From NCBI GenBank assembly GCA_017550315.1, contig JAFZPN010000058.1, forward strand, positions 4,793-68,792: a stretch of 64,000 nucleotides of DNA, read 5' to 3'. A model generated the notes under the pieces. That model did not search any database, had not been told where the DNA came from, and saw only the letters and a list, made by a program, of their open reading frames with translations. Source of the DNA: Clostridia bacterium (GTDB taxonomy: Bacteria; Bacillota; Clostridia; Oscillospirales; CAG-272). The translations under genes were made by a program, and so were the position numbers. Of the stretch, positions 1 to 64,000 are shown one piece after another. How positions within the stretch are numbered: the first letter of the stretch is position 1; each line of letters starts with the position of its first letter.

Positions 1-241
1 GGCAGATCGTCACGTCCGATTCGCCGGCCGTCACGGTGAGCTCTCCGACGGAGACGACGGTTTTGCCGTCCTCCTCCCGCGCCTCAAAGGCGGGATCGGC
101 GGGCATCGGTGCGGTGACGGAGAAGGAGGCGGGTTCCGGGGTGTCGGGCGCGCCGCAGGTCACGCGGATGACCCGGGCGGAATAGGGAAGGATGCGGAGG
201 ACCGCGTCGTCGCTTTGAATCCATGCGCCTGTCTGAATCAT
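1..241 (-). CDS. N-terminal fragment of a probable glycoside hydrolase (gene runs off the window start)
   Basis: ATG at 241-239 is preceded by GGGAGA, and the frame stays open to position 1. The translation MIQTGAWIQSDDAVLRILPYSARVIRVTCG weakly resembles the N-terminal beta-sandwich of GH31-type enzymes. Confidence 0.4.
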   Translation of the reverse strand, partial: MIQTGAWIQSDDAVLRILPYSARVIRVTCGAPDTPEPASFSVTAPMPADPAFEAREEDGKTVVSVGELTVTAGESDVTIC

Positions 242-306
242 AGTGGTCTCCCTGCTTTCATGATGATGTCGGAAGATTTGCAGAGGAAAGCGGTTTCCCG
301 GATCCC

Positions 307-1296
307 TCACATAAACAGCGTGCGGTATGTCTCCGCGACGAACTTGTGGTTCTCCGCCGAGTAGGTTTTGTCATCCGGGATTCCCATCAGGACTTTGATC
401 AGCGCGGCGGGATCGCACCACGTGGTCTCCATCACGCCGCGGATGTTTCCGCCGTCGTGCGCCTTGGCGTATTCGATGAACTTCACGGCGTTGTCCTTGT
501 ACCGCCACGGGCAGAGGACGGCGTCGAATCCCGCCTCGGCGAAGACCTCGACCGAGGGGTAGGCCGGCATGTTCTCATAGTGCCAGTCGCAGAGCAGGAT
601 GTCCTTCGGCAGGGTGGATATGGCGGCCTCGGTCCCGTTCTGCGAGGCTTCCCAGCGGCCGTATCCGGTGGCGGTGCCGTCGAGGAGGCGGTCGCCCCAC
701 ATCATGGTGCGGATGCCGCGGGCGGCGAGGAAGTCGTGGATCGCGTTTACCCAGCCGGAGAACAGTTCGGCGGTCGATTTGTCGCGGCAGCGCGGGCACT
801 TCGCGATCTCGAAGACCTCGTCGCAGCCGATGTGGAACGTCTTCGCGCCGAACGCGTCGGCCATCTCCCCGCAGAGGTCAAGGACCACGGCGGGGCATTC
901 CGGATCGGACGGACAGAGCGAGCGGCAGTATTCGACCTCGTCCGCGTCGGGCGTCTCGTCGAACTGCGGGAAGCCGCGCAGAAGCCCGTCGAGGGACTCC
1001 CGGGTTTTCGCCTTGCCCGACTGATGGCCGAGGAGGTTCATCTTCGGGATGAGCTCGATGCCGCATTCGTCGCAGACCGCCCTGATCGCGGCGACGTCGG
1101 CTTTCGAGAGCGGATCGTTCCCCCGGCACTCCGGATGCGTCTCGAAGGCGTACCGGTAGCGCGTCAGGAGAACGAGGGTGTTGATGCCGTCCGCGGCGAG
1201 GCGTTCCCGGACGAAGCGGACGAACAGATCGAGGTCTGCCGGTTTCGGGGCTGTGATGCAGAGCCCGCGGATGTTCCAGGTGGACGGATAAGTCAT
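307..1296 (-). CDS. GH20-like beta-N-acetylhexosaminidase catalytic-domain protein (no signal peptide)
   Basis: 329-aa ORF with a GGAGGG RBS. It has TIM-barrel hexosaminidase-like motifs (LLGHQSG, HIGCDEV Asp-Glu pair, MWGDR, CDWHY). Confidence 0.75.
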   Translation of the reverse strand: MTYPSTWNIRGLCITAPKPADLDLFVRFVRERLAADGINTLVLLTRYRYAFETHPECRGNDPLSKADVAAIRAVCDECGIELIPKMNLLGHQSGKAKTRESLDGLLRGFPQFDETPDADEVEYCRSLCPSDPECPAVVLDLCGEMADAFGAKTFHIGCDEVFEIAKCPRCRDKSTAELFSGWVNAIHDFLAARGIRTMMWGDRLLDGTATGYGRWEASQNGTEAAISTLPKDILLCDWHYENMPAYPSVEVFAEAGFDAVLCPWRYKDNAVKFIEYAKAHDGGNIRGVMETTWCDPAALIKVLMGIPDDKTYSAENHKFVAETYRTLFM

Positions 1297-1371
1297 GTTT
1301 GTGCCCTCCGGTAAGTAGATTTATTTTTCATGCGGGTATGGGACGGATGAAGGAGCGCGGAGACAGGGAGA

Positions 1372-2469
1372 TCAAATCCCCTCCGCGTCGAGCAGATGAG
1401 CGTCGTTTTCGATCCGGGCGAGGGCGCCGTCGAAGCAGCAGATGTTTTCCGCCCGCAGCCGCGCGATGCATCCGGCCAGACGCAGCGCGGTATCGGCGCG
1501 GGAATATACGTTCCGGACCGTGATGTTGAAGGTCTCCTCGAAGGTCGAGTGCCGGGAGCCGTAGAGGTGGTTGTCGCCGATCCGGACGCCGCAGATCCCG
1601 CGGTCCATGTGCGCGCTGCCCATCGAGCTGTCCGTCATGCCGTCGACGAGGATGTTGTAAAGCCGGACGCCGCCCTGATTCAGGAGCCGGATATTGGCGC
1701 AGAACGCCTCGCAGTCGACGTTCCGGATCGTCACGTTGCAGATGTCGTCGCTCAGCGCAGCGCCGCCGCTTTCCTTCGGCCGGAAGAGCGATTCGAGACG
1801 CCCGGGCAGTCCGGTCAGGGCGACGGTATCGTCCTGCGTGAAGCCGGTCACGTGGTCGATCAGGATGTCCCGGCAGCCGCAGCGGAGATCGATCCCGTCG
1901 GCATTGTGGATGTGACAGGCCGCGTAGCCGTTGTCCCGGTGTGTGAGCCCGGGGACGAGCGTGCCGTCCGGCTCTGCGCGGCGGTCGTCCGCCAGGAAAT
2001 CGATGTCCCGCAGAAGCCCGTGCCGGCACCAGAGCAGGTTGATCGCCCACCACCGCTGACGGCGGAGATGCAGCCCCTCGATGCGGAAGCCGTCCACGTT
2101 ACCAAGAAGGATCAGATTGTTCACGGAAATGTGCGGCATGCCGTCCTTCTCCGAATTGCGTTCGGAGAGGCCGTTGTATTCCCCGCCGTCGAGGATCGCC
2201 CGTCCGCGCCCGAGAATGCGGATCTCCCGGTCCGGGCAGTCCGCGCGCGCATCCGTCGCCCCCATGTTCCGGAGGAGATTGCAGAAGGTCCCGGGCGCCA
2301 TGCGGAGGTGGCAGTCCTCGAGGATCAGCGTGAAGTCCGAGGGGAGGAGGACGGTGTCCTCGATCTCATAATTCCCGGTCACGGTCAGCGTCCGGGGCAG
2401 GGAGGGGTCAGAGAGGATCGCGCGGATCCGTTCGTTCAGGATCGCGGCCCCGTTTCGGATAAAGTCCAT
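1372..2469 (-). CDS. right-handed parallel beta-helix protein (GH28 / pectate-lyase-fold glycanase)
   Basis: Start placed at ATG 2469 (GGGGG RBS 9 nt upstream) rather than the RBS-less ATG at 2517. The protein has repeated beta-helix coils (NLILLGNVDGFRIEGL, ILIDHVTGF, NVTIRNVDC, NITVRNVY). Confidence 0.65.
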   Translation of the reverse strand: MDFIRNGAAILNERIRAILSDPSLPRTLTVTGNYEIEDTVLLPSDFTLILEDCHLRMAPGTFCNLLRNMGATDARADCPDREIRILGRGRAILDGGEYNGLSERNSEKDGMPHISVNNLILLGNVDGFRIEGLHLRRQRWWAINLLWCRHGLLRDIDFLADDRRAEPDGTLVPGLTHRDNGYAACHIHNADGIDLRCGCRDILIDHVTGFTQDDTVALTGLPGRLESLFRPKESGGAALSDDICNVTIRNVDCEAFCANIRLLNQGGVRLYNILVDGMTDSSMGSAHMDRGICGVRIGDNHLYGSRHSTFEETFNITVRNVYSRADTALRLAGCIARLRAENICCFDGALARIENDAHLLDAEGI

Positions 2470-2550
2470 CGGTTCGGTCCCCCTTTTTTCTCCAATATAC
2501 CATATATTTGTGTCCATATTGTGTCCGGGAGAGAATTTTCCGCCCCGTCT

Positions 2551-3459
2551 TTACCGCGGGCCCGCCGTCTCCCGGAACCGGTTCCAGCGGCGGTATTCCG
2601 AGGGGGAGATCCCGTTTCGCGCTTTGAAACGGCGGGAAAACGCGAAGATGTCCCGAAAACCCGTCTGTTCCGCGATCTCCGTGACGGAGAGGGAGGTGCG
2701 CATCAGCATATTCTTCGCGAGCGACAGGCGGTACTCTGTCAGATATTCGTGCGGCGGCATGCCGTAGGTCTCCTGGAAGAGCGCGAACAGGGCGGAGCGG
2801 GAGAGGCTGACGGCCCGGGCGATCTCGTGCGCGGTGACGGGGCGGGCGTAGTTTTTCCGGATGTATTCGACCGCGCGCGCCATGGCTTCGACGGTTTCCG
2901 GTTTCTTCTCCGTCTTCCGCCGGTCGTGTGCCAGAAGGAGCATCAGGAGGGAATAGATCTCCCCGGACAGCCCCGGATAGTCCTCGATCACCTCTTCCTC
3001 CGTGTCGTCTAAGATGCGGTCGAGGATCGCCTCCGCGTGTCCGATCTCCCCTTCGTCGAAGACGCGCACGGGACCGTGCTGTTCCAGATAAGCGAACAGA
3101 TCCGACGCGCCGCCGCCCCGGAAGTGGATGTATTTGAACTCCCATCCCTCCTTCACGGGGAAGTATTCGTGGCGGATCTGCGTGTCGATCAGGAAGCAGG
3201 ATCCCCGCCCGAGCGTCGTGTGGGTGTTTTGATACCGGAATTCCCCCTCGCCCGCGAGCGTCAAGAGAAGCAGCGCGGAGGGCTCCATTTTTCTTGCGAT
3301 GTGAAAATCCTTTCCGCAGATATAGTGCCCCACATACCGCATGGAGAAGAGCAGCTCGCTGAGTGGCCCGAGCGGGATGTCGTGATTCCGCCGGAAAAAC
3401 AGGCAGGTCGGCGCTTCCGAGGAGGGATAGAGGGGGCTCGTGACGTCGTCGGTTTTCAT
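2551..3459 (-). CDS. AraC-family transcriptional regulator (cupin sensor + dual HTH)
   Basis: The C-terminal region has the typical AraC HTH pair (VTAHEIARAVSLSRSALFALFQETYGMPPHEYL ... SLSVTEIAEQTGFRDIFAFSRRFKARNGISPSEYR). Start ATG 3459 has a GGAGG RBS. The gene is divergent from the 3663 operon. Confidence 0.85.
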   Translation of the reverse strand: MKTDDVTSPLYPSSEAPTCLFFRRNHDIPLGPLSELLFSMRYVGHYICGKDFHIARKMEPSALLLLTLAGEGEFRYQNTHTTLGRGSCFLIDTQIRHEYFPVKEGWEFKYIHFRGGGASDLFAYLEQHGPVRVFDEGEIGHAEAILDRILDDTEEEVIEDYPGLSGEIYSLLMLLLAHDRRKTEKKPETVEAMARAVEYIRKNYARPVTAHEIARAVSLSRSALFALFQETYGMPPHEYLTEYRLSLAKNMLMRTSLSVTEIAEQTGFRDIFAFSRRFKARNGISPSEYRRWNRFRETAGPR

Positions 3460-3504
3460 GATCGCCTCCGGACGAAAAGCCAAAAATTTCTGGACGAAAA
3501 GGCA

Positions 3505-3533
3505 TGTTCTTCTTCCGGGATTCTTGGTATAAT
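3505..3533 (+). promoter_or_regulatory. extended -10 promoter for the 3663-7129 operon
   Basis: TGGTATAAT at 3525-3533 with a weak -35 TGTTCT at 3505-3510. It lies about 130 nt upstream of the URO-D-like gene. Confidence 0.5.
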
Positions 3534-3662
3534 GTACAAAGAATCAAGCCCCGGAACCCGGGTTTCGGACGAAATGCCTTCCTCGCGATCATTATAGCAC
3601 ATTTTTCCGGGAAGCGCAAGACGGATCCGGGCCGGATTTTGGGCGAACCGATCGGAGACTTC

Positions 3663-4658
3663 ATGACAAAACGGGAACGGGTAAAGGCTGCGATCCGCCA
3701 CGAGACGCCTGACAAGACGCCAACATTCTTTCATTTCGCTTACGACGGGCTGACCAAATACGGGGAAAGCCTTTGGGAGCGCTACGGGCGGGACGACATG
3801 CGGAAGCTGCATGCCGAAGGGAAGCTCGAATACCGCAATGCGTTATATTACAGCATGGGGAACCACGTCTGTTTCCTCGAGAACTTCCCCTGGTGGGACT
3901 GGAAGGATCTCCCCGCCGCCTACAAAAGGGAGGACACGCCGGACTTCATCCCCGGGACCCGGGATTTCGGGAGCATGGAGGTCTTCGCCTCTTCCGTGCG
4001 CTATCTGCGGGAATATACCGACGCGTACATCCTCGCCGAGGTCTGGACGAGCGATTTTGAGAAGGCCTACTTCTCCCGCGGGCTCGAATACTTCCTCGCG
4101 GACATGGCGGCGGAGCCGGAATTCGCCATGGAACTGCTCGACTTCATCACCGAAAAGAATCTCTCGATTCTGGAGCAGATCGTCCGGACCCCCGGCCTCG
4201 ACGGCGTGCTCCTCGGAAACGACTGGGGCTCCCAGCGCGATCTCTTGATGTCGCCGCAGACCTGGCGGACGATGCTGAAGCCCGGCGCAAAGCGGGAATA
4301 CGATCTCATCCGCGGCGCGGGACTGGACGTCTGGGTCCACTCCTGCGGGGATATCCGCAAGATCCTGCCCGATCTTGTCGAGATGGGGGCGGACGTGCTC
4401 AATCCCGTACAGCCGGAATGCATGGACATTCTCGAACTGAAACGGGACTACGGCAGGGATCTGACCTTCTGGGGCGGGATCAGCACGCAGCGGACGCTTC
4501 CGTACGGAACCCCCGACGAGGTGCGGGAGGAGACGCGGCGCGTGACGGCTGCGCTCGGCGAGGGCGGCGGATACCTCATCGCCGCGGCGCAGGGCATCCA
4601 GGCGGACGTGCCGCTCGAGAACATCTGCGCGCTGGTCGACACCGCGAACGAACTCTGA
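3663..4658 (+). CDS. uroporphyrinogen-decarboxylase (URO-D) family protein of unknown substrate
   Basis: Start trimmed to ATG 3663 (MTKRERVKAAIRHE). It has the URO-D-like C-terminal signature (VWVHSCGDIRKILPDLVEMGADVLNPVQPECMDILELKRDYG ... GGGYLIAAAQGIQADVPLENI). Confidence 0.8.
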   Translation: MTKRERVKAAIRHETPDKTPTFFHFAYDGLTKYGESLWERYGRDDMRKLHAEGKLEYRNALYYSMGNHVCFLENFPWWDWKDLPAAYKREDTPDFIPGTRDFGSMEVFASSVRYLREYTDAYILAEVWTSDFEKAYFSRGLEYFLADMAAEPEFAMELLDFITEKNLSILEQIVRTPGLDGVLLGNDWGSQRDLLMSPQTWRTMLKPGAKREYDLIRGAGLDVWVHSCGDIRKILPDLVEMGADVLNPVQPECMDILELKRDYGRDLTFWGGISTQRTLPYGTPDEVREETRRVTAALGEGGGYLIAAAQGIQADVPLENICALVDTANEL

Positions 4659-4696
4659 TGAAGATAACGATAAAGCAAGAAGGAGGAGTAAAGAAC

Positions 4697-6187
4697 ATGA
4701 AAAAAGCGCTGTCCATTCTGCTCGCCCTCGCGCTGCTGCTTCCGCTGGCGGCGTGCAGCGAAAAACCGGCGGATCCCGACACCCCGGCGTCCGATCCGAC
4801 CGTGACGGGCGCTCCGGCCGAGAATCCGGCGCCGGAGACCGAGGCCCCCGAAACCGAGGCAAAGCTCCTGCCCGACATCCCCGACAGGACGTACGACGGG
4901 CAGTCGTTCCGCTTCCTCTCCCGCGAGGTCGTCGACGCCGTCGTGCGCTTCTATTCCGAAGTCGCGTCGGACGAGATGAACGGAGAGGCCATGAACGACG
5001 CCACCTTCGAGCGGACCGGGAGGCTTGAAGAGACGTGGGACATCCACATCGTAAACGATACCCACTCGAATGTAGGGCAGGCGTTCGGCAATTCCTACCG
5101 GGCAGCCGAACAGAACTGGGACGTGATCATCCCCGGCTTCGGCGACGCGGTCAGCCTGATGCAGCAGGGCATGACGGCAAATCTGTATGACGTGGAGCAC
5201 ATCGACGTATCAAAACCGTGGTGGGACGGTGCGGTGGCGGAGTCCATGGAGATCGGGAAGAAGCTCTACGGCGCGATCGGTTCGATCAACACCTGGACGG
5301 ATTCCCATACCTACGGAACGACATTCAATAAGGATCTCGCGAAGGATTACGGGGTCGATCCCTATACGATGGTGCGCGAGGGCAAGTGGACCCTTGACAA
5401 TATGTATGCCATCGCACAGAACGTGACGACCGACCGGGACGGCAACGGCGAATGGGATCAGAACGACCGCTACGGCATCTCCGGTACGAACTACGGCTTC
5501 AACCTTCACATGATCGCGTCCGGCATCCGTGTGTTCGAGAATGACGAGGACGGGTACCCGCGGCTGAACATCACGGAAAAGTTCTATGATGCCGCAGAAA
5601 AAGTCTGCGCGATCATGACGAGCGGGAACTACATGAAAGCGGAGGACCTGACCGGTAAGGTCGACGATATCTGGGACAAAGGCCTCAGAGACAATTTCCG
5701 TACCGGCGGGGCGCTCTTCCTTGTGAACGGCATCGAGGAGATCATCATCTACCGGGATCTCGACGTGGACATCGGCCTGCTCCCCCTGCCGAAGTATGAC
5801 GAGGAGCAGGAAAGATTCTATCATCCCTTCAGTACCTACTGGGCCAGCATCATTCTCATTCCGCGCAATTCCGAAACGACGGAGTTCACCGGCGCGATGC
5901 TCGAGGCCATGAACGCGGACGCGTTTTATTCCACCTCGGTCGTCTATTACGACGTCCTGCTCGCGGGCAAGGCCATGCGGGATCCGGATTCCGTCGAGAT
6001 GCTGAACGTCATCCGCTCTTCCCGCGTCCAGGATACCGAACTGGTTTACAATTTCCTCGGCCTGAGCAATTTGTACACGGGACTGCTGAATGCGGGATCC
6101 GCCGACACCATCGCGTCCTCGATCCAGAGGAATCAGAAGGTGGCGGAAAAGCAAATCGAAAAGTTCATCAAGCAGTATCAGGATTGA
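4697..6187 (+). CDS. large ABC-type extracellular solute-binding lipoprotein (LplA-like family 1 SBP)
   Basis: AGGAGG RBS, then ATG at 4697. Signal peptide with lipobox LAAC (MKKALSILLALALLLPLAACS) and a Pro/Glu/Thr linker. About 500 aa, with an SBP-like body. Confidence 0.85.
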   Translation: MKKALSILLALALLLPLAACSEKPADPDTPASDPTVTGAPAENPAPETEAPETEAKLLPDIPDRTYDGQSFRFLSREVVDAVVRFYSEVASDEMNGEAMNDATFERTGRLEETWDIHIVNDTHSNVGQAFGNSYRAAEQNWDVIIPGFGDAVSLMQQGMTANLYDVEHIDVSKPWWDGAVAESMEIGKKLYGAIGSINTWTDSHTYGTTFNKDLAKDYGVDPYTMVREGKWTLDNMYAIAQNVTTDRDGNGEWDQNDRYGISGTNYGFNLHMIASGIRVFENDEDGYPRLNITEKFYDAAEKVCAIMTSGNYMKAEDLTGKVDDIWDKGLRDNFRTGGALFLVNGIEEIIIYRDLDVDIGLLPLPKYDEEQERFYHPFSTYWASIILIPRNSETTEFTGAMLEAMNADAFYSTSVVYYDVLLAGKAMRDPDSVEMLNVIRSSRVQDTELVYNFLGLSNLYTGLLNAGSADTIASSIQRNQKVAEKQIEKFIKQYQD

Positions 6188-6226
6188 CCCCGGCGCGGAC
6201 TGCCGGGACACGGAAAGAGGTTTATC

Positions 6227-7129
6227 ATGGAAGTGAGCGCATTTCAGAAACATCCCACCCCCGTCTTCGGGGACAAATCGACCGGGACGATGTTCGACGC
6301 CTTTGTGCGCAGGCAGCCGGACGGACGGCTGCGGATGGACGTCTCGTGGCGGCCGCGGGAATCCTTCGCCGTGACCTTCTCGGACGACGGTTTTCACTGG
6401 AGCGAACCGGTCATCACACTCGGCCCGGACAAAACCTCCGGCTGGGAGCAGATCGTCAACCGCTGCTGCGTCCTGCCCGATCCGAAGGGGAACGGCTGGC
6501 TCATGTGGTACACCGGGCAGGTCTGGGACTGGGGAACGGGCCACGGCGTCTCGAAGATCGGCGTCGCGCGCTCGGACGACGGCATTCATTTCGAGCGGTT
6601 CCGCTGCGATCCCGTGCTCGTCCCGGAGGCGGATTTCGAGAAGGAATCCGTCATGAACCCCTTCGTCATGGTGGACGGGGGCAGGTTCCGCATGTGGTAC
6701 GCCGCCGGGGAGACCTACGAGCCGAACGTGATCGGCTACGCGGAATCCGACGACGGCGTGAGGTGGACGAAATACCCGGGGAATCCCGTTTTTGCCTACA
6801 ATCCCGAAAAGGAATACGAGCAGGAGCGGATCGGCGCGGTCGACATCCTCAAAGAAGACGACGGGTATCTCATGTTCTACATCGGCTACCGGGACATCCA
6901 CACGGCCTGTATCTGCGCCGCGCGCTCGCGGGACGGGATCACCGGATGGGAGCGCGTTCCGGAGAATCCGCTCGTCATGCCGTCACCCGGGGAATGGGAC
7001 GCCGATTCCTGCTATAAGCCGACGGTCGTGAAAGCCGACGACGGCACGTACCGCCTCTGGTACAACGGACGCCGCGGCGGCGATGAGTTCATTGGATACG
7101 CCGAAGGGCGGATCGCGCCGCGCGGATGA
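6227..7129 (+). CDS. five-bladed beta-propeller glycoside hydrolase-like protein (GH43/GH130/DUF377 clan)
   Basis: Repeated blade motifs (WLMWYTG...KIGVARSDDGIHF; FRMWYAAG...IGYAESDDGVRW; YLMFYIGY...ICAARSRDGITGW; YRLWYNGR). No signal peptide. Confidence 0.6.
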   Translation: MEVSAFQKHPTPVFGDKSTGTMFDAFVRRQPDGRLRMDVSWRPRESFAVTFSDDGFHWSEPVITLGPDKTSGWEQIVNRCCVLPDPKGNGWLMWYTGQVWDWGTGHGVSKIGVARSDDGIHFERFRCDPVLVPEADFEKESVMNPFVMVDGGRFRMWYAAGETYEPNVIGYAESDDGVRWTKYPGNPVFAYNPEKEYEQERIGAVDILKEDDGYLMFYIGYRDIHTACICAARSRDGITGWERVPENPLVMPSPGEWDADSCYKPTVVKADDGTYRLWYNGRRGGDEFIGYAEGRIAPRG

Positions 7130-7163
7130 TGGTATGCGCAGGATACCGGCATACAAACACAAA

Positions 7164-7205
7164 GGGCGATGATCCATCCGCGGATCACCGCCCTGTTTCG
7201 TTTTC
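7164..7205. terminator. bidirectional rho-independent terminator between convergent genes
   Basis: GC-rich stem GGGCGATGATCC / GGATCACCGCCC (1 mismatch). It is followed by TGTTTCGTTTTC on the + strand and TTTGTGTTTG on the - strand. Confidence 0.6.
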
Positions 7206-7243
7206 TCACCCGCTGCAGCCGCCATGAGCGCGGGAGCCTCTGT

Positions 7244-10200
7244 TTATTCCATTTTGGCAGCGGCCCACCTGACATACTCGGACACGGTGCCGTCCCCGGC
7301 CTGTCCGTCCGTGCCCGTGCCGTTCACGCGGACGACCCCGTCGGCATCGAGATACGCAAGGAACGCATATCCCGCCGCGACGTCGCAGACCCCCTCCCCC
7401 ACGAGCAGGGAAGGGACGCCGTCGACCGCCGGGCTGCCGAGACAGTTCCCGTTGTTGATGCCGTAGCCGTACAGCGCGCCGGAGCCGGTCAGGATCGCGA
7501 TGTCGCCGAAATGGATCGCCGCTTTCGTCACGTCGGAGACCGAGAGCTTCTCCGCGCCCGCGGTTCCGGTGCCCTGCTTGAATCCCGCGATCGACCGCCA
7601 GCCGGCGTAATACAGCGATCCGTCCTCCGTGACCATCAAAAGTTCATGTTCGCCGCTCGCGATCGACTGAACGCCGGAGAGGAGCTTGTGCGGCGAGGTG
7701 ATGTTCTCGTCGGAGTCGCGGAATTTGTGCCAGCGGCCGTCGCCCAGCACATAGCAGTCCCCGTTCCGATCGACGTAGGCGGTGTTCCGGCGTCCGGCGG
7801 AGATCATCACGGCGCCGTCGGCGATTTTCGAGAAGGTCATGACGGAGCCGCCCAGGTCCTGCTCGCCGAGCTGACCGTAGCGGTTGTCCCCGATGCCCCA
7901 CACCGTGCCGTTCTGATCGAGGACGAGCAGGTGGTCGTAGCCGACGCTGACGGAGACGGGGATGCCGTCGAATTCGAGCATCGTCCACGGGGCGGAATCC
8001 GTGTCCACGCCCGGGACGGTCGATGTGCCGCTCACATAGATTTCCCCGTCGAGCGTCAGGATCGCCGCCATGATATTGTTGTTGCCGTTTTCGAGATCGT
8101 TTCCGTGGCAGACTTCGATCTGCGCGACGTTTTCGTGCACGAGCCTCGGCGTCGTGATCCGGTCTTCGGATTCCCCCGCGCCGAGGACGTTGTTTTCGTT
8201 GCTCCCCCACGCATAGAGGCGGCTGTCCGGGGCCAGATAAAACAGCTCGCATCCGCCGGCGACGATGCCGGAGCGTACGGACAGACCGTCCGGGCGGGCG
8301 GTTTTTTTCGTCTCAAAGCGGATCTCTCCCGGCCCGCCGGCGGTGATCTCGGCTTCGCTTCCCTCGTACCGCACGGTGCTGCCGTTCTGATCCGTGAAGA
8401 GGATCGCGGTGATCTCGTAGCCCTCCCGGGCCTCGGCGGCGACGTGCACGGTCAGGGAATCCTCAAACGATCTGATCCACGGATTCGGGACTGCCTCGCC
8501 GTTCACGGTGACCGAAAGCCGTGTCTCGGAGAAATACACCGCGAGCGAATTGCCGCCGAGATTGCGCAGATCTTCCTCGGAGACTTTGAAATAGGAGCAC
8601 AGGAAGCGCAGAGCGTACTTGTTCCGGTTCCGGACGAACCGCCGCATGTCGGAGATCGAAGAATTGTACGTGTCCATGCTCGCGCCCCAGCGCTGCGACT
8701 GCAGGTTCTCGATGGGGGAGCGTTCCCACACGATGGCGTCGAGCTCTTCTTCCATCTTCGCGGGGACGTAGATCTCGTTCAGTGCCTGATAGAAGCGCGC
8801 GAGGAACCGGTTCTTGAAGCCCTCGTTTTTCAGAAGCTTGTGGATGATGCTGCTGGCGACCGTGCCGTCGGAGCCGAGCCAGCTGAAATAGCTCGAGGTC
8901 TCCGTCGTGTTGTTCGCGTCTTTATAGAACGAGATGCCCATGTCCATGTCCAGCATGACGAAGTGCCACCGGTTGTCCGCCCCGGAAGGATCGTCGGCGG
9001 CACGGTTGCGCCACAGCTTGATGTTGTTGCCGGGGAAGTCGAGCGAGCTGAAATAGAGCCGCGAGACGAACAGATCGATGAGGGAATCGAGGTCCAGCTT
9101 GCTTTCCACGTAGGCGAAACACTCGCCCGACGTCATGTCGTTTTTGCGGATGTATTTCACCAGATCGTTGAAGTCGTCCGCGTCGTCTTCGAGGCCGGAG
9201 GTCACGATGAACGGGGCGTTCTGATTCGTATGTACCTGCGAGTAGTCGCTTTCGATCAGGGCGACGTTGTCCTTGTCGATCCCGTAGTGGGACTCGACGT
9301 AGTCCCCGCTGTACCGCTCGCGGGCGTTGTAGATCCCCCAGAAATCCCCGTTGATGAACACGAGCACCGGTGCGTAGGCCATGGTGTCGGCGGCCATTTC
9401 ACTGCTGAGGCGCTGCATGTATGCGTCGCGGATGTAGGACACCTTGTGGTCGTTGCCGGAATTGCGCAGAACGAGCCGCGAGAAATCGGTGATGGACTGT
9501 CCCTTGGCATTGGTGGCGCGGCCGTCGAACAGGTCGTAATAGAGCCGGGAATCCGTGCCGTCCGTTTCGTTTTCGGAGCCCTTGTAAAACACCTTCATGG
9601 AGCGCATGCCGGTGCCGGACGATCCGTGGCCGCTCGCCGCGAGCTCGACGTTGGAATATCCGCGGCGGACGCCGTCTGCGTCGAACACCTCGAGGAACGC
9701 TTTGCCGCGCGTGTTGGGATCGTTGGAGGACGGGTTGAAATTGTGATAGAAGCCGGGATTTCCGAACATCTCCTTTGTCTCCAGCGAAACGGACATGACC
9801 GTCACGCCGTATTTCGCCATCTTCTCGCTGACGAAATAGGAGTTCGTGTAGACGCCGGTGTAGTCCTCCCCGTTCGTGGCGCAGGCCTTGATCACGTGCG
9901 CGCCGATCATTTTCTTCGCGGAGGAGGCGATGTTGCTGACATACCGCAAGCCGGTCGTGTATGTGTTCCCGAACTCCGTTTCGGTCGTGTCGGTCAGCGG
10001 GATGGCGGCTTTGTACTGCATCCGGGTGTTCGAGGTCGTCGGATCCGATCCGTCCGTGGTGTAGTAGATCGTGCCGTAGCCGGATGGCGCGGAGAGCTCG
10101 AGATCGAGGGGGGCGGCGTAGAAGCCGGCGGCATGCGAGAATTTCACCTCGCGGAGCTTGGAGCCGAGGACGGCGGCGCGCGAACCGTTCATGGCGGCGG

Positions 10201-10987
10201 GCGCGATCTGCGCGAGCTTTTCTGCCGTGACCTTCGTCAGGTCTGTGAGGTAGTACCCGCTGTCCTGCTTCATGGCGGTGCGGATCACCACGGTGTTTTT
10301 GTTGGGGCAGGACACATAGCCCGTGTCAAAGAAGTACCCGTCGGAGGCGGCGAGATAGGAGATCACGCCGGGCAGCTCCTCCGGCGGCACCGCGGCATCG
10401 AGCGTCCTTCCGGCGGCTGCGAGGACCAGGCGGATATCCCTGCCGCTCAGCGCGATCTCCCATCCGGCATCGTAATCCTCGATACGGAGGACTTCCGCCG
10501 AACGGTTGTACGATGCGGCGTCGGATCCGCAGCGGATGAGACAGCACCCGCCGCCGTTCAGCGTGACGGCAGGGAGGCGGAACGAGACGTACTCCGCGGC
10601 ATCCGCGGTGCGGTAATACAGCGAGAGATCGCCGAGCGCGAGCGGGGCCTCCCCCGTGTTCGTCAGCTCGATAAAGCCGTATGCGCACGCGGCGGAGCGG
10701 TTCCCGCCGTTGCCGTAGACTTTGGAGATGACAAGGTCACGGTACAGGGAAAGATCGGGATCGGGCGCCGGATCCCGCTCCGGTTCCGGTTCTTCCGCAT
10801 CCGGCGCTTCCGGCTCCGGCACCGGTTTGTCCTCAGCCGGGGCGGGCTCTGCGGCGGTATCGGCGGGTTCTGTCACGGGGGTGCCGCCGTTCTGCGTGTC
10901 GCATCCGCAGCAGATAAGCATCCCCGCGAGAAGCAGCAGCGCGCAGAGGAAGACGAGGGATTTAGGGAGTCTATATGCAAACATCAT
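7244..10987 (-). CDS. secreted multidomain CotH-kinase-family protein with N-terminal lamin-tail domain, Fn3-associated module and C-terminal RCC1-repeat beta-propeller
   Basis: Start at ATG 10987 (MMFAYRLPKSLVFLCALLLLAGMLICCGC signal). LTD-like segment (LVISKVYGNGG...GFIELTNTGEAPLALGDLSLYY). GTIYYTTDGSDPT module. Long CotH-like core (VLVFINGDFWGIYNARERY, LWRNR...RWHFVMLDMD). Five or more RCC1-type repeats (LYAWGSNENNVLGAG, VWGIGDNRYGQLG, YGYGINNGNCLG, VNGTGTDGQAGDG). Confidence 0.85.
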   Translation of the reverse strand: MMFAYRLPKSLVFLCALLLLAGMLICCGCDTQNGGTPVTEPADTAAEPAPAEDKPVPEPEAPDAEEPEPERDPAPDPDLSLYRDLVISKVYGNGGNRSAACAYGFIELTNTGEAPLALGDLSLYYRTADAAEYVSFRLPAVTLNGGGCCLIRCGSDAASYNRSAEVLRIEDYDAGWEIALSGRDIRLVLAAAGRTLDAAVPPEELPGVISYLAASDGYFFDTGYVSCPNKNTVVIRTAMKQDSGYYLTDLTKVTAEKLAQIAPAAMNGSRAAVLGSKLREVKFSHAAGFYAAPLDLELSAPSGYGTIYYTTDGSDPTTSNTRMQYKAAIPLTDTTETEFGNTYTTGLRYVSNIASSAKKMIGAHVIKACATNGEDYTGVYTNSYFVSEKMAKYGVTVMSVSLETKEMFGNPGFYHNFNPSSNDPNTRGKAFLEVFDADGVRRGYSNVELAASGHGSSGTGMRSMKVFYKGSENETDGTDSRLYYDLFDGRATNAKGQSITDFSRLVLRNSGNDHKVSYIRDAYMQRLSSEMAADTMAYAPVLVFINGDFWGIYNARERYSGDYVESHYGIDKDNVALIESDYSQVHTNQNAPFIVTSGLEDDADDFNDLVKYIRKNDMTSGECFAYVESKLDLDSLIDLFVSRLYFSSLDFPGNNIKLWRNRAADDPSGADNRWHFVMLDMDMGISFYKDANNTTETSSYFSWLGSDGTVASSIIHKLLKNEGFKNRFLARFYQALNEIYVPAKMEEELDAIVWERSPIENLQSQRWGASMDTYNSSISDMRRFVRNRNKYALRFLCSYFKVSEEDLRNLGGNSLAVYFSETRLSVTVNGEAVPNPWIRSFEDSLTVHVAAEAREGYEITAILFTDQNGSTVRYEGSEAEITAGGPGEIRFETKKTARPDGLSVRSGIVAGGCELFYLAPDSRLYAWGSNENNVLGAGESEDRITTPRLVHENVAQIEVCHGNDLENGNNNIMAAILTLDGEIYVSGTSTVPGVDTDSAPWTMLEFDGIPVSVSVGYDHLLVLDQNGTVWGIGDNRYGQLGEQDLGGSVMTFSKIADGAVMISAGRRNTAYVDRNGDCYVLGDGRWHKFRDSDENITSPHKLLSGVQSIASGEHELLMVTEDGSLYYAGWRSIAGFKQGTGTAGAEKLSVSDVTKAAIHFGDIAILTGSGALYGYGINNGNCLGSPAVDGVPSLLVGEGVCDVAAGYAFLAYLDADGVVRVNGTGTDGQAGDGTVSEYVRWAAAKME

Positions 10988-11171
10988 TTTCTTGTTTTCA
11001 CTTTCGGGGGGGTCCAAAACCTGCATCGGAGCGTCGTCCGGTGATCTATGGCCAATATAGCATAAAAAACCCGATTCGTCAAGACCTTTGCCGGAAATGG
11101 CGGAGGGGATGCCCGCTCTGTTTTTCTCCCGCCCCGAGACGAGAAAAAACGCAAAGGCAGGGGAATCGCTC

Positions 11172-11200
11172 TTGCAGAGCCGCTCCCGCCGTGCTATAAT
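11172..11200 (+). promoter_or_regulatory. sigma-70-type promoter of the isomerase gene
   Basis: -35 TTGCAG (11172-11177), 17-nt spacer, extended -10 TGcTATAAT (TATAAT 11195-11200). Confidence 0.6.
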
Positions 11201-11266
11201 AAAACCGACGGATCACCCGGGTCCGGCGCGGATCCGTGTCCGGGATTATCGAAAAGGAGTTTCTAT

Positions 11267-12061
11267 ATGAAAATCGGCGTATGCGCGTCCCCCGACAAGC
11301 TGCCCCTGCTCGCGCAGCTCGGGTACAACTATTTGGAAGCGAATTTCAGCTGGCTGGCAGGCCTCGACGAGGATGCCTTCCGGCAGAACACGGACCTGAT
11401 CGAAAAGTATGCCGTCCCCGCCGAGGCGTACAACATCTTCTTCCGCGGCGGCATGAAGCTGTATGCGAAGGACGGCGACCAAACGCCGCTGCTCGGCGAG
11501 ATCGAAGAGTACGTGGAGAGCGGATTCCGGCGCGCCGCGGCATGGGGCGGAAAAATCGCCGTCATCGGCAGCGGATTCGTGCGCGGGATCCCGGAGGGGA
11601 TGAGCCGCGAGGAGGTCGAGCCGCAGTTTGCCCGTGTGCTGACGGTTTGCGGAGAGGCGGCCGAGCGGCACGGCATGCGGATCGTCGTGGAACCGCTGTC
11701 GCGCCGGGACTGCAATTTCATCCACACGGTGGCAGAAGGCGCGGCGGCCGCCCGGATGGCATGTCATCCTGCCGTCGGGGTCCTCGTCGATTTCTATCAT
11801 CACAGCGAGAACGGGGACGATCTCGACAGCCTGCCGTCCTACGGGGATCTCCTCTGGCACGTCCATTACGGACGCCCGAAGGACCGCTGGGCGCCGATCC
11901 CGGGCGACGAGGAGGACCTCGCAAAAATCGCGGCCCTTCTCCGCCGCTGTCCGCACGCGGAGCGGATCAGCCTCGAATGCGCGTGGCATCCGGATTTCGA
12001 CACCGCCGTCACCGTCGCAAGGCCCCTCATGGAGGCGTTCCGGGAGAGCGCGGACGCCTGA
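11267..12061 (+). CDS. sugar phosphate isomerase/epimerase (xylose-isomerase-like TIM barrel)
   Basis: AAGGAG RBS. The 264-aa protein has the family pattern (GYNYLEANF, RIVVEPL, VLVDFYH, ISLEC). Confidence 0.8.
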   Translation: MKIGVCASPDKLPLLAQLGYNYLEANFSWLAGLDEDAFRQNTDLIEKYAVPAEAYNIFFRGGMKLYAKDGDQTPLLGEIEEYVESGFRRAAAWGGKIAVIGSGFVRGIPEGMSREEVEPQFARVLTVCGEAAERHGMRIVVEPLSRRDCNFIHTVAEGAAAARMACHPAVGVLVDFYHHSENGDDLDSLPSYGDLLWHVHYGRPKDRWAPIPGDEEDLAKIAALLRRCPHAERISLECAWHPDFDTAVTVARPLMEAFRESADA

Positions 12062-12102
12062 GCGGGCGGGAAGATGCGGGCGCGTACCGCCGCGTTTTCG
12101 GC

Positions 12103-12131
12103 TTGACTTCGCCCGGGTTTTCCTGTATAAT
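12103..12131 (+). promoter_or_regulatory. near-consensus sigma-70 promoter of the serine dehydratase gene
   Basis: -35 TTGACT (12103-12108), 17-nt spacer, -10 TATAAT (12126-12131). Confidence 0.7.
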
Positions 12132-12209
12132 AGACTTGCATAAGGTTACTGCGGGCAGGCGTTCTGCGCGCCCTTGCCCGATCCTGTCTCTGCCGAAGGA
12201 GCATCCGGA

Positions 12210-13406
<1,197 letters not shown>

Positions 13407-13445
13407 ACACAGCGGAAGCACAAAGCTCCAATCAGACGATATGAT

Positions 13446-13498
13446 CGGGGGAAAAGTCAACGATACGCCCGTTGATTTGCCCCCGGTCTTTTGTTTTT
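13446..13498 (+). terminator. rho-independent terminator after sdaA
   Basis: Imperfect stem CGGGGGAAAAGTCAACG / CGTTGATTTGCCCCCG followed by GTCTTTTGTTTTT. Confidence 0.65.
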
Positions 13499-13550
13499 GG
13501 AAAAAGACGCCGGATTTTGCCGAAATAACGAAAAAATCATTTCCGGCCTC

Positions 13551-13579
13551 TTGACAAGGGTGCGGATATCGTGTAAAAT
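13551..13579 (+). promoter_or_regulatory. consensus sigma-70 promoter of the ABC cluster
   Basis: -35 TTGACA (13551-13556), 17-nt spacer, -10 TAAAAT (13574-13579). It lies about 120 nt upstream of ATG 13698. Confidence 0.7.
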
Positions 13580-13697
13580 CTAAATAAGAAAAAAGTGTTT
13601 TCCGGATGCAAACGCGTGCCGCAGATGGACAAAACGACGTTCATCCTTCCGCGGCCGGGAGGCGCTTATACACAAAACCGTTCACGGGAGGCGCGGG

Positions 13698-15308
13698 ATG
13701 GACAGCGCGAAGTTTAAAGGGAAAGCGGTCCTATATGGGCTTGTCCGTCACAAGAGGAGGAACATCGTCTCGTGCCTCCTGCTTGCGGCGGTCCTGTCCG
13801 TCGCTTTCTGCGGCTTCTTTTACCGCAGTTTCGCCCTGAAAGAACAGCGTGAGATTGCCGCTCGTTACGCAAACCGTTACCGGATCGCGTTCCGGAATGA
13901 ATTGCAGTATAGTCCGGAGCATCCCGGCTGGTCCGCGCTGGACATGCGCGTCAACGGCACGTCCGCGACGGACGGGGTCCCCGATATCTACTTCGATCCG
14001 GACGTCATGTCCGCGTATCACCATCCGTATCCGGCAACGACGGAGATGTTTGATGCTCTCGGCAGCCTGCCGGAATGCCGGGAAACTGCCGTCGCCTACG
14101 CGGAGACCGCCTACGGATTCTCGGAAGATCTTCCCGCGGATATACAGAACAGTCTGAAGGGACTTTACAGCCGCATGGGCATGGGGGTTCATGACGTTCC
14201 CACAAAGATCATGACGGAGCACATCGTCGTCGGCGGGGACCTCGGTGCGTTCACGGGGATCGCGCGGGAAACCTCATCGCAGCGCCTGTTCGATTTCATT
14301 CTGACAGAAGGCGTGGAACCGAGGCACGGAGAATGCGTCATCACGGACTTTTATGCGCGGATTTACGGCAAAGGCGTCGGGGACAGCCTGACGCTGTGCG
14401 ATGTGGCCGGAAATCCGATCGCCGAGCTGAAAATCTCCGGGATTTACAGCCTTTACAGGTCGGATCGGTTTGAATTCGTGAATCCGGACGTGCCGCGCAG
14501 CGGGAGGCACCTGACCGGCGCGGATTTCTTCGAGGATTTCGGCGGCAGACCGGACACCGGGACACCTTTTGACCGGCTATGTGAGAACACGGATGCGCAG
14601 GAGTATATCCGGGCGCATTACCGGGATTCGTATTACTATATTTCGGAAGCCATGCTCGGGGTGATCCATACGGATTTCGAGACGGCCTATGCCCTCTTCG
14701 GGACACCGGAGACCGATGCGGATTTCGCCGCGCGGCACCACCTCAACAACTTCTTCGCATACTTCGACCTCAAAGACGACGCCTCGCCGGAAGCCTTTGA
14801 GGAAGCCGTGCGGAGCATGCTCCCGGAGGACTGGCGCGCGGAATTCACCGTTTATCCGTTCGCGAATTCCTACGAAAACTTCATTAGGAATCCGAACTTT
14901 CTGCTTGAAACGGCGGACACCATGATCCGGGTCTCCGGCGCGCTGACCGCGATTTTGTTCTTGATCGTGACGATCGTTCTGATCCGCGAGAACGGGCGGG
15001 AAATCGGGACCTATCTGAGTCTCGGCATCCCGGAGCGGGACATCGTGATGAAGACGGCGGGGGAGAACACGATCCTCGTGACCATCGCCCTGCTTGCGGC
15101 GGCGGTCTGCGGCGGTCCCGTTCACTGGCTCCTGTCGAAGGGGTATATCTATCTCGAGATGAACGCGCTGCGGTACGGCCCGACCGCTGTCGGACTCGTT
15201 TTCGCCGTATGCGCGGCGGCGGGCTGTTTCATCGTGACGGCGCTGCTGACCGCCGGTTACATCCATATAAATTCGCCGATCCGGCTGATCCGCCGGGACG
15301 AAGCGTAA
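13698..15308 (+). CDS. FtsX/MacB-type ABC permease, long form (module 1; about 380-aa extracytoplasmic domain)
   Basis: Topology is TM1, a large hydrophilic domain, then 3 TM, with the FtsX signature RENGREIGTYLSLGIPERDIV. It is a paralog of the 16674 gene (shared R[ND]ELQY motif just after TM1). Confidence 0.8.
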   Translation: MDSAKFKGKAVLYGLVRHKRRNIVSCLLLAAVLSVAFCGFFYRSFALKEQREIAARYANRYRIAFRNELQYSPEHPGWSALDMRVNGTSATDGVPDIYFDPDVMSAYHHPYPATTEMFDALGSLPECRETAVAYAETAYGFSEDLPADIQNSLKGLYSRMGMGVHDVPTKIMTEHIVVGGDLGAFTGIARETSSQRLFDFILTEGVEPRHGECVITDFYARIYGKGVGDSLTLCDVAGNPIAELKISGIYSLYRSDRFEFVNPDVPRSGRHLTGADFFEDFGGRPDTGTPFDRLCENTDAQEYIRAHYRDSYYYISEAMLGVIHTDFETAYALFGTPETDADFAARHHLNNFFAYFDLKDDASPEAFEEAVRSMLPEDWRAEFTVYPFANSYENFIRNPNFLLETADTMIRVSGALTAILFLIVTIVLIRENGREIGTYLSLGIPERDIVMKTAGENTILVTIALLAAAVCGGPVHWLLSKGYIYLEMNALRYGPTAVGLVFAVCAAAGCFIVTALLTAGYIHINSPIRLIRRDEA

Positions 15309-15327
15309 AGCGGAGGAGGGAAGAATC

Positions 15328-15966
15328 ATGTTTCTCATGCAGAATGCGCTGCGGAATATCGGCCGTCAGCGCGGACGCTACCGGGTTTTGATGCCGCTGC
15401 TCTTGGTCTGCGCGCTTCTCACCGGCGTCTTCACGTCCGTCGCGGTGCCGTGCCGGATGGCCGCAGACCGGGGGAGTACATACGCCGAGGCGCTCGACGT
15501 CACGGACGAAGAAGTCTTGGCGGCATCCGAGCGGGAGGACCGGGCGAGGCGGCTCGGGGAATCCGCGACGCTGCTTTCGTTCAGCGTGCTCCTCGTCGGC
15601 GCGGTCGCGGTCCTGTACGTCTCCTCCATCATGATCGGAGAGCGCATGTTCGACGTCGGGATCCTATATGCCGTCGGACTGTCGCGCGGGCAGATCTTTT
15701 GGACCCTGTTCCTCGAGCTGTTCGCGGCGTGCACGGCGACGCTCGTGTGCGGGCTGGCGGCCGGGAGGATGATCGCCGGGGCGTATCTGCGGCGCGAAAT
15801 CGCGGCGGCCCGTCTTCCGGAGGGAATCCTTTCCTGCATGGGCGGCGGCGTGGCGGAGATGCTCTGTCTCGGCGCGGCGCTCTTGATCCTCTTGATCCCG
15901 ATCGGCAAGCTGACCGTGAGACTGATGAGAACGAACCCCACCGATTTGCTGGCGGAGAGAAAGTGA
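15328..15966 (+). CDS. FtsX-type ABC permease, short form lacking an ectodomain (module 1)
   Basis: GGAGGAGGG RBS. 212 aa with 4 predicted TM and only about 40 aa between TM1 and TM2. FtsX-like loop ERMFDVGILYAVGLSRGQI and C-terminal RTNPTDLL. Confidence 0.7.
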   Translation: MFLMQNALRNIGRQRGRYRVLMPLLLVCALLTGVFTSVAVPCRMAADRGSTYAEALDVTDEEVLAASEREDRARRLGESATLLSFSVLLVGAVAVLYVSSIMIGERMFDVGILYAVGLSRGQIFWTLFLELFAACTATLVCGLAAGRMIAGAYLRREIAAARLPEGILSCMGGGVAEMLCLGAALLILLIPIGKLTVRLMRTNPTDLLAERK

Positions 15967-15974
15967 GGCGCGGC

Positions 15975-16631
15975 ATGATCCGTTTATTTGATTTGCGAAA
16001 GACCTACAAAACCCGGCACGAGACGCTTGAGGTGTTAAAAGGGATCACGCTGACGGTCCCGGATCGGAAATTCGTCATGCTCCTCGGGGAGTCCGGCAGC
16101 GGGAAGAGCACCCTCGCCAATATCCTCGGACTGCTCGACACCCCGACGTCGGGCGAATACTGGCTGGACGAGGTGCCCATCCACACCCTGACTTCCAAAG
16201 CGCGCACCGATCTGCGCCGCGAAAAGGTCAGCTTTGTCTTCCAGAGCTTCAACCTGATCCCGACGATGACGGCGCGGGAAAACATCGAACTGCCGCTCGG
16301 CTACCGCGGGGTCCCGAAGGAGGAACGCGGCGAGCGGGTCGAGGCGGTGCTCCGGGAAGTGGGGCTCTCCGCGCGCGCCGCGCATGTCCCGTCGGAACTC
16401 TCGGGCGGAGAACAGCAGCGGATCGCGATCGCCCGCGCGCTTGTGGTAGAACCGTCCCTTCTGATCGCGGACGAGCCGACCGGGAACCTCGACAAGAGCA
16501 CGACCAAAGCCGTCATGGAGACGCTCACGGAAGCGGGACGCGGCAAGACCGTCTTCATGATCACGCACAACGAAGAGCTGACCGCCTACGCCGACGAGGT
16601 CTATGCCCTGCGGGCGGGGCTGTTGGCGTGA
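15975..16631 (+). CDS. ABC transporter ATP-binding protein (MacB/LolD class, module 1)
   Basis: Walker A GESGSGKST, signature LSGGEQQR, Walker [14 protein letters not shown]-loop ITHN. An alternative GTG start at 15963 overlaps the upstream stop. Confidence 0.9.
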   Translation: MIRLFDLRKTYKTRHETLEVLKGITLTVPDRKFVMLLGESGSGKSTLANILGLLDTPTSGEYWLDEVPIHTLTSKARTDLRREKVSFVFQSFNLIPTMTARENIELPLGYRGVPKEERGERVEAVLREVGLSARAAHVPSELSGGEQQRIAIARALVVEPSLLIADEPTGNLDKSTTKAVMETLTEAGRGKTVFMITHNEELTAYADEVYALRAGLLA

Positions 16632-16673
16632 CGCGCATGAACGTTTGCGGATCCAGCAGAAAGGGGGAGGAAG

Positions 16674-18113
16674 ATGTATCTCGTGACCTATGCGTTTCGG
16701 AATCTTCTCCGGCACAGGCGGAACCTGCGCACGGGGCTCTTGTTGTTCGCCTGTCTGTCCATTCTCTGCTGTATGCTGAACCTCGGCGGCGCGCTCCGGG
16801 TAAAACTCGACGAGGCGACGGCGCCGTACCGGGATCTGTACAATCTCCGTTTCCGGGACGAACTCCAGTATAACGGAAACCCGGCGGCTTCCTCAAGAAA
16901 TGACGGCGCTTACATAGTAAACCCGGATGGAACGAAGGAGTTCCTCTTTGCCGCGGACGCCATGCGGGAATACGACCGGGAATATCTCTGCACGCTCACC
17001 GACGTCGAGGCGCTGACGGACGCGATCTCCCCCACGGACGAGGCCGTGATTGCCGCGGTCACGCCCGTCTATCGGATCGAGCGGACGCCGGAGGAATACC
17101 GGACCTATTCCGAGGTGCCGGAGCAGTCGGTGATCGAATGCTATCTGCTGTCCGGCGATCCCGACGCTTTTGTCTGGTCCGTCAATTCCTTGAACCAGAA
17201 GATGATTCGCTGGGAACTCCCCGCCGATCTCCGGCTGGCAGAGAACGAATGCGTTATCACGAAGCAGTTCGCCGCACGGAACGGTTTAGCTGTCGGAGAC
17301 GAATTTTCGGTCCGGGAGGGCGTAACGGATGGCGATGAACGCACCCTCCGGGTCGCGGCGATCGTTCCGCTGTACGCCACGGACAATCCGGCTTGGCTTC
17401 TGAAGTTTCACGAAGCCAACAGTTCCGACGCTTCTCTTTGGATTCCGGGGACACCGTTCGACCGGGTTGGAGAGACGGAAATAGACGTACCGGACGCGTA
17501 TTTGAAGATCCGCGGCGATCTCTTCAATCTGATCTATGTGAAATCCTCACCCGTACCGCCTGTGCACGTCAATCAAGTCTTCCTGTGGTTCCGGTCGGAG
17601 GAAGGCGCGGAAACGCTCAACGCCCGTTATGCGGGATCTGGATTTATGGGCGACCGGAGCGGCGATTTCGGCATTTTTCCGGCCTCCGAGCTCATCCAGG
17701 TGCACGGGCGCGTCTACGAACAGCAGATCGACGCTGTCCGGAAAACCGCGTGGGGAGCGGGCATCTTTCTCGTCGTCTTCATGCTCATTGGCGTGCTTTT
17801 GAACAATCAGGACAACCGCAAAAACGCCCGGCTTGTCGGCGCGCTCGGCATCCCGCCCCGGAAAATCGCGCTGGCTGACGCGCTGGAATTCGCGTCCGTC
17901 ACGCTGATCGCGTCCGCGGCGGCGCTCGGCGGGGGATTTTTGATCCATAAGCTCACCGAAGCCGGGTTCACGGTCATCCGCACACTCGCCATCCCCTGCC
18001 GGATCGCACCGGGCTACGTCGCGCTGATCCTGCTGGCCGCCGCACTCGGATTCCTCGTCAGCTTCGTACTTTCCATGATCGCCCTGAAACGCACTTACAG
18101 GAGGCTCGGATGA
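16674..18113 (+). CDS. FtsX/MacB-type ABC permease, long form (module 2)
   Basis: GGGGGAGG RBS. TM1 (LLLFACLSILCCMLNLGGAL), an ectodomain of about 310 aa, then 3 C-terminal TM. Paralog of the 13698 gene. Confidence 0.8.
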   Translation: MYLVTYAFRNLLRHRRNLRTGLLLFACLSILCCMLNLGGALRVKLDEATAPYRDLYNLRFRDELQYNGNPAASSRNDGAYIVNPDGTKEFLFAADAMREYDREYLCTLTDVEALTDAISPTDEAVIAAVTPVYRIERTPEEYRTYSEVPEQSVIECYLLSGDPDAFVWSVNSLNQKMIRWELPADLRLAENECVITKQFAARNGLAVGDEFSVREGVTDGDERTLRVAAIVPLYATDNPAWLLKFHEANSSDASLWIPGTPFDRVGETEIDVPDAYLKIRGDLFNLIYVKSSPVPPVHVNQVFLWFRSEEGAETLNARYAGSGFMGDRSGDFGIFPASELIQVHGRVYEQQIDAVRKTAWGAGIFLVVFMLIGVLLNNQDNRKNARLVGALGIPPRKIALADALEFASVTLIASAAALGGGFLIHKLTEAGFTVIRTLAIPCRIAPGYVALILLAAALGFLVSFVLSMIALKRTYRRLG

Positions 18114-18754
18114 AATACAAAGAGGACTATCCCGCATTCTATGCCGTCCGGGATGTCGGGAGACAGAAGAAACGGTTTATATTGCTCATGCTTCTCGTCG
18201 CCCTCTGCGTCGGCGGCGCGGTCTTCGTGGACGGGCTCCGCCACAGCGCTGAGGTGGTCGTTTCGGTTTATTCCGGAGAGATCCTCACCGTCGGGACGCC
18301 GGAATACAGGGCGTTTCACTGGGCGTCCAAAGCGGCGACGATCGGCGGAACGATGCGCGTGAGCGGATGGGTGCTTTCGTGGTTCGCCGCGTATTACGCC
18401 GCTTCCCATGTGTTGAGCCACGGAACACAGTCCGCCGCCGTTCTGTCCGCGCTCGGGGTCCGGCAGAAGACGATTCTGCGGGTGATGCTTCACGAATCGC
18501 TTCTTGTGCTTCTTCCGGCGGTGGCTTTCGGCACCTTCGTCAGCACCCGCCTTTTTCGGATCTGGCTCCGGCGCCGCATTCTCGCGGAGGGATTTCCCGC
18601 GAGGCTGTTTCAAACACACGGCGGCAGCATTTGGTCGTTTCTGATCTTATGTGCGGGGATCCTTTTGGCTGCGGCGATCCCGCTGCTCGTGATGCACTGG
18701 AAGCTCGGCGGCAGATCGGTGGGCGTACTGTTCAGAGAGGGGGAGAGGGAATGA
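18110..18754 (+). CDS. FtsX-type ABC permease, short form lacking an ectodomain (module 2)
   Basis: ATGA start/stop overlap with the upstream gene. 214 aa, 4 TM, TM1-TM2 loop of about 45 aa. FtsX-like loop AVLSALGVRQKTI. Confidence 0.7.
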   Translation: MKYKEDYPAFYAVRDVGRQKKRFILLMLLVALCVGGAVFVDGLRHSAEVVVSVYSGEILTVGTPEYRAFHWASKAATIGGTMRVSGWVLSWFAAYYAASHVLSHGTQSAAVLSALGVRQKTILRVMLHESLLVLLPAVAFGTFVSTRLFRIWLRRRILAEGFPARLFQTHGGSIWSFLILCAGILLAAAIPLLVMHWKLGGRSVGVLFREGERE

Positions 18755-19401
18755 TTTACATGGAACATCTGAAAAAGGCGTACCGGGTGAAGGGAAAGCC
18801 CCGTCCGGTGCTCGAGGACGTGACGCTCAACGTGCCCGAGGGGGAATTCCTGATCCTGCTCGGGAAATCGGGCAGCGGCAAGACGACGCTTCTTTCGGTC
18901 ATGGGTCTGCTCGAACCGTACGACGGCGGCACCTACCGCCTCGACGGCACGGACACGGCGGGACTGTCGGCCAAGGAGCGCACGGACCTGCGGCGGGAAA
19001 AGATCGGATTCGTGTTTCAGTCCTACCAGCTCATCCCGACGCTCACGGCGTTCGAGAACGTCGAGGTGCCGCTCGGCTTTGACGGCGTGCCGAAGGAAGA
19101 ACGGCGGGCGCGGGTGGAGGAGGCCCTGATTGCCGTCGGGCTCGAAGACCGTATTCATCAGCGCGTGACGGAGCTCTCGGGCGGCGAGCAGCAGCGGGTC
19201 GCCATCGCGCGGGCCATCATCCGGCAGCCGAAGGTGATCCTGGCGGACGAGCCGACGGGAAACCTCGACCGCGTGAATGCCGACGAGATCATGAAGCTCT
19301 TACAGTCGCTGCACAGGACCGTCGTCATGGTGACGCACGACGAAAGCCTGACCGCCTATGCCGACGAGGTCTGTGCTCTGCGGGCGGGTGTGCTGGCGTG
19401 A
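18751..19401 (+). CDS. ABC transporter ATP-binding protein (module 2)
   Basis: ATGA overlap with the upstream gene. Walker [29 protein letters not shown]. Its C-terminus [17 protein letters not shown] is nearly identical to that of the module-1 ATPase. Confidence 0.9.
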
Positions 19402-19449
19402 AAGATGCGCGCCGACGCCGCGGATGACATAGAATGGGAGGTGACGGTT

Positions 19450-21780
19450 ATGAAATTTATCTTGTTATACATCCGTGAAAATTTACGCCGCCGGAAATCG
19501 AACTACATCCTGCCGTTTCTCTCCTTTGTTCTGAGCGGGATTCTCTTGTGCGCTTCCGTGTTTTATCTGACCCTGTCCCATGAGGAGCCGCCTGAGAAAG
19601 TCTACTACTATCCGTACCAGATTGTCGTCAGAAATGCGGACGCTTTTCAGGAAAAGACAAGCGAGCAGGCTTTCGGGGGGAATGCGTATACGCAATTTGA
19701 GGGACGGCTGGAATACGTCGACCTTTTTCCGGCCTATCAAAAAGAAATCGAAGAATTCGACCCGAATCACACAGCGCGCCGTCTTCTCCTAACCTCCATC
19801 CCGAAAGGGTCGGAACACGCGGCTTTTTATGAGGAATTCGGCTACGATATCTCCTCCCTCGGCGACGGTGACGTCTTTGTCAGTCCGTACGTCTTTCACT
19901 ATTTCGGGAATCATATCGAAAACGGCGTTCTGACTCTGACGGCGTTTCAGGACCCGTCCGGCGGACCGCTGGAGCTGCATATCGCCGGGATCCTCGACCG
20001 ACGGATCGCGGACGACACGGAGTTTGCTTTTGTCTGCTCAGATGATGCGCTACTCGAAAGCCTCGAAGAGCAGTGCCGTTCCGATTCGTCCGTTTCTTAT
20101 TACAGCTTTCGGGACGATTTTGTTCATACGACGGAAAACTACGAGAAATTCCATGAAAGCATAAAGGCAAAAGTAAACATGTCGATCCATTTCCGTCTTC
20201 CGACGATGAAAGAAGGCGGCATTTATTCCGGGGATGTCGGGATCGCATTGTTCAATCTGTTCTTTTCCGTTCTGTGCATCGCGTCCACTTTAAAACTGAA
20301 GCTGAACCGGGAGATTCCCGATTACCGAAAACTGCACCGACTCGGCATGTCCCCTGCCATGCGGTTTCTTCTGCCGTTCACCGATATGATGCTGCTGTCA
20401 ATCCCGGCCTATGCCGTTTCGGTGACGGCTGCCGCCGCACTGTTTCAGAGAATCGCGCCTTATAACGCGCAGACTTACCAAAGCGGGGTCTTTGTCCCGT
20501 ACTTCGATCCTTCCCCCGGGGTTTTTCTCCTGTCGGCGTTTTCATTCTTCGCCGCCGCCGCGGGGACGGCAAGCGTTCTGACCCTGCTCGTTGTCCTGCG
20601 CGAACCCGAAGCGTACAAATCCTTTGTGAAAACCTCGTCCGTTTTTTACTACAACTCAAAATCCTTTGTCCTGCCGTACATCTTCCTGCGGTTCAAGCGG
20701 AACAAAGCGTACTGCCTGTTCTTTATCTTCATTGTCTGCTTTCCCCTGTTTGTCGGGGCCATGTACGGAACCGCCGCGGCAAACATCGTCTCAAACGGAG
20801 GCGCGCTTTACTCGGACGCGGCGTTTCTCATCACGCAGAACGAAGTGTCGTACGGATATGACACGGTTTCCGACATCGTGCGCGACATTTCTGCGCTGGA
20901 CGGCGTAGAGGCGGTATATACGGTCGAGAAAACAAATGTGAATTACACGTTCACGAAAGGGGAAACCAGTATCTCCGCGCAGTTCGAGCGTCTGGACGGA
21001 TACACCCGGAAGCAGCTGTCGAAGTACCTCACGGACGGCAGTCTCGACGATGTTCTGAACGACGAAACCAAGATCGCCGTGATCGACAGCGGCGGAACTG
21101 TTCTCGGGGAAACCCTGCACTGCGCGGAAATGGGAAAGGATTATACCGTCGGCGCAATTCTCAAAAATGTTCCCTTGAACGGGCTGCCGCCGCGCTTCTG
21201 GGGGAATGAAACGCTGATGCAGTCGCTGAATCAGGCGGAAATCCTTCCCGCGGACATTCACGTGTACCTCGCGGAAGACCTTTCAGAGGAACAATACGCC
21301 GCTCTGTGCGGGGAAATCCCGAATATGGTGTATGACCCCCACGCCCGATACACCAATCAAAAGGACCGCCTGCAAAGCCTCGACGACGGCGGGACCGTGT
21401 CTGCGAACGCGGCGACTGCGATGAATGTGCTGATCTGCGTGATCTCGATCCTCTCCGTCTTTCTCCTCCACACCCAGCACCTGACGAACCGGCAGGGGGA
21501 ATTCACGCTTCTCGAGCGGCTGGGGACAAGCGAGGGAAGAATCCGGACGCTGGCTTTTGCGGAAAGCGGGCTCTTTGTCGCGGTCGGATTTCTGATTTTC
21601 ACCTTGCTCTACGGCGGGTACGTCGGCGCAATCAACGCCGCCATTGCCGCGACGGGATCCTATGAGTTCAGCGGATTCCGCCTCGCATGGCGCGAGATTC
21701 TTGTCCTGGCGGCCGGCGTGATCATGGCGGTCGGCATTTCGGGGTATTTAGGAACCAAAAAGCGGAGGAATGAATCATGA
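19450..21780 (+). CDS. fused double-FtsX-domain ABC permease (two ectodomains, about 8-10 TM; module 3)
   Basis: 776 aa starting MKFILLYIRENLRRRKSNYILPF. Two FtsX-like TM triplets (around LHRLGMSPAMRF and LLERLGTSEGRI), each preceded by a hydrophilic domain of about 200 aa. The gene is visibly more AT-rich than its neighbours. Confidence 0.8.
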   Translation: MKFILLYIRENLRRRKSNYILPFLSFVLSGILLCASVFYLTLSHEEPPEKVYYYPYQIVVRNADAFQEKTSEQAFGGNAYTQFEGRLEYVDLFPAYQKEIEEFDPNHTARRLLLTSIPKGSEHAAFYEEFGYDISSLGDGDVFVSPYVFHYFGNHIENGVLTLTAFQDPSGGPLELHIAGILDRRIADDTEFAFVCSDDALLESLEEQCRSDSSVSYYSFRDDFVHTTENYEKFHESIKAKVNMSIHFRLPTMKEGGIYSGDVGIALFNLFFSVLCIASTLKLKLNREIPDYRKLHRLGMSPAMRFLLPFTDMMLLSIPAYAVSVTAAAALFQRIAPYNAQTYQSGVFVPYFDPSPGVFLLSAFSFFAAAAGTASVLTLLVVLREPEAYKSFVKTSSVFYYNSKSFVLPYIFLRFKRNKAYCLFFIFIVCFPLFVGAMYGTAAANIVSNGGALYSDAAFLITQNEVSYGYDTVSDIVRDISALDGVEAVYTVEKTNVNYTFTKGETSISAQFERLDGYTRKQLSKYLTDGSLDDVLNDETKIAVIDSGGTVLGETLHCAEMGKDYTVGAILKNVPLNGLPPRFWGNETLMQSLNQAEILPADIHVYLAEDLSEEQYAALCGEIPNMVYDPHARYTNQKDRLQSLDDGGTVSANAATAMNVLICVISILSVFLLHTQHLTNRQGEFTLLERLGTSEGRIRTLAFAESGLFVAVGFLIFTLLYGGYVGAINAAIAATGSYEFSGFRLAWREILVLAAGVIMAVGISGYLGTKKRRNES

Positions 21781-22439
21781 AAATACAAGCCGAAGCTCTC
21801 ACCAAGATTTATATTCAGGGCGAAAAACGGATCCATGCTCTGAACGACATCCATGTCAGCATCGCGGAAAACAAATTCACGGCCATCGTCGGTCCGTCGG
21901 GATGCGGCAAATCCACGTTTCTCCGCGCATTGTCTGCTCTCGAGAAGCCGTCCGGCGGCACGGTTACCTATGACGGCGAAGATATTTACAAACTGACGGA
22001 AAAGAAACGCGCCGAACTCCGGCGTCAGAAGATCGGCGTGGTGTATCAGGATTACAGTCTTCTCCCCACCATGACCGCGCTCGAAAACATCTGCACCCCG
22101 TCGCTCATGGACGGCAGGAAGCCCGATCTCGACTATATCGCGGACCTTGCGAAAACGCTCGGCATCACGGACAGACTGCACCACATCCCCAGCGAAATGT
22201 CCGGCGGCGAGCAGCAGCGGGTCTCCGTGGCGCGCGCCCTTGTGAACAAGCCTGCGATCATTTTTGCGGACGAGCCCACCGGGAATCTCGACAAGGATTC
22301 CGCGCGCGAACTGCTCGACCTTCTTTTGCTGACGAAAAAGGAATACAACCAGACGCTGCTCATGGTGACGCACGACCCGGATATCGCCGCGCACGCCGAT
22401 ATCGTCATCCGGATGGACAACGGAACAATACGGGAATAA
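21777..22439 (+). CDS. ABC transporter ATP-binding protein (module 3)
   Basis: ATGA overlap with the permease gene. Walker [32 protein letters not shown]. Confidence 0.9.
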   Translation: MKIQAEALTKIYIQGEKRIHALNDIHVSIAENKFTAIVGPSGCGKSTFLRALSALEKPSGGTVTYDGEDIYKLTEKKRAELRRQKIGVVYQDYSLLPTMTALENICTPSLMDGRKPDLDYIADLAKTLGITDRLHHIPSEMSGGEQQRVSVARALVNKPAIIFADEPTGNLDKDSARELLDLLLLTKKEYNQTLLMVTHDPDIAAHADIVIRMDNGTIRE

Positions 22440-22489
22440 TGGTTCAACGATTCGTTTACATTCGTTGAGAATTCTCATCGCAGCGGTTC

Positions 22490-22518
22490 TTTACAGTACG
22501 AGCGGTTTCTGCTATACT
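22490..22518 (+). promoter_or_regulatory. promoter of the first XRE regulator
   Basis: -35 TTTACA (22490-22495), 17-nt spacer, extended -10 TGcTATACT (22513-22518). A direct repeat ATTCGTT x2 lies at about 22450-22466 upstream. Confidence 0.55.
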
Positions 22519-22564
22519 GGCTGTGAAACAAGGCCTTGTTATCTCAACAGAAGGACGAAAACAA

Positions 22565-23350
22565 ATGAAAATTATCATCGCCCAACGGCTCAGAGATCTC
22601 CGCCGCAAGCGGGGAAATACACAGGAGGATCTTGCGCGGCATCTTGGTGTTTCGACACAAGCCGTGTCGAAATGGGAACGAAGCGAAGGATGGCCAGACC
22701 TTTCTTTGTTGCCTGCTATCGCGTCCTATTATGCGGTAACGGTCGACCATCTTCTCGGCGTGGATGCAGAGGAACGTCGTCGACGGGTCGAGCAGATTAC
22801 GGACAAGTATAACCAAATCCGTGCGCGCAAAAACGCAGACGGTCTTCCGGATGTCGGATTCCGTATCGAGGAGGGGATCGCTTTTCTTCGGGATGCCGTA
22901 CGGGAACTGCCGGATGAAGCATTCCTCGGTCAGATGCTGGCTTCCGATCTCTGGTGGTACGCGGAGAACCGCGCAGACAAGACGGAACGTCCCGCGCTGC
23001 TTCTTGAAGCGGAAGAAGCGTGCCGCCGGATTCTCTCGGACTGTAAGGAAGAACGATGGCGAAACTGCGCCAGACAAATACTCTGCCTCGTTCTCAACGC
23101 ACAGGGGGCGAAGGAGGACGCGAGAAGAATCGCTGCGGATATGCCGGACGCGACGGGGACGGATTTATTCATGCTGACCTACCTGCTCGAAGGAGAAGAA
23201 CTGAAAGATCATCTTCGTTTTGCGATCCGCCGGTTCCTGCAGACACTGTACCGCTGTTCCGAACGCTTGAACGAAGCCGGCGGAGAGTGCAAATTGGATG
23301 AGGAAGAACAGTCACAACTCAACGCGTTGACCAAAACCTTCATCGGCTAA
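22565..23350 (+). CDS. XRE-family HTH regulator with C-terminal all-helical (TPR-like) domain
   Basis: Start ATG 22565. HTH_3 motif LRRKRGNTQEDLARHLGVSTQAVSKWERSEGWPDLSLLPAIASYYAVTVDHLLG, followed by a helical domain of about 190 aa. Confidence 0.8.
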   Translation: MKIIIAQRLRDLRRKRGNTQEDLARHLGVSTQAVSKWERSEGWPDLSLLPAIASYYAVTVDHLLGVDAEERRRRVEQITDKYNQIRARKNADGLPDVGFRIEEGIAFLRDAVRELPDEAFLGQMLASDLWWYAENRADKTERPALLLEAEEACRRILSDCKEERWRNCARQILCLVLNAQGAKEDARRIAADMPDATGTDLFMLTYLLEGEELKDHLRFAIRRFLQTLYRCSERLNEAGGECKLDEEEQSQLNALTKTFIG

Positions 23351-23415
23351 CCGCAATCAAACACTTCCCGCTCGCGCGGCAGGGGGCGTGCGCTCCGGTG
23401 TGACCGGACAAAAAT

Positions 23416-23457
23416 CGGGCGACTGTATACGGCAGCCGCCCGGTTCTGTTTGATTTG
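23416..23457. terminator. bidirectional terminator between the convergent XRE genes
   Basis: Stem CGGGCGACTG / CAGCCGCCCG (1 mismatch). Followed by GTTCTGTTTGATTT on the + strand and ATTTTTGT on the - strand. Confidence 0.6.
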
Positions 23458-23492
23458 GATGTCTTCACGCGGGTTTCCGCTGATTGTCCGGC

Positions 23493-24248
23493 TCAGACGC
23501 CGAGTTTGTTGACGGCCGCTTCGACGGATGCGCGCGCGGCATCGAATGCACCGACCTCCTCTTCCGTCAGATGCGCGTGAACGGAGAACGCCCAAAGGTC
23601 CCACAGAAGCATGTTCAGGTCGTCGGAGATGCGTCCCCGGAGATGATTGACTTGGTCTTCTCCTTCGAGAGCCCAGTAGAGATTGCGCTCGCGGCAGGTT
23701 TCGATATCCGCCATCCCCTCCGCGATCTGCATGGCTTCCGCTTTTCGTTTCGTATCGCAGTAATGCCGGAACAGGAGGCGGCGGGATTCGTTCCGGCACC
23801 AGTTGTCCGTCGAATACTGGTGGATGCGGTACGCGATGGACACGATCTCCGCGTCGTATGCGCGGCACAGGTCTTCGTCCTCGCTCGCCGCATACAGCGC
23901 GTACATCAGACAGGTCAGAAGGCGGTCGTTGTTCGGATATTTGTTGAGCGCTTCGCGGAGCTTGATGATGGGACCTTCCGTAATCATGCGGTCGATCTGG
24001 TCCTCCGCTTCGGCAATGACGGCGGCGATTTCTTTCTGTTTGGCCGCGGCGTTCACGCCGAGCAGTTCGTCCACGGTGATTTCAAACAGGTCCGCGAGCA
24101 TCGGCAGGGCGGAGATGTCGGGCGAGGTGGCTGCCGTTTCCCAACGGCTTACCGCCTGCGGAGATACGCCCATATAGTCGGCAAGCTGCTCCTGCGTCAG
24201 GTCTTTTTGCTTGCGCAGGAGTTTCAGTCTTTCGCTGAGTGAGGTCAT
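23493..24248 (-). CDS. XRE-family HTH regulator with C-terminal helical domain (paralog of 22565-23350)
   Basis: Start ATG 24248 after GGAGGAAC. HTH LRKQKDLTQEQLADYMGVSPQAVSRWETAATSPDISALPMLADLFEITVDELLG. The C-terminal domain is collinear with that of the neighbouring regulator. Confidence 0.8.
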   Translation of the reverse strand: MTSLSERLKLLRKQKDLTQEQLADYMGVSPQAVSRWETAATSPDISALPMLADLFEITVDELLGVNAAAKQKEIAAVIAEAEDQIDRMITEGPIIKLREALNKYPNNDRLLTCLMYALYAASEDEDLCRAYDAEIVSIAYRIHQYSTDNWCRNESRRLLFRHYCDTKRKAEAMQIAEGMADIETCRERNLYWALEGEDQVNHLRGRISDDLNMLLWDLWAFSVHAHLTEEEVGAFDAARASVEAAVNKLGV

Positions 24249-24431
24249 GTTGTTCCTCCCAATCGAGAATGAAGTGTTTTGTGAGCTCACGGTCACAGTA
24301 TAGCAGACGGCTGGGGAAAATGCAAGCAATCATTTCGATTGTCCGCATCAACAAAACCGACGGAAAAGCGCCTGCGGGGATCGGGGGACGACGGAAGTTC
24401 GGGGCAGCGGCGTGAAATATCCGCTCGGCTC

Positions 24432-24460
24432 TTGATCTCGGGCGGAACCGATGGTATAAT
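24432..24460 (+). promoter_or_regulatory. extended -10 promoter of the heparinase-like gene
   Basis: -35 TTGATC (24432-24437), 17-nt spacer, TGGTATAAT (24452-24460). Confidence 0.6.
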
Positions 24461-24517
24461 GGGGACAGACGGTTGGTCACGCCGAACGCCATGTCATGAA
24501 TCAGAGGGGGATATGCT

Positions 24518-26449
24518 ATGAACAACACCCGGCTGACGGATATCCGGTTTTTCACGGAATGCCTGGACGATACCGTACCCGAACTCGCAGAACTCGGTAA
24601 ACTCGCCGCGGAAGGCCGCCTCGACGACGCGAAGGGCCGCTTTGCCGCATATGTCCGGAAGACGCTCCGGCCGGACGCGTATCTCCGGGGTGAGCGGGAG
24701 AGGCTGGCGCCGCATGCGGCAGAGATCGCCGAATCGTGCCGCCGGGCGATGGCGCACACCTTTGTCTCCTGCCGGGTCCCCTACACCTTCGGCGAGACGA
24801 TCGACTGGTGCGCGAACCCGACCTACAACCAATACTGCGAATGGCCGTGGCAGCTCAACCGCCACCCCGAATGGCTCGCGATGGCCGAAGAATACCTCCT
24901 CACCGGGGACGAATCCATCCCGGCGGAGTGGTCGCGCCAGTTCATGAGCTGGGCGATCCAGGCGCAGGTCCCCGAAAACGAGAGCGGCTTCGCCACGATC
25001 TGCTGGCGCACGATCGAGGCCGGCCTGCGCATGAAGAGATGGATCTACGCGATCCACGCCTTCCTCTATGCGATCGACGACGAGACGCTGACCGTCTTCT
25101 GCAAGTCGATCTGGGAGCACGGCTGGCGGCTAAGAAACTTCTGCACCTCCCACAACTGGCTGATCATGGAGATGGCGGGGCTTTGTCAGATCGCGCTGTT
25201 CTTCCCCTTCCTCCGGGAGAGCGGGGAATGGCTGGCCTATGTGCATAAGCGTCTCGAGGGAGAGATCGAGGCGCAGATCTATCCCGACGGGATGCAGTAT
25301 GAGCTGACGCCCGGATATCATGAGGTCTGCGTCGGCAATTACGAGGACGTCGTCGATATGATCCGCCTCCACGGGAGCGAGGCACCGCCGTATCTGCTCG
25401 ACGGACTGGAGCGGATGTTCTCGGTCTATCCCAAAATCGCCGCCCCCGACTTCCGCACCCCGGCGGTCAACGACAGCGGCAGGGGAAACATTGCAGAGAT
25501 CCTGAAAGACGCGCTGCTCTATCTGCCCGATCATGACGAGTACCGGTATTTCGCCTCCGAGCGCGCAGAAGGGCAGCCGCCGGCGTACCAATCGCTGCTG
25601 CTCGATTACAGCGGCATGGTCATCTTCCGCTCGTCCTGGGAGCGGGACGCCTTCTGGGCCTACATGGACGCCTCCCCCTTCGGCAAGGCGCATCAGCACG
25701 AGGACAAGCTCAATGTCCTGCTCTGGGCGTACGGGCACGAACTGATGCCGGAGGCCGGCACCTTCGATTACGACACCTCCGCCATGCGCGCCTACGTGCT
25801 CTCCACGCGCGGACACAACACCGCCCGCATCGACGGCTTCGATCAGAACCGCCGCGACGGGTATACGTGGCATCCGGAGGACATCGCGAAGAAGGCCGAG
25901 GTCTTCTTTGAGATCGGAAAGACCCGCGAGACCGCCGAGGCGTCGTATGACGAGGGGTACGGCCCCGACAAGATCCGGGTGCGGCACACGCGGAAGCTGA
26001 TTTTCCTCAAAAACGAGCCGGGGCTGCCGCCGATGTTCGTCTCGGTCGACCGGCTGGAAGCCGACGGAGCGCACCGCGCCGAGCTGATCTGGCACCTCTG
26101 CGATAACCCGACCGTGATCGACGGCCGCGCCGTGCACAACACCTTCCCGGACGGCGTCGGACTCACCGTCGCGTCCTCTGCCGGCGGTATCCAGGTATGG
26201 CGCGGCGTCAGGGAACCCGCGTTCCAGGGCTGGCTTCCGAAATTCGGCATCGGCGACGTCGAGCACAATCCCATTCCCACGGTGCTCAACACGTTCCGCT
26301 TCGAGGGATCGTGTCGGACGGTGACCGTGCTCTGCCCGTACAGGGACGGCATTCCGCCGGTCCGGTGCGTGGAGGCGTCTGAGGACGCGGAAAACACGGA
26401 CTTCACGGTCGTCCTCCGGGACGGAAGCCGGGTCACGGTGAGCGAATAA
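24518..26449 (+). CDS. heparinase II/III-family polysaccharide lyase-like protein (no signal peptide)
   Basis: 643 aa with family-typical motifs (WQLNRHPEW, WRTIEAGLRMKRW, HNWLIMEMAGL, DGMQYELTPGYH, HQHEDKLNVLLW, HNTARIDG). Confidence 0.85.
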   Translation: MNNTRLTDIRFFTECLDDTVPELAELGKLAAEGRLDDAKGRFAAYVRKTLRPDAYLRGERERLAPHAAEIAESCRRAMAHTFVSCRVPYTFGETIDWCANPTYNQYCEWPWQLNRHPEWLAMAEEYLLTGDESIPAEWSRQFMSWAIQAQVPENESGFATICWRTIEAGLRMKRWIYAIHAFLYAIDDETLTVFCKSIWEHGWRLRNFCTSHNWLIMEMAGLCQIALFFPFLRESGEWLAYVHKRLEGEIEAQIYPDGMQYELTPGYHEVCVGNYEDVVDMIRLHGSEAPPYLLDGLERMFSVYPKIAAPDFRTPAVNDSGRGNIAEILKDALLYLPDHDEYRYFASERAEGQPPAYQSLLLDYSGMVIFRSSWERDAFWAYMDASPFGKAHQHEDKLNVLLWAYGHELMPEAGTFDYDTSAMRAYVLSTRGHNTARIDGFDQNRRDGYTWHPEDIAKKAEVFFEIGKTRETAEASYDEGYGPDKIRVRHTRKLIFLKNEPGLPPMFVSVDRLEADGAHRAELIWHLCDNPTVIDGRAVHNTFPDGVGLTVASSAGGIQVWRGVREPAFQGWLPKFGIGDVEHNPIPTVLNTFRFEGSCRTVTVLCPYRDGIPPVRCVEASEDAENTDFTVVLRDGSRVTVSE

Positions 26450-26451
26450 AG

Positions 26452-26495
26452 ACAGACAGGGCTGCTTCTCGCGTGCGGCCCTGTCTTTAGTTTTA
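26452..26495. terminator. bidirectional terminator
   Basis: Stem GACAGGGC / GCCCTGTC, extendable to AAAGACAG..CTGTCTTT, followed by TTTAGTTTTA. It lies between convergent genes. Confidence 0.65.
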
Positions 26496-26532
26496 TATCT
26501 CGTTATGCGGCGCAAAGCGCCTCTCTTTTCCT

Positions 26533-27834
26533 TCACTCCGCCTCGGCATACAGCGCGATATCCCGGATGCCGTAGGTTCCGACCGCCTCGTCGACAACGA
26601 AGGTGAGCGCCCGGAAGCACAGCCCGCCGAGCGGCAGGATGCGGCGGTGTCCGATGCAGTGACCGGCGGCGATTTCCCGCCCGTCCGCAAGGACCCGGAA
26701 CGCGCGGATATGCTGGCCCTTTGTGATGTCCTCCCGGATCGACAGATAGGCCATTGTTGTCTCTCCGTCCGAGGACAGCGTGACGCGCCCCTCCGTCGGT
26801 TCCGGCCTTTCAAGAAGGACGGCGGGCGTGCCGAAGGTCTTTTTCAGGAGCCTGCCGAATCCGACGAACTGCTCTTCGTCCTCGAAATCCCCTTCCGTGG
26901 AGATCGCCATGCCGACGAGGAGATTGGAATTGCGGCCCACGGAGCGGACGTAGCAGTCGAGCAGGTATTCCGGCGTGAAGACGTGATCCTCTTCCCCCGC
27001 GGCCCAGCCCCATCCGCCGCCGAACGCCCCGTGATCCCGGTTCGGCATGTCGGTCTCGGCCGGCCAGTAGTATCTGCCGTCCGGGTCGCCGACGCCCGCC
27101 TGTTCGTCCGGGATCGTGCCGTCGAAGCGCGCCTCCCCGGCATTGGTGGTCGCCCAGCAGTCCGCCGGCGCGAGTCCGTCTTCGTTCCCGACCCAGCGGA
27201 GATTGTGCGACCAGTCCTTCGGCCCCTGGAAGCAGACCGCGTCGGGCTGGTACTTCTTGAGCAGCGGGATCAGATCCGGGCCGCCCTCCTCCGGGGGGAT
27301 CGTGCCGCCGTCGAACCAGATCTCGAAGAGCTCGCCGTACCTTGACCACAGCTCCTCGACCTGCCGCTCCACGCAGCGGACGTAGCGCCGGTACATCTCG
27401 CCCTTGTAGTCGTATTTCACGCCGTTGTCGATCCCATAATACCCGTTGCAGGTGGGATGATAATAGAGCCCGGGGAGCAGCCCGTACTTCCGGCAGGCGG
27501 CGATGAACTCCCCGACGATGTCGCCCTTGCCGTCCTTCCAGGACATGAACTTGCAGGAGAAGTCGTTGACGTCGGTCGGCCAGAGCGCGAATCCCGTCCC
27601 GTGCTTGGCGACGAGGATCGCGTACTTCGCCCCCATCTCATACGCCGCGCGCACCCACTGCTCCGGGTCGAGGCGGGCGGGATTGAGCGAGGACGGCGGG
27701 ATCTCCTCGGCGATGATCTTCTGTTTTTGATGGCAGTCCGGCTTGTAGATGTCGAGGACGTAGTGGATCAGGACCCCGAGCTCGAGATCCTGCCAGCGAA
27801 GGATTTTTTGTGTGGGAACGGCGATATACTGCAT
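26533..27834 (-). CDS. alpha-L-fucosidase (GH29), cytoplasmic
   Basis: AAGGAGG RBS. GH29 motifs (GAKYAILVAKHGTGFALWPT, YYHPT, ELFEIWFDGG). No signal peptide. Confidence 0.85.
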   Translation of the reverse strand: MQYIAVPTQKILRWQDLELGVLIHYVLDIYKPDCHQKQKIIAEEIPPSSLNPARLDPEQWVRAAYEMGAKYAILVAKHGTGFALWPTDVNDFSCKFMSWKDGKGDIVGEFIAACRKYGLLPGLYYHPTCNGYYGIDNGVKYDYKGEMYRRYVRCVERQVEELWSRYGELFEIWFDGGTIPPEEGGPDLIPLLKKYQPDAVCFQGPKDWSHNLRWVGNEDGLAPADCWATTNAGEARFDGTIPDEQAGVGDPDGRYYWPAETDMPNRDHGAFGGGWGWAAGEEDHVFTPEYLLDCYVRSVGRNSNLLVGMAISTEGDFEDEEQFVGFGRLLKKTFGTPAVLLERPEPTEGRVTLSSDGETTMAYLSIREDITKGQHIRAFRVLADGREIAAGHCIGHRRILPLGGLCFRALTFVVDEAVGTYGIRDIALYAEAE

Positions 27835-27876
27835 GACAGCCTCCTTGATGACGGCGTTTGCGGACCCGTACCGCTT

Positions 27877-28200
27877 TTACGGCTTCGGGCTCGTTTTCCG
27901 GTAGGGGACGCCGTACTGCTCCCGCACGCGCTTCAGGGCGATGCCCAAAAACCGGCGCGCGAGATCCTTGGTGGCAAGCCCCATCCTCTCCGCGATGGAT
28001 TGGTAACTCAGATGCTCCTGGTAGCGGAGCGCGAGCAGTGTCTGATGCTTGTGCGGCTCGATCCGGGAGATCGCCGTCTCAAGCCGCTCCCGCTGTTCTT
28101 CCGTGAGCGGGGTATACTCCTCCGTCCCGCAGATCAGGGGGATTCCCAGATCCCGGACGAGGTTTTCCGGGTAGTCATAGTCCGGCGCAGTAATTTTCAT
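27877..28200 (-). CDS. small stand-alone sigma-70 region-4-like HTH protein (107 aa)
   Basis: Start ATG 28200. The segment LTEEQRERLETAISRIEPHKHQTLLALRYQEHLSYQSIAERMGLATKDLARRFLGIALKRVRE matches the sigma region 4.2 / LuxR-type HTH pattern, but no region 2 is present. It lies 42 nt upstream of the GH29 gene on the same strand. Confidence 0.6.
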   Translation of the reverse strand: MKITAPDYDYPENLVRDLGIPLICGTEEYTPLTEEQRERLETAISRIEPHKHQTLLALRYQEHLSYQSIAERMGLATKDLARRFLGIALKRVREQYGVPYRKTSPKP

Positions 28201-28398
28201 AAGTGGAAAGCCCCTTTCTTCGCATGTGTGCGCTTTCCGGCGATTTCGGCGGCGCTGACTGCCGCACATGGATTTCCGGATCCATTCTACCACAAATCCG
28301 CCCGGTTTGCAAGGGTGCCGGCAGCAATCGGCGCGCGGCTTTCGCTGTTCCGGACAGGAGCGGGAGATGCCGTTCTTTTCGTTTGGCGGTACTCTCCC

Positions 28399-28427
28399 TT
28401 GCGCTGCGCGGGAAAATATGGTATAAT
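28399..28427 (+). promoter_or_regulatory. extended -10 promoter of the mini-M50 gene
   Basis: -35 TTGCGC (28399-28404), 17-nt spacer, TGGTATAAT (28419-28427). Confidence 0.5.
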
Positions 28428-28488
28428 ACAGCCGGACGGGGAATTTGGATCCGTACGGCAGCTTTTTGCGGGGAAGGAGGAGGATTTC

Positions 28489-29007
28489 ATGCCGAGAATA
28501 CTTGCCGTCATCATAGAATGGTTGGTTTTACTGTGCGTTTTGTGGGGCATTTTCTTCCTCTCGACCCTTTGGCATGAATGCGGACATGCTGTCGGCTATA
28601 TGCTGGCGACGGGGGACAGGCATTGGCACATCCGGGTGGGATGGGGAAAACGGCTTATACACACAAAACCGCTGACCGTGAATCTGCTCGTCTTCGACGG
28701 ATTCTTTACCCCCGCCGAAAAGAAGATCGATACAAAAGCGAAACGCATCGCGACTCTCGCGGGAGGGCCCGTCTTCTCCCTCCTGCTGACCGCGGGACTT
28801 TCGGCTATGCGGTTCGGCGGGCAGTCCTTCGCATCGGACTTTTTCGCGGACGGCACGGTGGAATTCTTTTTGAATACCGCGATCGCCGTCAATCTGTTTG
28901 TTTTCGTTTTATCCGTTGCCCCTGTCCGCTATTTTCACGGGGAGATCAAGGGTCTGGAAACCGACGGGCTTCAAATCCTGCGTGCCGTCAGAAAGCGCGG
29001 CGACTGA
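28489..29007 (+). CDS. minimal M50 (site-2 protease-like) membrane metalloprotease, 172 aa
   Basis: GGAGGAGG RBS, then ATG 28489. HExxH sits inside TM1 (LWHECGHAVGY). About 3 TM. A distal Asp motif (GLETDGLQIL) resembles the M50 LDG ligand motif. Only the last 172 codons of the 27457-29007 ORF are credible. Confidence 0.65.
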   Translation: MPRILAVIIEWLVLLCVLWGIFFLSTLWHECGHAVGYMLATGDRHWHIRVGWGKRLIHTKPLTVNLLVFDGFFTPAEKKIDTKAKRIATLAGGPVFSLLLTAGLSAMRFGGQSFASDFFADGTVEFFLNTAIAVNLFVFVLSVAPVRYFHGEIKGLETDGLQILRAVRKRGD

Positions 29008-29079
29008 ATCCACGAGCTTTCGAGAATTCGACGAATTCCTGTTTTTCAGGATCATCTCAAAAAGAACGGAGAGCGTCCT

Positions 29080-30132
29080 ATGTTCCACTGGAAATCCATC
29101 CCGCAGACCGTCATTGCGCCGCGTGCCGCGAGTCTGCGCCTCTTCCGCCTGCGTGACGGCCGCCTGATCGCCGCCGCGGAGACTGCGCGGGGGATCCGCG
29201 TCTATACCACCGCCGACGACGGGCAGAGCTGGGCCGACGCGGGGCCGGGCAGCTTTACTCCCGATCTGGTCTCGGCAAACCCGGAATTCTTCGAGATGCC
29301 GGATGGGCGGATCCTGCTCGCGCACCGGGCGATCGGGAAGCGGGAGAACGGCTTCTATACCTCGCTCCGGGTGAACGTCTGTGAGGATCCGGGCGGCATG
29401 AACTTCCGTCCGCATTCCGTCGTGACGGAGTACACCGAGCCGGACGGCGGATTCCGGGGCGTATGGGAACCCTGCCTCGGCATATTGAACGGCGTGCTGA
29501 CCTGCTTTTACGCGAACGACGCCACCTCCGTCACGCCGCAGCAGAACATCGAGTACAAGCAGTGGGACGGCGCACAGTGGTCGAACCGGACGGTGGTGTG
29601 CGACGGGGTACAACACGACTCCCGGGACGGGATGCCGGTCTGGATCCCTCTGAGGGCCGGCGGATATGCCCTCGTGATCGAAGCCACCTGCCGGCGGAGG
29701 GAACCGGGCAGACACCCCTTTGTGATCCAGCTTCTCTTCTCGCCCGACGGCGTGAGATGGAGCGATCCGGTCGACATCTTCCGGCCGGGCACCGACGGCT
29801 CGAAGGCGGGCGCGCCGTGGATCGCGGAGCTGGAGGACGGGCGGCTCGTCGTGTCGTTCCAGACGGACGAGGACAGCGAGACAAAGGGCGACTGCACCTC
29901 CGTCATGAAAACCATGATCTCGGACGGCTCGCCCGCGTGGGAATTGCATACAGAGAAGTTCGGTCCCGCCGAGACGGTATTCGAGGTGCCGGAGGGATCG
30001 GGCGCGCTCTGGGCAGCGGTCTATACGGACGGGCGGGAGCTGTTCGCGTCTGCCGGGACCGGGGACGGCGCCGTCATGAAGCGGGCAGCGATTGAGAAAA
30101 TCCACGAATCGGAGAAACGGTCGAATCTATGA
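29080..30132 (+). CDS. BNR/Asp-box beta-propeller protein (sialidase GH33-like), no signal peptide
   Basis: Asp-box-like motifs (TTADDGQSW, SPDGVRW) and repeated propeller blades. 350 aa. Confidence 0.7.
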   Translation: MFHWKSIPQTVIAPRAASLRLFRLRDGRLIAAAETARGIRVYTTADDGQSWADAGPGSFTPDLVSANPEFFEMPDGRILLAHRAIGKRENGFYTSLRVNVCEDPGGMNFRPHSVVTEYTEPDGGFRGVWEPCLGILNGVLTCFYANDATSVTPQQNIEYKQWDGAQWSNRTVVCDGVQHDSRDGMPVWIPLRAGGYALVIEATCRRREPGRHPFVIQLLFSPDGVRWSDPVDIFRPGTDGSKAGAPWIAELEDGRLVVSFQTDEDSETKGDCTSVMKTMISDGSPAWELHTEKFGPAETVFEVPEGSGALWAAVYTDGRELFASAGTGDGAVMKRAAIEKIHESEKRSNL

Positions 30133-30755
30133 AAATCTATGTTCTGCGCCACGGCGAAACGGCTCTGAACGCGAAAGGCGTCATGCAGGGCTGGCTCAAC
30201 GAACCGCTGAATCAAAACGGACGCGATCTCGCCGTCGCGACCGGGCGGGCGATGCGGGGGATCCGTTTTGACGCCTGTATTTCCAGCCCCCTCGTCCGGG
30301 CGAGGGAAACGGTTGAGATCATCCTCCGGGAGAGCGGGAACGACATTCCGATCTCCGTCGACGACCGCATCCGGGAGATCCATTTCGGCGATCTGGAAGG
30401 AATGACCTTCCGGGAGATGGGAGAAGCCGGGACGCTGTTCTACACCGATCCCTTCCGCCTGACGGGATTCCCGAACGGCGAGACGATCCGGGATCTGTGC
30501 AACAGAACCCAGGCGTTCCTCCGGGAACTGATCGCGAAGGACGACGGAAAAACCTATCTGATCGGCACGCACGGCTGCGCGACGAGGGCGATGTTAAATT
30601 TCCTGTACGACGATCCGGCGGATTTCTGGCAGGGCCGCGCGCCTTACAACTGCTCCGTGAACATCGTCGAAGCACAGGCCGGGGTGCCGCGCCTGACGGC
30701 CATCGACAAGGTCTACTACGATCCCGGATTGATCGTGGATCACTATAAGCAGTGA
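30129..30755 (+). CDS. histidine phosphatase family protein (phosphoglycerate-mutase-like)
   Basis: ATGA overlap with the BNR gene. Catalytic RHGET at the N-terminus, SSPLVRARET, and a second His in GTHGC. Confidence 0.85.
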   Translation: MKIYVLRHGETALNAKGVMQGWLNEPLNQNGRDLAVATGRAMRGIRFDACISSPLVRARETVEIILRESGNDIPISVDDRIREIHFGDLEGMTFREMGEAGTLFYTDPFRLTGFPNGETIRDLCNRTQAFLRELIAKDDGKTYLIGTHGCATRAMLNFLYDDPADFWQGRAPYNCSVNIVEAQAGVPRLTAIDKVYYDPGLIVDHYKQ

Positions 30756-30802
30756 GGCAAGACGGGGAAAATGACAACCCGTGAGAGGGAGTAAGAAGAA
30801 AG

Positions 30803-31741
30803 ATGTTTGATTACTTATACCGGGAATCTCTTGCCCGGGCGGAACACAAGGTGTGGATCCTGTCCGATCTTCAGCAGAGACTGCCGGAGAATACGAAGCG
30901 CTGCCTCGAGGCGGGGATCTCGGACTTTGAACTCCTCGGGCGGCCGGCGGAGCAGATCTGGTATCTGGGCGACGCGGTCGAGGGGGCGGAGGCGGACAGG
31001 CTTCTGGCGATGTGCCGCCTGCAGGAGGAGGCGTTCGCATCGCTGGGGCTCCCGCTGTGCTACGCGACCGGCAACCACGATTACGATTACGCGCGGTCCC
31101 ACCGGGAGGAAGCGCCCTGGATGCCGTTTTATGAAATGGTGCGCGACCATCCCGGTTGGAAGACGACGGAGAGGTGCGAGGATTTTTACTTCCGCACGCA
31201 GATCGGGAAGTACCCCGTCTATTTCCTCTGCGATCACATCTCGCCTGAGAACACGTGGTGCGTGACGCATTCCCGGATCGTGTGCGGGGAGGAAAACTAT
31301 CCCTATACCGACGCGGATGCCGAGGCGCTCCGGGCGAAGATGGCGCAGGAGACGGAGCCGATGATCACCTGCGGCCACTATGGCTACGCCGGCTGCAACC
31401 GCGACCACGCGCTGATGGACAAGCTGCTCCCGCTGCCCGCCATGGAACGCATCCATTTCTACGGCCATTCGCATATCGGCGACTGGGTCTGGGGGAAAAA
31501 GGACACCTGGCGCAGGATCTGCTGGGTGGACTGGCATGACGTGCCGCAGATCGACGTGTCGAGCTTCGAGAACATCCGCGGCGAACACTGCCGGAGCGTT
31601 CTGCTGCACATCTACCCGGACGGAAACATGGGCGTCTTCTTCCGCGACCACGATCACCACCGCTTTACGGAGGCGTATTTCCCCGCGCGGGAGAACGGGC
31701 CGGAGGGCTGGGCGGAACAGCGGATCCGGTACGGGGGCTGA
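30803..31741 (+). CDS. calcineurin-like metallophosphoesterase
   Basis: Metallophosphoesterase motifs in the expected order: ILSDLQ, GDAVEG, GNHD, GHYG, GHSH. Confidence 0.75.
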   Translation: MFDYLYRESLARAEHKVWILSDLQQRLPENTKRCLEAGISDFELLGRPAEQIWYLGDAVEGAEADRLLAMCRLQEEAFASLGLPLCYATGNHDYDYARSHREEAPWMPFYEMVRDHPGWKTTERCEDFYFRTQIGKYPVYFLCDHISPENTWCVTHSRIVCGEENYPYTDADAEALRAKMAQETEPMITCGHYGYAGCNRDHALMDKLLPLPAMERIHFYGHSHIGDWVWGKKDTWRRICWVDWHDVPQIDVSSFENIRGEHCRSVLLHIYPDGNMGVFFRDHDHHRFTEAYFPARENGPEGWAEQRIRYGG

Positions 31742-31825
31742 AGAAGCCTTTCGCCGCGTAAGAGGGAGAATCGCATGCGAGGAGCGCACGCAGAGAGGAC
31801 AAGCTGAACCATAAGCGAAAAACAG

Positions 31826-31865
31826 AGAAGCCATCTCCGGCCCCGGAAATGGCTTCTTTTTCGTT
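31826..31865. terminator. bidirectional rho-independent terminator
   Basis: Stem AGAAGCCAT / ATGGCTTCT followed by TTTTTCGTT on the + strand, with CTGTTTTT on the - strand. It lies between convergent operons. Confidence 0.7.
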
Positions 31866-31875
31866 CGTGCCGCGC

Positions 31876-32286
31876 TCATGCCAGCTTTTTTACGATCGTC
31901 AGGATGTTCTGTCCCTCCCGCCGTTCATAGTGCATGGCATCCATGCTCTTTTTCACCATGAAGATCCCGAGCCCCCCGATCTGCCGCTCGTCGGCGGATA
32001 AGGTCACGTCCGGGTCGGGCTTTTCCAGCGGATCATACGGGGTGCCGCTGTCAAGGAAGGTGACCGTCACGGTCTTCGGTTCCGGCGCCGTATCCACCCG
32101 AATGGTGACGCTGCCTTCTCCGGGGGCATAGGCATAGCTGGCGATATTGACGAAGAGTTCTTCCACCGCGATGTCCATCTGTGTCTGCACTTTCATGCCG
32201 CAGCCCGCCCCGTCCAGCTCCGCGTCCAAGAAGGCCAGCACCTTTTCGAGGTTGCCTGTATTCGCCTCGATCGTCATCTCAGCCAT
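31876..32286 (-). CDS. RsbW/SpoIIAB-type anti-sigma-factor-like serine kinase (HATPase_c_2)
   Basis: Start ATG 32286 (GGAGGGAG RBS), with an 8-nt overlap with the SpoIIE gene. Intact N-box EELFVNIASYA, G1 FLDSGTPYDP and G2 GGLGIFMV. Confidence 0.8.
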   Translation of the reverse strand: MAEMTIEANTGNLEKVLAFLDAELDGAGCGMKVQTQMDIAVEELFVNIASYAYAPGEGSVTIRVDTAPEPKTVTVTFLDSGTPYDPLEKPDPDVTLSADERQIGGLGIFMVKKSMDAMHYERREGQNILTIVKKLA

Positions 32287-33892
32287 GGTTTTCTCCCTCC
32301 GGTCCGGTATAGTGCAGCCCCAGCATGGTGATGTCGTCAAACTGCGGGGCATCGCCCACAAAGGCATCGATTGCCTGTCTCATGTTGCGCAAAAGCATCT
32401 CGGGCGCGGCGTCCGGATCCTGATTCAGCTCATCGAGCATCCGGCCCGTCCCGAACAGTTCATTCCCCATGTTTGTGGCTTCCGTCACGCCGTCGGTATA
32501 GACGAACAGGCTGTCCCCGGGATGCAGCTCGAATTCGTGCTCCCGGAACCGCATGCCTTCCAGGGCCGCCACGGCGGGAGAATGGCGGTAGACGACCAGC
32601 TCGTAGGTCCCGTCCGCACGTCGGAGGGCAGGATGCTCATGCCCGGCATTGGCCGCCAGTCCTTTCCCCGTCTGGAGGTCCATGATGGCGAACCACACCG
32701 TGACGAAGAGCTCCGCCTCGTTGCCTTCGCAAAGCTGCTCATTCACATACTGCAGGACTTCGGCAGGTCCGCCGCCCATCTGCGCGCGGTTCTTGATGAG
32801 CGTTTTGGCGATCACCATGAAGAGCGCCGCCGGGACGCCCTTGCCGGATACGTCCGCCATGACAAGGCCCAGATGGTCGTGGTCGATGAGGAAGAAGTCG
32901 TAAAAGTCGCCGCCCACTTCCTTGGCCGGGGTCATGGTGGCGTAGATGTCGAATTCCCGCCGGTCGGGGAAGGCCGGGAAAATCCGGGGCAGCATATCCG
33001 CCTGGATCTGGGTGGCCACGTTCAGCTCCGCGCCGATCCGCTCCTTCTCCGCCGTGATGTTCCGGATATTCTCGATATACTTGACGATATCGTCCTCCAT
33101 CAGGCGGATGGATTCCGCCAGGTCCTGGATCTCGTCCTTTGTCCGGATGTCTTCGAGGCGCGTGGTCGTCGCGGTGCTGTTCTGCGCGAATTCCGTGACG
33201 TTTTTGCGGATGCGCATGAGCGGCCCGACGAAATTGCGGCGCATGAAGAACCAGTAGGCAACGCTGAAGACCGCCAGGATCCCCAGGGAGAACAGGATCA
33301 TTTTCGCGATGTACCCGTACAGGGTGGACAAAATCATCTCCATCCATACATCCACGAACAGCAGCGCGACGATTTTGCCCTGGCTGTCGATCACGGGGAG
33401 CATGCTCGAGGTGAGATATCCGTATCGCGGGGAGTGCCGGACCATATAGTTGTCGGGGCTCGTCCCTTCGGTGTAGCATGCCCATACCTTGTCGAAATAG
33501 GACGAGACCGGATCCGTGTCCCCGATCGGAACGCCCGAGGAGTCAAAGACATAGCGGACCGTCTGATCCTCGTAGACCGTCACGATGTAGATATACGCCG
33601 CGCCCGACGCGACCTCCACATTCTTGATATACGCCGCGATCTCCGCGTAGTCCTCGTCCTCGGTCCAGGTCTCTGCATACTGACCGACCTTGTCGTGATC
33701 GATGTGATCCAGGATGATATTCGCGATCACGTAGCCGTTTTCGTTGTACAGCTTCCGGATCGTATTGCTGTACTGAATATAGCCGCTGAGCGTGGAGACG
33801 ACGCAGATCAGGATCGTCATCAAAACAACGCTGAGCAAAAGCTTTTTGCTGATTCCGAAACGGATGGTTCCGGCTGTCTTGTCTTTACGCAT
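32279..33892 (-). CDS. membrane sensor PP2C phosphatase (SpoIIE/RsbU family) with extracytoplasmic Cache-like domain and HAMP-like linker
   Basis: Order is TM1, a loop of about 150 aa (YIYIVTVYEDQT...VIDSQGKIVALLFVDVWM), TM2, a linker, then PP2C motifs (GGDFYDF, MADVSGKGVPAALFM, VYTDGVTEA, FDDITML). Confidence 0.85.
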   Translation of the reverse strand: MRKDKTAGTIRFGISKKLLLSVVLMTILICVVSTLSGYIQYSNTIRKLYNENGYVIANIILDHIDHDKVGQYAETWTEDEDYAEIAAYIKNVEVASGAAYIYIVTVYEDQTVRYVFDSSGVPIGDTDPVSSYFDKVWACYTEGTSPDNYMVRHSPRYGYLTSSMLPVIDSQGKIVALLFVDVWMEMILSTLYGYIAKMILFSLGILAVFSVAYWFFMRRNFVGPLMRIRKNVTEFAQNSTATTTRLEDIRTKDEIQDLAESIRLMEDDIVKYIENIRNITAEKERIGAELNVATQIQADMLPRIFPAFPDRREFDIYATMTPAKEVGGDFYDFFLIDHDHLGLVMADVSGKGVPAALFMVIAKTLIKNRAQMGGGPAEVLQYVNEQLCEGNEAELFVTVWFAIMDLQTGKGLAANAGHEHPALRRADGTYELVVYRHSPAVAALEGMRFREHEFELHPGDSLFVYTDGVTEATNMGNELFGTGRMLDELNQDPDAAPEMLLRNMRQAIDAFVGDAPQFDDITMLGLHYTGPEGENHG

Positions 33893-34478
33893 GGATTCTT
33901 GCCTCCTCGTCCAGTTTCTTCACATAGAACACCGCGTCGCAGATGCAGTGATTCCGCTTGCAGTAAGGGCAGTAAAGGAACATGTCCACCCACGGCTGAT
34001 GAATCTCGGCGATCGCGTCAAAGCCGTTGTCGCGGAAGATATGCCGCATCGGGACTTCGCGTCCCAGCGGACGTAGCGCCGTGGCCAGGATCATCTTCGC
34101 GCCGCGTTCCCGGAGCACCGGCTCAAGGTCGCGGATGAAGGAGGAGCAGATGCCGAGCTTCTGATACGCCGTCTCCGTGCTCGCCGTTTTGTAGACGCCC
34201 ACGAGCGTGTCCCCGGCATAGTCTTTTAATCCCTCCGGCCTTTCGGATACATGTAAGAGCGGGAGCGCCTCGTCGAGCGTGGACAGAAATCCGTAAAAGA
34301 AGGAGACGGGTTTGTCGTCCCTGTCGGCGTCGGTGACCACGTAGAAGAGATGCTGATCTCCGTGAAGCAGTTCGCCGAGCTCTTCGAGAGAATAATAATC
34401 CGCCGCGATATATTCGTCGATCAGGCGTTTGACTTCCGGCACGTCCCGGGCCTCTGCTTTTCGGATTTCAAGTTTCAT
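33885..34478 (-). CDS. GNAT-family N-acetyltransferase with C-terminal Cys cluster
   Basis: The start overlaps the MATE stop by 11 nt. GNAT-like core (YKTASTETAYQKLGICSSFIRDLEPVLRERGAKMILA). C-terminal CPYCKRNHCIC. Confidence 0.7.
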   Translation of the reverse strand: MKLEIRKAEARDVPEVKRLIDEYIAADYYSLEELGELLHGDQHLFYVVTDADRDDKPVSFFYGFLSTLDEALPLLHVSERPEGLKDYAGDTLVGVYKTASTETAYQKLGICSSFIRDLEPVLRERGAKMILATALRPLGREVPMRHIFRDNGFDAIAEIHQPWVDMFLYCPYCKRNHCICDAVFYVKKLDEEARIHA

Positions 34479-36264
34479 TCCTGTTTCCTTCTTTCAGTAT
34501 GATCTGCAGGGTGTTGACGCCGAAGGCGCGCTGGTAGTCGACGATTTCCACCATCTTCCGGATCATCCGCACCCCCATGTACATATCGTCCCCGACCGCA
34601 CCGGTCCCGGGCGAGAAGCAGAACGGGTTGAACGCGATTCCGCTGTAACGGATGCGGATGCCGCTGACGCCGCTGACCGAAAATGCGCGCAGATCAAACC
34701 GGAGAGTCTGACTCCCCTTTGACTGGTTGACCTGCTGGATCAGCGTCATCACTTCCTCCATGCTCATCTCGAGGCGCATCGTTTCCTTGCCGTTCATGCC
34801 GTTTGCCGCGCAGAATCCGCTGATGCGTTCGCTGGCGCGGACGATTTCGTCGATGTCCGCGTCTACGGAGAAATTCAGGACCTTTCCGGTTCTTTCATTT
34901 TCAAGATTGGTCATCAGATACCGGGAATCCTGGGGCCTCTGCCGGTGATGCACCCACGTCGCGCACCACCAGAAGGCCACCGTCGCCATCTCGGAGACGA
35001 ACAGGAAGGAAAAGGTCGAAAAAGGAACGGCAATGGCCAGACGCAGGGCGGCATAGGTCAGCACGATGACGCGCAGGAAGATGAGCATGTTTGACCAGAT
35101 GTTCAGACCGGCCATGTTGTAATAGGTCGTCAGGATCTGCAACAGCAGCGCCGGAAAGACGGAAAACGCCATCCACAGGAGCGGGACGAGGATCGATGCG
35201 GAGAGGCCGTACATCGCCGGGATCACCCCGGACAGCGCTGCGCAGAGAATCAGAAAGATCCCCCCGGCGATGCAGCCGATCTTCCACTCCTCGCGGAGCA
35301 GCAGCCGGCAGCTTCCGTTGTCGCGCTCCCCGCTGAACACCCCAAGCATCGCGCTGCCCGCAGCCGGCACCCCGAGCGTGACGCACTCGCCGAAGCCCCA
35401 GATCCCGTTGACTGCGGTGAAAACCGCCACCAGCCCCGCGCCGCCGCAGGCCATCAGCAGGGAGTTGACGATCAGCAGCCGCACGGTCGAGCAGAGATTA
35501 TTGAAGGCCGACGGAAAGCCCGCGGAGGCGATGGTCAGCCAGTCCTTCCGGCTCCTTACGATTTCCGCGCGCCAGGTATAGGGGCTGTCCTTGGAAAACA
35601 GGCGCAGCACGCCGTAGAAGCAGGCCAGCGCCGTGGCGATCACACTGGCCAGGCCAGCGCCGAAAACGCTCATGTCCAGAAAATATACGAACAGCACATC
35701 CAGCACGATGTTCACGACCGTCATGGAAGCCATCATGACGGTCACGTCGGCGTTTTTGCCGTCCAGGCGCAGATACCAGAACGGGATGTAGATCAGGATC
35801 TTGGGAAGCGCCCCGATCACGGTGATGACCACATACTGCATCACATATCCGCGGGTCACCTCGTCGGCGCAGAGAAAAGACACCAGCTGCCGGCGGAACA
35901 CCAGGGCGAGCAGGGTGACGGCCAACGAAGCCAGCACCGACACATTCAGGCCGGTGTGAAAGTAGATGTCCCGCTTTGCCGCGTCGCCGATGCCGATGGC
36001 CCGGGCGGCGGGAATCACCGTGCCCGCGGCGAGAAAAGAGCCGATCACGCAGAGCGCCAGATACACCGGCAGACTCAGGTTGATCGCCGCGAGCGCTTCC
36101 GGGCCGACGCGTCTGCCCACCAGGATGCCGTCCACGAACACGTTGATGTTGACGCTCAGGATCGAGAGCATCCCCGTGACGACGGCTTTGTGATAGGTCT
36201 CCCGGATAAAGACGGCATTCTGTGCCAGTCCGTTATCTCTTTGGTTTTCCTGTATCGTTTCCAT
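34468..36264 (-). CDS. MATE-family efflux transporter fused to a C-terminal degenerate GHKL (RsbW-like) domain
   Basis: About 12 TM with a MATE N-terminal pattern (VFVDGILVGRRVGPEALAAINLSLPV). The last 140 aa or so are soluble and follow the HATPase_c_2 layout, but lack the N-box Asn and the G1 Asp (EEVMTLIQQ; IRIRYSGIAFNPF; DDMYMGVRMIRKM). Confidence 0.85.
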   Translation of the reverse strand: METIQENQRDNGLAQNAVFIRETYHKAVVTGMLSILSVNINVFVDGILVGRRVGPEALAAINLSLPVYLALCVIGSFLAAGTVIPAARAIGIGDAAKRDIYFHTGLNVSVLASLAVTLLALVFRRQLVSFLCADEVTRGYVMQYVVITVIGALPKILIYIPFWYLRLDGKNADVTVMMASMTVVNIVLDVLFVYFLDMSVFGAGLASVIATALACFYGVLRLFSKDSPYTWRAEIVRSRKDWLTIASAGFPSAFNNLCSTVRLLIVNSLLMACGGAGLVAVFTAVNGIWGFGECVTLGVPAAGSAMLGVFSGERDNGSCRLLLREEWKIGCIAGGIFLILCAALSGVIPAMYGLSASILVPLLWMAFSVFPALLLQILTTYYNMAGLNIWSNMLIFLRVIVLTYAALRLAIAVPFSTFSFLFVSEMATVAFWWCATWVHHRQRPQDSRYLMTNLENERTGKVLNFSVDADIDEIVRASERISGFCAANGMNGKETMRLEMSMEEVMTLIQQVNQSKGSQTLRFDLRAFSVSGVSGIRIRYSGIAFNPFCFSPGTGAVGDDMYMGVRMIRKMVEIVDYQRAFGVNTLQIILKEGNRNET

Positions 36265-36346
36265 GGTTCATCCTTCGGAAAGGCGTTGATTTCGGCCGCG
36301 TTGTCCGGGACTATCTGCGGACACAGGCGTTTACAAACAAAATCAT

Positions 36347-36389
36347 GGCGGGACCCCTCGATGAGGGTCCGGTCGCCGGGTTTCCCGCC
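36347..36389 (-). promoter_or_regulatory. GC-rich leader hairpin plus U-tract (candidate attenuator) in the 5' UTR of the MATE operon
   Basis: On the minus-strand RNA, GGCGGGAAACCC...GGGTCCCGCC can pair (about 10 bp with a bulge). It starts within a few nt of the predicted TSS and is followed by AUGAUUUUGUUUG (36334-36346). Confidence 0.3.
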
Positions 36390-36392
36390 TCT

Positions 36393-36421
36393 ATTATACA
36401 GCAGGACGCGGGAGAAGTCAA
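36393..36421 (-). promoter_or_regulatory. near-consensus sigma-70 promoter of the MATE/GNAT/SpoIIE/kinase operon
   Basis: On the minus strand: -35 TTGACT (36421-36416), 17-nt spacer, -10 TATAAT (36398-36393). It lies about 130 nt upstream of ATG 36264. Confidence 0.7.
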
Positions 36422-36527
36422 TACGCGGAAGGCGTCTCCTCGCCGGAGTCTGCCGCGCGTCCCGGTCCGGCAGCGCAAACGGTTTCTTTGAAACGAAAAA
36501 TTTTCTACGGAATATGTCCCATAACGC

Positions 36528-36557
36528 TGGACAAAGACCGGTTTTGCGTGGTATAAT
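36528..36557 (+). promoter_or_regulatory. extended -10 promoter of the giant surface-protein operon
   Basis: -35-like TGGACA (36528-36533), 18-nt spacer, TGGTATAAT (36549-36557). It lies about 80 nt upstream of ATG 36640. Confidence 0.5.
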
Positions 36558-36639
36558 ACATTATTCTGAAAAAAGTTTGCCGCGGCAGCCGGGTTCCGCC
36601 TGTTCCGCGGTCATCTCAAACGGTTTTGGAGGTTTATCC

Positions 36640-39600
36640 ATGAAAGCAGGAAAATGGCTGGCGGCGGTCCTTGTGTTCTGCATGCTGCTCAGCCTGACGA
36701 CGATGGGGGTTCTGGCGGGAGCGGAAACGGATCTTTCCGCCGCTGCGTCCGGATCTGCCCAGGAACAGGCCGGGGTCCGGGGACTTCAGGCGGGACGAGA
36801 AGGAAGCGCTTCTTTCTCTCTGATTTCTTCGGAGGATCCGATATCCATCACCGGGCCCGGCGTAACGCGTGTTTTCTGTACGCTCAACGAACTGACGCTC
36901 GGCCCGATCGGCACCGGCGGCAAGTCCATCGATGCGGCGAGCGTTCGGTTTGCGTTTTTTGCTTCTTATGAAGGCGCGGAATTGACCGACGGGAAAGGCC
37001 ACACCTTGTCGATATACGTCATGGAGAATTCCGAGCCGTGTATGACGGAGTGGATCGAGCATGACTTCGTCGAATCCGAAGTTCCGGGCGGCTTCACCGT
37101 ATCTGTTTATGTATATAAGAGCCACTGGGAAGCCTGCGAACCCGGGATCTATACGGGTCCCCTGGTCTACTGCGCCGTATGGACCTCTGCCGACGGCGAG
37201 AAGATCTATGAATACAGAAACCTGAACGTGTCCGCCAAGGTGACCGACCCGGATCAGGCGTTTTCCGTCACCGTCGAAGACACGGTCGGCGGGACCCTCA
37301 TCGCGGACAAAGCGTCTGCGAAAGCCGGCGAAACGGTCACGGTCACGGCGGCTCCGGCCGAAGGATATTCGTGCGGCGGCATTCAGGTCACGGGCGCCGA
37401 GGCGCAGAAGACTGAGGAGAATGTCTATACGTTTACCATGCCCGATTCGGATGTGACGGTGAGCGGTCAGTGGGGCATGAGCTGGGCGACTTTGCAGGCC
37501 CGGATCAACAGCGCGGCGGACGGCGAGACCATCGTGCTGTATGCCGACTGCACCGCCGCGGCGGGGGACACCGTTCTGACAGTCAGGAAGTCCCTCACCC
37601 TCGATCTCAACGGACATACGCTTGACCGCGGACTGACCAAGGCGGCGACGGGCGGCAATGCCATCAGCGTCACCGGTTCCGGGAAACTCAAAATCCGCGA
37701 CAGTGCCGGCGGCGGGACCATCACCGGGGCGTTCAACACCGGCAGCGGCGGCGCGATCACAAACAACGGAACGGTGACGATCGAAGGCGGAACGTTTACG
37801 GGAAACACCGCCAAGGAAGCCGGAGCCGTATATAACTCGTCCGGAGCCGTGCTGAACGTCAGGGGCGGCGAGTTTACCGGCAACAAAGTCACGACCTGGG
37901 GTGGCGGCGCGTTCGTGAACTACGGCACGATGACCATGTCCGACGGTACGATTTCGGGTAACAGCGTGCCCATGAACGGCGCCGGCATCTGGACCTCCGG
38001 GACGCTTACCCTCACGGGAGGACGGATCGAGGACAACATCCTCGAATCGGACACCGGCAACGGCGGCGGGATCTACTTCAAGGACGGCACGCTGAATATC
38101 TCCGGTAACCCCGTGGTCATCGACAACACGAAAAACGACTTGCACATGCTCTCCGGCAAAACCCTCACGGTGACGGGGGATCTCGACGCGTACATCGGCG
38201 TGAGCAAAGAGGGATCCCTGCCGAGAAAAATCACCAAGGGGCTTTCCGGAAAGGGAACGGACTACGATTTCTTCAGCAGCGACGACTCGCTCGGCGTTTT
38301 TATCGACAGCGACGGCGAGCTGATCGTCCGGAAATACCGGTTTGAAATCGACTCCGGCATCACCGGCGGCAAGGTGACGGCGGACAAGACCAATCCCCTG
38401 CCGGGCGACACCGTCCGTCTGAGCGTCGTTCCGAATGCGGGGATGAAGATCAAGACCGTTACCTGCATCACCGACGACTACTGGACCTACGAGCTGTATC
38501 CGGACGAACAGGGCAATTACAGCGTGGAAATGGTAAAGGGCGACGTCGTGATCAAGGCCGAGTTTCTGCCGGATGTCCACGAATATGACATCTGGCTGGG
38601 CGGGACGCAGGTCAGCGAAGCCAACAAGAACAATATCCTCGGCGCGAGCAAGGCCACGGCGGTCTACAATCCGGATACCCATACCCTGACCTTGGACAAA
38701 CCGGTCATCACCGGGGAGAACTACTATGGCGCCATGATCTTCGCGGAGGATCAGGATCTCGTGATCGTCGCCAAAAGCCCGCTGACGCTGAACAGCGGAT
38801 ACGATACGGCCATCCGCGTCCGCACCGGGAATCTGACCCTGAGAGGGACCATTACGGTTTCCTCCGATTATGATTCCGCGGTTTATGTCTCGTCCTACTA
38901 CGACGAGGGCGGAAATCTGACGGTCGAAGGCAATCTGACCGCCACATGCCTCAGTCAGTACGGCAGCGGTTATGCCGTGTATGCGGATCAGTCGATCAAG
39001 GTGACAGGGTCCGGCAAGGTAACGGCCAAAGGTTCGGATTACGGGATGTACTGCTACGACGGCGACGTCGAGCTGCTCGGTCAGAGCGTCACCGCGGAGG
39101 GCGGCGATGCCGGATTGTACGTTGGCGGCGACGCAACCGTCAACTGCAACGCTGCGTTCAAAGGCGGAGAAGACAGCGGGATCGAATGTGATAATCTCAC
39201 GATCCTCGGCGGAACGGTAACGGCCGAGGGCAGCGACGATCCCGGCATCAGCGCGGGCGGCAGCGTCACGATCTCCGGCGGGACCGTTACGGCCAAGAGC
39301 GTTTATGACCGCGGCCTGGAAGTATATGATGATCTCACGGTCACCGGCGGAACGGTGAAAGGAGAAAGCAACAAGTCCAGAGGCATCTATGTCGGGGAGA
39401 ACATGTACCTCTCCGGCGGCACCGTAACGGCAACAACCTCGGATGACGACGCCCTGATGGTATACGGCGATCTCACGGTCACCGGCGGTACTCTGACAGC
39501 CGCCGGCACGGAATGGGGCATATACGTAAACGGAAGTCTGGCGCTTTCTTCCGGCTTTACGCGGATTACGGGGAAAGGCTCCATGGACGGGGCGATCCGC

Positions 39601-41769
39601 GCGGAGGGAGGTATCGGCGGTCAGTTCCGGATCAGCGAACCGGCCGGCGCTTTCCTGAACGAAGAGGGGACAAGGATTATTACCGGATACAACGGAAGCG
39701 GAGACGAGATCCCCGCGACCCAGGCCGTACTTGTACCCGATTCCTCCTCCGAAGCGTATTGGCTCGTAAAGATCTCCGGCGTGGAAGGCGGCTTCGTAAG
39801 CGCGGACAAGTATTCCGTAAAGGCCGGCGCGAACATCACGCTGACTCCCGAGCCCAAGGATGGATACACCTTCATTACGTGGCAGGTGACCGACGGATCC
39901 GGAAAGACCGTGACCGTCTCGGACGACAGCTTCACCATGCCCGCCTCCGACGTGACGGTGAGGGCAATCTTCATGACCGGCGAAGTGTCCTATGTCGACG
40001 CCGACGGCAGGGAACAGACGCCCGTCACCGAATTCTCCGTGATAACGGGCGACATGAATTACTGGCGTTCCGGCTGGTATGTAGCCTTCGGCGACGCTGT
40101 CGTGGAGCGCTGCATCAACGTTGCAGGCAACGTCAACCTGATCCTCTGCGACGGCGCGGCTCTCACGTGCGAATGCATCTGGGTCAGCAACGACGCCAGT
40201 CTGACGATCTGGGCGCAGAGCACCGGTGAGAACGCCGGCAGACTGATCGCCGACAACAGCGATATGAACAACGGCACGTCCTGCGCGGGCATCGGCAGTC
40301 CCTACACCTCGGGTCCCGTCACGATCAACGGCGGCTTCATCACCGCGAAGGGCAGCTCCGGCTGCGCGGGCATCGGCGGCAATTACTCCGGGACGGGCTC
40401 CGTCACGATCAACGGCGGCACGGTGAATGCGGAAGGCGGCTCCAGCGCTGCGGGCATTGGCGGCGGAAGAGACGACGAGGAAGACCCGGTCGTCGTGATC
40501 ACCGGCGGGACCGTATACGCGGAAGGCGGCTTCCTGGGCGCGGGCATCGGCGGCGCCTACAGACACGGCGCCGGTTCCGTCACGATCAGCGGCGGCACGG
40601 TGAACGCGGTCGGCGGTTATGAGGCGGCAGGCATCGGCTGCGGAAACGGCGGGAGCGGCGGCACGCTCACGCTGGACTATGAATCCGTCGGTCCCACGAC
40701 ATGCGTTACCGCCAGCAGCTACGGCGGAACGGTAATACTGGCCAAAGCCTTCAAGGATGAGAACGGCGATCTCTATGCGGCGACATCTTCCGCGGACAAG
40801 TCGGCACTGAAGGGAAAGACCCTGACGCCCTCCGGTCCGATATTCAAGACCCAGTCCGTCATCCTCTCCGGCCAGATCGGCGTGAATTTCTTCCTGGATC
40901 TCTCTCCCCTGACGGAAGAGGAAAAGGCGGCGAGCTATGTGACCTTCGCGATCTCGGGCAAGGGCACGATCACCGAGCGGGATGATTTCGACGCCGACTT
41001 CATGAATACGACGGGCGACTATTACGGCTTCACCTGCTATGTGAACGCGATCCAGATGGCGGATACCATCACCGCCGTGTACCACTATGAGCAGGGCGGC
41101 AGTTCGTGCACCGCGGAAAAGACCTATGCAATCCGGGACTATTTTACCGGCTTTGACAGCGCGGTCGCTTCCGGGGCCATCCGGGACAAGACGACGATCG
41201 ATCTGGTCCATGCTTTCGCCGATTACGGCCACTATGTCCAGCCGTTCCTGTCCTCGGTGCGCGGCTGGAAGCTCGGCTCGGACTACGCGGCGCAGGATCG
41301 CTTCTACGCGATCTATTCCGACGCGGATATCCGGAGCGCCAGGGACGACGTGGCCTCCCGCGCCCTCGTGACGGACAACCGGACGGGCGGCGACATTGCG
41401 GAGATCACCCACTCCCTGACGCTGGACAGCAACACCGTGATCAACGTGTTCTTCCAGCCCGCGAATCGCTATGACGGCGTCTTCACGGCCTCCGTGGACG
41501 GCGGCGAAGCGGTTGCCTGCGAAAAAGGCGACGACGGGCGGTACTGCGTGAAGATCGAAGGCATCTCGGCGCATCTGCTGAGCGAGGACCATACGGTCAC
41601 CGTCACGACGGACAACGGCTCGGCGGACGTCACGGTCTCGGCGCTGTCCTACGTCAACTCCGCTTTGAATGCCTACACGGACAACAGCGAAGCGCTGAAC
41701 GCGGCCATGGCGATCTACCGCTATTCCAAAGCCGCGGACAGCTACAAGGCTGCCTATCCGGATGACTGA
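36640..41769 (+). CDS. 1709-aa secreted beta-helix repeat surface protein (Pmp-like GGAI repeats, three divergent InlB-B-repeat-like modules, AGIGG repeats); no recognizable wall anchor
   Basis: GGAGG RBS plus ATG 36640. Signal peptide MKAGKWLAAVLVFCMLLSLTTMGVLAGA. See the repeat features below. The in-frame extension upstream to 35956 overlaps the MATE gene and was discarded. Confidence 0.85.
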   Translation: MKAGKWLAAVLVFCMLLSLTTMGVLAGAETDLSAAASGSAQEQAGVRGLQAGREGSASFSLISSEDPISITGPGVTRVFCTLNELTLGPIGTGGKSIDAASVRFAFFASYEGAELTDGKGHTLSIYVMENSEPCMTEWIEHDFVESEVPGGFTVSVYVYKSHWEACEPGIYTGPLVYCAVWTSADGEKIYEYRNLNVSAKVTDPDQAFSVTVEDTVGGTLIADKASAKAGETVTVTAAPAEGYSCGGIQVTGAEAQKTEENVYTFTMPDSDVTVSGQWGMSWATLQARINSAADGETIVLYADCTAAAGDTVLTVRKSLTLDLNGHTLDRGLTKAATGGNAISVTGSGKLKIRDSAGGGTITGAFNTGSGGAITNNGTVTIEGGTFTGNTAKEAGAVYNSSGAVLNVRGGEFTGNKVTTWGGGAFVNYGTMTMSDGTISGNSVPMNGAGIWTSGTLTLTGGRIEDNILESDTGNGGGIYFKDGTLNISGNPVVIDNTKNDLHMLSGKTLTVTGDLDAYIGVSKEGSLPRKITKGLSGKGTDYDFFSSDDSLGVFIDSDGELIVRKYRFEIDSGITGGKVTADKTNPLPGDTVRLSVVPNAGMKIKTVTCITDDYWTYELYPDEQGNYSVEMVKGDVVIKAEFLPDVHEYDIWLGGTQVSEANKNNILGASKATAVYNPDTHTLTLDKPVITGENYYGAMIFAEDQDLVIVAKSPLTLNSGYDTAIRVRTGNLTLRGTITVSSDYDSAVYVSSYYDEGGNLTVEGNLTATCLSQYGSGYAVYADQSIKVTGSGKVTAKGSDYGMYCYDGDVELLGQSVTAEGGDAGLYVGGDATVNCNAAFKGGEDSGIECDNLTILGGTVTAEGSDDPGISAGGSVTISGGTVTAKSVYDRGLEVYDDLTVTGGTVKGESNKSRGIYVGENMYLSGGTVTATTSDDDALMVYGDLTVTGGTLTAAGTEWGIYVNGSLALSSGFTRITGKGSMDGAIRAEGGIGGQFRISEPAGAFLNEEGTRIITGYNGSGDEIPATQAVLVPDSSSEAYWLVKISGVEGGFVSADKYSVKAGANITLTPEPKDGYTFITWQVTDGSGKTVTVSDDSFTMPASDVTVRAIFMTGEVSYVDADGREQTPVTEFSVITGDMNYWRSGWYVAFGDAVVERCINVAGNVNLILCDGAALTCECIWVSNDASLTIWAQSTGENAGRLIADNSDMNNGTSCAGIGSPYTSGPVTINGGFITAKGSSGCAGIGGNYSGTGSVTINGGTVNAEGGSSAAGIGGGRDDEEDPVVVITGGTVYAEGGFLGAGIGGAYRHGAGSVTISGGTVNAVGGYEAAGIGCGNGGSGGTLTLDYESVGPTTCVTASSYGGTVILAKAFKDENGDLYAATSSADKSALKGKTLTPSGPIFKTQSVILSGQIGVNFFLDLSPLTEEEKAASYVTFAISGKGTITERDDFDADFMNTTGDYYGFTCYVNAIQMADTITAVYHYEQGGSSCTAEKTYAIRDYFTGFDSAVASGAIRDKTTIDLVHAFADYGHYVQPFLSSVRGWKLGSDYAAQDRFYAIYSDADIRSARDDVASRALVTDNRTGGDIAEITHSLTLDSNTVINVFFQPANRYDGVFTASVDGGEAVACEKGDDGRYCVKIEGISAHLLSEDHTVTVTTDNGSADVTVSALSYVNSALNAYTDNSEALNAAMAIYRYSKAADSYKAAYPDD
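37651..38125 (+). repeat. polymorphic-membrane-protein-like beta-helix repeats inside the giant gene
   Basis: Serial units of the type GGAITNNGTVTIEGGTFTGNTA / GGAFVNYGTMTMSDGTISGNS / GGGIYFKDGTLNISGNP. Confidence 0.7.
38780..39615 (+). repeat. beta-helix coil repeats of about 22-24 aa inside the giant gene
   Basis: More than 10 successive units such as GISAGGSVTISGGTVTAKS / GLEVYDDLTVTGGTVKGES / ALMVYGDLTVTGGTLTAAG. Confidence 0.7.
40271..40680 (+). repeat. AGIGG-type glycine-rich repeats inside the giant gene
   Basis: Five units: CAGIGS..VTINGGFITAKG / CAGIGGN..VTINGGTVNAEG / AAGIGGG..VITGGTVYAEG / GAGIGGA..VTISGGTVNAVG / AAGIGCG. Confidence 0.7.
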
Positions 41770-41792
41770 GAGGACGGAAAAGAGAGGTATTG

Positions 41793-42599
41793 ATGATGAA
41801 AAAACTACTCGCATGGACTCTTGCTCTCGCGATGCTGTTCGTCTGCCTGAGCGCCGCCGTTTCCGCCGCCGGATTCACCGACGGGGACAGCATCGGCGAC
41901 CCGTACAAAACCGCCGTGGAGCAGATGACCGCCCTCGGCGTGCTGAACGGCTTCCCGGACGGGACCTTCCAGCCGAAGGGAACGCTCACGAGAGAACAGG
42001 GCGCGAAGATCATCGCGTATATGCGCCTCGGCAGCGACGTGAATGCGCTGACCTGCTCCGAAGCGCCGTTCGCCGAGGTGGAGGCCGACCGCTGGTCCGC
42101 GCCGTCGATCGCGTGGTGCGCGGATCGCGGGATCCTGCTCGGCTACGGCGACGGCACGTTCGGTCCGACGGATCCGCTGACGGGCGATCAGTTTGCGAAG
42201 ATGCTGCTCTGCGCGTTTTCGCTGGGCGATCCGGCGCGCTATGCGGGCATCGGCTGGTATGAGCGCGTCCGGGAAGACGCCGGGGCAGCGGGCCTCTATG
42301 CAGGCGACAGCACCATGGCCACCGATCGGGCGATCAGCCGCGAACAGGCCGCGCTCCTCGCCTGGAACGCGATCAAAGCCGCGGAAAAGGCCGCCGCGGA
42401 CAAGCTCGAAGCTGCCGGCCATGCCGGAAACACCGGAACTGCCGGAACATCCGGCACGGCGGGGGGCAGCGGGTATGACAGCGCCTCGCTTGCCTGGCTG
42501 AACTACCTGCTCAGCCAGCTCGCCGCCGGCAGTCAGACATCGGGGAACGGTTCTTCTTCCCACACCGGCGAGGACATCGAACTGCCGGATCTGCCGTAA
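41793..42599 (+). CDS. small S-layer-homology (3x SLH) protein with low-complexity C-terminal tail
   Basis: GAGAGG RBS and ATG 41793, 24 nt after the giant gene stop. Signal peptide ...LSAAVSAAG. Three SLH units (FTDGDSIGDPYKTAVEQMTALGVLNGFPDGTFQP; FAEVEADRWSAPSIAWCADRGILLGYGDGTFGP; a third, degenerate one). The Gly/Ser/Thr tail ends GEDIELPDLP. Confidence 0.85.
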   Translation: MMKKLLAWTLALAMLFVCLSAAVSAAGFTDGDSIGDPYKTAVEQMTALGVLNGFPDGTFQPKGTLTREQGAKIIAYMRLGSDVNALTCSEAPFAEVEADRWSAPSIAWCADRGILLGYGDGTFGPTDPLTGDQFAKMLLCAFSLGDPARYAGIGWYERVREDAGAAGLYAGDSTMATDRAISREQAALLAWNAIKAAEKAAADKLEAAGHAGNTGTAGTSGTAGGSGYDSASLAWLNYLLSQLAAGSQTSGNGSSSHTGEDIELPDLP

Positions 42600-42632
42600 A
42601 CATGCCATAACATCCCGAAAGGAGAAATCGAT

Positions 42633-42806
42633 ATGCCGAAGAAAGAAAAGAAGCTGACCCTCAAGGAAGAGCCGAAGAAGGAACTCAAGGCGGAGGACCT
42701 CGAGAAGGTCGCGGGCGGTACGGATCCCACGCCGGACCCGCAGCCGGAGGAGCCGAAGCCCGAGAAAAAGAAGAGCGGCGACATCACTCTGCCGGAGATT
42801 CCGTAA
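42633..42806 (+). CDS. 57-aa double-glycine-leader peptide precursor (not in the supplied ORF track)
   Basis: GGAG at 42621-42624, 8 nt before ATG 42633. Translation is MPKKEKKLTLKEEPKKELKAEDLEKVAGG / TDPTPDPQPEEPKPEKKKSGDITLPEIP. The leader fits the L(-12) acidic(-8) L(-7) V(-4) GG consensus. A strong terminator follows directly. Confidence 0.6.
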   Translation: MPKKEKKLTLKEEPKKELKAEDLEKVAGGTDPTPDPQPEEPKPEKKKSGDITLPEIP

Positions 42807-42828
42807 ACAAAACACCCAGTGATCAAAC

Positions 42829-42887
42829 AAACCCCGGATACGGCATGCAGGCTTCCGAGCCCTGACCGTATCCGGGGTTTTGTTGTG
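42829..42887 (+). terminator. strong rho-independent terminator ending the surface operon
   Basis: 15-bp perfect stem AAACCCCGGATACGG / CCGTATCCGGGGTTT followed by TGTTGTG. Confidence 0.8.
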
Positions 42888-43137
42888 CCTCTAGTTGACA
42901 GGACCGATGCGGGCCGCACCGTCACGCAGGATCGGGACCGACCGTCATCCGGGTCCGGTACGCCGCGCCGGACAGACCGGGATGATCGAAATCGCAGAGG
43001 CAGACGCTCCCGCCTTCCGGAGGAGCGAGCCGTCCGCGGCGGGGGAAAGCGCGGCAGTCTGTCCCGATAACGCCCCTTCCGCGTGCGGGTTCTTTGTGAG
43101 AAGCACATAGAAATCCGGAAAACTTTCACAAAAAATG

Positions 43138-43166
43138 TTGCAATTTGCTCGGAGGCGTGTTATAAT
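43138..43166 (+). promoter_or_regulatory. near-consensus promoter of the NSS transporter gene
   Basis: -35 TTGCAA (43138-43143), 17-nt spacer, extended -10 TGtTATAAT (TATAAT 43161-43166). Confidence 0.7.
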
Positions 43167-43207
43167 GATAACACTTTTAAAAACTTTATTCAACAGAGGT
43201 GATTTCC

Positions 43208-44734
43208 ATGCGCGACAAATGGTCATCCAGAGCAACCTTTATCCTGGCTGCGGTCGGTTCCGCAGTCGGCCTGGGCAACGCGTGGCGTTTTCCGGGTCTT
43301 GCCGCCAAACACGGCGGAGGCGCCTTCCTCTTCGTCTATATCCTTGCCATGCTTCTGATCGGCATTCCCCTTCTGATGATGGAGATCGCAATCGGCCGCC
43401 GTACCCGTCAGGGAGCGCCGGGGGCCATGCGCGCCGTCCACAAAACCGGTGAACACGCCGGCTGGATCGCCGTATCCAACGGCATCGCAATCGGCATCTA
43501 CTACGCGGTCGTTTTCGCGTGGGTCATCCTGATGTTCCTCTTGAGCTTCAAGTTCGCGGGCTTTACCGGCGATACCGAATCCGCCAGCAAGCTGTGGATC
43601 ACGACGATCAACACGACCGGCACGACCTCCGGCTTCGGCACCGTCTCCTGGCCCGTGCTCGGCTGCGTGATCATTGCGTGGATCGCCTGCTACCTGTGCA
43701 TCCGCAACGGCACGACGAGCGTGGGCAAGGTCGTCAAGTACACCGTGTCCCTCCCCGTCATCTGCCTGCTCATCCTCGCGATCCGCGGCTTCACGATGCC
43801 CGGCGCCATGGAAGGCCTTGCGAAACTCTTCGTCCCCGACTGGAGCGCGCTGGGCGATTCCACGCTCTGGGTGGACGCGATCGGACAGGTCTTCTATTCG
43901 CTCTCCGTCGCCATGGCGATCATGTTTGCGTACGGCTCGTTCGTTGACGACAAGGCCAATATCGCGATCGATACCATCATCATTGCGGTTTCCGACTTCG
44001 TCATCAGCCTGCTCGCCGGCATCGTCATGTTCACCACGATGGCGGGCGTCGGCATGCTCGACAACATGAGCGCGTCCGGCATCAGCACCGCGTTCATCAT
44101 CTACCCGCAGGCGATCGTCAGCCTGACGAAGGTGCCGTGGATCAACGCGGCCTTCGCCTATGTCTTCTACTTCTGCCTCATCACCCTCGCGATCGACTCC
44201 CTGTTCTCCATCGTGGAAGGCTCGTCCACCGCGATCGCCGACAAGTTCAAGCTGAACAAGAAGAAGACCACCACGGTCCTCTGCCTGATCGAGGGCGTGC
44301 TCGGCCTGATCTTCGTCACCGGCGCGGGTCTTGCCTGCCTGGACATCGTGGACAACTTCGTCAACAGCTATACCCTCATTCTCACCGGTATCTTCGAGGT
44401 CATCATCGTCGGATGGTGCTTCCAGACCTCCAAAGTGCTGGATCAGATCAACCTCAACACGCAGAAATTCAAGATGCCGAAATGGTGGTTCTACCTCTCC
44501 ATCAAGTTCGTCGCGCCGGTCATCCTCACCGCTCTGTTCGTTTGGAACGTCGTTTCCCTCTTCCTCGGCGGCGGTATTTACGGCGCGGGCGACGGCTACT
44601 CTCTGCTTTCCAACATCATCCTCGGCTGGCTCATCATGGGCCTGAGCCTGATCTCCGGCTTCATCGTAAAGGCCATCGCCAAAGCGAAGAAGACGCCCGA
44701 GGAAGAGGCAGGCTGGGACGATATCCAGGAATAA
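43208..44734 (+). CDS. sodium-dependent neurotransmitter:sodium symporter (NSS/SNF) family transporter
   Basis: AGAGGTGA RBS plus ATG 43208. Hallmark N-terminus WSSRATFILAAVGSAVGLGNAWRFP. About 12 TM. Confidence 0.9.
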   Translation: MRDKWSSRATFILAAVGSAVGLGNAWRFPGLAAKHGGGAFLFVYILAMLLIGIPLLMMEIAIGRRTRQGAPGAMRAVHKTGEHAGWIAVSNGIAIGIYYAVVFAWVILMFLLSFKFAGFTGDTESASKLWITTINTTGTTSGFGTVSWPVLGCVIIAWIACYLCIRNGTTSVGKVVKYTVSLPVICLLILAIRGFTMPGAMEGLAKLFVPDWSALGDSTLWVDAIGQVFYSLSVAMAIMFAYGSFVDDKANIAIDTIIIAVSDFVISLLAGIVMFTTMAGVGMLDNMSASGISTAFIIYPQAIVSLTKVPWINAAFAYVFYFCLITLAIDSLFSIVEGSSTAIADKFKLNKKKTTTVLCLIEGVLGLIFVTGAGLACLDIVDNFVNSYTLILTGIFEVIIVGWCFQTSKVLDQINLNTQKFKMPKWWFYLSIKFVAPVILTALFVWNVVSLFLGGGIYGAGDGYSLLSNIILGWLIMGLSLISGFIVKAIAKAKKTPEEEAGWDDIQE

Positions 44735-44791
44735 GCCGTCATCGGCACGCATGGGGTTTGTGTGAAGCGAATCCCGCAAATCCAAAACAGA

Positions 44792-44830
44792 CCGGGCAGC
44801 AAGAAAAGCGCTGCCCGGCTCTTGTATTTA
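44792..44830 (+). terminator. rho-independent terminator after the NSS gene
   Basis: Stem CCGGGCAGC / GCTGCCCGG followed by CTCTTGTATTT. Confidence 0.7.
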
Positions 44831-44874
44831 CGGCGGAGCCCCCCATCAAATCCTGCCCCGATCCCGGAAAAGTG

Positions 44875-44903
44875 TTGAATTCCGGGGAAGGGTGTGGTAT
44901 AAT
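44875..44903 (+). promoter_or_regulatory. extended -10 promoter of the MBL lipoprotein gene
   Basis: -35 TTGAAT (44875-44880), 17-nt spacer, TGGTATAAT (44895-44903). Confidence 0.6.
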
Positions 44904-45037
44904 GGATCCATGTACCGGGGCACCGAACCGCGGATACACAAGCGGTTCCCGCGCGGGAAGGATGCGGTGCATCCCGCTGGAGAAGATACCGTCCGGTATT
45001 GCCGGTCACGTCGGTCAGGGGAAAAGGAGTTTTGAAA

Positions 45038-46378
45038 ATGAAAAGAGGGTTTTGCTTTCTGCTTGCTCTTTTCTCCTTCTTCTGCGTACTTTTGTGCCTT
45101 GCTTCGTGCGGTGCGCATCAGGCGAAAGAGGACACGAAGGTGCCGGATGCGAGTCCGGTTCAGGAAGAGACAGAACCGGAAGCAAAAGAAACGGAACAGG
45201 AACAGGATTCGGATTTGGAGGATACCATGCCGGAAATCGAATGGACGGAAAACGAAAACGAAAACAATGCGGAGGGCCCGACGGAACAGACCGTCGGATC
45301 CGATGCGCCCGTTCCCGAAGCCGGAGGGACGGTCGAACTCTATCAGCTCGCGCCGGAGAACCAGAGCCTACTGATGTCCTACGTCATCGTGACTCCCTCC
45401 AAAAAAGTCGTCGTGATCGACGGCGGGACCGACGGTTACGGGAAAAATTCCCCGTCCTATCTGCCGAGCGCGATCCGGGCGATCCTCGGCCTCGGACAGA
45501 AGGACTACTTTGAGGTGGAGGCATGGTTCTTCTCGCACATGCATAACGATCATTACTATGAACTGGCAAAAATGCTGAGGCGGTATAAAGAGTCGGATAA
45601 TTATAGGATCAACAACCTCTACTTTGATTTTCCCGATTACGGCGTCGAATGGAAGAGCAGAGCGGGGGACAGTGACTTCGAGAAGGTGAATTTCGACATC
45701 CTCGTCAAGGGTGTGGATCACTATTATGAAACCGTCGGATTCACGGGCATTGAAGGGGCGGACATCCCACAAGACCGGTGGACGGCGCCGGAGGGGAGCG
45801 AGGGGTATTATTACGATCTCGTCAACGGCGCGGTCATCAACGAGGAAGCGGTCGAGGAGGGGTTGACGATCCGTGTGGACGGCGTGGATTTCCGCATCCT
45901 GATGACGTGGTGGCCCGGCGCTTCCACCGTCAACAACACCTCCGTGATTATCCGGATGGAGTATCAGGACAACAGCGTGCTTTTCCTCGGCGACTGCGGG
46001 GAAGAAGAGGGCAGACGTCTGCTCGAAGTCCGCTCTGCCGAGGAAGTGAAATCCGACTATATCCAGCTCGGCCATCACGGACAGGGCGGGCCGGATCAGG
46101 CCTTCTACGATGCGATCGACGCGAAGAACGCGATCCGGCTGTGGCCGACCCCGGAGTGGGTGTGGAACAACGCGCAGTCATACGCGATCGGCAAAACGCG
46201 CTCCTGGATGGGCCTTCCCTACGAAGCGGCGGATTTCAAAAAAGAGAAGTGTTTTGACACGGGAAAGGATTTTGTGGCCGGCTGCTATAAGAATTATCCC
46301 AAACAGAGCACGAAGGTGGAAAGCTGGACGGAAAGGATTCTGTCGGAACAGCGCGTCGCCGTCTTCGGCAATCCGTGA
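45038..46378 (+). CDS. MBL-fold metallo-hydrolase lipoprotein with acidic linker
   Basis: AAAGGAG RBS plus ATG 45038. Lipobox LASC. Glu/Asp-rich linker. The HxHxDH motif (FSHMHNDH) lies in an MBL-like body. Confidence 0.8.
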   Translation: MKRGFCFLLALFSFFCVLLCLASCGAHQAKEDTKVPDASPVQEETEPEAKETEQEQDSDLEDTMPEIEWTENENENNAEGPTEQTVGSDAPVPEAGGTVELYQLAPENQSLLMSYVIVTPSKKVVVIDGGTDGYGKNSPSYLPSAIRAILGLGQKDYFEVEAWFFSHMHNDHYYELAKMLRRYKESDNYRINNLYFDFPDYGVEWKSRAGDSDFEKVNFDILVKGVDHYYETVGFTGIEGADIPQDRWTAPEGSEGYYYDLVNGAVINEEAVEEGLTIRVDGVDFRILMTWWPGASTVNNTSVIIRMEYQDNSVLFLGDCGEEEGRRLLEVRSAEEVKSDYIQLGHHGQGGPDQAFYDAIDAKNAIRLWPTPEWVWNNAQSYAIGKTRSWMGLPYEAADFKKEKCFDTGKDFVAGCYKNYPKQSTKVESWTERILSEQRVAVFGNP

Positions 46379-46489
46379 GGCACGGAGGAGGCATTCCCGG
46401 AGAGGGATGCACGGTGAAGTCCCCCGCTTTAGACGGAAGCATTACGGCAATTCGACAATTCTCTCCTATCACCGGGAACGCATAAAAAG

Positions 46490-46526
46490 AACCTTTCCGA
46501 AGCCATTGACCTCGGAAAGGTTTTTC
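46490..46526. terminator. rho-independent terminator between convergent genes
   Basis: Stem AACCTTTCCGA / TCGGAAAGGTT followed by TTTCGCTG. Confidence 0.7.
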
Positions 46527-46570
46527 GCTGCATCCGACGGGGGTGCGATCCGATATTCAAGTCGTCCGTG

Positions 46571-47041
46571 TCAGTCATGGATGCCCCATCTTTCATCCAC
46601 CTTGATCAGCAGGTCCCGGATGTTTTCTCTGTGCCGAGAAACGACCTCCTCGTCCGCCTTCGACAGGGCGTTGCCTTCGGAATCGATGTAAACCGAATAC
46701 CCCGAGCCGTCTTCGTCGTAAAGGAGGACGCCGTATTCATATTTTCCGCCTGCCTTCGGCCATAATATCAAAGCATCCGTGAAAAAGTTCTCATCCGTGG
46801 AGGGAAGCCCCACCGACAGATTGCCGGTAAAGGAGAGATAATCCGGATACTTGACCAGATAGTCGTACCGATCGGCGTCCGTGTCAATATAATGCGGCGT
46901 AAGGAAATTGCTGAAATCCGTTACCTCCATGCCGTCGGAGAACGCCCCGTATGTGAAATGGGACCATGCAAACCACAGAACATTGTAGAGTGCAAACAGA
47001 GCTGCCGCAGCCAGGACGATCGTTAGGATTTTTCTTTTCAT
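46571..47041 (-). CDS. hypothetical N-terminally membrane-anchored protein (156 aa)
   Basis: GGAGG RBS. N-terminal TM MKRKILTIVLAAAALFALYNVLWFAW. AT-richer than the surroundings. I recognise no family. Confidence 0.55.
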   Translation of the reverse strand: MKRKILTIVLAAAALFALYNVLWFAWSHFTYGAFSDGMEVTDFSNFLTPHYIDTDADRYDYLVKYPDYLSFTGNLSVGLPSTDENFFTDALILWPKAGGKYEYGVLLYDEDGSGYSVYIDSEGNALSKADEEVVSRHRENIRDLLIKVDERWGIHD

Positions 47042-47436
47042 GGGAAATAAACCTCCGTCAGCACCTTCCGGTGGATGCCTCCAGTATAGCAGAGATGACC
47101 TTAAAAAGAAAGGGGCAAAACGCTTAAGATTTCTTTAAGATTATTTTGCATTGGAAGCGCGGGAACGTCAAGCGGAAATAAGCGCCTCTTCCCCGGCTCC
47201 GCCCCAGACCGCGCCCCGGCCGCCCTGATCCGGCAAGGCCTCTCCGCTTTCGTTTGACTTCATCGAGATTTTTCGCGGGCGGTTTTTGGCCTGCTCCCCG
47301 CTATTCTATCACAGATTCCCCTTCCTGTCAACCTTGGCCGGACGGTCGTATTGTCGTGTCAAAAACGGTTCCCTGGATCAAAGCCGCGGATCGAGCCGGG
47401 AGGCAGGACAGCTTTCTGCATTTTTCGCACCGGCCC

Positions 47437-47465
47437 TTGTATTCCGTGTTTCCGTATGGTATAAT
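47437..47465 (+). promoter_or_regulatory. extended -10 promoter of the second SLH gene
   Basis: -35 TTGTAT (47437-47442), 17-nt spacer, TGGTATAAT (47457-47465). Confidence 0.6.
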
Positions 47466-47571
47466 GAAATATCAATTTTTGATGCGGATGCGGTTCTCCC
47501 GCCTCGGCAAGACTTCGACCGCGCGGATCCGGCAGGACAACGGCGCGCGGATCGCGGTAGGGGGACAAATC

Positions 47572-48545
47572 ATGAAAATAACGAAAAAAATACCCTGTCC
47601 GTTCTGCTCCTCTGCCTGGTTCTCGTTCTGACGGCGGTCCGGGCGGGGGCGGAATCCGGTTTCACCGTCGACGGGCAGCACCCCGGCATGGCGCTCGATC
47701 CCGGCGAGAACGGCGTGCGGGCGACCGTCCCCTTCACGGTGAAGGGAAAGCAATACCTCCTCAGGCTCATCGGCGAAGACGGCGCGCTCCTCTGGATCGG
47801 ACAGCAGGAGGGCGGCGGGCAGCTTGTCTTTGACGTCTCCTTTGTTCCCCTCCCGGAGCACGCGGCGAGTTTTGAGCTGATCCTCTCGAGCGACGCGGAG
47901 CGGTTCGCGCCCGTGGTCATTCCGCTGTCCTATGTCCCGGAATCCACGGTTTCCGATCCGGCGGACGACGGCTGTTCCCGGGATGCCTCCTGCATCCTGC
48001 GGCGTTTCTCCGATCTCGACCCGGCGGCATGGTATCACGACGGGATCCACGCGGTCCTGGAAGGCGGCATCATGAACGGCTACGAAGACGGCACCTTCCG
48101 CCCGGACAGCACAACCAGCCGCGCGATGATCGTCACGATGCTCTGGCGGATGGAAAGACAGCCGCAGGTCCGGTATGATCTGCGGTTCGCCGATGTCCCG
48201 GACGGGGCTTGGTATACGGAAGCCGTTCGATGGGCGGTGTCCGCCGGGATCGTCAGCGGGTACGACGCATCCTCCTTCGGCCCGAACGACGGCGTGACGC
48301 GGGAACAGCTCGCCGCGATCCTGTACCGGTATGCATCTTCCCGCGGGGATGTATCGTTTTCCGGGAAGGGGGATCCCCTCGACCGTTTCGGCGATGCCGG
48401 TCAGATCTCTCCGTGGGCGCTCGACGCCATGCGCTGGGCAGTCGGAAGAGGACTGATCAACGGGACGGGGGGCGGGAAGCTCTCGCCCCGGGACCATGCT
48501 TCCCGCGCGCAGGTCGCCGCGGTGCTTGCCAGATTCTCTTCATAG
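47572..48545 (+). pseudogene. SLH-domain surface protein whose start codon and signal-peptide N-region are out of frame with the body at an A7 tract (frameshift, phase variation or assembly error)
   Basis: AGGGGGA RBS plus ATG 47572 gives MKITKK, then the A7 run at 47584-47590. With 8 A the frame would read MKITKKNTLSVLLLCLVLVLTAVRAGAES and continue into the 47286-48545 frame. That frame carries three C-terminal SLH units (FSDLDPAAWYHDGIHAVLEGGIMNGYEDGTFRP; FADVPDGAWYTEAVRWAVSAGIVSGY; FGDAGQISPWALDAMRWAVGRGLINGT). Confidence 0.6.
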
Positions 48546-48609
48546 CGCGGACAGGATCGGGAAGGCTCTTCTTTCGCCCATCGCCGGTTCATATCCGCTT
48601 ACCCGATGC

Positions 48610-48660
48610 AAAAGACCGCTTGAACTTTGCGTTTCAGCGGTCTTTTGATATTTCGTTTTC
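48610..48660. terminator. rho-independent terminator between convergent genes
   Basis: Stem AAAAGACCGCT / AGCGGTCTTTT followed by GATATTTCGTTTTC. Confidence 0.7.
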
Positions 48661-48744
48661 GGGCCTTTTTGTCTTCTGCGCGGGCGTTCTTTCCTACCAT
48701 GCCGGGGGAAGCGATCCGGATCACGCGCCCGCACGAACCGGCAT

Positions 48745-49185
48745 CTATCGGATAATTTTCAGGTAGAGAAATACCTCGTTTCCGTTTCTGTTTGTATACG
48801 TATAGCTGTCCTTCTCAAAGCCCAGCGCTTCATGGAGCCGGATGCTGGCGCTGTTATCGGTCCTGACCTGCTGGAGGACGATTTCAAATCCTCTTTCCCC
48901 GGCGATCCTCATCGCTTCCGTCATCGCGGCTTTGGCAAACCCGCGGCGCCGGAACTCTTCAAAGATTTCGGGACCGATGGATACGATGGTTTGGGAATGC
49001 CCGTACAGAGAGACGGTCCCGACGACGGTGTCGTCGCCTTGCACGGCAAACATTTCAAAATAAGATCCCTGATAGGAACCGGCGTTCCATTCGGCGAGGA
49101 GGGACTCCGCCTTTTCCGCCGGGAGGTGAAATCTCGATGCGATCCATTCGCTGTCTGAGAGCCCGCACTTCCGCAGACTGATCAT
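48745..49185 (-). CDS. GNAT-family N-acetyltransferase
   Basis: Start moved to ATG 49185 (AAGGAGG 10 nt upstream). GNAT motif A region IFEEFRRRGFAKAAMTEAMRIAGERGFEIVLQQVRTDNSASIRLHEALGF. Confidence 0.75.
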   Translation of the reverse strand: MISLRKCGLSDSEWIASRFHLPAEKAESLLAEWNAGSYQGSYFEMFAVQGDDTVVGTVSLYGHSQTIVSIGPEIFEEFRRRGFAKAAMTEAMRIAGERGFEIVLQQVRTDNSASIRLHEALGFEKDSYTYTNRNGNEVFLYLKIIR

Positions 49186-49243
49186 CCCTATCACGCCTCC
49201 TTCGCCGAAAAATGCCGTGTCCCGACAGGATCGATGCCGGGAT

Positions 49244-50614
49244 TTACAGCTTCGTTCCGCAGCTCGAACAGAATTTCGCGCCGTTCGTCGGCGTGCCGCA
49301 GTTCGGGCAGAATTTCGGGGTGGAATCGGCGGGCTTCTGCGCGCTGTCTTCCGGTCCCTTCTGTGCGAGAGCTGCTTCGGCCTCTTTCTGCGCCGCTTCC
49401 AGACGCTTTGCGTAATCCGCGGGAGTCATCGCGGCCATGGCTTTTTGTTTTTCGAGCAGTTCGATTTTCTTGCGGGCGCTCTCTCCCGGCTCGATCTGCA
49501 GGGTCGGGAAATCCGTCAGACGAATATTCATGGCGGCGAACGAGGACTCGCAGACCCGGCGCAGTCTGTCAGCCTGCGCGGAGAGATCCCGGTAGGAGCA
49601 CCGTTCCGCCGCGATGGCCAGGATCTCCCGGGTGAGTGTGGTCTGGGCGACGGTCTTGACGTTGTCCGCCCCGAGCTCGCTGTCCGCGGAGAGCGCGGCG
49701 GTGACATCCAGATCGATCACGCCGCAGTCGGGATCCATGTAGGCAATCGGGAACCGGATCTGGATCGCAGGCGCGGACGGCCGGGCCGTTTTCATCTGTT
49801 TGACGGTCTCGAGGATCTCCTGCGTCATCAGCAGATAATACCCGTAGCGTTCGATCCCTTCCCGGTTCCGGAGGCTGCATTTGAAGCCGTAGGAGTAATC
49901 GGGCATGGCATACGGATTGCGGGTCAGAACGTCTTTCAGGGAGTTATTGTTGTAGATCTTCTCCGTTTTCGTCACGTCGCGGATCGGCAGATCGAGCAGG
50001 TACTCGGCGAGCCGCAGCCCGATCTTGTTCCGGAGGCGTTCTCCCTCGTTCGGGATCTGGACGGCGTTGTTGTTGAGCTGGACCCGCATCGAGGGGATGT
50101 ACGGGTGATCCAGCTTGATCACCGCGTAAAACATATACATATACGTGATATGCTTCGGGTTATAGCTGACCTGCTGTCCGTTCACCGTCTGCTTTTCTTC
50201 GTGCTGCGTCTGGACGACATCGATGTCCACGTCCGTCACCTGATCGAAGCGCACCACGTCCGGATTGCGGTCGAGGATCTGCCCGATGTCCGTGATTTCC
50301 TTTCTCTCGCCGAAGAGCGACGTCGCGCTGTCCTCGATCGCGGTGAACACCCGCGCGTCCTCGTCGATGACGATGGCGCCGAACTCGCCGAAGCACTTGG
50401 TCGTCTTGAAAGCGGCCAGGCGCTTCTTGTTTTCCTCCCGGTCCGCGAGCTGCGCGCGGATGGATTCCTCCGAGGCGGATTTGTAATCCGAGAACCACGG
50501 CGACAGTTTTTTCGCGCAGTCCTTGCACAGATTGCCGTCCGAAAGCTTGTGGCCTCCGAGCAGCCCGATCTTGGCCCCGCACACGGAGCAGTTTTTCTTC
50601 TCGAACAGTGCCAT
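49244..50614 (-). CDS. hypothetical protein with N-terminal and C-terminal zinc ribbons (DUF4428-like)
   Basis: AGGGAGG RBS. N-terminus CSVCG...CKDC. C-terminus FCPNCGTPTNGAKFCSSCG. I did not recognise the central domain of about 300 aa. Confidence 0.7.
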   Translation of the reverse strand: MALFEKKNCSVCGAKIGLLGGHKLSDGNLCKDCAKKLSPWFSDYKSASEESIRAQLADREENKKRLAAFKTTKCFGEFGAIVIDEDARVFTAIEDSATSLFGERKEITDIGQILDRNPDVVRFDQVTDVDIDVVQTQHEEKQTVNGQQVSYNPKHITYMYMFYAVIKLDHPYIPSMRVQLNNNAVQIPNEGERLRNKIGLRLAEYLLDLPIRDVTKTEKIYNNNSLKDVLTRNPYAMPDYSYGFKCSLRNREGIERYGYYLLMTQEILETVKQMKTARPSAPAIQIRFPIAYMDPDCGVIDLDVTAALSADSELGADNVKTVAQTTLTREILAIAAERCSYRDLSAQADRLRRVCESSFAAMNIRLTDFPTLQIEPGESARKKIELLEKQKAMAAMTPADYAKRLEAAQKEAEAALAQKGPEDSAQKPADSTPKFCPNCGTPTNGAKFCSSCGTKL

Positions 50615-50677
50615 TTTGTTGCCTCCCTATATGTATTTACACGGATTAAATGGTCGATTTATGCGGTCTTTCCGGGC

Positions 50678-51241
50678 TCATCCCTTCGCCGACCACACGT
50701 AGAAGGCGTAGGTCACCTCGGCTTTGATCCCCGTGTTCACCCAGGCCGGCCAGAGGGCTTCCACGATCAGGACCCCGTCCTCGTCCGGCGCGGTGAAGAG
50801 GAAGACGTCGTCATGCGCGTCCTCGTCCCCGCTTTCCGGCTTGGAAAGCATGACTCTGTCGAGGAACCCGCCCTCCCCGTCTGCTTGGCAGAACGCCACA
50901 TTCACGATCCACGGGGCGTTGTTGTCCGCGAACGTGAAACGGATCGGCTCGCCGGGCTGCACGATCAGCGGGTCGTATTCGATGCTCAGGGGATCCGGGC
51001 CCTCTTTTTCGCTTTTAACGTCGGTCTTGGTCTTCACCCAGTAATAGCTCAGCGCCTCCGCTGTTCTCTCTCCGGCCTCCGAAGAAAGCGTCAGCGCGGA
51101 CGGACCGTCGGGCACGTCGCCCGGAATGAACAGCTTGTCGCAGGATATGCAGGAAAGCAAAAGGGTCAGGATGAGGAGAAAGGCCGCCGGAATCCGCCCG
51201 CAGGATGAGCGGTTTGCGGCGCATGTTTTTTCGCTTTTCAT
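50678..51241 (-). CDS. hypothetical lipoprotein
   Basis: GGGGGA RBS. Signal peptide with lipobox LLSC (AAFLLILTLLLSCISC). Lies 64 nt upstream of the zinc-ribbon gene on the same strand. Confidence 0.6.
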   Translation of the reverse strand: MKSEKTCAANRSSCGRIPAAFLLILTLLLSCISCDKLFIPGDVPDGPSALTLSSEAGERTAEALSYYWVKTKTDVKSEKEGPDPLSIEYDPLIVQPGEPIRFTFADNNAPWIVNVAFCQADGEGGFLDRVMLSKPESGDEDAHDDVFLFTAPDEDGVLIVEALWPAWVNTGIKAEVTYAFYVWSAKG

Positions 51242-51526
51242 GATGTCCCCCGGTGAGAATGTCTTCGTGTTCGGCTGCTTCCGGAATCATTATAGCACAT
51301 CCGAAGTGGGAGTGCAACAGGTTTTTGCCGCTGAGGACGGATGTTCCGCATCCGCCCGCCGTGCCGAATCGCATTCCCTCGACCCTCATGCGGGCAGCGC
51401 GGGAATTTTTCAAAAAAAACAAACAGAAAATTCCGCGCGCGTTTACGTATATTTAAACCGAATCCGCCCGGAATATGGTATGATAATACAGGAATAAACT
51501 TTTTCGTATCAAATTCGGAGTATATC

Positions 51527-52642
51527 ATGAACCGTTCCGATCCGATGTCCGCGGTGATCCGGCCCTTCCGCACCCGGCTCGTCCTGTATGCGGCGATCCG
51601 CGCCCTCCTCACGGCGCTCACCGCGGGATGCTTCGCGTGGGGGGCAGCGGTCCTGATGGGCAAGATCCGGCAGACCGATGCGGGCTCCCTCCCGTGGACT
51701 GCCGCAGCCGCCGTCGCTGCAGCCGTCTTTTGCCTGGCGCTGATCGTGTTCTTCCCGAGCAGGAAGGAAACAGCCCGGCAGATCGACGCGCTCGGTTTGA
51801 AGGAGCGGGCGTCCACGATGCTCGCGCTGCGGAACGATCCGTCCGGGATCGCGTTTCTGCAGCGGAATGACGCCTTAAGAACGATCGACATGACCGGGAC
51901 GCGCGGCATGCGCACGGGGATCCGCCGGTTGTCCGTGATCCTCTTGCTCCTGGCGCTTCTGTTCGCCGCGGCATGCCGGCTTGTTCCCGCAGCGTGGTTT
52001 GCGCGGGCGGCCGATCCGCTCGACGAGGTGTGGGAACAGGTCCTCGAAATGCTCCGCGAAGAGGAAATCCGTCTCGAGGAGCGGGGCGAGGAGACGCTCG
52101 CCGGGGAGATGCAGGATCTGATCGAATCGCTCGAGGAGATGGACCGTGAAAACGTCCTGCGCGCGGTCGGGGAGATCAACGGAACGGAAGAGGCCGCGAA
52201 GGATGCTGCCCGGAATGGCGAGGCGGACCGCGGCGCGATGAAGGAAATGCTCGACGTCCTCGAAGAAGCCCGCCGCGCCCTGCTCGGGGAAGAGGAGGAA
52301 GAGGCGGCGGAAGAGGGCGAGGAAGGACAGATGCAGCCCGGCGGCGAGGGGGAAGAACGCATGCCCGGCATGGGCGAGGAAGGAGAGGACGGCATGCCGA
52401 TGCCGCAGGACGGGGAAGAGCGCGGCGATGAGAACGGCATGGGTCCCGGCAGCGGCGAACCGGGTATGGACGGCGTGTCCAGACAGACCGAGCCGGTCTA
52501 CGATCCGATCTCGGGATCGGTTCCCTACGGCGACGTCTTCTCGGCGTATTATTCGGAATATCTCCGCGATGCGGAGGACGGGGAGATCCCGTTTGAGGTA
52601 CAGGAGGCCGCGCGCGCGTATTTCGCCGGCCTGGATCAGTAA
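51527..52642 (+). CDS. membrane protein with long acidic Glu/Gly/Met-rich region, first gene of the MoxR operon
   Basis: Start ATG 51527. Three hydrophobic segments, then a coiled, highly acidic stretch (EEEEEAAEEGEEGQMQPGGEGEERMPGMGEEGEDGMPMPQDGEERGDENG). Confidence 0.6.
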   Translation: MNRSDPMSAVIRPFRTRLVLYAAIRALLTALTAGCFAWGAAVLMGKIRQTDAGSLPWTAAAAVAAAVFCLALIVFFPSRKETARQIDALGLKERASTMLALRNDPSGIAFLQRNDALRTIDMTGTRGMRTGIRRLSVILLLLALLFAAACRLVPAAWFARAADPLDEVWEQVLEMLREEEIRLEERGEETLAGEMQDLIESLEEMDRENVLRAVGEINGTEEAAKDAARNGEADRGAMKEMLDVLEEARRALLGEEEEEAAEEGEEGQMQPGGEGEERMPGMGEEGEDGMPMPQDGEERGDENGMGPGSGEPGMDGVSRQTEPVYDPISGSVPYGDVFSAYYSEYLRDAEDGEIPFEVQEAARAYFAGLDQ

Positions 52643-52670
52643 AGAAAAAAGGTCAAGATAAGGAGACAGG

Positions 52671-53684
52671 ATGAACAACACTCTCGAAATGAACGACCGG
52701 GTCGCGTTTTTCAGCGAGCGGTACGCTGCCGCGCGGGAACAGATCGCGCGGGACATCGTGGGACAGGAGGAGGTCATCGACGGCACGCTCATCGCCCTGA
52801 TCGCGGGGGGAAACGTGCTCCTCGAAGGCGTCCCGGGCGTCGGCAAGACCCGTCTTGTCCGCTCGGTGGGGAGAACGCTCGATCTGCTGTTCTCCCGGAT
52901 CCAGTTCACGCCGGACCTCATGCCCGCGGACGTGACCGGCACGAACATCATCGAAAAGGACGAAAAGGGCAACAACGTGCAGCGCTTCGTCGGCGGGCCG
53001 ATCTTCTCGAACATCATCCTCGCCGACGAGATCAACCGCGCGACGCCGAAGACCCAGTCCGCCCTGCTCGAAGCGATGCAGGAGCACCGCGTGACCGCCG
53101 GCGGACAGACGTGGATGCTGATGGAACCTTTCTTTGTCCTCGCGACACAGAATCCCATCGAGCAGGACGGCACCTACGCCCTCCCGGAAGCCCAGATGGA
53201 CCGCTTCATGTTCAAGCTCCTCATGACCTTCCCCTCGCCGGACGAACTCATGAAGATCGTATCGATCACACAGGAGACCGAACAGGAGCGCGCCGTGCAG
53301 GTGATGAACGGCGAAGAGCTTCTCGCGATGCGGGAGACGGCGAAGCAGATCCCCGTGATCGACGAAGTCCTGCGCTATGCGGTCCGGCTGGTCACGGCGA
53401 CGCATCCGGAGAGCCCCGAGGCGGCGGAAACGACCCGGCGCGAGATCCGGTTCGGCGCAAGCCCCCGCGCGGTGCAGGCCCTGATCACCGGCGGCAAGAT
53501 CCTCGCCCTGACCGAGGGCCGGTACAACGTCTCCTACGACGACATCAACGCGCTCGCCCTCCCCGTGCTCCGTCACCGCGTGAAGCTGACCTACGAGGCG
53601 CTGATGCAGAAGCGCACGCCGGATGACGTGATCCTTGCGCTGCTCGACGAGCTGAACGGCCGCAAGAAGACCCGCAGGGCGTGA
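52671..53684 (+). CDS. MoxR-family AAA+ ATPase
   Basis: AAGGAG RBS. Walker A GVPGVGKT and Walker B ILADEINRA. MoxR-typical FTPDLMPADVTG and NPIEQDGTYALPEAQMDRF. Confidence 0.9.
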   Translation: MNNTLEMNDRVAFFSERYAAAREQIARDIVGQEEVIDGTLIALIAGGNVLLEGVPGVGKTRLVRSVGRTLDLLFSRIQFTPDLMPADVTGTNIIEKDEKGNNVQRFVGGPIFSNIILADEINRATPKTQSALLEAMQEHRVTAGGQTWMLMEPFFVLATQNPIEQDGTYALPEAQMDRFMFKLLMTFPSPDELMKIVSITQETEQERAVQVMNGEELLAMRETAKQIPVIDEVLRYAVRLVTATHPESPEAAETTRREIRFGASPRAVQALITGGKILALTEGRYNVSYDDINALALPVLRHRVKLTYEALMQKRTPDDVILALLDELNGRKKTRRA

Positions 53685-53691
53685 GGGGAAC

Positions 53692-54594
53692 ATGGCAAAC
53701 CGACAACTGATTGACGACGGGACCGTCGCTCTGCTCGAGAGCCGCGATCTCAACATCCGCTCGCTCATGGCCGGGCTGTTCGGGGGAAACCGGCGGTCCG
53801 GGCACTTCGGCTCCTCCATGGAGTTTGCGGATTACCGCCCGTATACGCCGGGGGACGATCTGCGCCGCATCGACTGGAAGCTGTACGGGCGGCTCGATCA
53901 ATACTTCGTCAAGCTCTTCACCGACGAGCGGCGGCAGCATCACCGGATCTACATCGACGGTTCCGCCTCCATGGCATGGGGCGAGCCCGAAAAACACCTG
54001 ACCGCCCTGCGGCTGGCCGCTCTGATCGGTTATCTGGCGGTGAGCGGGACGGACCGGGTGACATGGTACGCCCTTGAGCGGACCGCCTGCCGGCGCGTGA
54101 CGGAGACGGTGTCCAACCGGGAGGCGTGGGTCCTCGGGCTCGAGCGGCTCGGCGAACTGCGCTGCGGCGGGGATACGCGGATGGATGTCTCCGTGATGCG
54201 CTGCACGGATCCGGGGTATCACGACGGGGTGAGCTTTTTGATCTCGGACTTTCTGACCGACCGGAACTGGAAGGGGGCCGTCGACTGGCTGCTCAGCCGG
54301 AAGCGGGAGGTCTGCCTGATCCAGGTCCTCTCGCCCGACGAGATCGGACCGGCGCTGAACGGCCGGCTGTTTTTGAACGATACGGAATCGGTCGGGGAAG
54401 ACGACGAGCGCAACCGCCGAATGGAGATCGGACGCGACCGGCTGCGCGCATACGCCGAGGCATTCCGCTGGCTCGAGGACGACATCCGGAGCTTCTGCGG
54501 CGCGCGCCGGGTGCGTTTTTTCATGACCTCCGCCGACGCGCCGATCAGCCGGATCCTGTATGACGGCGCGATCCGATCGGAGATGATGCAATGA
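53692..54594 (+). CDS. DUF58-family protein (MoxR partner)
   Basis: Hallmark motif GSSMEFADYRPYTPGDDLRRIDWKLYGR. Confidence 0.85.
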   Translation: MANRQLIDDGTVALLESRDLNIRSLMAGLFGGNRRSGHFGSSMEFADYRPYTPGDDLRRIDWKLYGRLDQYFVKLFTDERRQHHRIYIDGSASMAWGEPEKHLTALRLAALIGYLAVSGTDRVTWYALERTACRRVTETVSNREAWVLGLERLGELRCGGDTRMDVSVMRCTDPGYHDGVSFLISDFLTDRNWKGAVDWLLSRKREVCLIQVLSPDEIGPALNGRLFLNDTESVGEDDERNRRMEIGRDRLRAYAEAFRWLEDDIRSFCGARRVRFFMTSADAPISRILYDGAIRSEMMQ

Positions 54595-56402
54595 GTTTTC
54601 AGAATCCGCGGGGGCTGTGGCTGCTTCTCGGCATCCCGGTCCTCATCCTGATCTGGCTGATCCGCCAGCAGCACGAAAACCGGCGGGTATCGAGCAGCTA
54701 TATCTGGCGGCTCAGCGACCGCTTCCTGAAGCGGCGTCTCCCCCTCTCCCGCTTCCGCCGGTGGCTGGTCTTTCTGTTGCAGCTCCTCCTTGTGGCGGGC
54801 GGGGCTTTTCTTGCCGCGCGTCCGGTTCTGGATCACGGCGCGCAGGTAGATTATCTCATCATCCTCGACGCCTCCGCGAGCATGCAGACGAAGACGGAGG
54901 GGGGCGATACGCGCTACGAGACCGCCGTCGGGATGGTCCGCGCGCTGTCGAAAGAGGTTTCGGACGGACACACCATGAGCGTGGTCCTCGCCGGGGAGCA
55001 GGCGGAATACCTCCTCGCGGACGCGTCTTCCCGGCAGGAAGTTTTGTCCGCGCTGGACGCCTCCTCCTGCGGATGGGGCGGATGCGCGCTCTCCGGGGCG
55101 ATGACGCTCGCGCAGCTCTTTCTCTATGAGCACCCGGGCGCAGAAGTGATCCTCTATACCGATCAGACGGTGGAAGAAGCCGAAGAGATCACTGTGGTCC
55201 GGCTCGGCGGGGAGGAATGGAACGCCGCCCTGACGCGCTTTTCCGTGCAGCAGGACGGAGAGGGCGGCGCGGATCTGACGGCGGCCCTCACGAGTCATGG
55301 GCAGGACGCGCAGATCGCGGTCGGGCTCTACGTCGACGGGCGGCTCGCCGAGGTGGTCAACTATGCCTGCCGGGCGGATACCCCGGCACAGGTCCGGTTC
55401 CATGTCGACGATCTGAAGGCGGTGGCCTCCTTTGCGCTGGCCATCGATCCCGGCGACGCGCTCGCGGAGGACAACCGGATCGTCTATTTCCCGGAGAACG
55501 AACGCCCGTGCGACACGCTGCTCGTGACACAGACGCCGTTCTATCTGGAAACCGCGCTCGATGCGCTCGGCCGCGGGGAGGTCCGTCTTGCTGCCACAGA
55601 GACTGAGATTCTCCCGTCGGGATACGATCTCTGCGTGTTCGACGGGTTTGTCCCCGACACCTTCCCACAGGCCGGCGCGATCTTTCTCGTGAATCCGCCC
55701 GCCATGCCCGACGGCCTGACACTGCGCGGCGTATCGGAGGAGCCGGTCTCCCTCACGGCATCCGCCGCCGGAAGTGTCTTTCTCGACAAGCTGCTCGCGA
55801 ACATGACGCTCGGCGAGACCGTGGTCGCGAAGCACGCCGTGGTCGACGCGACCGACGACTGGACGACGGTCTGCTCCGCGGCGGGCGATCCGGTGCTCCT
55901 TGCCCGGAACCTGGAAAACGGCTGCGCGCTCGTCGTGCTGCTGTTCGATCTGCATGACGCCAACCTGCCGCTGCAGACGGATTTTCTGCATCTGTTGCGC
56001 AATGTCATGAACCTCGCGACGCCCTCCCTTCTGGAGCGGCGGATCCTGACCGTCGGAGAGACACAGACCGTGACCCTTCTGCCGAACGCCGCCCCGGTCG
56101 TCATCACCGCGCCGGACGGGACCGTCACCGAGATCGGTGAGGCGGGCGACACCAAGCTTGCCGTCTCTCTGCCGGGCGCTTATCCGCTCGTGACGGAGGA
56201 CGAGGAGGCAGGATTCTTCGCCGTGATCCCGGAAGAGGAGAGCGCGCCGGCACAGACCGCCTCCCTCACGCTGATCCGGGAGGAGAGCGACAGCAAAACC
56301 GCACCCGAGGAAGCCACGGAGGGCATCTGGCGCATCGCCGCCCTGATCCTTCTGGCGATCCTCTTGACCGAATGGGGGATTTATGTCTATGAACAGCATT
56401 GA
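54591..56402 (+). CDS. BatA-N-terminal-domain / VWA-like membrane protein
   Basis: ATGA overlap with DUF58. N-terminal double-TM aerotolerance-type segment (FQNPRGLWLLLGIPVLILIWLIRQQ). MIDAS-like ILDASASM. C-terminal TM. Confidence 0.7.
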   Translation: MSFQNPRGLWLLLGIPVLILIWLIRQQHENRRVSSSYIWRLSDRFLKRRLPLSRFRRWLVFLLQLLLVAGGAFLAARPVLDHGAQVDYLIILDASASMQTKTEGGDTRYETAVGMVRALSKEVSDGHTMSVVLAGEQAEYLLADASSRQEVLSALDASSCGWGGCALSGAMTLAQLFLYEHPGAEVILYTDQTVEEAEEITVVRLGGEEWNAALTRFSVQQDGEGGADLTAALTSHGQDAQIAVGLYVDGRLAEVVNYACRADTPAQVRFHVDDLKAVASFALAIDPGDALAEDNRIVYFPENERPCDTLLVTQTPFYLETALDALGRGEVRLAATETEILPSGYDLCVFDGFVPDTFPQAGAIFLVNPPAMPDGLTLRGVSEEPVSLTASAAGSVFLDKLLANMTLGETVVAKHAVVDATDDWTTVCSAAGDPVLLARNLENGCALVVLLFDLHDANLPLQTDFLHLLRNVMNLATPSLLERRILTVGETQTVTLLPNAAPVVITAPDGTVTEIGEAGDTKLAVSLPGAYPLVTEDEEAGFFAVIPEEESAPAQTASLTLIREESDSKTAPEEATEGIWRIAALILLAILLTEWGIYVYEQH

Positions 56403-57966
56403 ACTATCCTTTGAATCCCCCCTTCTGTTGCTGCTGTTGATCCCGGCGATCCTGTTGATCCTTCTTCCGTGGCTCGGAATCCCCCGGGAAATGCGCCGGG
56501 GGTTCCGCAAGATCGCGCCGCTTATCCTGCACGGCGTGCTCGCGCTCGTGCTGGTCTTCGTCGCCGCGGGATTCACGCTCTCGACTCCTGTTGCCCCGGA
56601 TAGGGCAGGAGAAGACGAGGCCGCAGACACGGAGCCGGAGGAAGAGAGCGGCGGATTCCTCCTCATCACGGACGACACGGCTGCGGCGGAACAACTCCGG
56701 GAATACCTTCCGGAGGACGCGCCGGCCGGGATCGTCACCGCCAGACGCGCGCCCACCGATCTTACGATCCTGTCGTCGTATGAGCGGATCGTCCTGCTCG
56801 GCGTGTCGGCTGCCGATCTGCCCGAGCGGCTGGCGGGTCAGCTCGCGCTCTATGTCGAACAGGGGGGATCCCTCCTGCTCTCCGCGAGCGATCACAGCTT
56901 TTCCCTCGGCGGTATGCGCGGGACCGCTTATGAAACGCTGCTCCCCGTGTCCTTCGACTACACCGCCGAGGAGGGGGACAGCATCGCCCTCATGATCGTG
57001 CTCGACTGCTCGAACAGCATGAGCGGCGCGGGCGGCTGGGGCTGGGGCACTGCGGAGAATCTGTCCATGGCGAAGCAGGGCGCGATCCGGAGCATCGAGA
57101 CGCTGACGGCGAACGATACGGTCGGCATCGTCTCCTTCAACAGCACCGCGACCCTCCAGTCCCCGCTCACCCCGGCGACGGACACGCAGAAGGCGACGCT
57201 TTCCCGCGTGATCTCCGCCCTCGGCACGTCCCGGGGAACCTATTACTGCGACGCGCTGGAACTCGCGTGGGAGGAGCTCGGACAGTCGGACGCCCCGGTG
57301 CGCCACGTGATCTTCCTCTCGGACGGCGAGCCGAGCGACTACGGCTATAACAACATCGTGCGGAACATGGCGGCGGACGGGATCACCGTTTCGACCATCG
57401 CGCTCGGGTATTCCTCCTCCGTCCTTTCGGGGATGGCCTCGGACGGCGGCGGACGGTATTACGCCGTGACGAGCGTTTCCGAGCTCCCGGACATCATGCT
57501 GAGCGAGACGGAAACCGTGCTCTCCGATCCCCTGATCGAGGAGGAGACGGCGGTCACGCTGCCCGACGGTCTGCCGACGGATCTCCCTCCGGTGGACGGA
57601 TACCTCGGCACGACGCTCAAGGAGACGGCGGAACTCTTGCTCCAGACGCCGGACGGCGACCCGATCCTCGCACGGTGGACGCTCGGGGAAGGGGAGGCGG
57701 ACGCGTTTGCGAGCGACCTCGCCCGGTGGACGGACGGCTGGCGGGAGAGCAATACCGGGCGGCGGATGCTCCGGCAGATCCTCGCGATGGGGATCTCCGC
57801 GCCGGTGGAAGAAGCGGAGGAGATCTCCTCCGACGCGCCGCCCGCGAAGAATCTGTACGACATGCTCCTGCCGCTCGCGCTTGTGCTTCTTCTCGTCCTG
57901 CTCGCCGACATCGCGATCCGCCGCCTCCGCTGGAAGGACATCGTGATGTTCTTCGGGAGAGGGTGA
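56383..57966 (+). CDS. VWA-domain membrane protein
   Basis: Overlaps the upstream gene by 20 nt. N-terminal TM pair. MIDAS IVLDCSNSMSG. C-terminal TM LLPLALVLLLVLLADIAI. Confidence 0.8.
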   Translation: MSMNSIELSFESPLLLLLLIPAILLILLPWLGIPREMRRGFRKIAPLILHGVLALVLVFVAAGFTLSTPVAPDRAGEDEAADTEPEEESGGFLLITDDTAAAEQLREYLPEDAPAGIVTARRAPTDLTILSSYERIVLLGVSAADLPERLAGQLALYVEQGGSLLLSASDHSFSLGGMRGTAYETLLPVSFDYTAEEGDSIALMIVLDCSNSMSGAGGWGWGTAENLSMAKQGAIRSIETLTANDTVGIVSFNSTATLQSPLTPATDTQKATLSRVISALGTSRGTYYCDALELAWEELGQSDAPVRHVIFLSDGEPSDYGYNNIVRNMAADGITVSTIALGYSSSVLSGMASDGGGRYYAVTSVSELPDIMLSETETVLSDPLIEEETAVTLPDGLPTDLPPVDGYLGTTLKETAELLLQTPDGDPILARWTLGEGEADAFASDLARWTDGWRESNTGRRMLRQILAMGISAPVEEAEEISSDAPPAKNLYDMLLPLALVLLLVLLADIAIRRLRWKDIVMFFGRG

Positions 57967-57995
57967 GGACAGCCGAACAAGGTTTCCTGCGAATC

Positions 57996-58045
57996 AAAAA
58001 GCATCTGTGCAGCTTCGTACCGCATAGATGCTTTTGTTATTCTCT
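57996..58045. terminator. rho-independent terminator between convergent genes
   Basis: Stem AAAAAGCATCTGTGC / GCATAGATGCTTTTG (one G-T pair) followed by TTATTCTCTGTTT. Confidence 0.65.
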
Positions 58046-58074
58046 GTTTAATTCTGAGGATCTTCAAAGTCTCC

Positions 58075-59901
58075 TCACGACTCCGCGAGGACAATCAGAC
58101 AGTCTCCCTCCTCGAGGTCGAGCTCCTCGTTCAGAGCCGGGTTGAAGACGCTCTGGCGGGTTTCGGACGGGATGTACCCGATGACGATCATCCGCTGCGC
58201 CAGAGCGATCTTGCGGATCTCCGCGGTCGTCTTCTTTCCCGCGCACTGCATCTCTCCGGCTTCGAGCAGATAGAGCTCGCTGCCGCGGTTCGAGAGCAGC
58301 TCCCGGAACGCGTCGATCAGCTCGGGGCTCTCCGCCAGCTGCGCGAGGAACAGGGAGGACATGTTCGAGGACACGACGAAATCCGTGTTGTCATCGGTGA
58401 CGACAAGGTGCTGGTTGTGCTCCTTCCGCATCTCCGCCGTGATGCTGAACGAGAGACCGAGACGGGTGCGGATGTCCCGCAGGTTCAGGAGGAGGAAGAT
58501 CGTGTCCATGTCCGCCTCGTCGTCTTCCTTGTCGTAGTCGGAGAGGATGACGATGTGCTCGGACTCCCGGGCCAGGCGTGAGAGGGCGTCGTCCCGCAGA
58601 AGGTTGGCGTGGGAAAAGTGGACGGGGAAGGGATTCTTCCGCCTCGCGACGGCAGCGGAGACCGCGTCCCGGTCGGGCTCCCGCACGGTGTTGATGGTGA
58701 CTTCCGAGACGTTTTCAGGGAGCTCGTACAGAATGGTGCCGAGCGATTCGAGACCGCCGATGACGGTGACCTTTTCCTGCCGCTTTTCCGCGCGGTGTCC
58801 CGGATCGAGCGTAAAGTCCCGCGCCTCTGCCGCTTCGACGAATTTCGCCGTGTCATCCTCCTCCGCGAACACGAGGATCCGCTCGCCCTCGCCGATCACG
58901 GTATTCTCGGGCGGATTGATCCGGATCCCCCTCTCGCCGCATATGCCGACGGGGGCGGCGCAGTCCACGCGCAGCATCAGCTCGCCGAACGTCAGACCGG
59001 CCGCGGGAAGATCCACAGAATAGAGCTCGCAGCCCTCAAAATTGAAGACCTCCCGGAACGTGACGGACAGCCCGCACTGGGTGCAGGAGTGCGCGATGAT
59101 CTTGGCGACGACCTCGCTGGTTTGGAGGGTCGTGACGTTGTGCTTCGCCGCGATGGACGGCGGGAACCGGTATTCCGCCTTCGTGACGACTGCGCCTACG
59201 CGGACGTTCGCGTTCTCCGGACCGATGACGGCGGAGACGGCGAGCAGGGCCTTGGTGGTCCGGTAATCGTCCGTCGGGCTGATGATGACCGAGCGGCAGG
59301 CGGAGAGGGCACACCGCTCGAGGGCCTTCGGATCGAAGATATCCACCGTCCGGCAGATGATCCGGACGTTCTTCGGCTTTTCGATGTTGTCGGCGATGTA
59401 CTGCTGCATCTCCTCCTGCTCGATATCGTCCGCGACGACGATGCAGCAGGGCTCCTCGGCCGCGGCCAGGACGAGCTGCTGGATCAGGGTGTATTCGCCC
59501 GGATAGAAGCCGAGCACGACGATGTGATCCTCCTCGACGACGGCGGACGAACCGCGCTTGAGGCTGGTGATCTTCTCCTCGATGCCGCTCGAGATGATGC
59601 CGATGAGGACGCTCGTGATGAAGAGCCCGGCGATCGCGGAGAGCGACATCAGGATCAGGTAGCCGATCCCGCCGTCCTCAAAGGAGGGCATCCACGCGTT
59701 GATGACGGTCGCCGCGCTGTCCCAGAAGGCGGCGAGAAAACCGTCCTCGCCGTTGAGGTGAAAGAGAAAGATGACGAGCGCGATGAGGAGCACGATGAAG
59801 AGCGAAAGCACGGCGAGCAGCCGGATCAGCCCCATGCTCCCGCCGGAGATCCGGTTGTCGAACCAATACAGGAGCTTCTTCTTGAAACTGGCTTTTTTCA
59901 T
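58075..59901 (-). CDS. CASTOR/POLLUX-like 2-TM cation channel with tandem RCK-type cytoplasmic domains
   Basis: Start ATG 59901 (GGGAGG 6 nt upstream). TM1, a pore-helix-like AFWDSAATVINAWMP, then TM2. Two Rossmann-like modules (HIVVLGFYPGEY; KVTVIGGLESLG). Confidence 0.7.
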   Translation of the reverse strand: MKKASFKKKLLYWFDNRISGGSMGLIRLLAVLSLFIVLLIALVIFLFHLNGEDGFLAAFWDSAATVINAWMPSFEDGGIGYLILMSLSAIAGLFITSVLIGIISSGIEEKITSLKRGSSAVVEEDHIVVLGFYPGEYTLIQQLVLAAAEEPCCIVVADDIEQEEMQQYIADNIEKPKNVRIICRTVDIFDPKALERCALSACRSVIISPTDDYRTTKALLAVSAVIGPENANVRVGAVVTKAEYRFPPSIAAKHNVTTLQTSEVVAKIIAHSCTQCGLSVTFREVFNFEGCELYSVDLPAAGLTFGELMLRVDCAAPVGICGERGIRINPPENTVIGEGERILVFAEEDDTAKFVEAAEARDFTLDPGHRAEKRQEKVTVIGGLESLGTILYELPENVSEVTINTVREPDRDAVSAAVARRKNPFPVHFSHANLLRDDALSRLARESEHIVILSDYDKEDDEADMDTIFLLLNLRDIRTRLGLSFSITAEMRKEHNQHLVVTDDNTDFVVSSNMSSLFLAQLAESPELIDAFRELLSNRGSELYLLEAGEMQCAGKKTTAEIRKIALAQRMIVIGYIPSETRQSVFNPALNEELDLEEGDCLIVLAES

Positions 59902-60194
59902 ACCCATCCTCCCGGGATTTCTCTGAAGCAAGCGGACGGAATGCGGAAGGTTTCCCCGTTTCATTATACACGTTGCCGGAGCGGATTGCAAGATCCCGCG
60001 CGAAGATTTGCGCATCGCGCCGCATTTTCGTGCCCCGGTGCGGCGGACAACCTGTAAACATACTGTAAACTATGGCAAAACCGCTTTCCTTTCGCGCTTT
60101 AATGTGATAAAATGGTAAAAGAGCAAATCGTCCGCCCTGGAAAAAGCAAGACAAATAGGGCGGCGCAAGAATTTCAAAGGAGAAACAAATTTCC

Positions 60195-60998
60195 ATGAAA
60201 AAGTATCTCGCACTTCTGATGGCGGCGCTCATGCTGTTCGCCGTGACCGCCTGCTCCTCTTCGGGTTCCTCGGATCCCTCCGTCGCCGGACGCACCGGAT
60301 TCATCATGGGCATCGACCCGGAATATCCCCCCTTCAGCTATCTCGGAGACGACGGCTCCTACACCGGATTTGACGTGGAGGTCTGCCAGGCCGTCTGCGA
60401 CTATCTCGGCTGGAAGCTGACGATCTTCGGCGTCAACTGGGACGAAAAGCTCGTTCAGCTCGATTCCATGGAATGCGACTGCGTATGGTCCGGCATGACC
60501 ATTCTCGACAGCATGAAGGACGCCGGCTACGTGATCTCCGCGCCGTATTACGACAACACGCAGGTGCTGGTCGTGAAGGAAGACAGCGGATTTAACTCCT
60601 CCGCGGATCTGGCCGGCAAGCTCGTGGCGGTCCAGCTCGGCACGTCGGGCGAGATCCTTCTCAACGAAGATCTGGCCGATCTCGCCGCGACCTTCGAGAA
60701 CGTGATCACCTGCGACAGCTTCCTGAAATGCTTCACGGAGCTCGCGGGGAATTCCGTGGACGCGGTGTTCGTGGACCTTCCCGTCGCCGCCAGCTACACC
60801 AAGGAACACGAAGGCTTCAAGATCATCGACGAGCAGCTCGGCGCCGAACAGTACGGCATCGCGTTCCGTTCCGGCGATAAAGCCCTCTGCGACGCCGTCG
60901 AAAAGGCCATCGCGGCGCTCGTCGAAAACGGCAAATACGCCGAGATCGCCGCAAAGTATCCGGATATCGTCAACAACCTGCTCTTCTTAAACGACTGA
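60195..60998 (+). CDS. polar amino-acid ABC transporter substrate-binding lipoprotein (SBP family 3)
   Basis: AAAGGAG RBS. Lipobox VTAC. Family 3 pattern (IMGIDPEYPPFSY, GFDVEV, VAVQLGTSGE). Confidence 0.85.
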   Translation: MKKYLALLMAALMLFAVTACSSSGSSDPSVAGRTGFIMGIDPEYPPFSYLGDDGSYTGFDVEVCQAVCDYLGWKLTIFGVNWDEKLVQLDSMECDCVWSGMTILDSMKDAGYVISAPYYDNTQVLVVKEDSGFNSSADLAGKLVAVQLGTSGEILLNEDLADLAATFENVITCDSFLKCFTELAGNSVDAVFVDLPVAASYTKEHEGFKIIDEQLGAEQYGIAFRSGDKALCDAVEKAIAALVENGKYAEIAAKYPDIVNNLLFLND

Positions 60999-61037
60999 TT
61001 CCAAGTCCCTACCGGACAAATCCATAAGAGACCGGCG

Positions 61038-61080
61038 CCCGAAAGTGCTTTTCAGCGCTTTCGGGAGCTTGTCTTTTTCC
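61038..61080 (+). terminator. intra-operon hairpin/partial terminator after the SBP gene
   Basis: Stem CCCGAAAGTGC / GCGCTTTCGGG (1 mismatch) followed by AGCTTGTCTTTTTCC. Typical of SBP over-expression relative to the permease. Confidence 0.55.
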
Positions 61081-61155
61081 GTATCCGCCGCCATGCCGCC
61101 TGCCCGGGACGGGGCGCTGCGGATCCTGTCATTCTGTATGCAAGAGGTGTGATCC

Positions 61156-61803
61156 ATGTCGTTGATGACGATGATCGTCAAGATGAGCGAGGGGCTCGGA
61201 AAGACCTGCGCCATCTTCTTTCTGACGCTGCTCTTCTCCCTCCCGCTGGGTATGCTCGTCGCCCTGCTGCGCATGAGCAAAAACAAGATCCTGTCCTCCG
61301 TCGTGCGGTTCTTCATCACGGTATTGCGCGGAACACCGCTGATGCTGCAGCTTCTCGCGGTGACGTACGGACCCTATTATCTGTTCGGCGCGAATGTGTC
61401 CCGCAACAAGCTGATCCCGGTGGTGATCGCGTTTTCCATCAACTACGCCGCGTATTTCGCCGAGATCTACCGCGGGGGGATCGAATCCATCCCCAAAGGG
61501 CAGTATGAGGCCGCAACCGTCCTCGGGTACAGCCGCTTCCAGACCTTTATGAGGATCATTCTGCCGCAGGTCGTCAAGCGCATCATGCCGAGCGTGACCA
61601 ACGAAGTGGTGACCCTCGTCAAGGACACCTCGATGGCCTTCACGGTTTCGTATCAGGAGATGTTCACGATCGGGAAGCAGATCGCGAACTCCCAGACGAG
61701 CTTCATGCCGTTCATCGTGGCCGGCGTCTTCTATTACCTGTTCAACCTCGTCGTGGACCGGGTGATGGGCCGGATCGAAAAGCATCTGAACTATTACAGC
61801 TGA
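61156..61803 (+). CDS. polar amino-acid ABC transporter permease
   Basis: AAGAGGTG RBS. HisM/GlnP-type motifs (VLRGTPLMLQLL, AYFAEIYRGGIESIPKGQYEAA). Confidence 0.85.
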   Translation: MSLMTMIVKMSEGLGKTCAIFFLTLLFSLPLGMLVALLRMSKNKILSSVVRFFITVLRGTPLMLQLLAVTYGPYYLFGANVSRNKLIPVVIAFSINYAAYFAEIYRGGIESIPKGQYEAATVLGYSRFQTFMRIILPQVVKRIMPSVTNEVVTLVKDTSMAFTVSYQEMFTIGKQIANSQTSFMPFIVAGVFYYLFNLVVDRVMGRIEKHLNYYS

Positions 61804-61821
61804 GAAAGGAGGAGAAACCGC

Positions 61822-62595
61822 ATGTCAGAGAGAACCGAACCGAAACCGTCCGCTCCCATTCTGGAAGTGCGCGGCCTGCGGAAGGCATTTGACCGGGTGC
61901 CGGTGCTGCGGGACATCTCGTTTTCCGTCGAGAAGGGAAACGTCATCACCGTCATCGGACCGTCCGGATCCGGAAAATCGACCCTGCTGCGCTGCGCCTC
62001 CTTCCTGGAAAGCGCAAACGACGGCGACATCCTGTACGACGGGGAATACGCGCTCAAGAGCGGCGTCTACGCCCAGAAGAAAGATCTGAACCGGTTCCGG
62101 ACCCTGTTCGGGATGGTGTTCCAGAACTTCAATCTCTTCCCCCATTATTCGGTCATGAGGAACATCTGCGAGCCGCCCATCCTGCGCGGATGCGAGAAAG
62201 AGGCCGCGGAAGAACGCGCCGTCACACTGCTCAAAAAGATGGGGCTGGAGGGCAAGGAGAAAGCGTATCCCTGCCAGCTCTCCGGCGGTCAGCAGCAGCG
62301 AGTGGCGATCGCCCGCGCCCTGGCGCTTGAACCGGAGATCCTGTATTTCGACGAGCCGACCAGCGCGCTCGATCCGGAGCTCACGGGAGAAGTTCTGAAG
62401 GTCATCCGTCAGCTCGCGGAGGATCACATGACCATGGTCGTGGTGACGCACGAGATGTCCTTCGCCCACGCGGTGAGCCACCGGGTCGTCTTCATGGACG
62501 GCGGCTACATCATGGAAGAGGGTACGCCTTCGGAGATCTTCGACAACCCGCGCGAGGAACGGACCAAGCGGTTCTTAAGCAATTACAGAAAATGA
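61822..62595 (+). CDS. polar amino-acid ABC transporter ATP-binding protein
   Basis: AAGGAGGAG RBS. Walker [30 protein letters not shown]. Confidence 0.9.
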
Positions 62596-63362
62596 GAGAC
62601 ATTCGCTATGCGCTGCTCGATCCGACAGGGAACCGGACCGTGCTGGCGGAAACGGAAGTTCCCCCCGCAGAGCAGCCACTCATCGCGAAGCGGATCATGG
62701 AACGCGAGCCCGACGCGGAACAGGTGGGGTTTGTCTCCCCCCGCCCGGACGGGGTGGCGATGCGCATGGCCGGCGGGGAATTCTGCGGAAACGCCACGAT
62801 GAGCGCGGCGGTCCTCTTTGCCCTCGATCACGGAATTGCACAGGGCGTGATCCCGGTCGCGGTCTCCTGTCAGCCGGATCCCGTGCCAGTCCGCGTGGCA
62901 GCTTTGCCGGACGGGCGCATGCGGGGCGAGGTGGACATGCCCCTGCCGCTCTCGATCGGGGAGGAGACATTTCCCGACGGGGTGTGCCGTCCGGTCGTGC
63001 GGTTTCGCGGCATCGCCCACGTGATTCTGGAAAGCCCGCTCTCCCGGGCGGATGCCGAGGCGTGCGCGCCGCAGTGGTGCCGCTACCTGGACGCCGCGTC
63101 GCTCGGGATCATGACGGTGGACCGCCGGGCGGGGACGCTGTTGCCGCTCGTGTATGTTCCCTCGGCGGATACGCTGTGCTGGGAGAACTCCTGCGCGAGC
63201 GGGACTACGGCGGTCGGCGCGTATCTGGCGGCATCCGCGGGCATGGACACGGTGTCCCTCCGTCAGCCGGGCGGGACTTTGCGCGTGGACATGCGGGAGG
63301 GAAGGCTTCTCCTCATGGGAACCGTACGGCTGATGTACCGGCGGACGCTCACCCTTGCGTGA
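62592..63362 (+). CDS. DapF-fold (diaminopimelate-epimerase-like) two-Cys racemase/epimerase
   Basis: ATGA overlap with the ATPase gene. Two Cys contexts resemble the DapF catalytic sites ([11 protein letters not shown] and [14 protein letters not shown]). Confidence 0.65.
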
Positions 63363-63387
63363 ATCGAAACAGCACGGAATGACTGCA

Positions 63388-63432
63388 AAAAGTCCCCGGA
63401 ATCGCGTGGATTTCGAGGGCTTTTTCGTGTTA
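63388..63432. terminator. weak imperfect hairpin between convergent genes
   Basis: AAAAAGTCCCCGGAATC / GGATTTCGAGGGCTTTTT with about 3 mismatches, followed by TTTTTCG. Confidence 0.35.
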
Positions 63433-63481
63433 TGCAATTCTCAGATGCGGACCGCGGAGAGGAAATCTTCCGGGGGACGGA

Positions 63482-64000
63482 TTACCGCAAAAATGTCATC
63501 CCGTCCATGCGGGCGGTGAAATCTTCGGCGGCGTAATATCGGACCTCGACTTCATGGGTGCCGGCGGCCGGACGCTCGAGAGTGCCGCGGACCTCCGCAT
63601 AGGATTCGCACGGCGGGATCTTCGCGCATCCCGCGTACTGCCCGTCGAGATAGATCTCCGCCCGGCACGGCCCGCCCGCCCGAACGCGCAGGGAGAAACA
63701 CGCGCAGGGCTCCCCGAAGCAGACGGAGCGGAAGAGCGCGCGATCCCCGCATCGGATCTGTGTGAGCGCGGCGCCGAACAGGGAGTCCCCGTCCCCGGCG
63801 ATCCGGACACTTCCGCCAAGCTCCGCCGCGCGGCATGCCGGGATGATCTCGCCGTCATGCAGGATCCCGGAGCGCATCTTCACCTCACGGATCGAGCCGT
63901 CGTCCTCGAAGAAGATCGGCTCCGCGCAGACATGGCGGGAGGAGACGCTCGCGTGGGTGGAGCGGTGATAGAAGACATACCACTGGCCCCGGAATTCGCA
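63482..64000 (-). CDS. C-terminal part of a GH43-like glycoside hydrolase with a terminal CBM6-like module (gene continues past the window end)
   Basis: The frame is open from the window edge. EFRGQWYVFYHRSTHASVSSRHVCAEPIFFEDDGSIREV is typical of the end of a GH43 propeller. It is followed by a beta-sandwich of about 130 aa (EIYLDGQYAG...HEVEVRYY). Confidence 0.6.
   Translation of the reverse strand, partial: CEFRGQWYVFYHRSTHASVSSRHVCAEPIFFEDDGSIREVKMRSGILHDGEIIPACRAAELGGSVRIAGDGDSLFGAALTQIRCGDRALFRSVCFGEPCACFSLRVRAGGPCRAEIYLDGQYAGCAKIPPCESYAEVRGTLERPAAGTHEVEVRYYAAEDFTARMDGMTFLR

Follow-up and report, generated by a model that had tools for sequence, protein, structure and literature searches.

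A putative transporter-directed partner switch in a rumen Clostridia bacterium: a MATE pump with an RsbW-like tail, encoded beside a sensor phosphatase and a kinase in an operon that lacks a STAS gene

We describe an operon from a rumen bacterium (a member of the Clostridia) that reads best as a derived, STAS-less copy of a partner switch directed at a transporter, by an inferred mechanism in which the STAS protein is probably supplied in trans; we put the probability of this reading at roughly 0.55. In the window, by which we mean the whole 64 kb stretch of DNA that was analysed, the operon encodes in sequence a MATE fusion protein, a GNAT-fold protein, a membrane SpoIIE phosphatase with a HAMP-like linker and an RsbW-type kinase. 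The initial annotation had placed these four overlapping genes behind a TTGACT-17-TATAAT promoter, and the open reading frames and a consensus scan agree with it: the four minus-strand ORFs, of which that of the fusion runs from 34468 to 36264, overlap by 11, 8 and 8 nt, and all are intact in their catalytic motifs, with promoter and terminator in place (Table 1).

Table 1. Features of the operon and its flanks; coordinates are those of the window
Feature	Coordinates	Strand	Basis and remarks
Sigma-70-type promoter, TTGACT-17 nt-TATAAT	36393..36421	-	Direct reading; consensus scan, 11/12 matches
5' leader, ~128 nt, with GGACCC...GGGTCC hairpin	36265..36392	-	Sequence reading
MATE transporter domain, aa 1 to ~445 of the 598-aa fusion	34930..36264	-	Pfam MatE, 2.8e-17
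C-terminal cytoplasmic RsbW/SpoIIAB-like domain of the MATE protein (predicted pseudokinase), aa ~455-598 plus stop	34468..34902	-	hhalign, AF2/Foldseek
GNAT-fold protein, 197 aa, C-terminal CPYC-x4-C-x-C cluster	33885..34478	-	AF2 and Foldseek; 11-nt overlap with MATE gene
Membrane phosphatase: TM1, ~150-aa ectodomain, TM2, HAMP-like linker, SpoIIE/PP2C	32279..33892	-	Pfam SpoIIE, 7e-46; 8-nt overlap with GNAT gene
RsbW-type serine kinase, 136 aa, start MAEM	31876..32286	-	Pfam HATPase_c_2, 8e-24; 8-nt overlap with phosphatase gene
Intrinsic terminator, 14-bp stem and T-rich tail	31826..31857	-	Terminator scan; just past kinase stop

The promoter lies inside the 195 nt of upstream DNA common to the window and a 99%-identical locus (L031), and the 5' leader showed no conservation in any other locus. 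A riboswitch or other leader RNA was rejected, since no Rfam family is found in the window and the leader is common only to this near-identical locus; a phage-defence system was likewise rejected, PADLOC returning 0 matches. The metatranscriptome provides a few short contigs on the phosphatase gene, one of which spans the GNAT/phosphatase junction (33669-33901), and these are too sparse to prove co-transcription of the operon. The metagenome scan was done with an 8-sequence alignment, a 38-sequence alignment being too diverse.

The membrane part of the fusion matches Pfam MatE in two stretches (63 bits against a cut-off of 24.9), and its hydropathy profile gives about 12 hydrophobic segments, the last near residue 445. 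The match to NCBIfam TIGR00797 (1.5e-30, 106 bits) falls under the 147-bit cut-off, and we therefore regard the pump as a divergent MATE (MOP superfamily) member. The tail of ~145 residues matches Pfam HATPase_c_2 weakly and under the cut-off (E 7.7e-4), and a PDB sequence search with the tail profile was uninformative (best E 0.73), so that the domain is identified solely by profile-profile and fold comparison. On the first count, hhalign aligns it with the operon's own kinase at a probability of 93.6% (E 2e-7); on the second, the AF2 model (pLDDT 80) finds RsbW (PDB 6m37, E 8e-7, TM 0.81), UsfX and SpoIIAB as its top PDB matches in Foldseek. The MATE-GHKL fusion proposed from the first reading of the DNA is thus borne out.

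The tail has lost the residues of a working kinase box by box. The N-box Asn is replaced by Leu, the G1 Asp by Tyr and the G2 motif GGLG by YMGV, all invariantly in the clade, and of 130 distinct MATE-fused domains 5 keep the N-box Asn, 8 the G1 Asp and none the G2 Gly pair. Judged by these boxes, the fused domain is a catalytically dead pseudokinase. Its conservation equals that of the membrane part, also in lineages that have no STAS, kinase or PP2C gene in cis, which argues for a partner in trans. The domain matches 293 clusters (50% identity) at E<=0.001, most of the full-length ones sharing the MATE~tail architecture; ABC transporter ATPases encoded beside STAS bear this degenerate domain as a fusion too, and some single loci combine one STAS gene with two or three transporters that bear it.

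The GNAT protein of the window matches no Pfam or NCBIfam family; its AF2 model (pLDDT 90.8) matches Naa60, RimI and phosphinothricin acetyltransferase in Foldseek at ~1e-9, and a distant homologue (in L020) passes Pfam Acetyltransf_1. The acyl-CoA-binding beta4-alpha3 motif (Q/RxxGxG/A) reads YQKLGIC, a partial match. All of the 107 homologues found are 51-98% identical, and 32 homologues share Cys170, 173, 178 and 180 without exception, in keeping with the original description of a GNAT with a C-terminal Cys cluster. The stand-alone kinase also proved to be as first described, of the RsbW/SpoIIAB type and intact in its N, G1 and G2 boxes: RsbW in the PDB (6m36) is matched at 6e-5 by a profile built from the operon kinases, and N47, D79 and G81 are present in 19/19 of the stand-alone ones and G104/G105 in 18/19.

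The phosphatase retains its metal-binding motifs (GGDFYD, DVSGKG, TDG and DDIT) and has transmembrane segments at residues 18-36 and ~187-216 by hydropathy. It is thus a membrane SpoIIE-type enzyme, as first described; the Cache-like label that had been given to its ectodomain is not established, Cache_3-Cache_2 matching 45 residues weakly (E 0.03) and a profile search of the PDB finding nothing. The HAMP match is weak too (E 0.016). Longer phosphatases of two relatives (L022 and L088) carry dCache_1.

With respect to the RsbU/V/W scheme, the window thus has a phosphatase and a kinase, and neither a STAS gene nor a full sigma gene was found in its 64 kb, an absence that the initial annotation had noted for the module. 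Searches with tblastn and an iterated STAS HMM gave no convincing STAS gene in the window, and a STAS remnant upstream of the pump was rejected since tblastn at E<=10 is empty there. No full sigma factor was found among the 20 window ORFs of 133-350 aa that were scanned. An ORF at 27877-28293 on the minus strand resembles sigma-70 region 4; it was rejected as a hidden partner, being region-4 only, sub-threshold and absent from the loci of relatives, with four plus-strand genes between it and the operon. The cassettes of the relatives have no sigma factor gene in any locus inspected.

The relatives provide the missing gene. At 22-80% identity they carry the cassette in the order STAS, MATE~RsbW-like, GH3 or GNAT, PP2C, kinase, and dozens of distinct loci, with identities as low as ~22-30%, repeat the order from the fused gene onward, the very distant members L022 and L023 among them. 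Counting distinct fused genes with enough flank, a STAS gene lies within 1.6 kb upstream in 24/49, the remaining half or so having no adjacent STAS, GH3 or GNAT comes next downstream in 34/42, and PP2C and kinase follow downstream in 27/34 and 17/32, respectively. Ten ordinary MATE loci without the tail domain (L078-L087) had no STAS, GH3/GNAT, PP2C or kinase neighbours. The PP2C and kinase genes, which overlap by 8 nt in the window, are fused in L016, L017, L019 and L091. A fortuitous juxtaposition, against which a check of the neighbourhood across relatives had been proposed, can be set aside, as the gene order is conserved.

The STAS proteins of these loci are single-domain and are encoded directly upstream of the pump (L003, L008, L014, L016, L017, L022, L023, L027 and others), often with a gap of 4-50 nt or an overlap; they retain the Ser of an SSAGL motif, aligned with SpoIIAA S58 and RsbV S56. 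This STAS type is extremely abundant and is ~80% identical across different contexts. From the gene neighbourhoods, the ancestral and commonest form of the cassette is the one with a STAS gene just upstream of the pump, and the STAS-less state of the window is, on the same comparison, one of several recent, patchy losses in its clade. The idea that the switch was designed to work without STAS is not supported by this comparison. STAS, kinase and PP2C have been lost repeatedly in the window's clade or its sister lineages: the window's sister (L006) has lost the kinase too, L001 has the MATE and GNAT genes only and its own sister L017 all five genes, and L012 has the MATE gene only. A deletion footprint from upstream synteny was sought and rejected, since the upstream genes differ in each species.

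We propose that the locus is a 5'-truncated copy of a five-gene cassette composed of STAS, MATE~pseudo-RsbW, an amide-forming GH3 or GNAT enzyme, a sensor PP2C and an RsbW-type kinase. In the complete cassette the stand-alone kinase would phosphorylate the conserved Ser of the small STAS protein, and the membrane phosphatase would strip this phosphate upon a cue sensed by its extracytoplasmic domain. Unphosphorylated STAS would then dock, much as RsbV does on RsbW, onto the ATP-blind RsbW-like domain in the pump's cytoplasmic tail, and this binding would turn transport on or off. The transported compound is probably the substrate of the adjacent GNAT, whose place is taken by GH3 in most relatives. 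The window copy would have lost its STAS gene and the neighbouring peptide-cluster genes, and with the STAS gene lost it would depend on a STAS protein encoded elsewhere. Directly observed are the identity of the domains, how degenerate the fused one is, the conserved gene order and the adjacency of STAS in relatives; onto these we place the protein-protein and phospho-transfer steps, the direction of regulation, the substrate and the STAS in trans by inference. The transporter is the most plausible output of the cassette because the gene order recurs, no inspected cassette has a sigma factor and the fused domain is dead, so that of the initial proposal of a non-transcriptional output through the transporter, the output is supported and the STAS-free design is not.

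The same pattern of loss could be read as decay, and the repeated disappearance of STAS, kinase and PP2C in sister lineages suggests that the window copy may be able to do without its regulatory part or may be in the course of losing it. On this account, which we consider unlikely though the strongest of the competing ones, the kinase and phosphatase were left without a substrate once the STAS and peptide genes had gone, the regulatory genes are being lost, and MATE and GNAT persist as a constitutive efflux and modification pair. The losses are indeed patchy and recent in the clade (kinase gone as well in L006, only MATE and GNAT left in L001, only MATE in L012), and no upstream synteny is kept between loci. 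However, the four ORFs of the window are intact, with invariant catalytic residues and with the 8- and 11-nt overlaps kept, the fused domain is still under constraint, and no fewer than five distinct loci of two subclades (the window, L007, L010, L046 and L057) repeat the STAS-less, kinase-positive form.

That recurrence also bears on the reading first offered for this DNA, in which no STAS protein takes part and the MATE tail or the GNAT is itself the target of the kinase and phosphatase; one form of it would be a kinase/pseudokinase heterodimer mimicking the RsbW/SpoIIAB homodimer, or direct phosphorylation of the tail. Both RsbW and SpoIIAB form dimers, and the tail of the pump shares homology with the kinase; L046 has peptide and radical SAM genes upstream and no STAS in the 2.4 kb of sequence there. 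We nevertheless hold this reading to be improbable, as known RsbW-type kinases phosphorylate STAS proteins, roughly half of the relatives, the most distant among them, have STAS adjoining the pump gene and coupled to it, and nothing points specifically to a phospho-acceptor in the tail or the GNAT. Least probable is a transporter that serves as the input, its transport state setting how the tail sequesters STAS or kinase and the output lying elsewhere (a sigma factor or enzyme in trans, or GH3/GNAT held by the tail): transporters acting as sensors are known in other systems, and a true partner switch needs two alternative partners, of which one, STAS, is evident, but the phosphatase already has its own putative extracytoplasmic sensor and HAMP domains, no inspected cassette has a sigma factor, ABC ATPases bear the same tail, and GH3 and GNAT are unrelated folds, so that a common docking mode, and with it either enzyme as the sequestered partner, is unlikely.

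Partner switching is the textbook form of sigma-factor control in Gram-positive bacteria, with a handful of non-sigma outputs known. The Bacillus subtilis modules RsbU-RsbV-RsbW/sigma-B and SpoIIE-SpoIIAA-SpoIIAB/sigma-F share with the window a PP2C/SpoIIE phosphatase and a GHKL kinase with N, G1 and G2 boxes, with the relatives a single-domain STAS protein with a conserved phospho-Ser, and with the pump tail the RsbW/SpoIIAB fold. In contrast to them, the cassette lacks a sigma factor and divides the anti-sigma role between an active kinase that stands alone and a dead copy fused to MATE, and the window has no STAS. Fusions of PP2C and RsbW-type kinase in one polypeptide, as in L016, L017, L019 and L091, are known from the Rv1364c type (PDB 3ke6), whereas in the window the two are separate proteins with no STAS or sigma domain attached. 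Other partner switches do not act on a sigma factor, namely Pseudomonas SiaABCD (diguanylate cyclase), Bordetella BtrUVW (type III secretion), Vibrio fischeri SypE/SypA and Anabaena HenR/All4160 (bioRxiv 10.64898/2026.04.08.717354; review PMC8256260). In these, as in the proposed cassette, a PP2C and a GHKL kinase set the state of a STAS protein that controls a non-transcriptional target post-translationally; the proposed target differs in being a membrane transporter with its own RsbW-like receiver domain. The review of partner switching makes no mention of efflux pumps (PMC8256260), and our literature search found no published partner switch that targets such a transporter. SLC26/SulP anion transporters resemble the MATE fusion as secondary transporters with a cytoplasmic C-terminal domain from the anti-sigma toolkit, but they carry STAS itself, whereas the fusion carries the RsbW-like binding partner of a STAS protein that is separate and phospho-regulated.

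Several relatives, one with a pump 79% identical to that of the window, place the cassette in GG-leader/radical-SAM peptide clusters. GG-leader peptides are encoded in L014, L016, L029, L032, L046 and L068, a C39-peptidase ABC exporter in L016, L014 and L061, and a radical SAM gene in L016, L046 and L068; the features of such a cluster are present in L016 and L014 and partly so in L029, L046, L061 and L068. MccC/MccE of microcin C is an efflux pump and GNAT self-immunity pair of a peptide antibiotic cluster. Like it, the window has a pump gene adjoining a GNAT gene, in relatives beside GG-leader peptides, the C39-peptidase ABC exporter and a radical SAM maturase; unlike it, the pump is of another family, a phosphatase/kinase/STAS module is attached, and the window has no peptide cluster, with no C39-peptidase exporter, radical SAM homologue or clear precursor peptide found there. 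One GG-leader-like ORF of 57 aa lies in the window at 42633-42806, on the strand opposite the operon. Since the cassette occurs in the peptide-natural-product clusters of several relatives, it probably serves to export the product, or to confer immunity to it, in a signal-gated manner; for the window copy either role would be an extrapolation from those relatives.

The gene cassette is widespread and apparently undescribed in the literature. We suggest, tentatively and at somewhat less than even odds, that the dead RsbW-like domain is a portable 'STAS receiver' on MATE pumps, ABC ATPases and whole ABC importers, through which a phospho-switchable STAS protein, under the control of a sensor PP2C and a kinase, could open or close transport in a matter of seconds with no need for transcription, and that in gut and rumen Clostridia it often serves peptide-natural-product clusters in export or self-immunity. 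STAS, kinase and pump tail are small and soluble, which brings the central prediction within reach of in vitro tests; the copy in the window is of value mainly as a natural 'STAS-deleted' variant. If the proposal is true, a pseudo-anti-sigma domain on a transporter would extend partner switching to the direct, signal-dependent gating of transport. A large unannotated MATE subfamily would gain a function, the presence of STAS, PP2C and kinase genes inside the peptide-antibiotic clusters of gut and rumen bacteria would be explained, and a general, unrecognised class of post-translational transporter control would come to light, the mirror of the STAS-bearing SLC26 transporters.

The four minus-strand genes at 31876-36264 overlap successively by 11, 8 and 8 nt and, because a promoter and a terminator bracket them, form one predicted transcription unit from 36421 to 31826. 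RNA from the operon is represented by a handful of short metatranscriptome contigs that map to the phosphatase gene; one contig also spans the GNAT/phosphatase junction. The window has a G+C content of ~60%, near-identical sequence is present in bovine and goat gut metagenomes, and the relatives are found in rumen MAGs assigned to Oscillospiraceae, Christensenellaceae or Clostridia. A PADLOC search gave zero matches.

Features of the operon and of the rest of the window (window coordinates)
Feature	Position	Strand	Remarks
Heparin-sulfate-lyase-like protein	24518-26449	+	unconnected with operon
Alpha-L-fucosidase	26533-27834
Sigma-70 region 4 ORF	27877-28293	-	precedes fucosidase gene
Terminator	31857-31826	-	14-bp stem, immediately past last stop codon
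Kinase	31876-32286	-	136 aa counted from MAEM
Phosphatase	32279-33892	-	537 aa
GNAT-fold protein	33885-34478	-	197 aa
MATE fusion	34468-36264	-	598 aa
Promoter TTGACT-17-TATAAT	36421-36393	-	11/12 consensus positions
Beta-helix/InlB-repeat surface protein	36640-41769		1709 aa, within extra ~6.4 kb
SLH protein	41790-42599		within extra ~6.4 kb
Small GG-like ORF	42633-42806	+	57 aa, within extra ~6.4 kb
SNF symporter	43199-44734
Metallo-beta-lactamase	44999-46378
DUF4428/zinc-ribbon protein	49244-50614	-	unconnected with operon
MoxR AAA+/DUF58 pair	52671-54594	+	unconnected with operon

The initial annotation had read this operon as a MATE-GHKL fusion, a GNAT with a C-terminal Cys cluster, a membrane SpoIIE/RsbU-type phosphatase with a Cache-like ectodomain and an RsbW/SpoIIAB-type kinase, accompanied by neither STAS protein nor sigma factor, and all of this stands apart from the Cache-like label, which Pfam and PDB profile searches do not confirm. 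The first ~420 residues of the fusion match Pfam MatE (2.8e-17), with ~12 hydrophobic segments of which the last lies near residue 445. The remaining ~145 residues, referred to here as the tail, score under the Pfam threshold for HATPase_c_2 (E 7.7e-4); their RsbW/SpoIIAB-like identity comes from a profile of 17 sequences that matches the operon-kinase profile with 93.6% probability (E 2e-7) and from an AF2 model (pLDDT 80) whose best PDB match is the RsbW of 6m37, a complex with RsbV (E 8e-7, target TM 0.81), with UsfX and SpoIIAB also among the best matches. The second protein has no match in Pfam or NCBIfam, and its AF2 model (pLDDT 91) has a GNAT fold, with Naa60, RimI and phosphinothricin acetyltransferases matching at ~1e-9 and four invariant C-terminal cysteines. 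In the phosphatase, two transmembrane segments flank a ~150-aa ectodomain, and the SpoIIE domain (7e-46) retains every metal-binding motif; the HAMP signal is weak. The kinase matches HATPase_c_2 at 8e-24 and, by profile, RsbW 6m36 at 6e-5, with N, G1 and G2 boxes intact.

The two kinase-like domains of the operon differ sharply in these boxes. The window's tail has Leu for the N-box Asn, Tyr for the G1 Asp and YMGV for the G2 GGLG, all invariant in the clade. Among 130 distinct MATE-fused domains the N-box Asn is found in 5, the G1 Asp in 8 and the G2 Gly pair in none, whereas 19 stand-alone operon kinases keep them in 19, 19 and 18 cases, respectively. Judged by these motifs, the domain fused to MATE is a pseudokinase of long standing, conserved as such, and enzymatic activity is predicted for the free copy.

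The architecture is that of a broad family, since a search of 1.84 billion cluster representatives with the tail alone returned 293 clusters (E≤0.001), whose full-length members nearly all measure 560-610 aa and carry the domain at ~440-600. At E≤1e-5 there are 362 homologues of the whole fusion, of which the top 120 are 56-100% identical and almost all 586-612 aa, and one family member had already been annotated by the JGI pipeline as 'Na+-driven multidrug efflux pump/anti-sigma regulatory factor'. We compared 93 loci from genomes and metagenomes, with genes called as ORFs and annotated with iterated HMMs rather than by curation. The canonical order is STAS, MATE fusion, GH3 family protein, PP2C and kinase. 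The GH3 assignment comes from the N, M and C domains of Pfam GH3 (2.6e-61, 1.7e-24 and 6.9e-18, respectively). Bacterial GH3-family (acyl-acid amido synthetase-like) genes lie between pump and phosphatase in most of the family, L049 (8719-10377) and ~30 other loci among them; the window's rumen clade and L020 carry the GNAT-fold protein instead. Both GH3 and GNAT enzymes make amide bonds, and the exchange looks like a non-orthologous swap of two amide-forming enzymes. Counting only distinct fused genes with sufficient flank, a STAS gene lies ≤1.6 kb upstream in 24 of 49, GH3 or GNAT is next downstream in 34 of 42, and PP2C and kinase follow in 27 of 34 and 17 of 32, respectively; none of these neighbours occurs at ten ordinary, tail-less MATE loci (L078-L087). 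The STAS gene mostly ends 4-50 nt before the pump start or overlaps it, and the serine of its SSAGL motif aligns with what we take to be Ser58 of SpoIIAA and Ser56 of RsbV from Bacillus. A lack of conserved gene order had been named beforehand as evidence against a functional unit; the order recurs in relatives, including the very distant L022 (~23% identity overall, 26% in the tail; STAS, MATE fusion, dCache-HAMP-SpoIIE, HATPase_c_2) and L023, where STAS precedes a MATE-tail-HD-CE protein. The latter (L023:1955-4570) is an 871-aa protein with the HD-CE domain C-terminal, and a ParE/PhdYeFM toxin-antitoxin pair lies nearby.

No STAS gene is detectable within the 64-kb window, and no full sigma factor was found among the 20 window ORFs of 133-350 aa scanned. 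One ORF matches sigma-70 region 4 alone (TIGR02937 8.5e-10, below cut-off; Pfam Sigma70_r4_2 5.8e-4); it was rejected as an operon partner, as four opposite-strand genes lie between and it is missing from the relatives' loci. Neighbour-joining analysis of the fusion proteins nests the GNAT clade within GH3 forms, and gene losses are patchy inside it: L007 (STAS absent, kinase kept) is sister to the complete L016, L001 (MATE and GNAT alone) to the complete L017, and the window (STAS absent, kinase kept) to L006, which lacks both. The STAS-less state of the window is derived, and its copy is an incomplete derivative. Between species there is no synteny upstream of the operon. Locus L031 contains a MATE protein 99% identical to the window's over 325 residues, and the two share only the 195 nt that precede the pump gene, promoter included; directly upstream of these, L031 has the SNF symporter (99.4% identical) and metallo-beta-lactamase genes that lie farther off in the window. 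The difference is a strain-level indel (window ~36460-43000 versus L031:1-4794), with ~6.4 kb extra in the window.

We infer the following switch from the parts list and its conservation, which are themselves observed. The kinase would phosphorylate STAS and the sensor PP2C would dephosphorylate it upon signal; unphosphorylated STAS would then bind the pseudokinase tail of the pump, as RsbV does RsbW, and alter transport, the window copy depending on STAS supplied in trans. We give this transporter-directed reading a probability of roughly 0.55. That the window copy is instead a decaying remnant, its MATE/GNAT pair constitutive, is rather unlikely. The patchy losses in the clade speak for it; against it, the tail is conserved to the same degree as the membrane domain even where a lineage has no STAS, kinase or PP2C in cis, with invariant residues holding in 17 of 17 aligned sequences. 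Such sustained conservation points to continuing function and hence to a partner supplied in trans. The great abundance and conservation of this STAS type make such a partner plausible: it has at least 7996 clusters at E≤1e-10, the top 120 being 76-100% identical, and is found in other cassette types too. The proposal of the initial annotation, a genuinely STAS-independent switch targeting the tail or the GNAT, is improbable. A transporter acting as input to an unnamed output elsewhere is the least probable of all.

The proposed docking of STAS on a transporter tail may extend beyond MATE pumps. ATPases of ABC transporters encoded beside STAS carry this degenerate domain at their C-terminus too, either in a 364-aa ABC_tran protein whose gene immediately precedes that of the pump (L040:3194-4288, L050:5910-7004) or in a ~900-aa SBP_bac_3, BPD_transp_1 and ABC_tran fusion (L041:472-3153(-), L047:3114-5822(-)), and L034, L050 and L053 have a single STAS with two or three tail-bearing transporters. 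PP2C and kinase form one SpoIIE-HATPase_c_2 polypeptide in L016, L017 and L019 (670-679 aa) and L091 (8114-10132); the 8-nt overlap of the two window genes means that a single frameshift separates the fused from the split form. A MATE-less sister cassette (L088:6001-10741, L090) consists of STAS, LPG_synthase_C (GNAT-fold), a 1032-aa EamA-dCache-HAMP-SpoIIE protein and kinase, with the transporter-like domain on the phosphatase instead. Ahead of this cassette come a radical SAM gene and eight peptides of the GG-leader or Nif11 type.

The neighbourhoods suggest a substrate. The L016 pump shares 79% identity with that of the window, and in this locus a complete cassette ends a peptide cluster (2345-9951) with the order C39-peptidase ABC exporter, another ABC exporter, three Nif11-like double-glycine-leader precursors, radical SAM/SPASM enzyme, STAS, MATE fusion, GNAT, PP2C and kinase. 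Upstream GG-leader peptides are likewise encoded in L014, L029, L032, L046 and L068, upstream C39 exporters in L014 and L061, and radical SAM enzymes in L046 and L068; in close and distant relatives such genes are immediately 5' of STAS or pump. The clusters of L088-L093, reached via STAS look-ups, are rich in GG-leader, often CxxC-rich small ORFs, and further amide-forming enzymes near the cassette are LPG_synthase_C (L088), a condensation-domain protein (L003) and an NRPS-like protein (L022). We infer that a small product, an amide or a peptide, is what the pump moves or protects against, with the phosphatase ectodomain as the sensor of a related cue outside the cell. Neither a C39 exporter nor a radical SAM gene, nor any other gene of the peptide clusters, is present in the window. 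Its sole peptide hint is the 57-aa ORF past the SLH gene, divergent in strand from the operon and 6.2 kb from its promoter, with the sequence MPKKEKKLTLKEEPKKELKAEDLEKVAGG followed by TDPTPDPQPEEPKPEKKKSGDITLPEIP; the leader ELKAEDLEKVAGG agrees well with the GG-leader consensus of the precursors upstream of STAS in relatives, and the ORF has no homologue in the collected loci.

The window module has phosphatase and kinase in common with RsbU/V/W-type systems but lacks STAS (within 64 kb), and a sigma factor is absent from it and from the relatives' cassettes. Its proposed mode of working would be like that of the non-sigma partner switches SiaABCD, BtrUVW, SypE/SypA and HenR/All4160 (bioRxiv 10.64898/2026.04.08.717354). 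The literature consulted, including a review of STAS-only proteins (PMC8256260), holds no transporter target of partner switching and no MATE or ABC pump with an RsbW-like domain, an absence that is no proof of novelty. The interest of the finding lies chiefly at the level of the family, and less in the window's own copy.

Follow-up and report, generated by a model that had tools for sequence, protein, structure and literature searches.

What could a gene of 57 codons contribute at the end of an operon for cell-surface proteins? The window analyzed here is the whole stretch of 64,000 nucleotides (64 kb), with a G+C content of ~61%. On its forward strand it carries the genes of a giant secreted protein and of an SLH cell-wall anchor protein, followed by a small reading frame and a hairpin. 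The questions raised by this arrangement are whether the frame is a gene, whether its product leaves the cell, and what the product might do there. The features concerned are as follows.

36640..41769, + strand: giant secreted beta-helix/InlB-B-repeat protein, 1709 aa (Pfam matches to Flg_new_2 and Beta_helix_3 only)
40780-41766, + strand: conserved C-terminal (CT) domain of the giant protein, ~300-330 aa, assigned by homology
41793..42599, + strand: SLH cell-wall anchor protein with an N-terminal signal peptide and a low-complexity tail (Pfam SLH, E = 2.6e-23)
42567-42596, + strand: C-terminal tag of the SLH protein, GEDIELPDLP, read from the sequence
42621..42624, + strand: ribosome-binding site (RBS) GGAG, 8 nt ahead of the ATG
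42633..42806, + strand: small-peptide gene of 57 codons (stop codon counted), product MPKKEKKLTLKEEPKKELKAEDLEKVAGGTDPTPDPQPEEPKPEKKKSGDITLPEIP
42633..42719, + strand: predicted double-glycine-type leader, residues 1-29, ending in LEKVAGG (sub-threshold HMM matches in register)
42720..42776, + strand: variable acidic Pro-rich linker TDPTPDPQPEEPKPEKKKS (in-frame indels among homologues; disordered in an AF2 model of low confidence)
42777..42803, + strand: C-terminal tag GDITLPEIP-COOH, where conservation within the family is highest
42829..42887, + strand: hairpin (15-bp arms, 22-nt loop) and T-tract, likely the intrinsic terminator of the operon

The small gene and its signals

The preliminary description had taken this frame for an unannotated gene, which comparison with relatives bears out. 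A search of 5.8 billion proteins gave 7 relatives besides the window's own protein, and 2 further ones (P0010 and P0011) came from 1.84 billion cluster representatives searched with a profile. A protein-guided scan of the GTDB species-representative genomes with the family alignment produced 440 pattern matches, 0 of which were confirmed by tblastn. The 10 homologues, of 56-98 aa, come from gut and rumen metagenomes. Their frame is kept, with indels of whole codons only, and the pairwise dN/dS of the family is 0.22-0.62. Three motifs are retained family-wide, MPKKEK, (E/D)(D/N)LEKVxGG, and GDI(T/V)LPE(I/T)P, and these invariant motifs carry synonymous codon changes. The middle region differs in sequence and in length, always by entire codons. 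Cys is absent from the family except in P0010 (L013:1428-1619), whose linker contains two (...GCPKCNQ...).

The signals around the gene agree with translation from this frame and with the positions given for them at the outset. The stop codon of the SLH gene lies at 42599, which leaves a gap of 33 nt, and the coordinates confirm the GGAG motif at its spacing of 8 nt. AGGAG at equal spacing is kept in five related loci (L007, L008, L010, L011, and L012) despite their diverged flanks. The terminator that had been proposed directly behind the gene has exact arms, with 15 bp perfectly paired between 42829-42843 and 42866-42880, and a downstream run TTTTGTTGTG. Its fold energy beats 200 of 200 shuffles (z = -3.9). 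The loop exceeds textbook terminator size, and a simple terminator scan missed the hairpin because of that length. Behind the small ORFs of L013, L014, L026, and L068 there are likewise GC-rich inverted repeats with a T-run, identified by eye and not folded. Judged by its conservation and its signals, 42633-42806 is a genuine conserved coding gene and the last cistron before the hairpin.

Expression, which had been named as a means of checking the gene, received partial support. One 179-nt contig of a bovine gut metatranscriptome spans 42646-42824 at 98% identity, and none covers the SLH gene. This suggests that the small gene is transcribed, as far as one short contig from one metatranscriptome with possible DNA carry-over can indicate. 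A second RNA search with the whole operon returned no further runs. The DNA of the window is present in bovine, goat, and other gut metagenome sequencing runs. The gene lies under annotation cutoffs yet is conserved in uncultured ruminant-gut Clostridia.

A GG-like leader and predicted export

The N-terminal 29 residues had been called a canonical double-glycine leader. The residue pattern stands: counted back from the cleavage site, V occupies -4, L -7, D -8, and L -12, with GG at -2/-1, as is found in substrates of the peptidase-containing ABC transporters (PCATs). LEKVxGG is invariant in 8 of 8 aligned family members, and the adjoining residues vary. Aligned to four independent GG-leader models, the peptide has its GG in register each time, with scores that stay under the curated cutoffs: TIGR04149 with 18.5 bits against 25 (E = 0.0014), the NHLP leader model with 14.7 bits against 50.9, the cerein 7B model with 12.6 bits against 21.5, and the ComC model with 12.5 bits against 20.4. 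The word "canonical" is therefore too strong, since every HMM match falls under its cutoff and the window contains no PCAT. In the search of 1.84 billion proteins, the family profile also matched unrelated GG-leader precursors (P0013, P0015-P0017, and P0019) through its positions 8-36. By its residue pattern and these alignments, the leader is GG-like.

No segment of the peptide is hydrophobic, and hence it has no Sec signal. An AF2 model of the whole peptide is of low confidence and mostly disordered, with a single short helix at residues 20-26. Given a GG-type leader and no Sec signal, cleavage after Gly29 and export by a C39-peptidase ABC exporter encoded outside the 64-kb window are most likely. 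Pfam scans found no Peptidase_C39 domain or PCAT among the ORFs of the window, in agreement with the preliminary description, which had also listed modification enzymes and immunity genes as missing there; related contigs contained no PCAT either. The ABC genes of the window are of the MacB/FtsX type, with several MacB-type FtsX permease and ABC ATPase genes at 13.7-22.4 kb, in the region 13698-24329.

The predicted leaderless core is the 28-mer TDPTPDPQPEEPKPEKKKSGDITLPEIP. It was described as acidic, Cys-free, and rich in Pro, and the count is 8 Pro in 28 residues (29%), 7 acidic against 4 basic residues, a net charge of -3, and 0 Cys; the peptide also has no Tyr and no Trp. A bacteriocin or microcin-like antimicrobial exported via its double-glycine leader would fit the leader, since class II bacteriocins and microcins classically leave the cell by means of one. 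Such a role is nevertheless highly improbable for a core of this charge and Pro content that is predicted to be disordered and has no amphipathic or hydrophobic segment. The features of class II bacteriocin or lanthipeptide cores are missing, as the first description had also concluded. Neither an immunity, a modification, nor an exporter gene lies nearby, and the conserved part of the core is a tag common to the producer's own surface proteins.

A nonapeptide shared by the small peptide and the SLH protein

From composition alone, the core had been thought to fit a signaling or surface-modulating peptide. Surface modulation remains the best guess; what that reading overlooked is that the core is more than its composition, for it ends in the tag GDITLPEIP. 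In eight aligned family members, 8 of the 9 tag residues are invariant, with synonymous codon changes beneath them. The small peptide ends in ...SGDITLPEIP-stop, which is the exact form that defines a tag carrier, and the SLH protein encoded just upstream ends in ...HTGEDIELPDLP-stop. Across all six frames of the window, LP[DE]xP-stop occurs in these two adjacent genes only. A second SLH protein (47286-48545, + strand), with three SLH repeats at its C-terminal end, is without the tag, which is therefore not general among the SLH proteins of this genome.

In the metagenome of run X1, which contains the window sequence, a separate contig of 1339 nt matches only the 35 tag-coding nt (window 42772-42806). 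Other tag-bearing genes therefore occur in the same community, possibly in the same genome.

Carriers of the tag elsewhere

Blind DNA-pattern scans of public genomes and metagenomes for DIxLP(D/E)xP-stop revealed ~20 further stop-terminated ORFs ending in ...(N/S/G)GDIxLPE(I/L/V)P. Chance matches in these scans consisted of short frames or non-stop TGG codons. The consensus of 27 carriers is G-D-I-x-L-P-E/D-[LIV]-P, with Gly at -9 in 22 of the 27 and N, S, or G at -10. Neither of these two positions was part of the search pattern, and for this reason we regard the motif as real. The tag ORFs from named genomes all belong to Clostridia or Erysipelotrichaceae MAGs, many of them ruminant. Pfam and NCBIfam hold no model that covers the tag, and a literature search with the tag strings found no relevant mention; the GDIxLP(E/D)xP-COOH family appears to be undescribed.

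The tag is preceded by long low-complexity linkers rich in acidic residues, Pro, Thr, or Ser. Seven carriers are SLH proteins homologous to that of the window (L012, L013, L045, L048, L055, L072, and L082), lipoprotein signals are found on L024 and L035, and N-terminal transmembrane anchors on L027 and L037. Because the full-length carriers examined have a signal peptide, a lipobox, or a transmembrane segment and then a low-complexity linker, the tag would be extracytoplasmic and on a flexible tether. A sortase-type sorting signal was considered and rejected, as the tag comprises the last nine residues with no hydrophobic tail after it. In one carrier, the segment before the tag (DADGDGKINILDVVRLRQYI, L056:1161-1178) resembles a dockerin Ca-binding repeat, which hints at an overlap with cellulosome-type proteins.

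The order in which a tagged upstream protein precedes a tagged GG-leader peptide was seen again in four loci. The SLH protein ends in ...GEDIELPDLP in a near-identical strain (L007) and in ...TGDDITLPDLP in L012, each followed by the peptide. In L013, a giant protein precedes an SLH protein ending in ...SSGDDITLPELP, a peptide ending in ...GGDIVLPEIP, and a likely terminator. In L014, the upstream protein is known only as a 59-aa fragment ending in ...GEGEDIELPDLP. The conservation expected of the gene in relatives is thus found, including the pairing with an SLH gene in L007, L012, and L013, but L010 and L011 carry the small gene by itself, with unrelated genes on both sides. In L008, the peptide directly follows the giant protein, with a convergent gene downstream. 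The SNF transporter downstream in the window was rejected as a conserved partner, since a 5'-nucleotidase-like secreted protein is found in L010 and L011 and the convergent gene in L008.

The layout of the peptide, in which a variable linker connects an export signal to an invariant oligopeptide at the C-terminus, would also suit a pheromone precursor; the tag or the whole 28-mer would act as a quorum-sensing signal, either through a histidine kinase or, after import, through an RRNPP-type regulator. GG-leader pheromones (ComC) are known and Pfam ComC matches weakly, the terminal Pro would be expected to shield the peptide from carboxypeptidases, and the window encodes two convergent XRE-HTH proteins of ~275 aa at 22.5-24.3 kb (22523-23350, + strand; 23493-24329, - strand) whose size resembles that of RRNPP/Rgg-type regulators. 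These XRE genes are, however, 19 kb away and unlinked to the small gene in relatives, and in 8 contexts no receptor, two-component system, or PCAT adjoins it. A tag that is permanently present on wall- or membrane-anchored proteins is also hard to square with a diffusible signal. We consider a pheromone unlikely.

The distribution of the tag also bears on whether the peptide is exported at all. A cytoplasmic disordered small protein, or an ORF kept by an overlapping RNA element, would account for the peptide being Lys/Glu-rich and of low complexity, and the GG would then be coincidental; the GG-leader HMM scores under cutoff and the failure to find an exporter point the same way. With codon-level purifying selection and synonymous changes within invariant motifs, with LEKVxGG invariant in all members while its neighbors vary, and with the other tag carriers being only extracytoplasmic proteins or exported RiPP-type precursors, a non-exported product seems very unlikely.

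Tag genes beside clusters for linear polyphosphorylated peptides

In eight loci (L026, L037, L048, L055, L058, L062, L072, and L082(-85)), lppK comes directly after a tag gene, and in some of them the two genes abut. The cassette that follows the tag gene encodes an HprK-like protein (Pfam ScmC), a PqqD-type RiPP recognition element (RRE), an S24/S26-like peptidase, and an MsbA-type ABC exporter without C39; some cassettes add an NTP_transf_5 protein. A search from the cassette side led to the order giant protein, 33-41 aa ORF, SLH protein ending in ...NDDGDIFLPEVP, and cassette. A literature search on ScmC/SynChlorMet found nothing relevant. By gene content and precursor motif, the cassette is a cluster for linear polyphosphorylated peptide (LPP) RiPPs, with LppK/B/S/D/N.

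The LPP system LppA/K/B/S/D/N was reported by Popov et al. (Nat Commun 2026; PMC13381572). The LppA leader contains the motif YxxPxVLxHQxIxFETxxS, which the RRE LppB recognizes and LppS cleaves, and LppK polyphosphorylates Ser3; the biological role of LPPs was stated as unknown (PMC13381572). That work covers Bacilli and capsule loci, with no mention of SLH proteins, Clostridia, or a C-terminal tag (PMC13381572).

Small ORFs of the cassette loci match the LppA leader, for example MEKYETLEMEVIVFYNEDVITTSG... A regular expression recovered LppA-like small ORFs in L026, L055, L068, L069, L079 (which duplicates L078), and L082-85, and not in the window; a small ORF of L080 fits the motif by eye. 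Two LppA-like cores contain the tag or a tag-like motif, ending in ...SKGDIILPELP in L026 and in ...GGDVELPEEPIGG in L068. The former belongs to a 39-aa hybrid ORF (L026:3068-3187, - strand; MKNAYENAEMEIIFFTNAEGIVTDVIVTSKGDIILPELP), an LppA-type leader joined to a GDIxLPExP tag, between a giant protein gene and lppK.

Two further arrangements were observed. In L068 (8639-8665; also in L069), an isolated in-frame DIILPEIP-stop lies in the intergenic region, just behind the likely terminator of an LppA-like ORF and ahead of the following gene for a secreted protein; it resembles the 3' remnant of a tag gene since lost. In L078 (1-11148), LppK-B-S without the exporter LppD directly precedes a Tad/Flp pilus operon (TadZ, T2SSE, T2SSF, and a Flp1-like pilin), and the LppA-like ORF ends in ...VIIDDGD, untagged.

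This neighborhood raises the question of whether the tag is a RiPP-type substrate, recognized or modified before export by LppK/B/S/N or by enzymes encoded elsewhere. Its position directly upstream of lppK in eight loci, its occurrence in two LppA-like precursors, and the match of the cassette to the published LPP cluster (PMC13381572) would all agree with such a role. The peptide of the window, however, has no LppA leader motif, no FET-like site, and no adjoining lpp genes, and tblastn with the L037 and L026 cassette proteins found no homolog of LppK, LppB, or LppS in the 64-kb window. LppK phosphorylates Ser, and no Ser is conserved in the tag; the full-length carriers examined would be poor substrates for cytoplasmic enzymes because of their Sec or lipoprotein signals. 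We find it improbable that the tag serves as such a substrate. A lasso-like macrolactam (Gly1 to Glu7) and a head-to-tail cyclization of the released nonapeptide were considered as well and set aside, for there is no cyclase and no observation favors either. One nonapeptide that occurs on tethered proteins and on peptides of two unrelated leader systems is better explained as an extracellular ligand than as a toxin.

The giant protein and a possible docking role

The giant protein at the head of the operon has no recognizable wall anchor in Pfam. Its conserved CT domain has 79 homologues, which stand behind varied N-terminal modules (CnaB, cohesin, and InlB repeats), and it adjoins tag genes in 8 lineages (the window, L008, L013, L026, L037, L062, L068/L069, and L082). 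AF2 modeled the domain with a pLDDT of 92 as two beta-sandwiches and helices. Foldseek against the PDB returned only weak, generic tandem Ig-like matches (TM ~0.2), which therefore give no functional clue, and the model revealed neither a peptide-binding site nor a cohesin fold. A sequence search of the PDB with the CT domain and the LppK-like and LppS-like proteins gave nothing useful. The association has exceptions on both sides. Neither a giant protein nor a CT domain appears in the visible part of four tag loci (L024, L027, L036, and L072), and L078 encodes a giant protein with a CT-like C-terminal sequence and no tag gene nearby. The latter escaped tblastn because only 58 aa of the sequence are present.

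We tentatively favor the explanation that the exported GG-leader peptide is a soluble copy of a surface docking tag, with the CT domain as a candidate partner. The operon encodes, in order, a giant anchorless adhesin-like protein, an SLH wall anchor, and the small peptide. A PCAT encoded elsewhere would cut the leader after Gly29 and export the peptide, and the released 28-mer would be a disordered, acidic, Pro-rich linker ending in GDITLPEIP-COOH. The tag itself might be an extracellular docking ligand, carried by SLH-, lipid-, and membrane-anchored proteins at the end of flexible tethers. Anchored tags would keep their partner on the cell surface; for this partner, the CT domain of the giant protein encoded alongside is the strongest candidate. 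Once secreted, the peptide may occupy the same site or compete for it with the anchored tags, and a soluble ligand copy of this kind would modulate surface attachment and not kill cells.

A wider version of this proposal is possible and rather more doubtful. The tag would be an unrecognized docking tag of gut Clostridia, whose anchored copies hold giant adhesins via the CT domain and whose free copies, made by the GG or the LPP route, cap or release them. If this is true, the LPP RiPP family and the peptide of the window gain a role in cell-surface remodeling, and free peptides could regulate adhesion or biofilm architecture in the rumen. The tag links SLH and lipoprotein anchors, anchorless giant adhesin-like proteins, and small exported peptides (including LPP RiPPs), which were previously unconnected. 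From it follow a hypothesis on what LPPs do that can be tested directly and a simple rule, at sequence level, for finding further carriers.

Other features of the window

Elsewhere in the window, a 1260-aa protein (7244-11026, - strand) has an unusual mix of a CotH kinase domain, RCC1 repeats, and chitobiase/Fn3-associated domains. An operon at 52671-57966 (+ strand) encodes a MoxR AAA ATPase, a DUF58 protein, a BatA/VWA protein, and a VWA protein, and resembles an aerotolerance-type Bat cluster. Three ORFs with good coding signal (4418-6187, 16674-18113, and 51341-52642, all + strand; 589, 479, and 433 aa) have no Pfam match at E < 1e-5.

Comparison with known systems

PCAT substrates (ComC/BlpC, class II bacteriocins, class II microcins, and NHLP/Nif11) share with the peptide of the window a GG leader of ~29 residues and the lack of a Sec signal. 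The peptide differs from them in scoring under the model cutoffs, in having no PCAT, immunity gene, or two-component system nearby, and in its acidic, Pro-rich, disordered cargo, whose conserved part is a C-terminal tag common to surface proteins.

The precursors of PapR, Phr, and NprX carry an export signal and, behind a variable spacer, a conserved and active C-terminal oligopeptide. Such RRNPP precursors use Sec signals and are encoded beside their receptor gene, whereas the peptide of the window has no linked receptor and its tag is also present on anchored proteins.

In relatives, the homologous SLH-tag gene directly precedes lppK-B-S-D(-N) of the LPP system, and some LppA-like cores end in the tag. 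LPP cores, like the peptide of the window, are short, acidic, exported (in our case by prediction), of unknown function, and encoded in cell-surface loci. The peptide of the window is set apart by its GG-type leader and by a window without Lpp genes.

Sortase LPXTG signals are, like the tag, short conserved C-terminal motifs containing LP on surface proteins. The tag is in contrast the very C-terminus, with no hydrophobic helix, charged tail, or Thr-Gly scissile site.

The proposed arrangement resembles, by analogy, the SLH anchoring scaffoldins of the cohesin-dockerin system, in that an SLH anchor gene adjoins that of a very large anchorless secreted protein and a short C-terminal connector is proposed. 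A dockerin is a Ca-binding module of ~70 aa, whereas the module of the window is a linear tag of 9 residues, and the CT domain showed no cohesin fold. Should the tag prove to be a docking ligand, cohesin-dockerin anchoring would have a minimal counterpart based on a short peptide.
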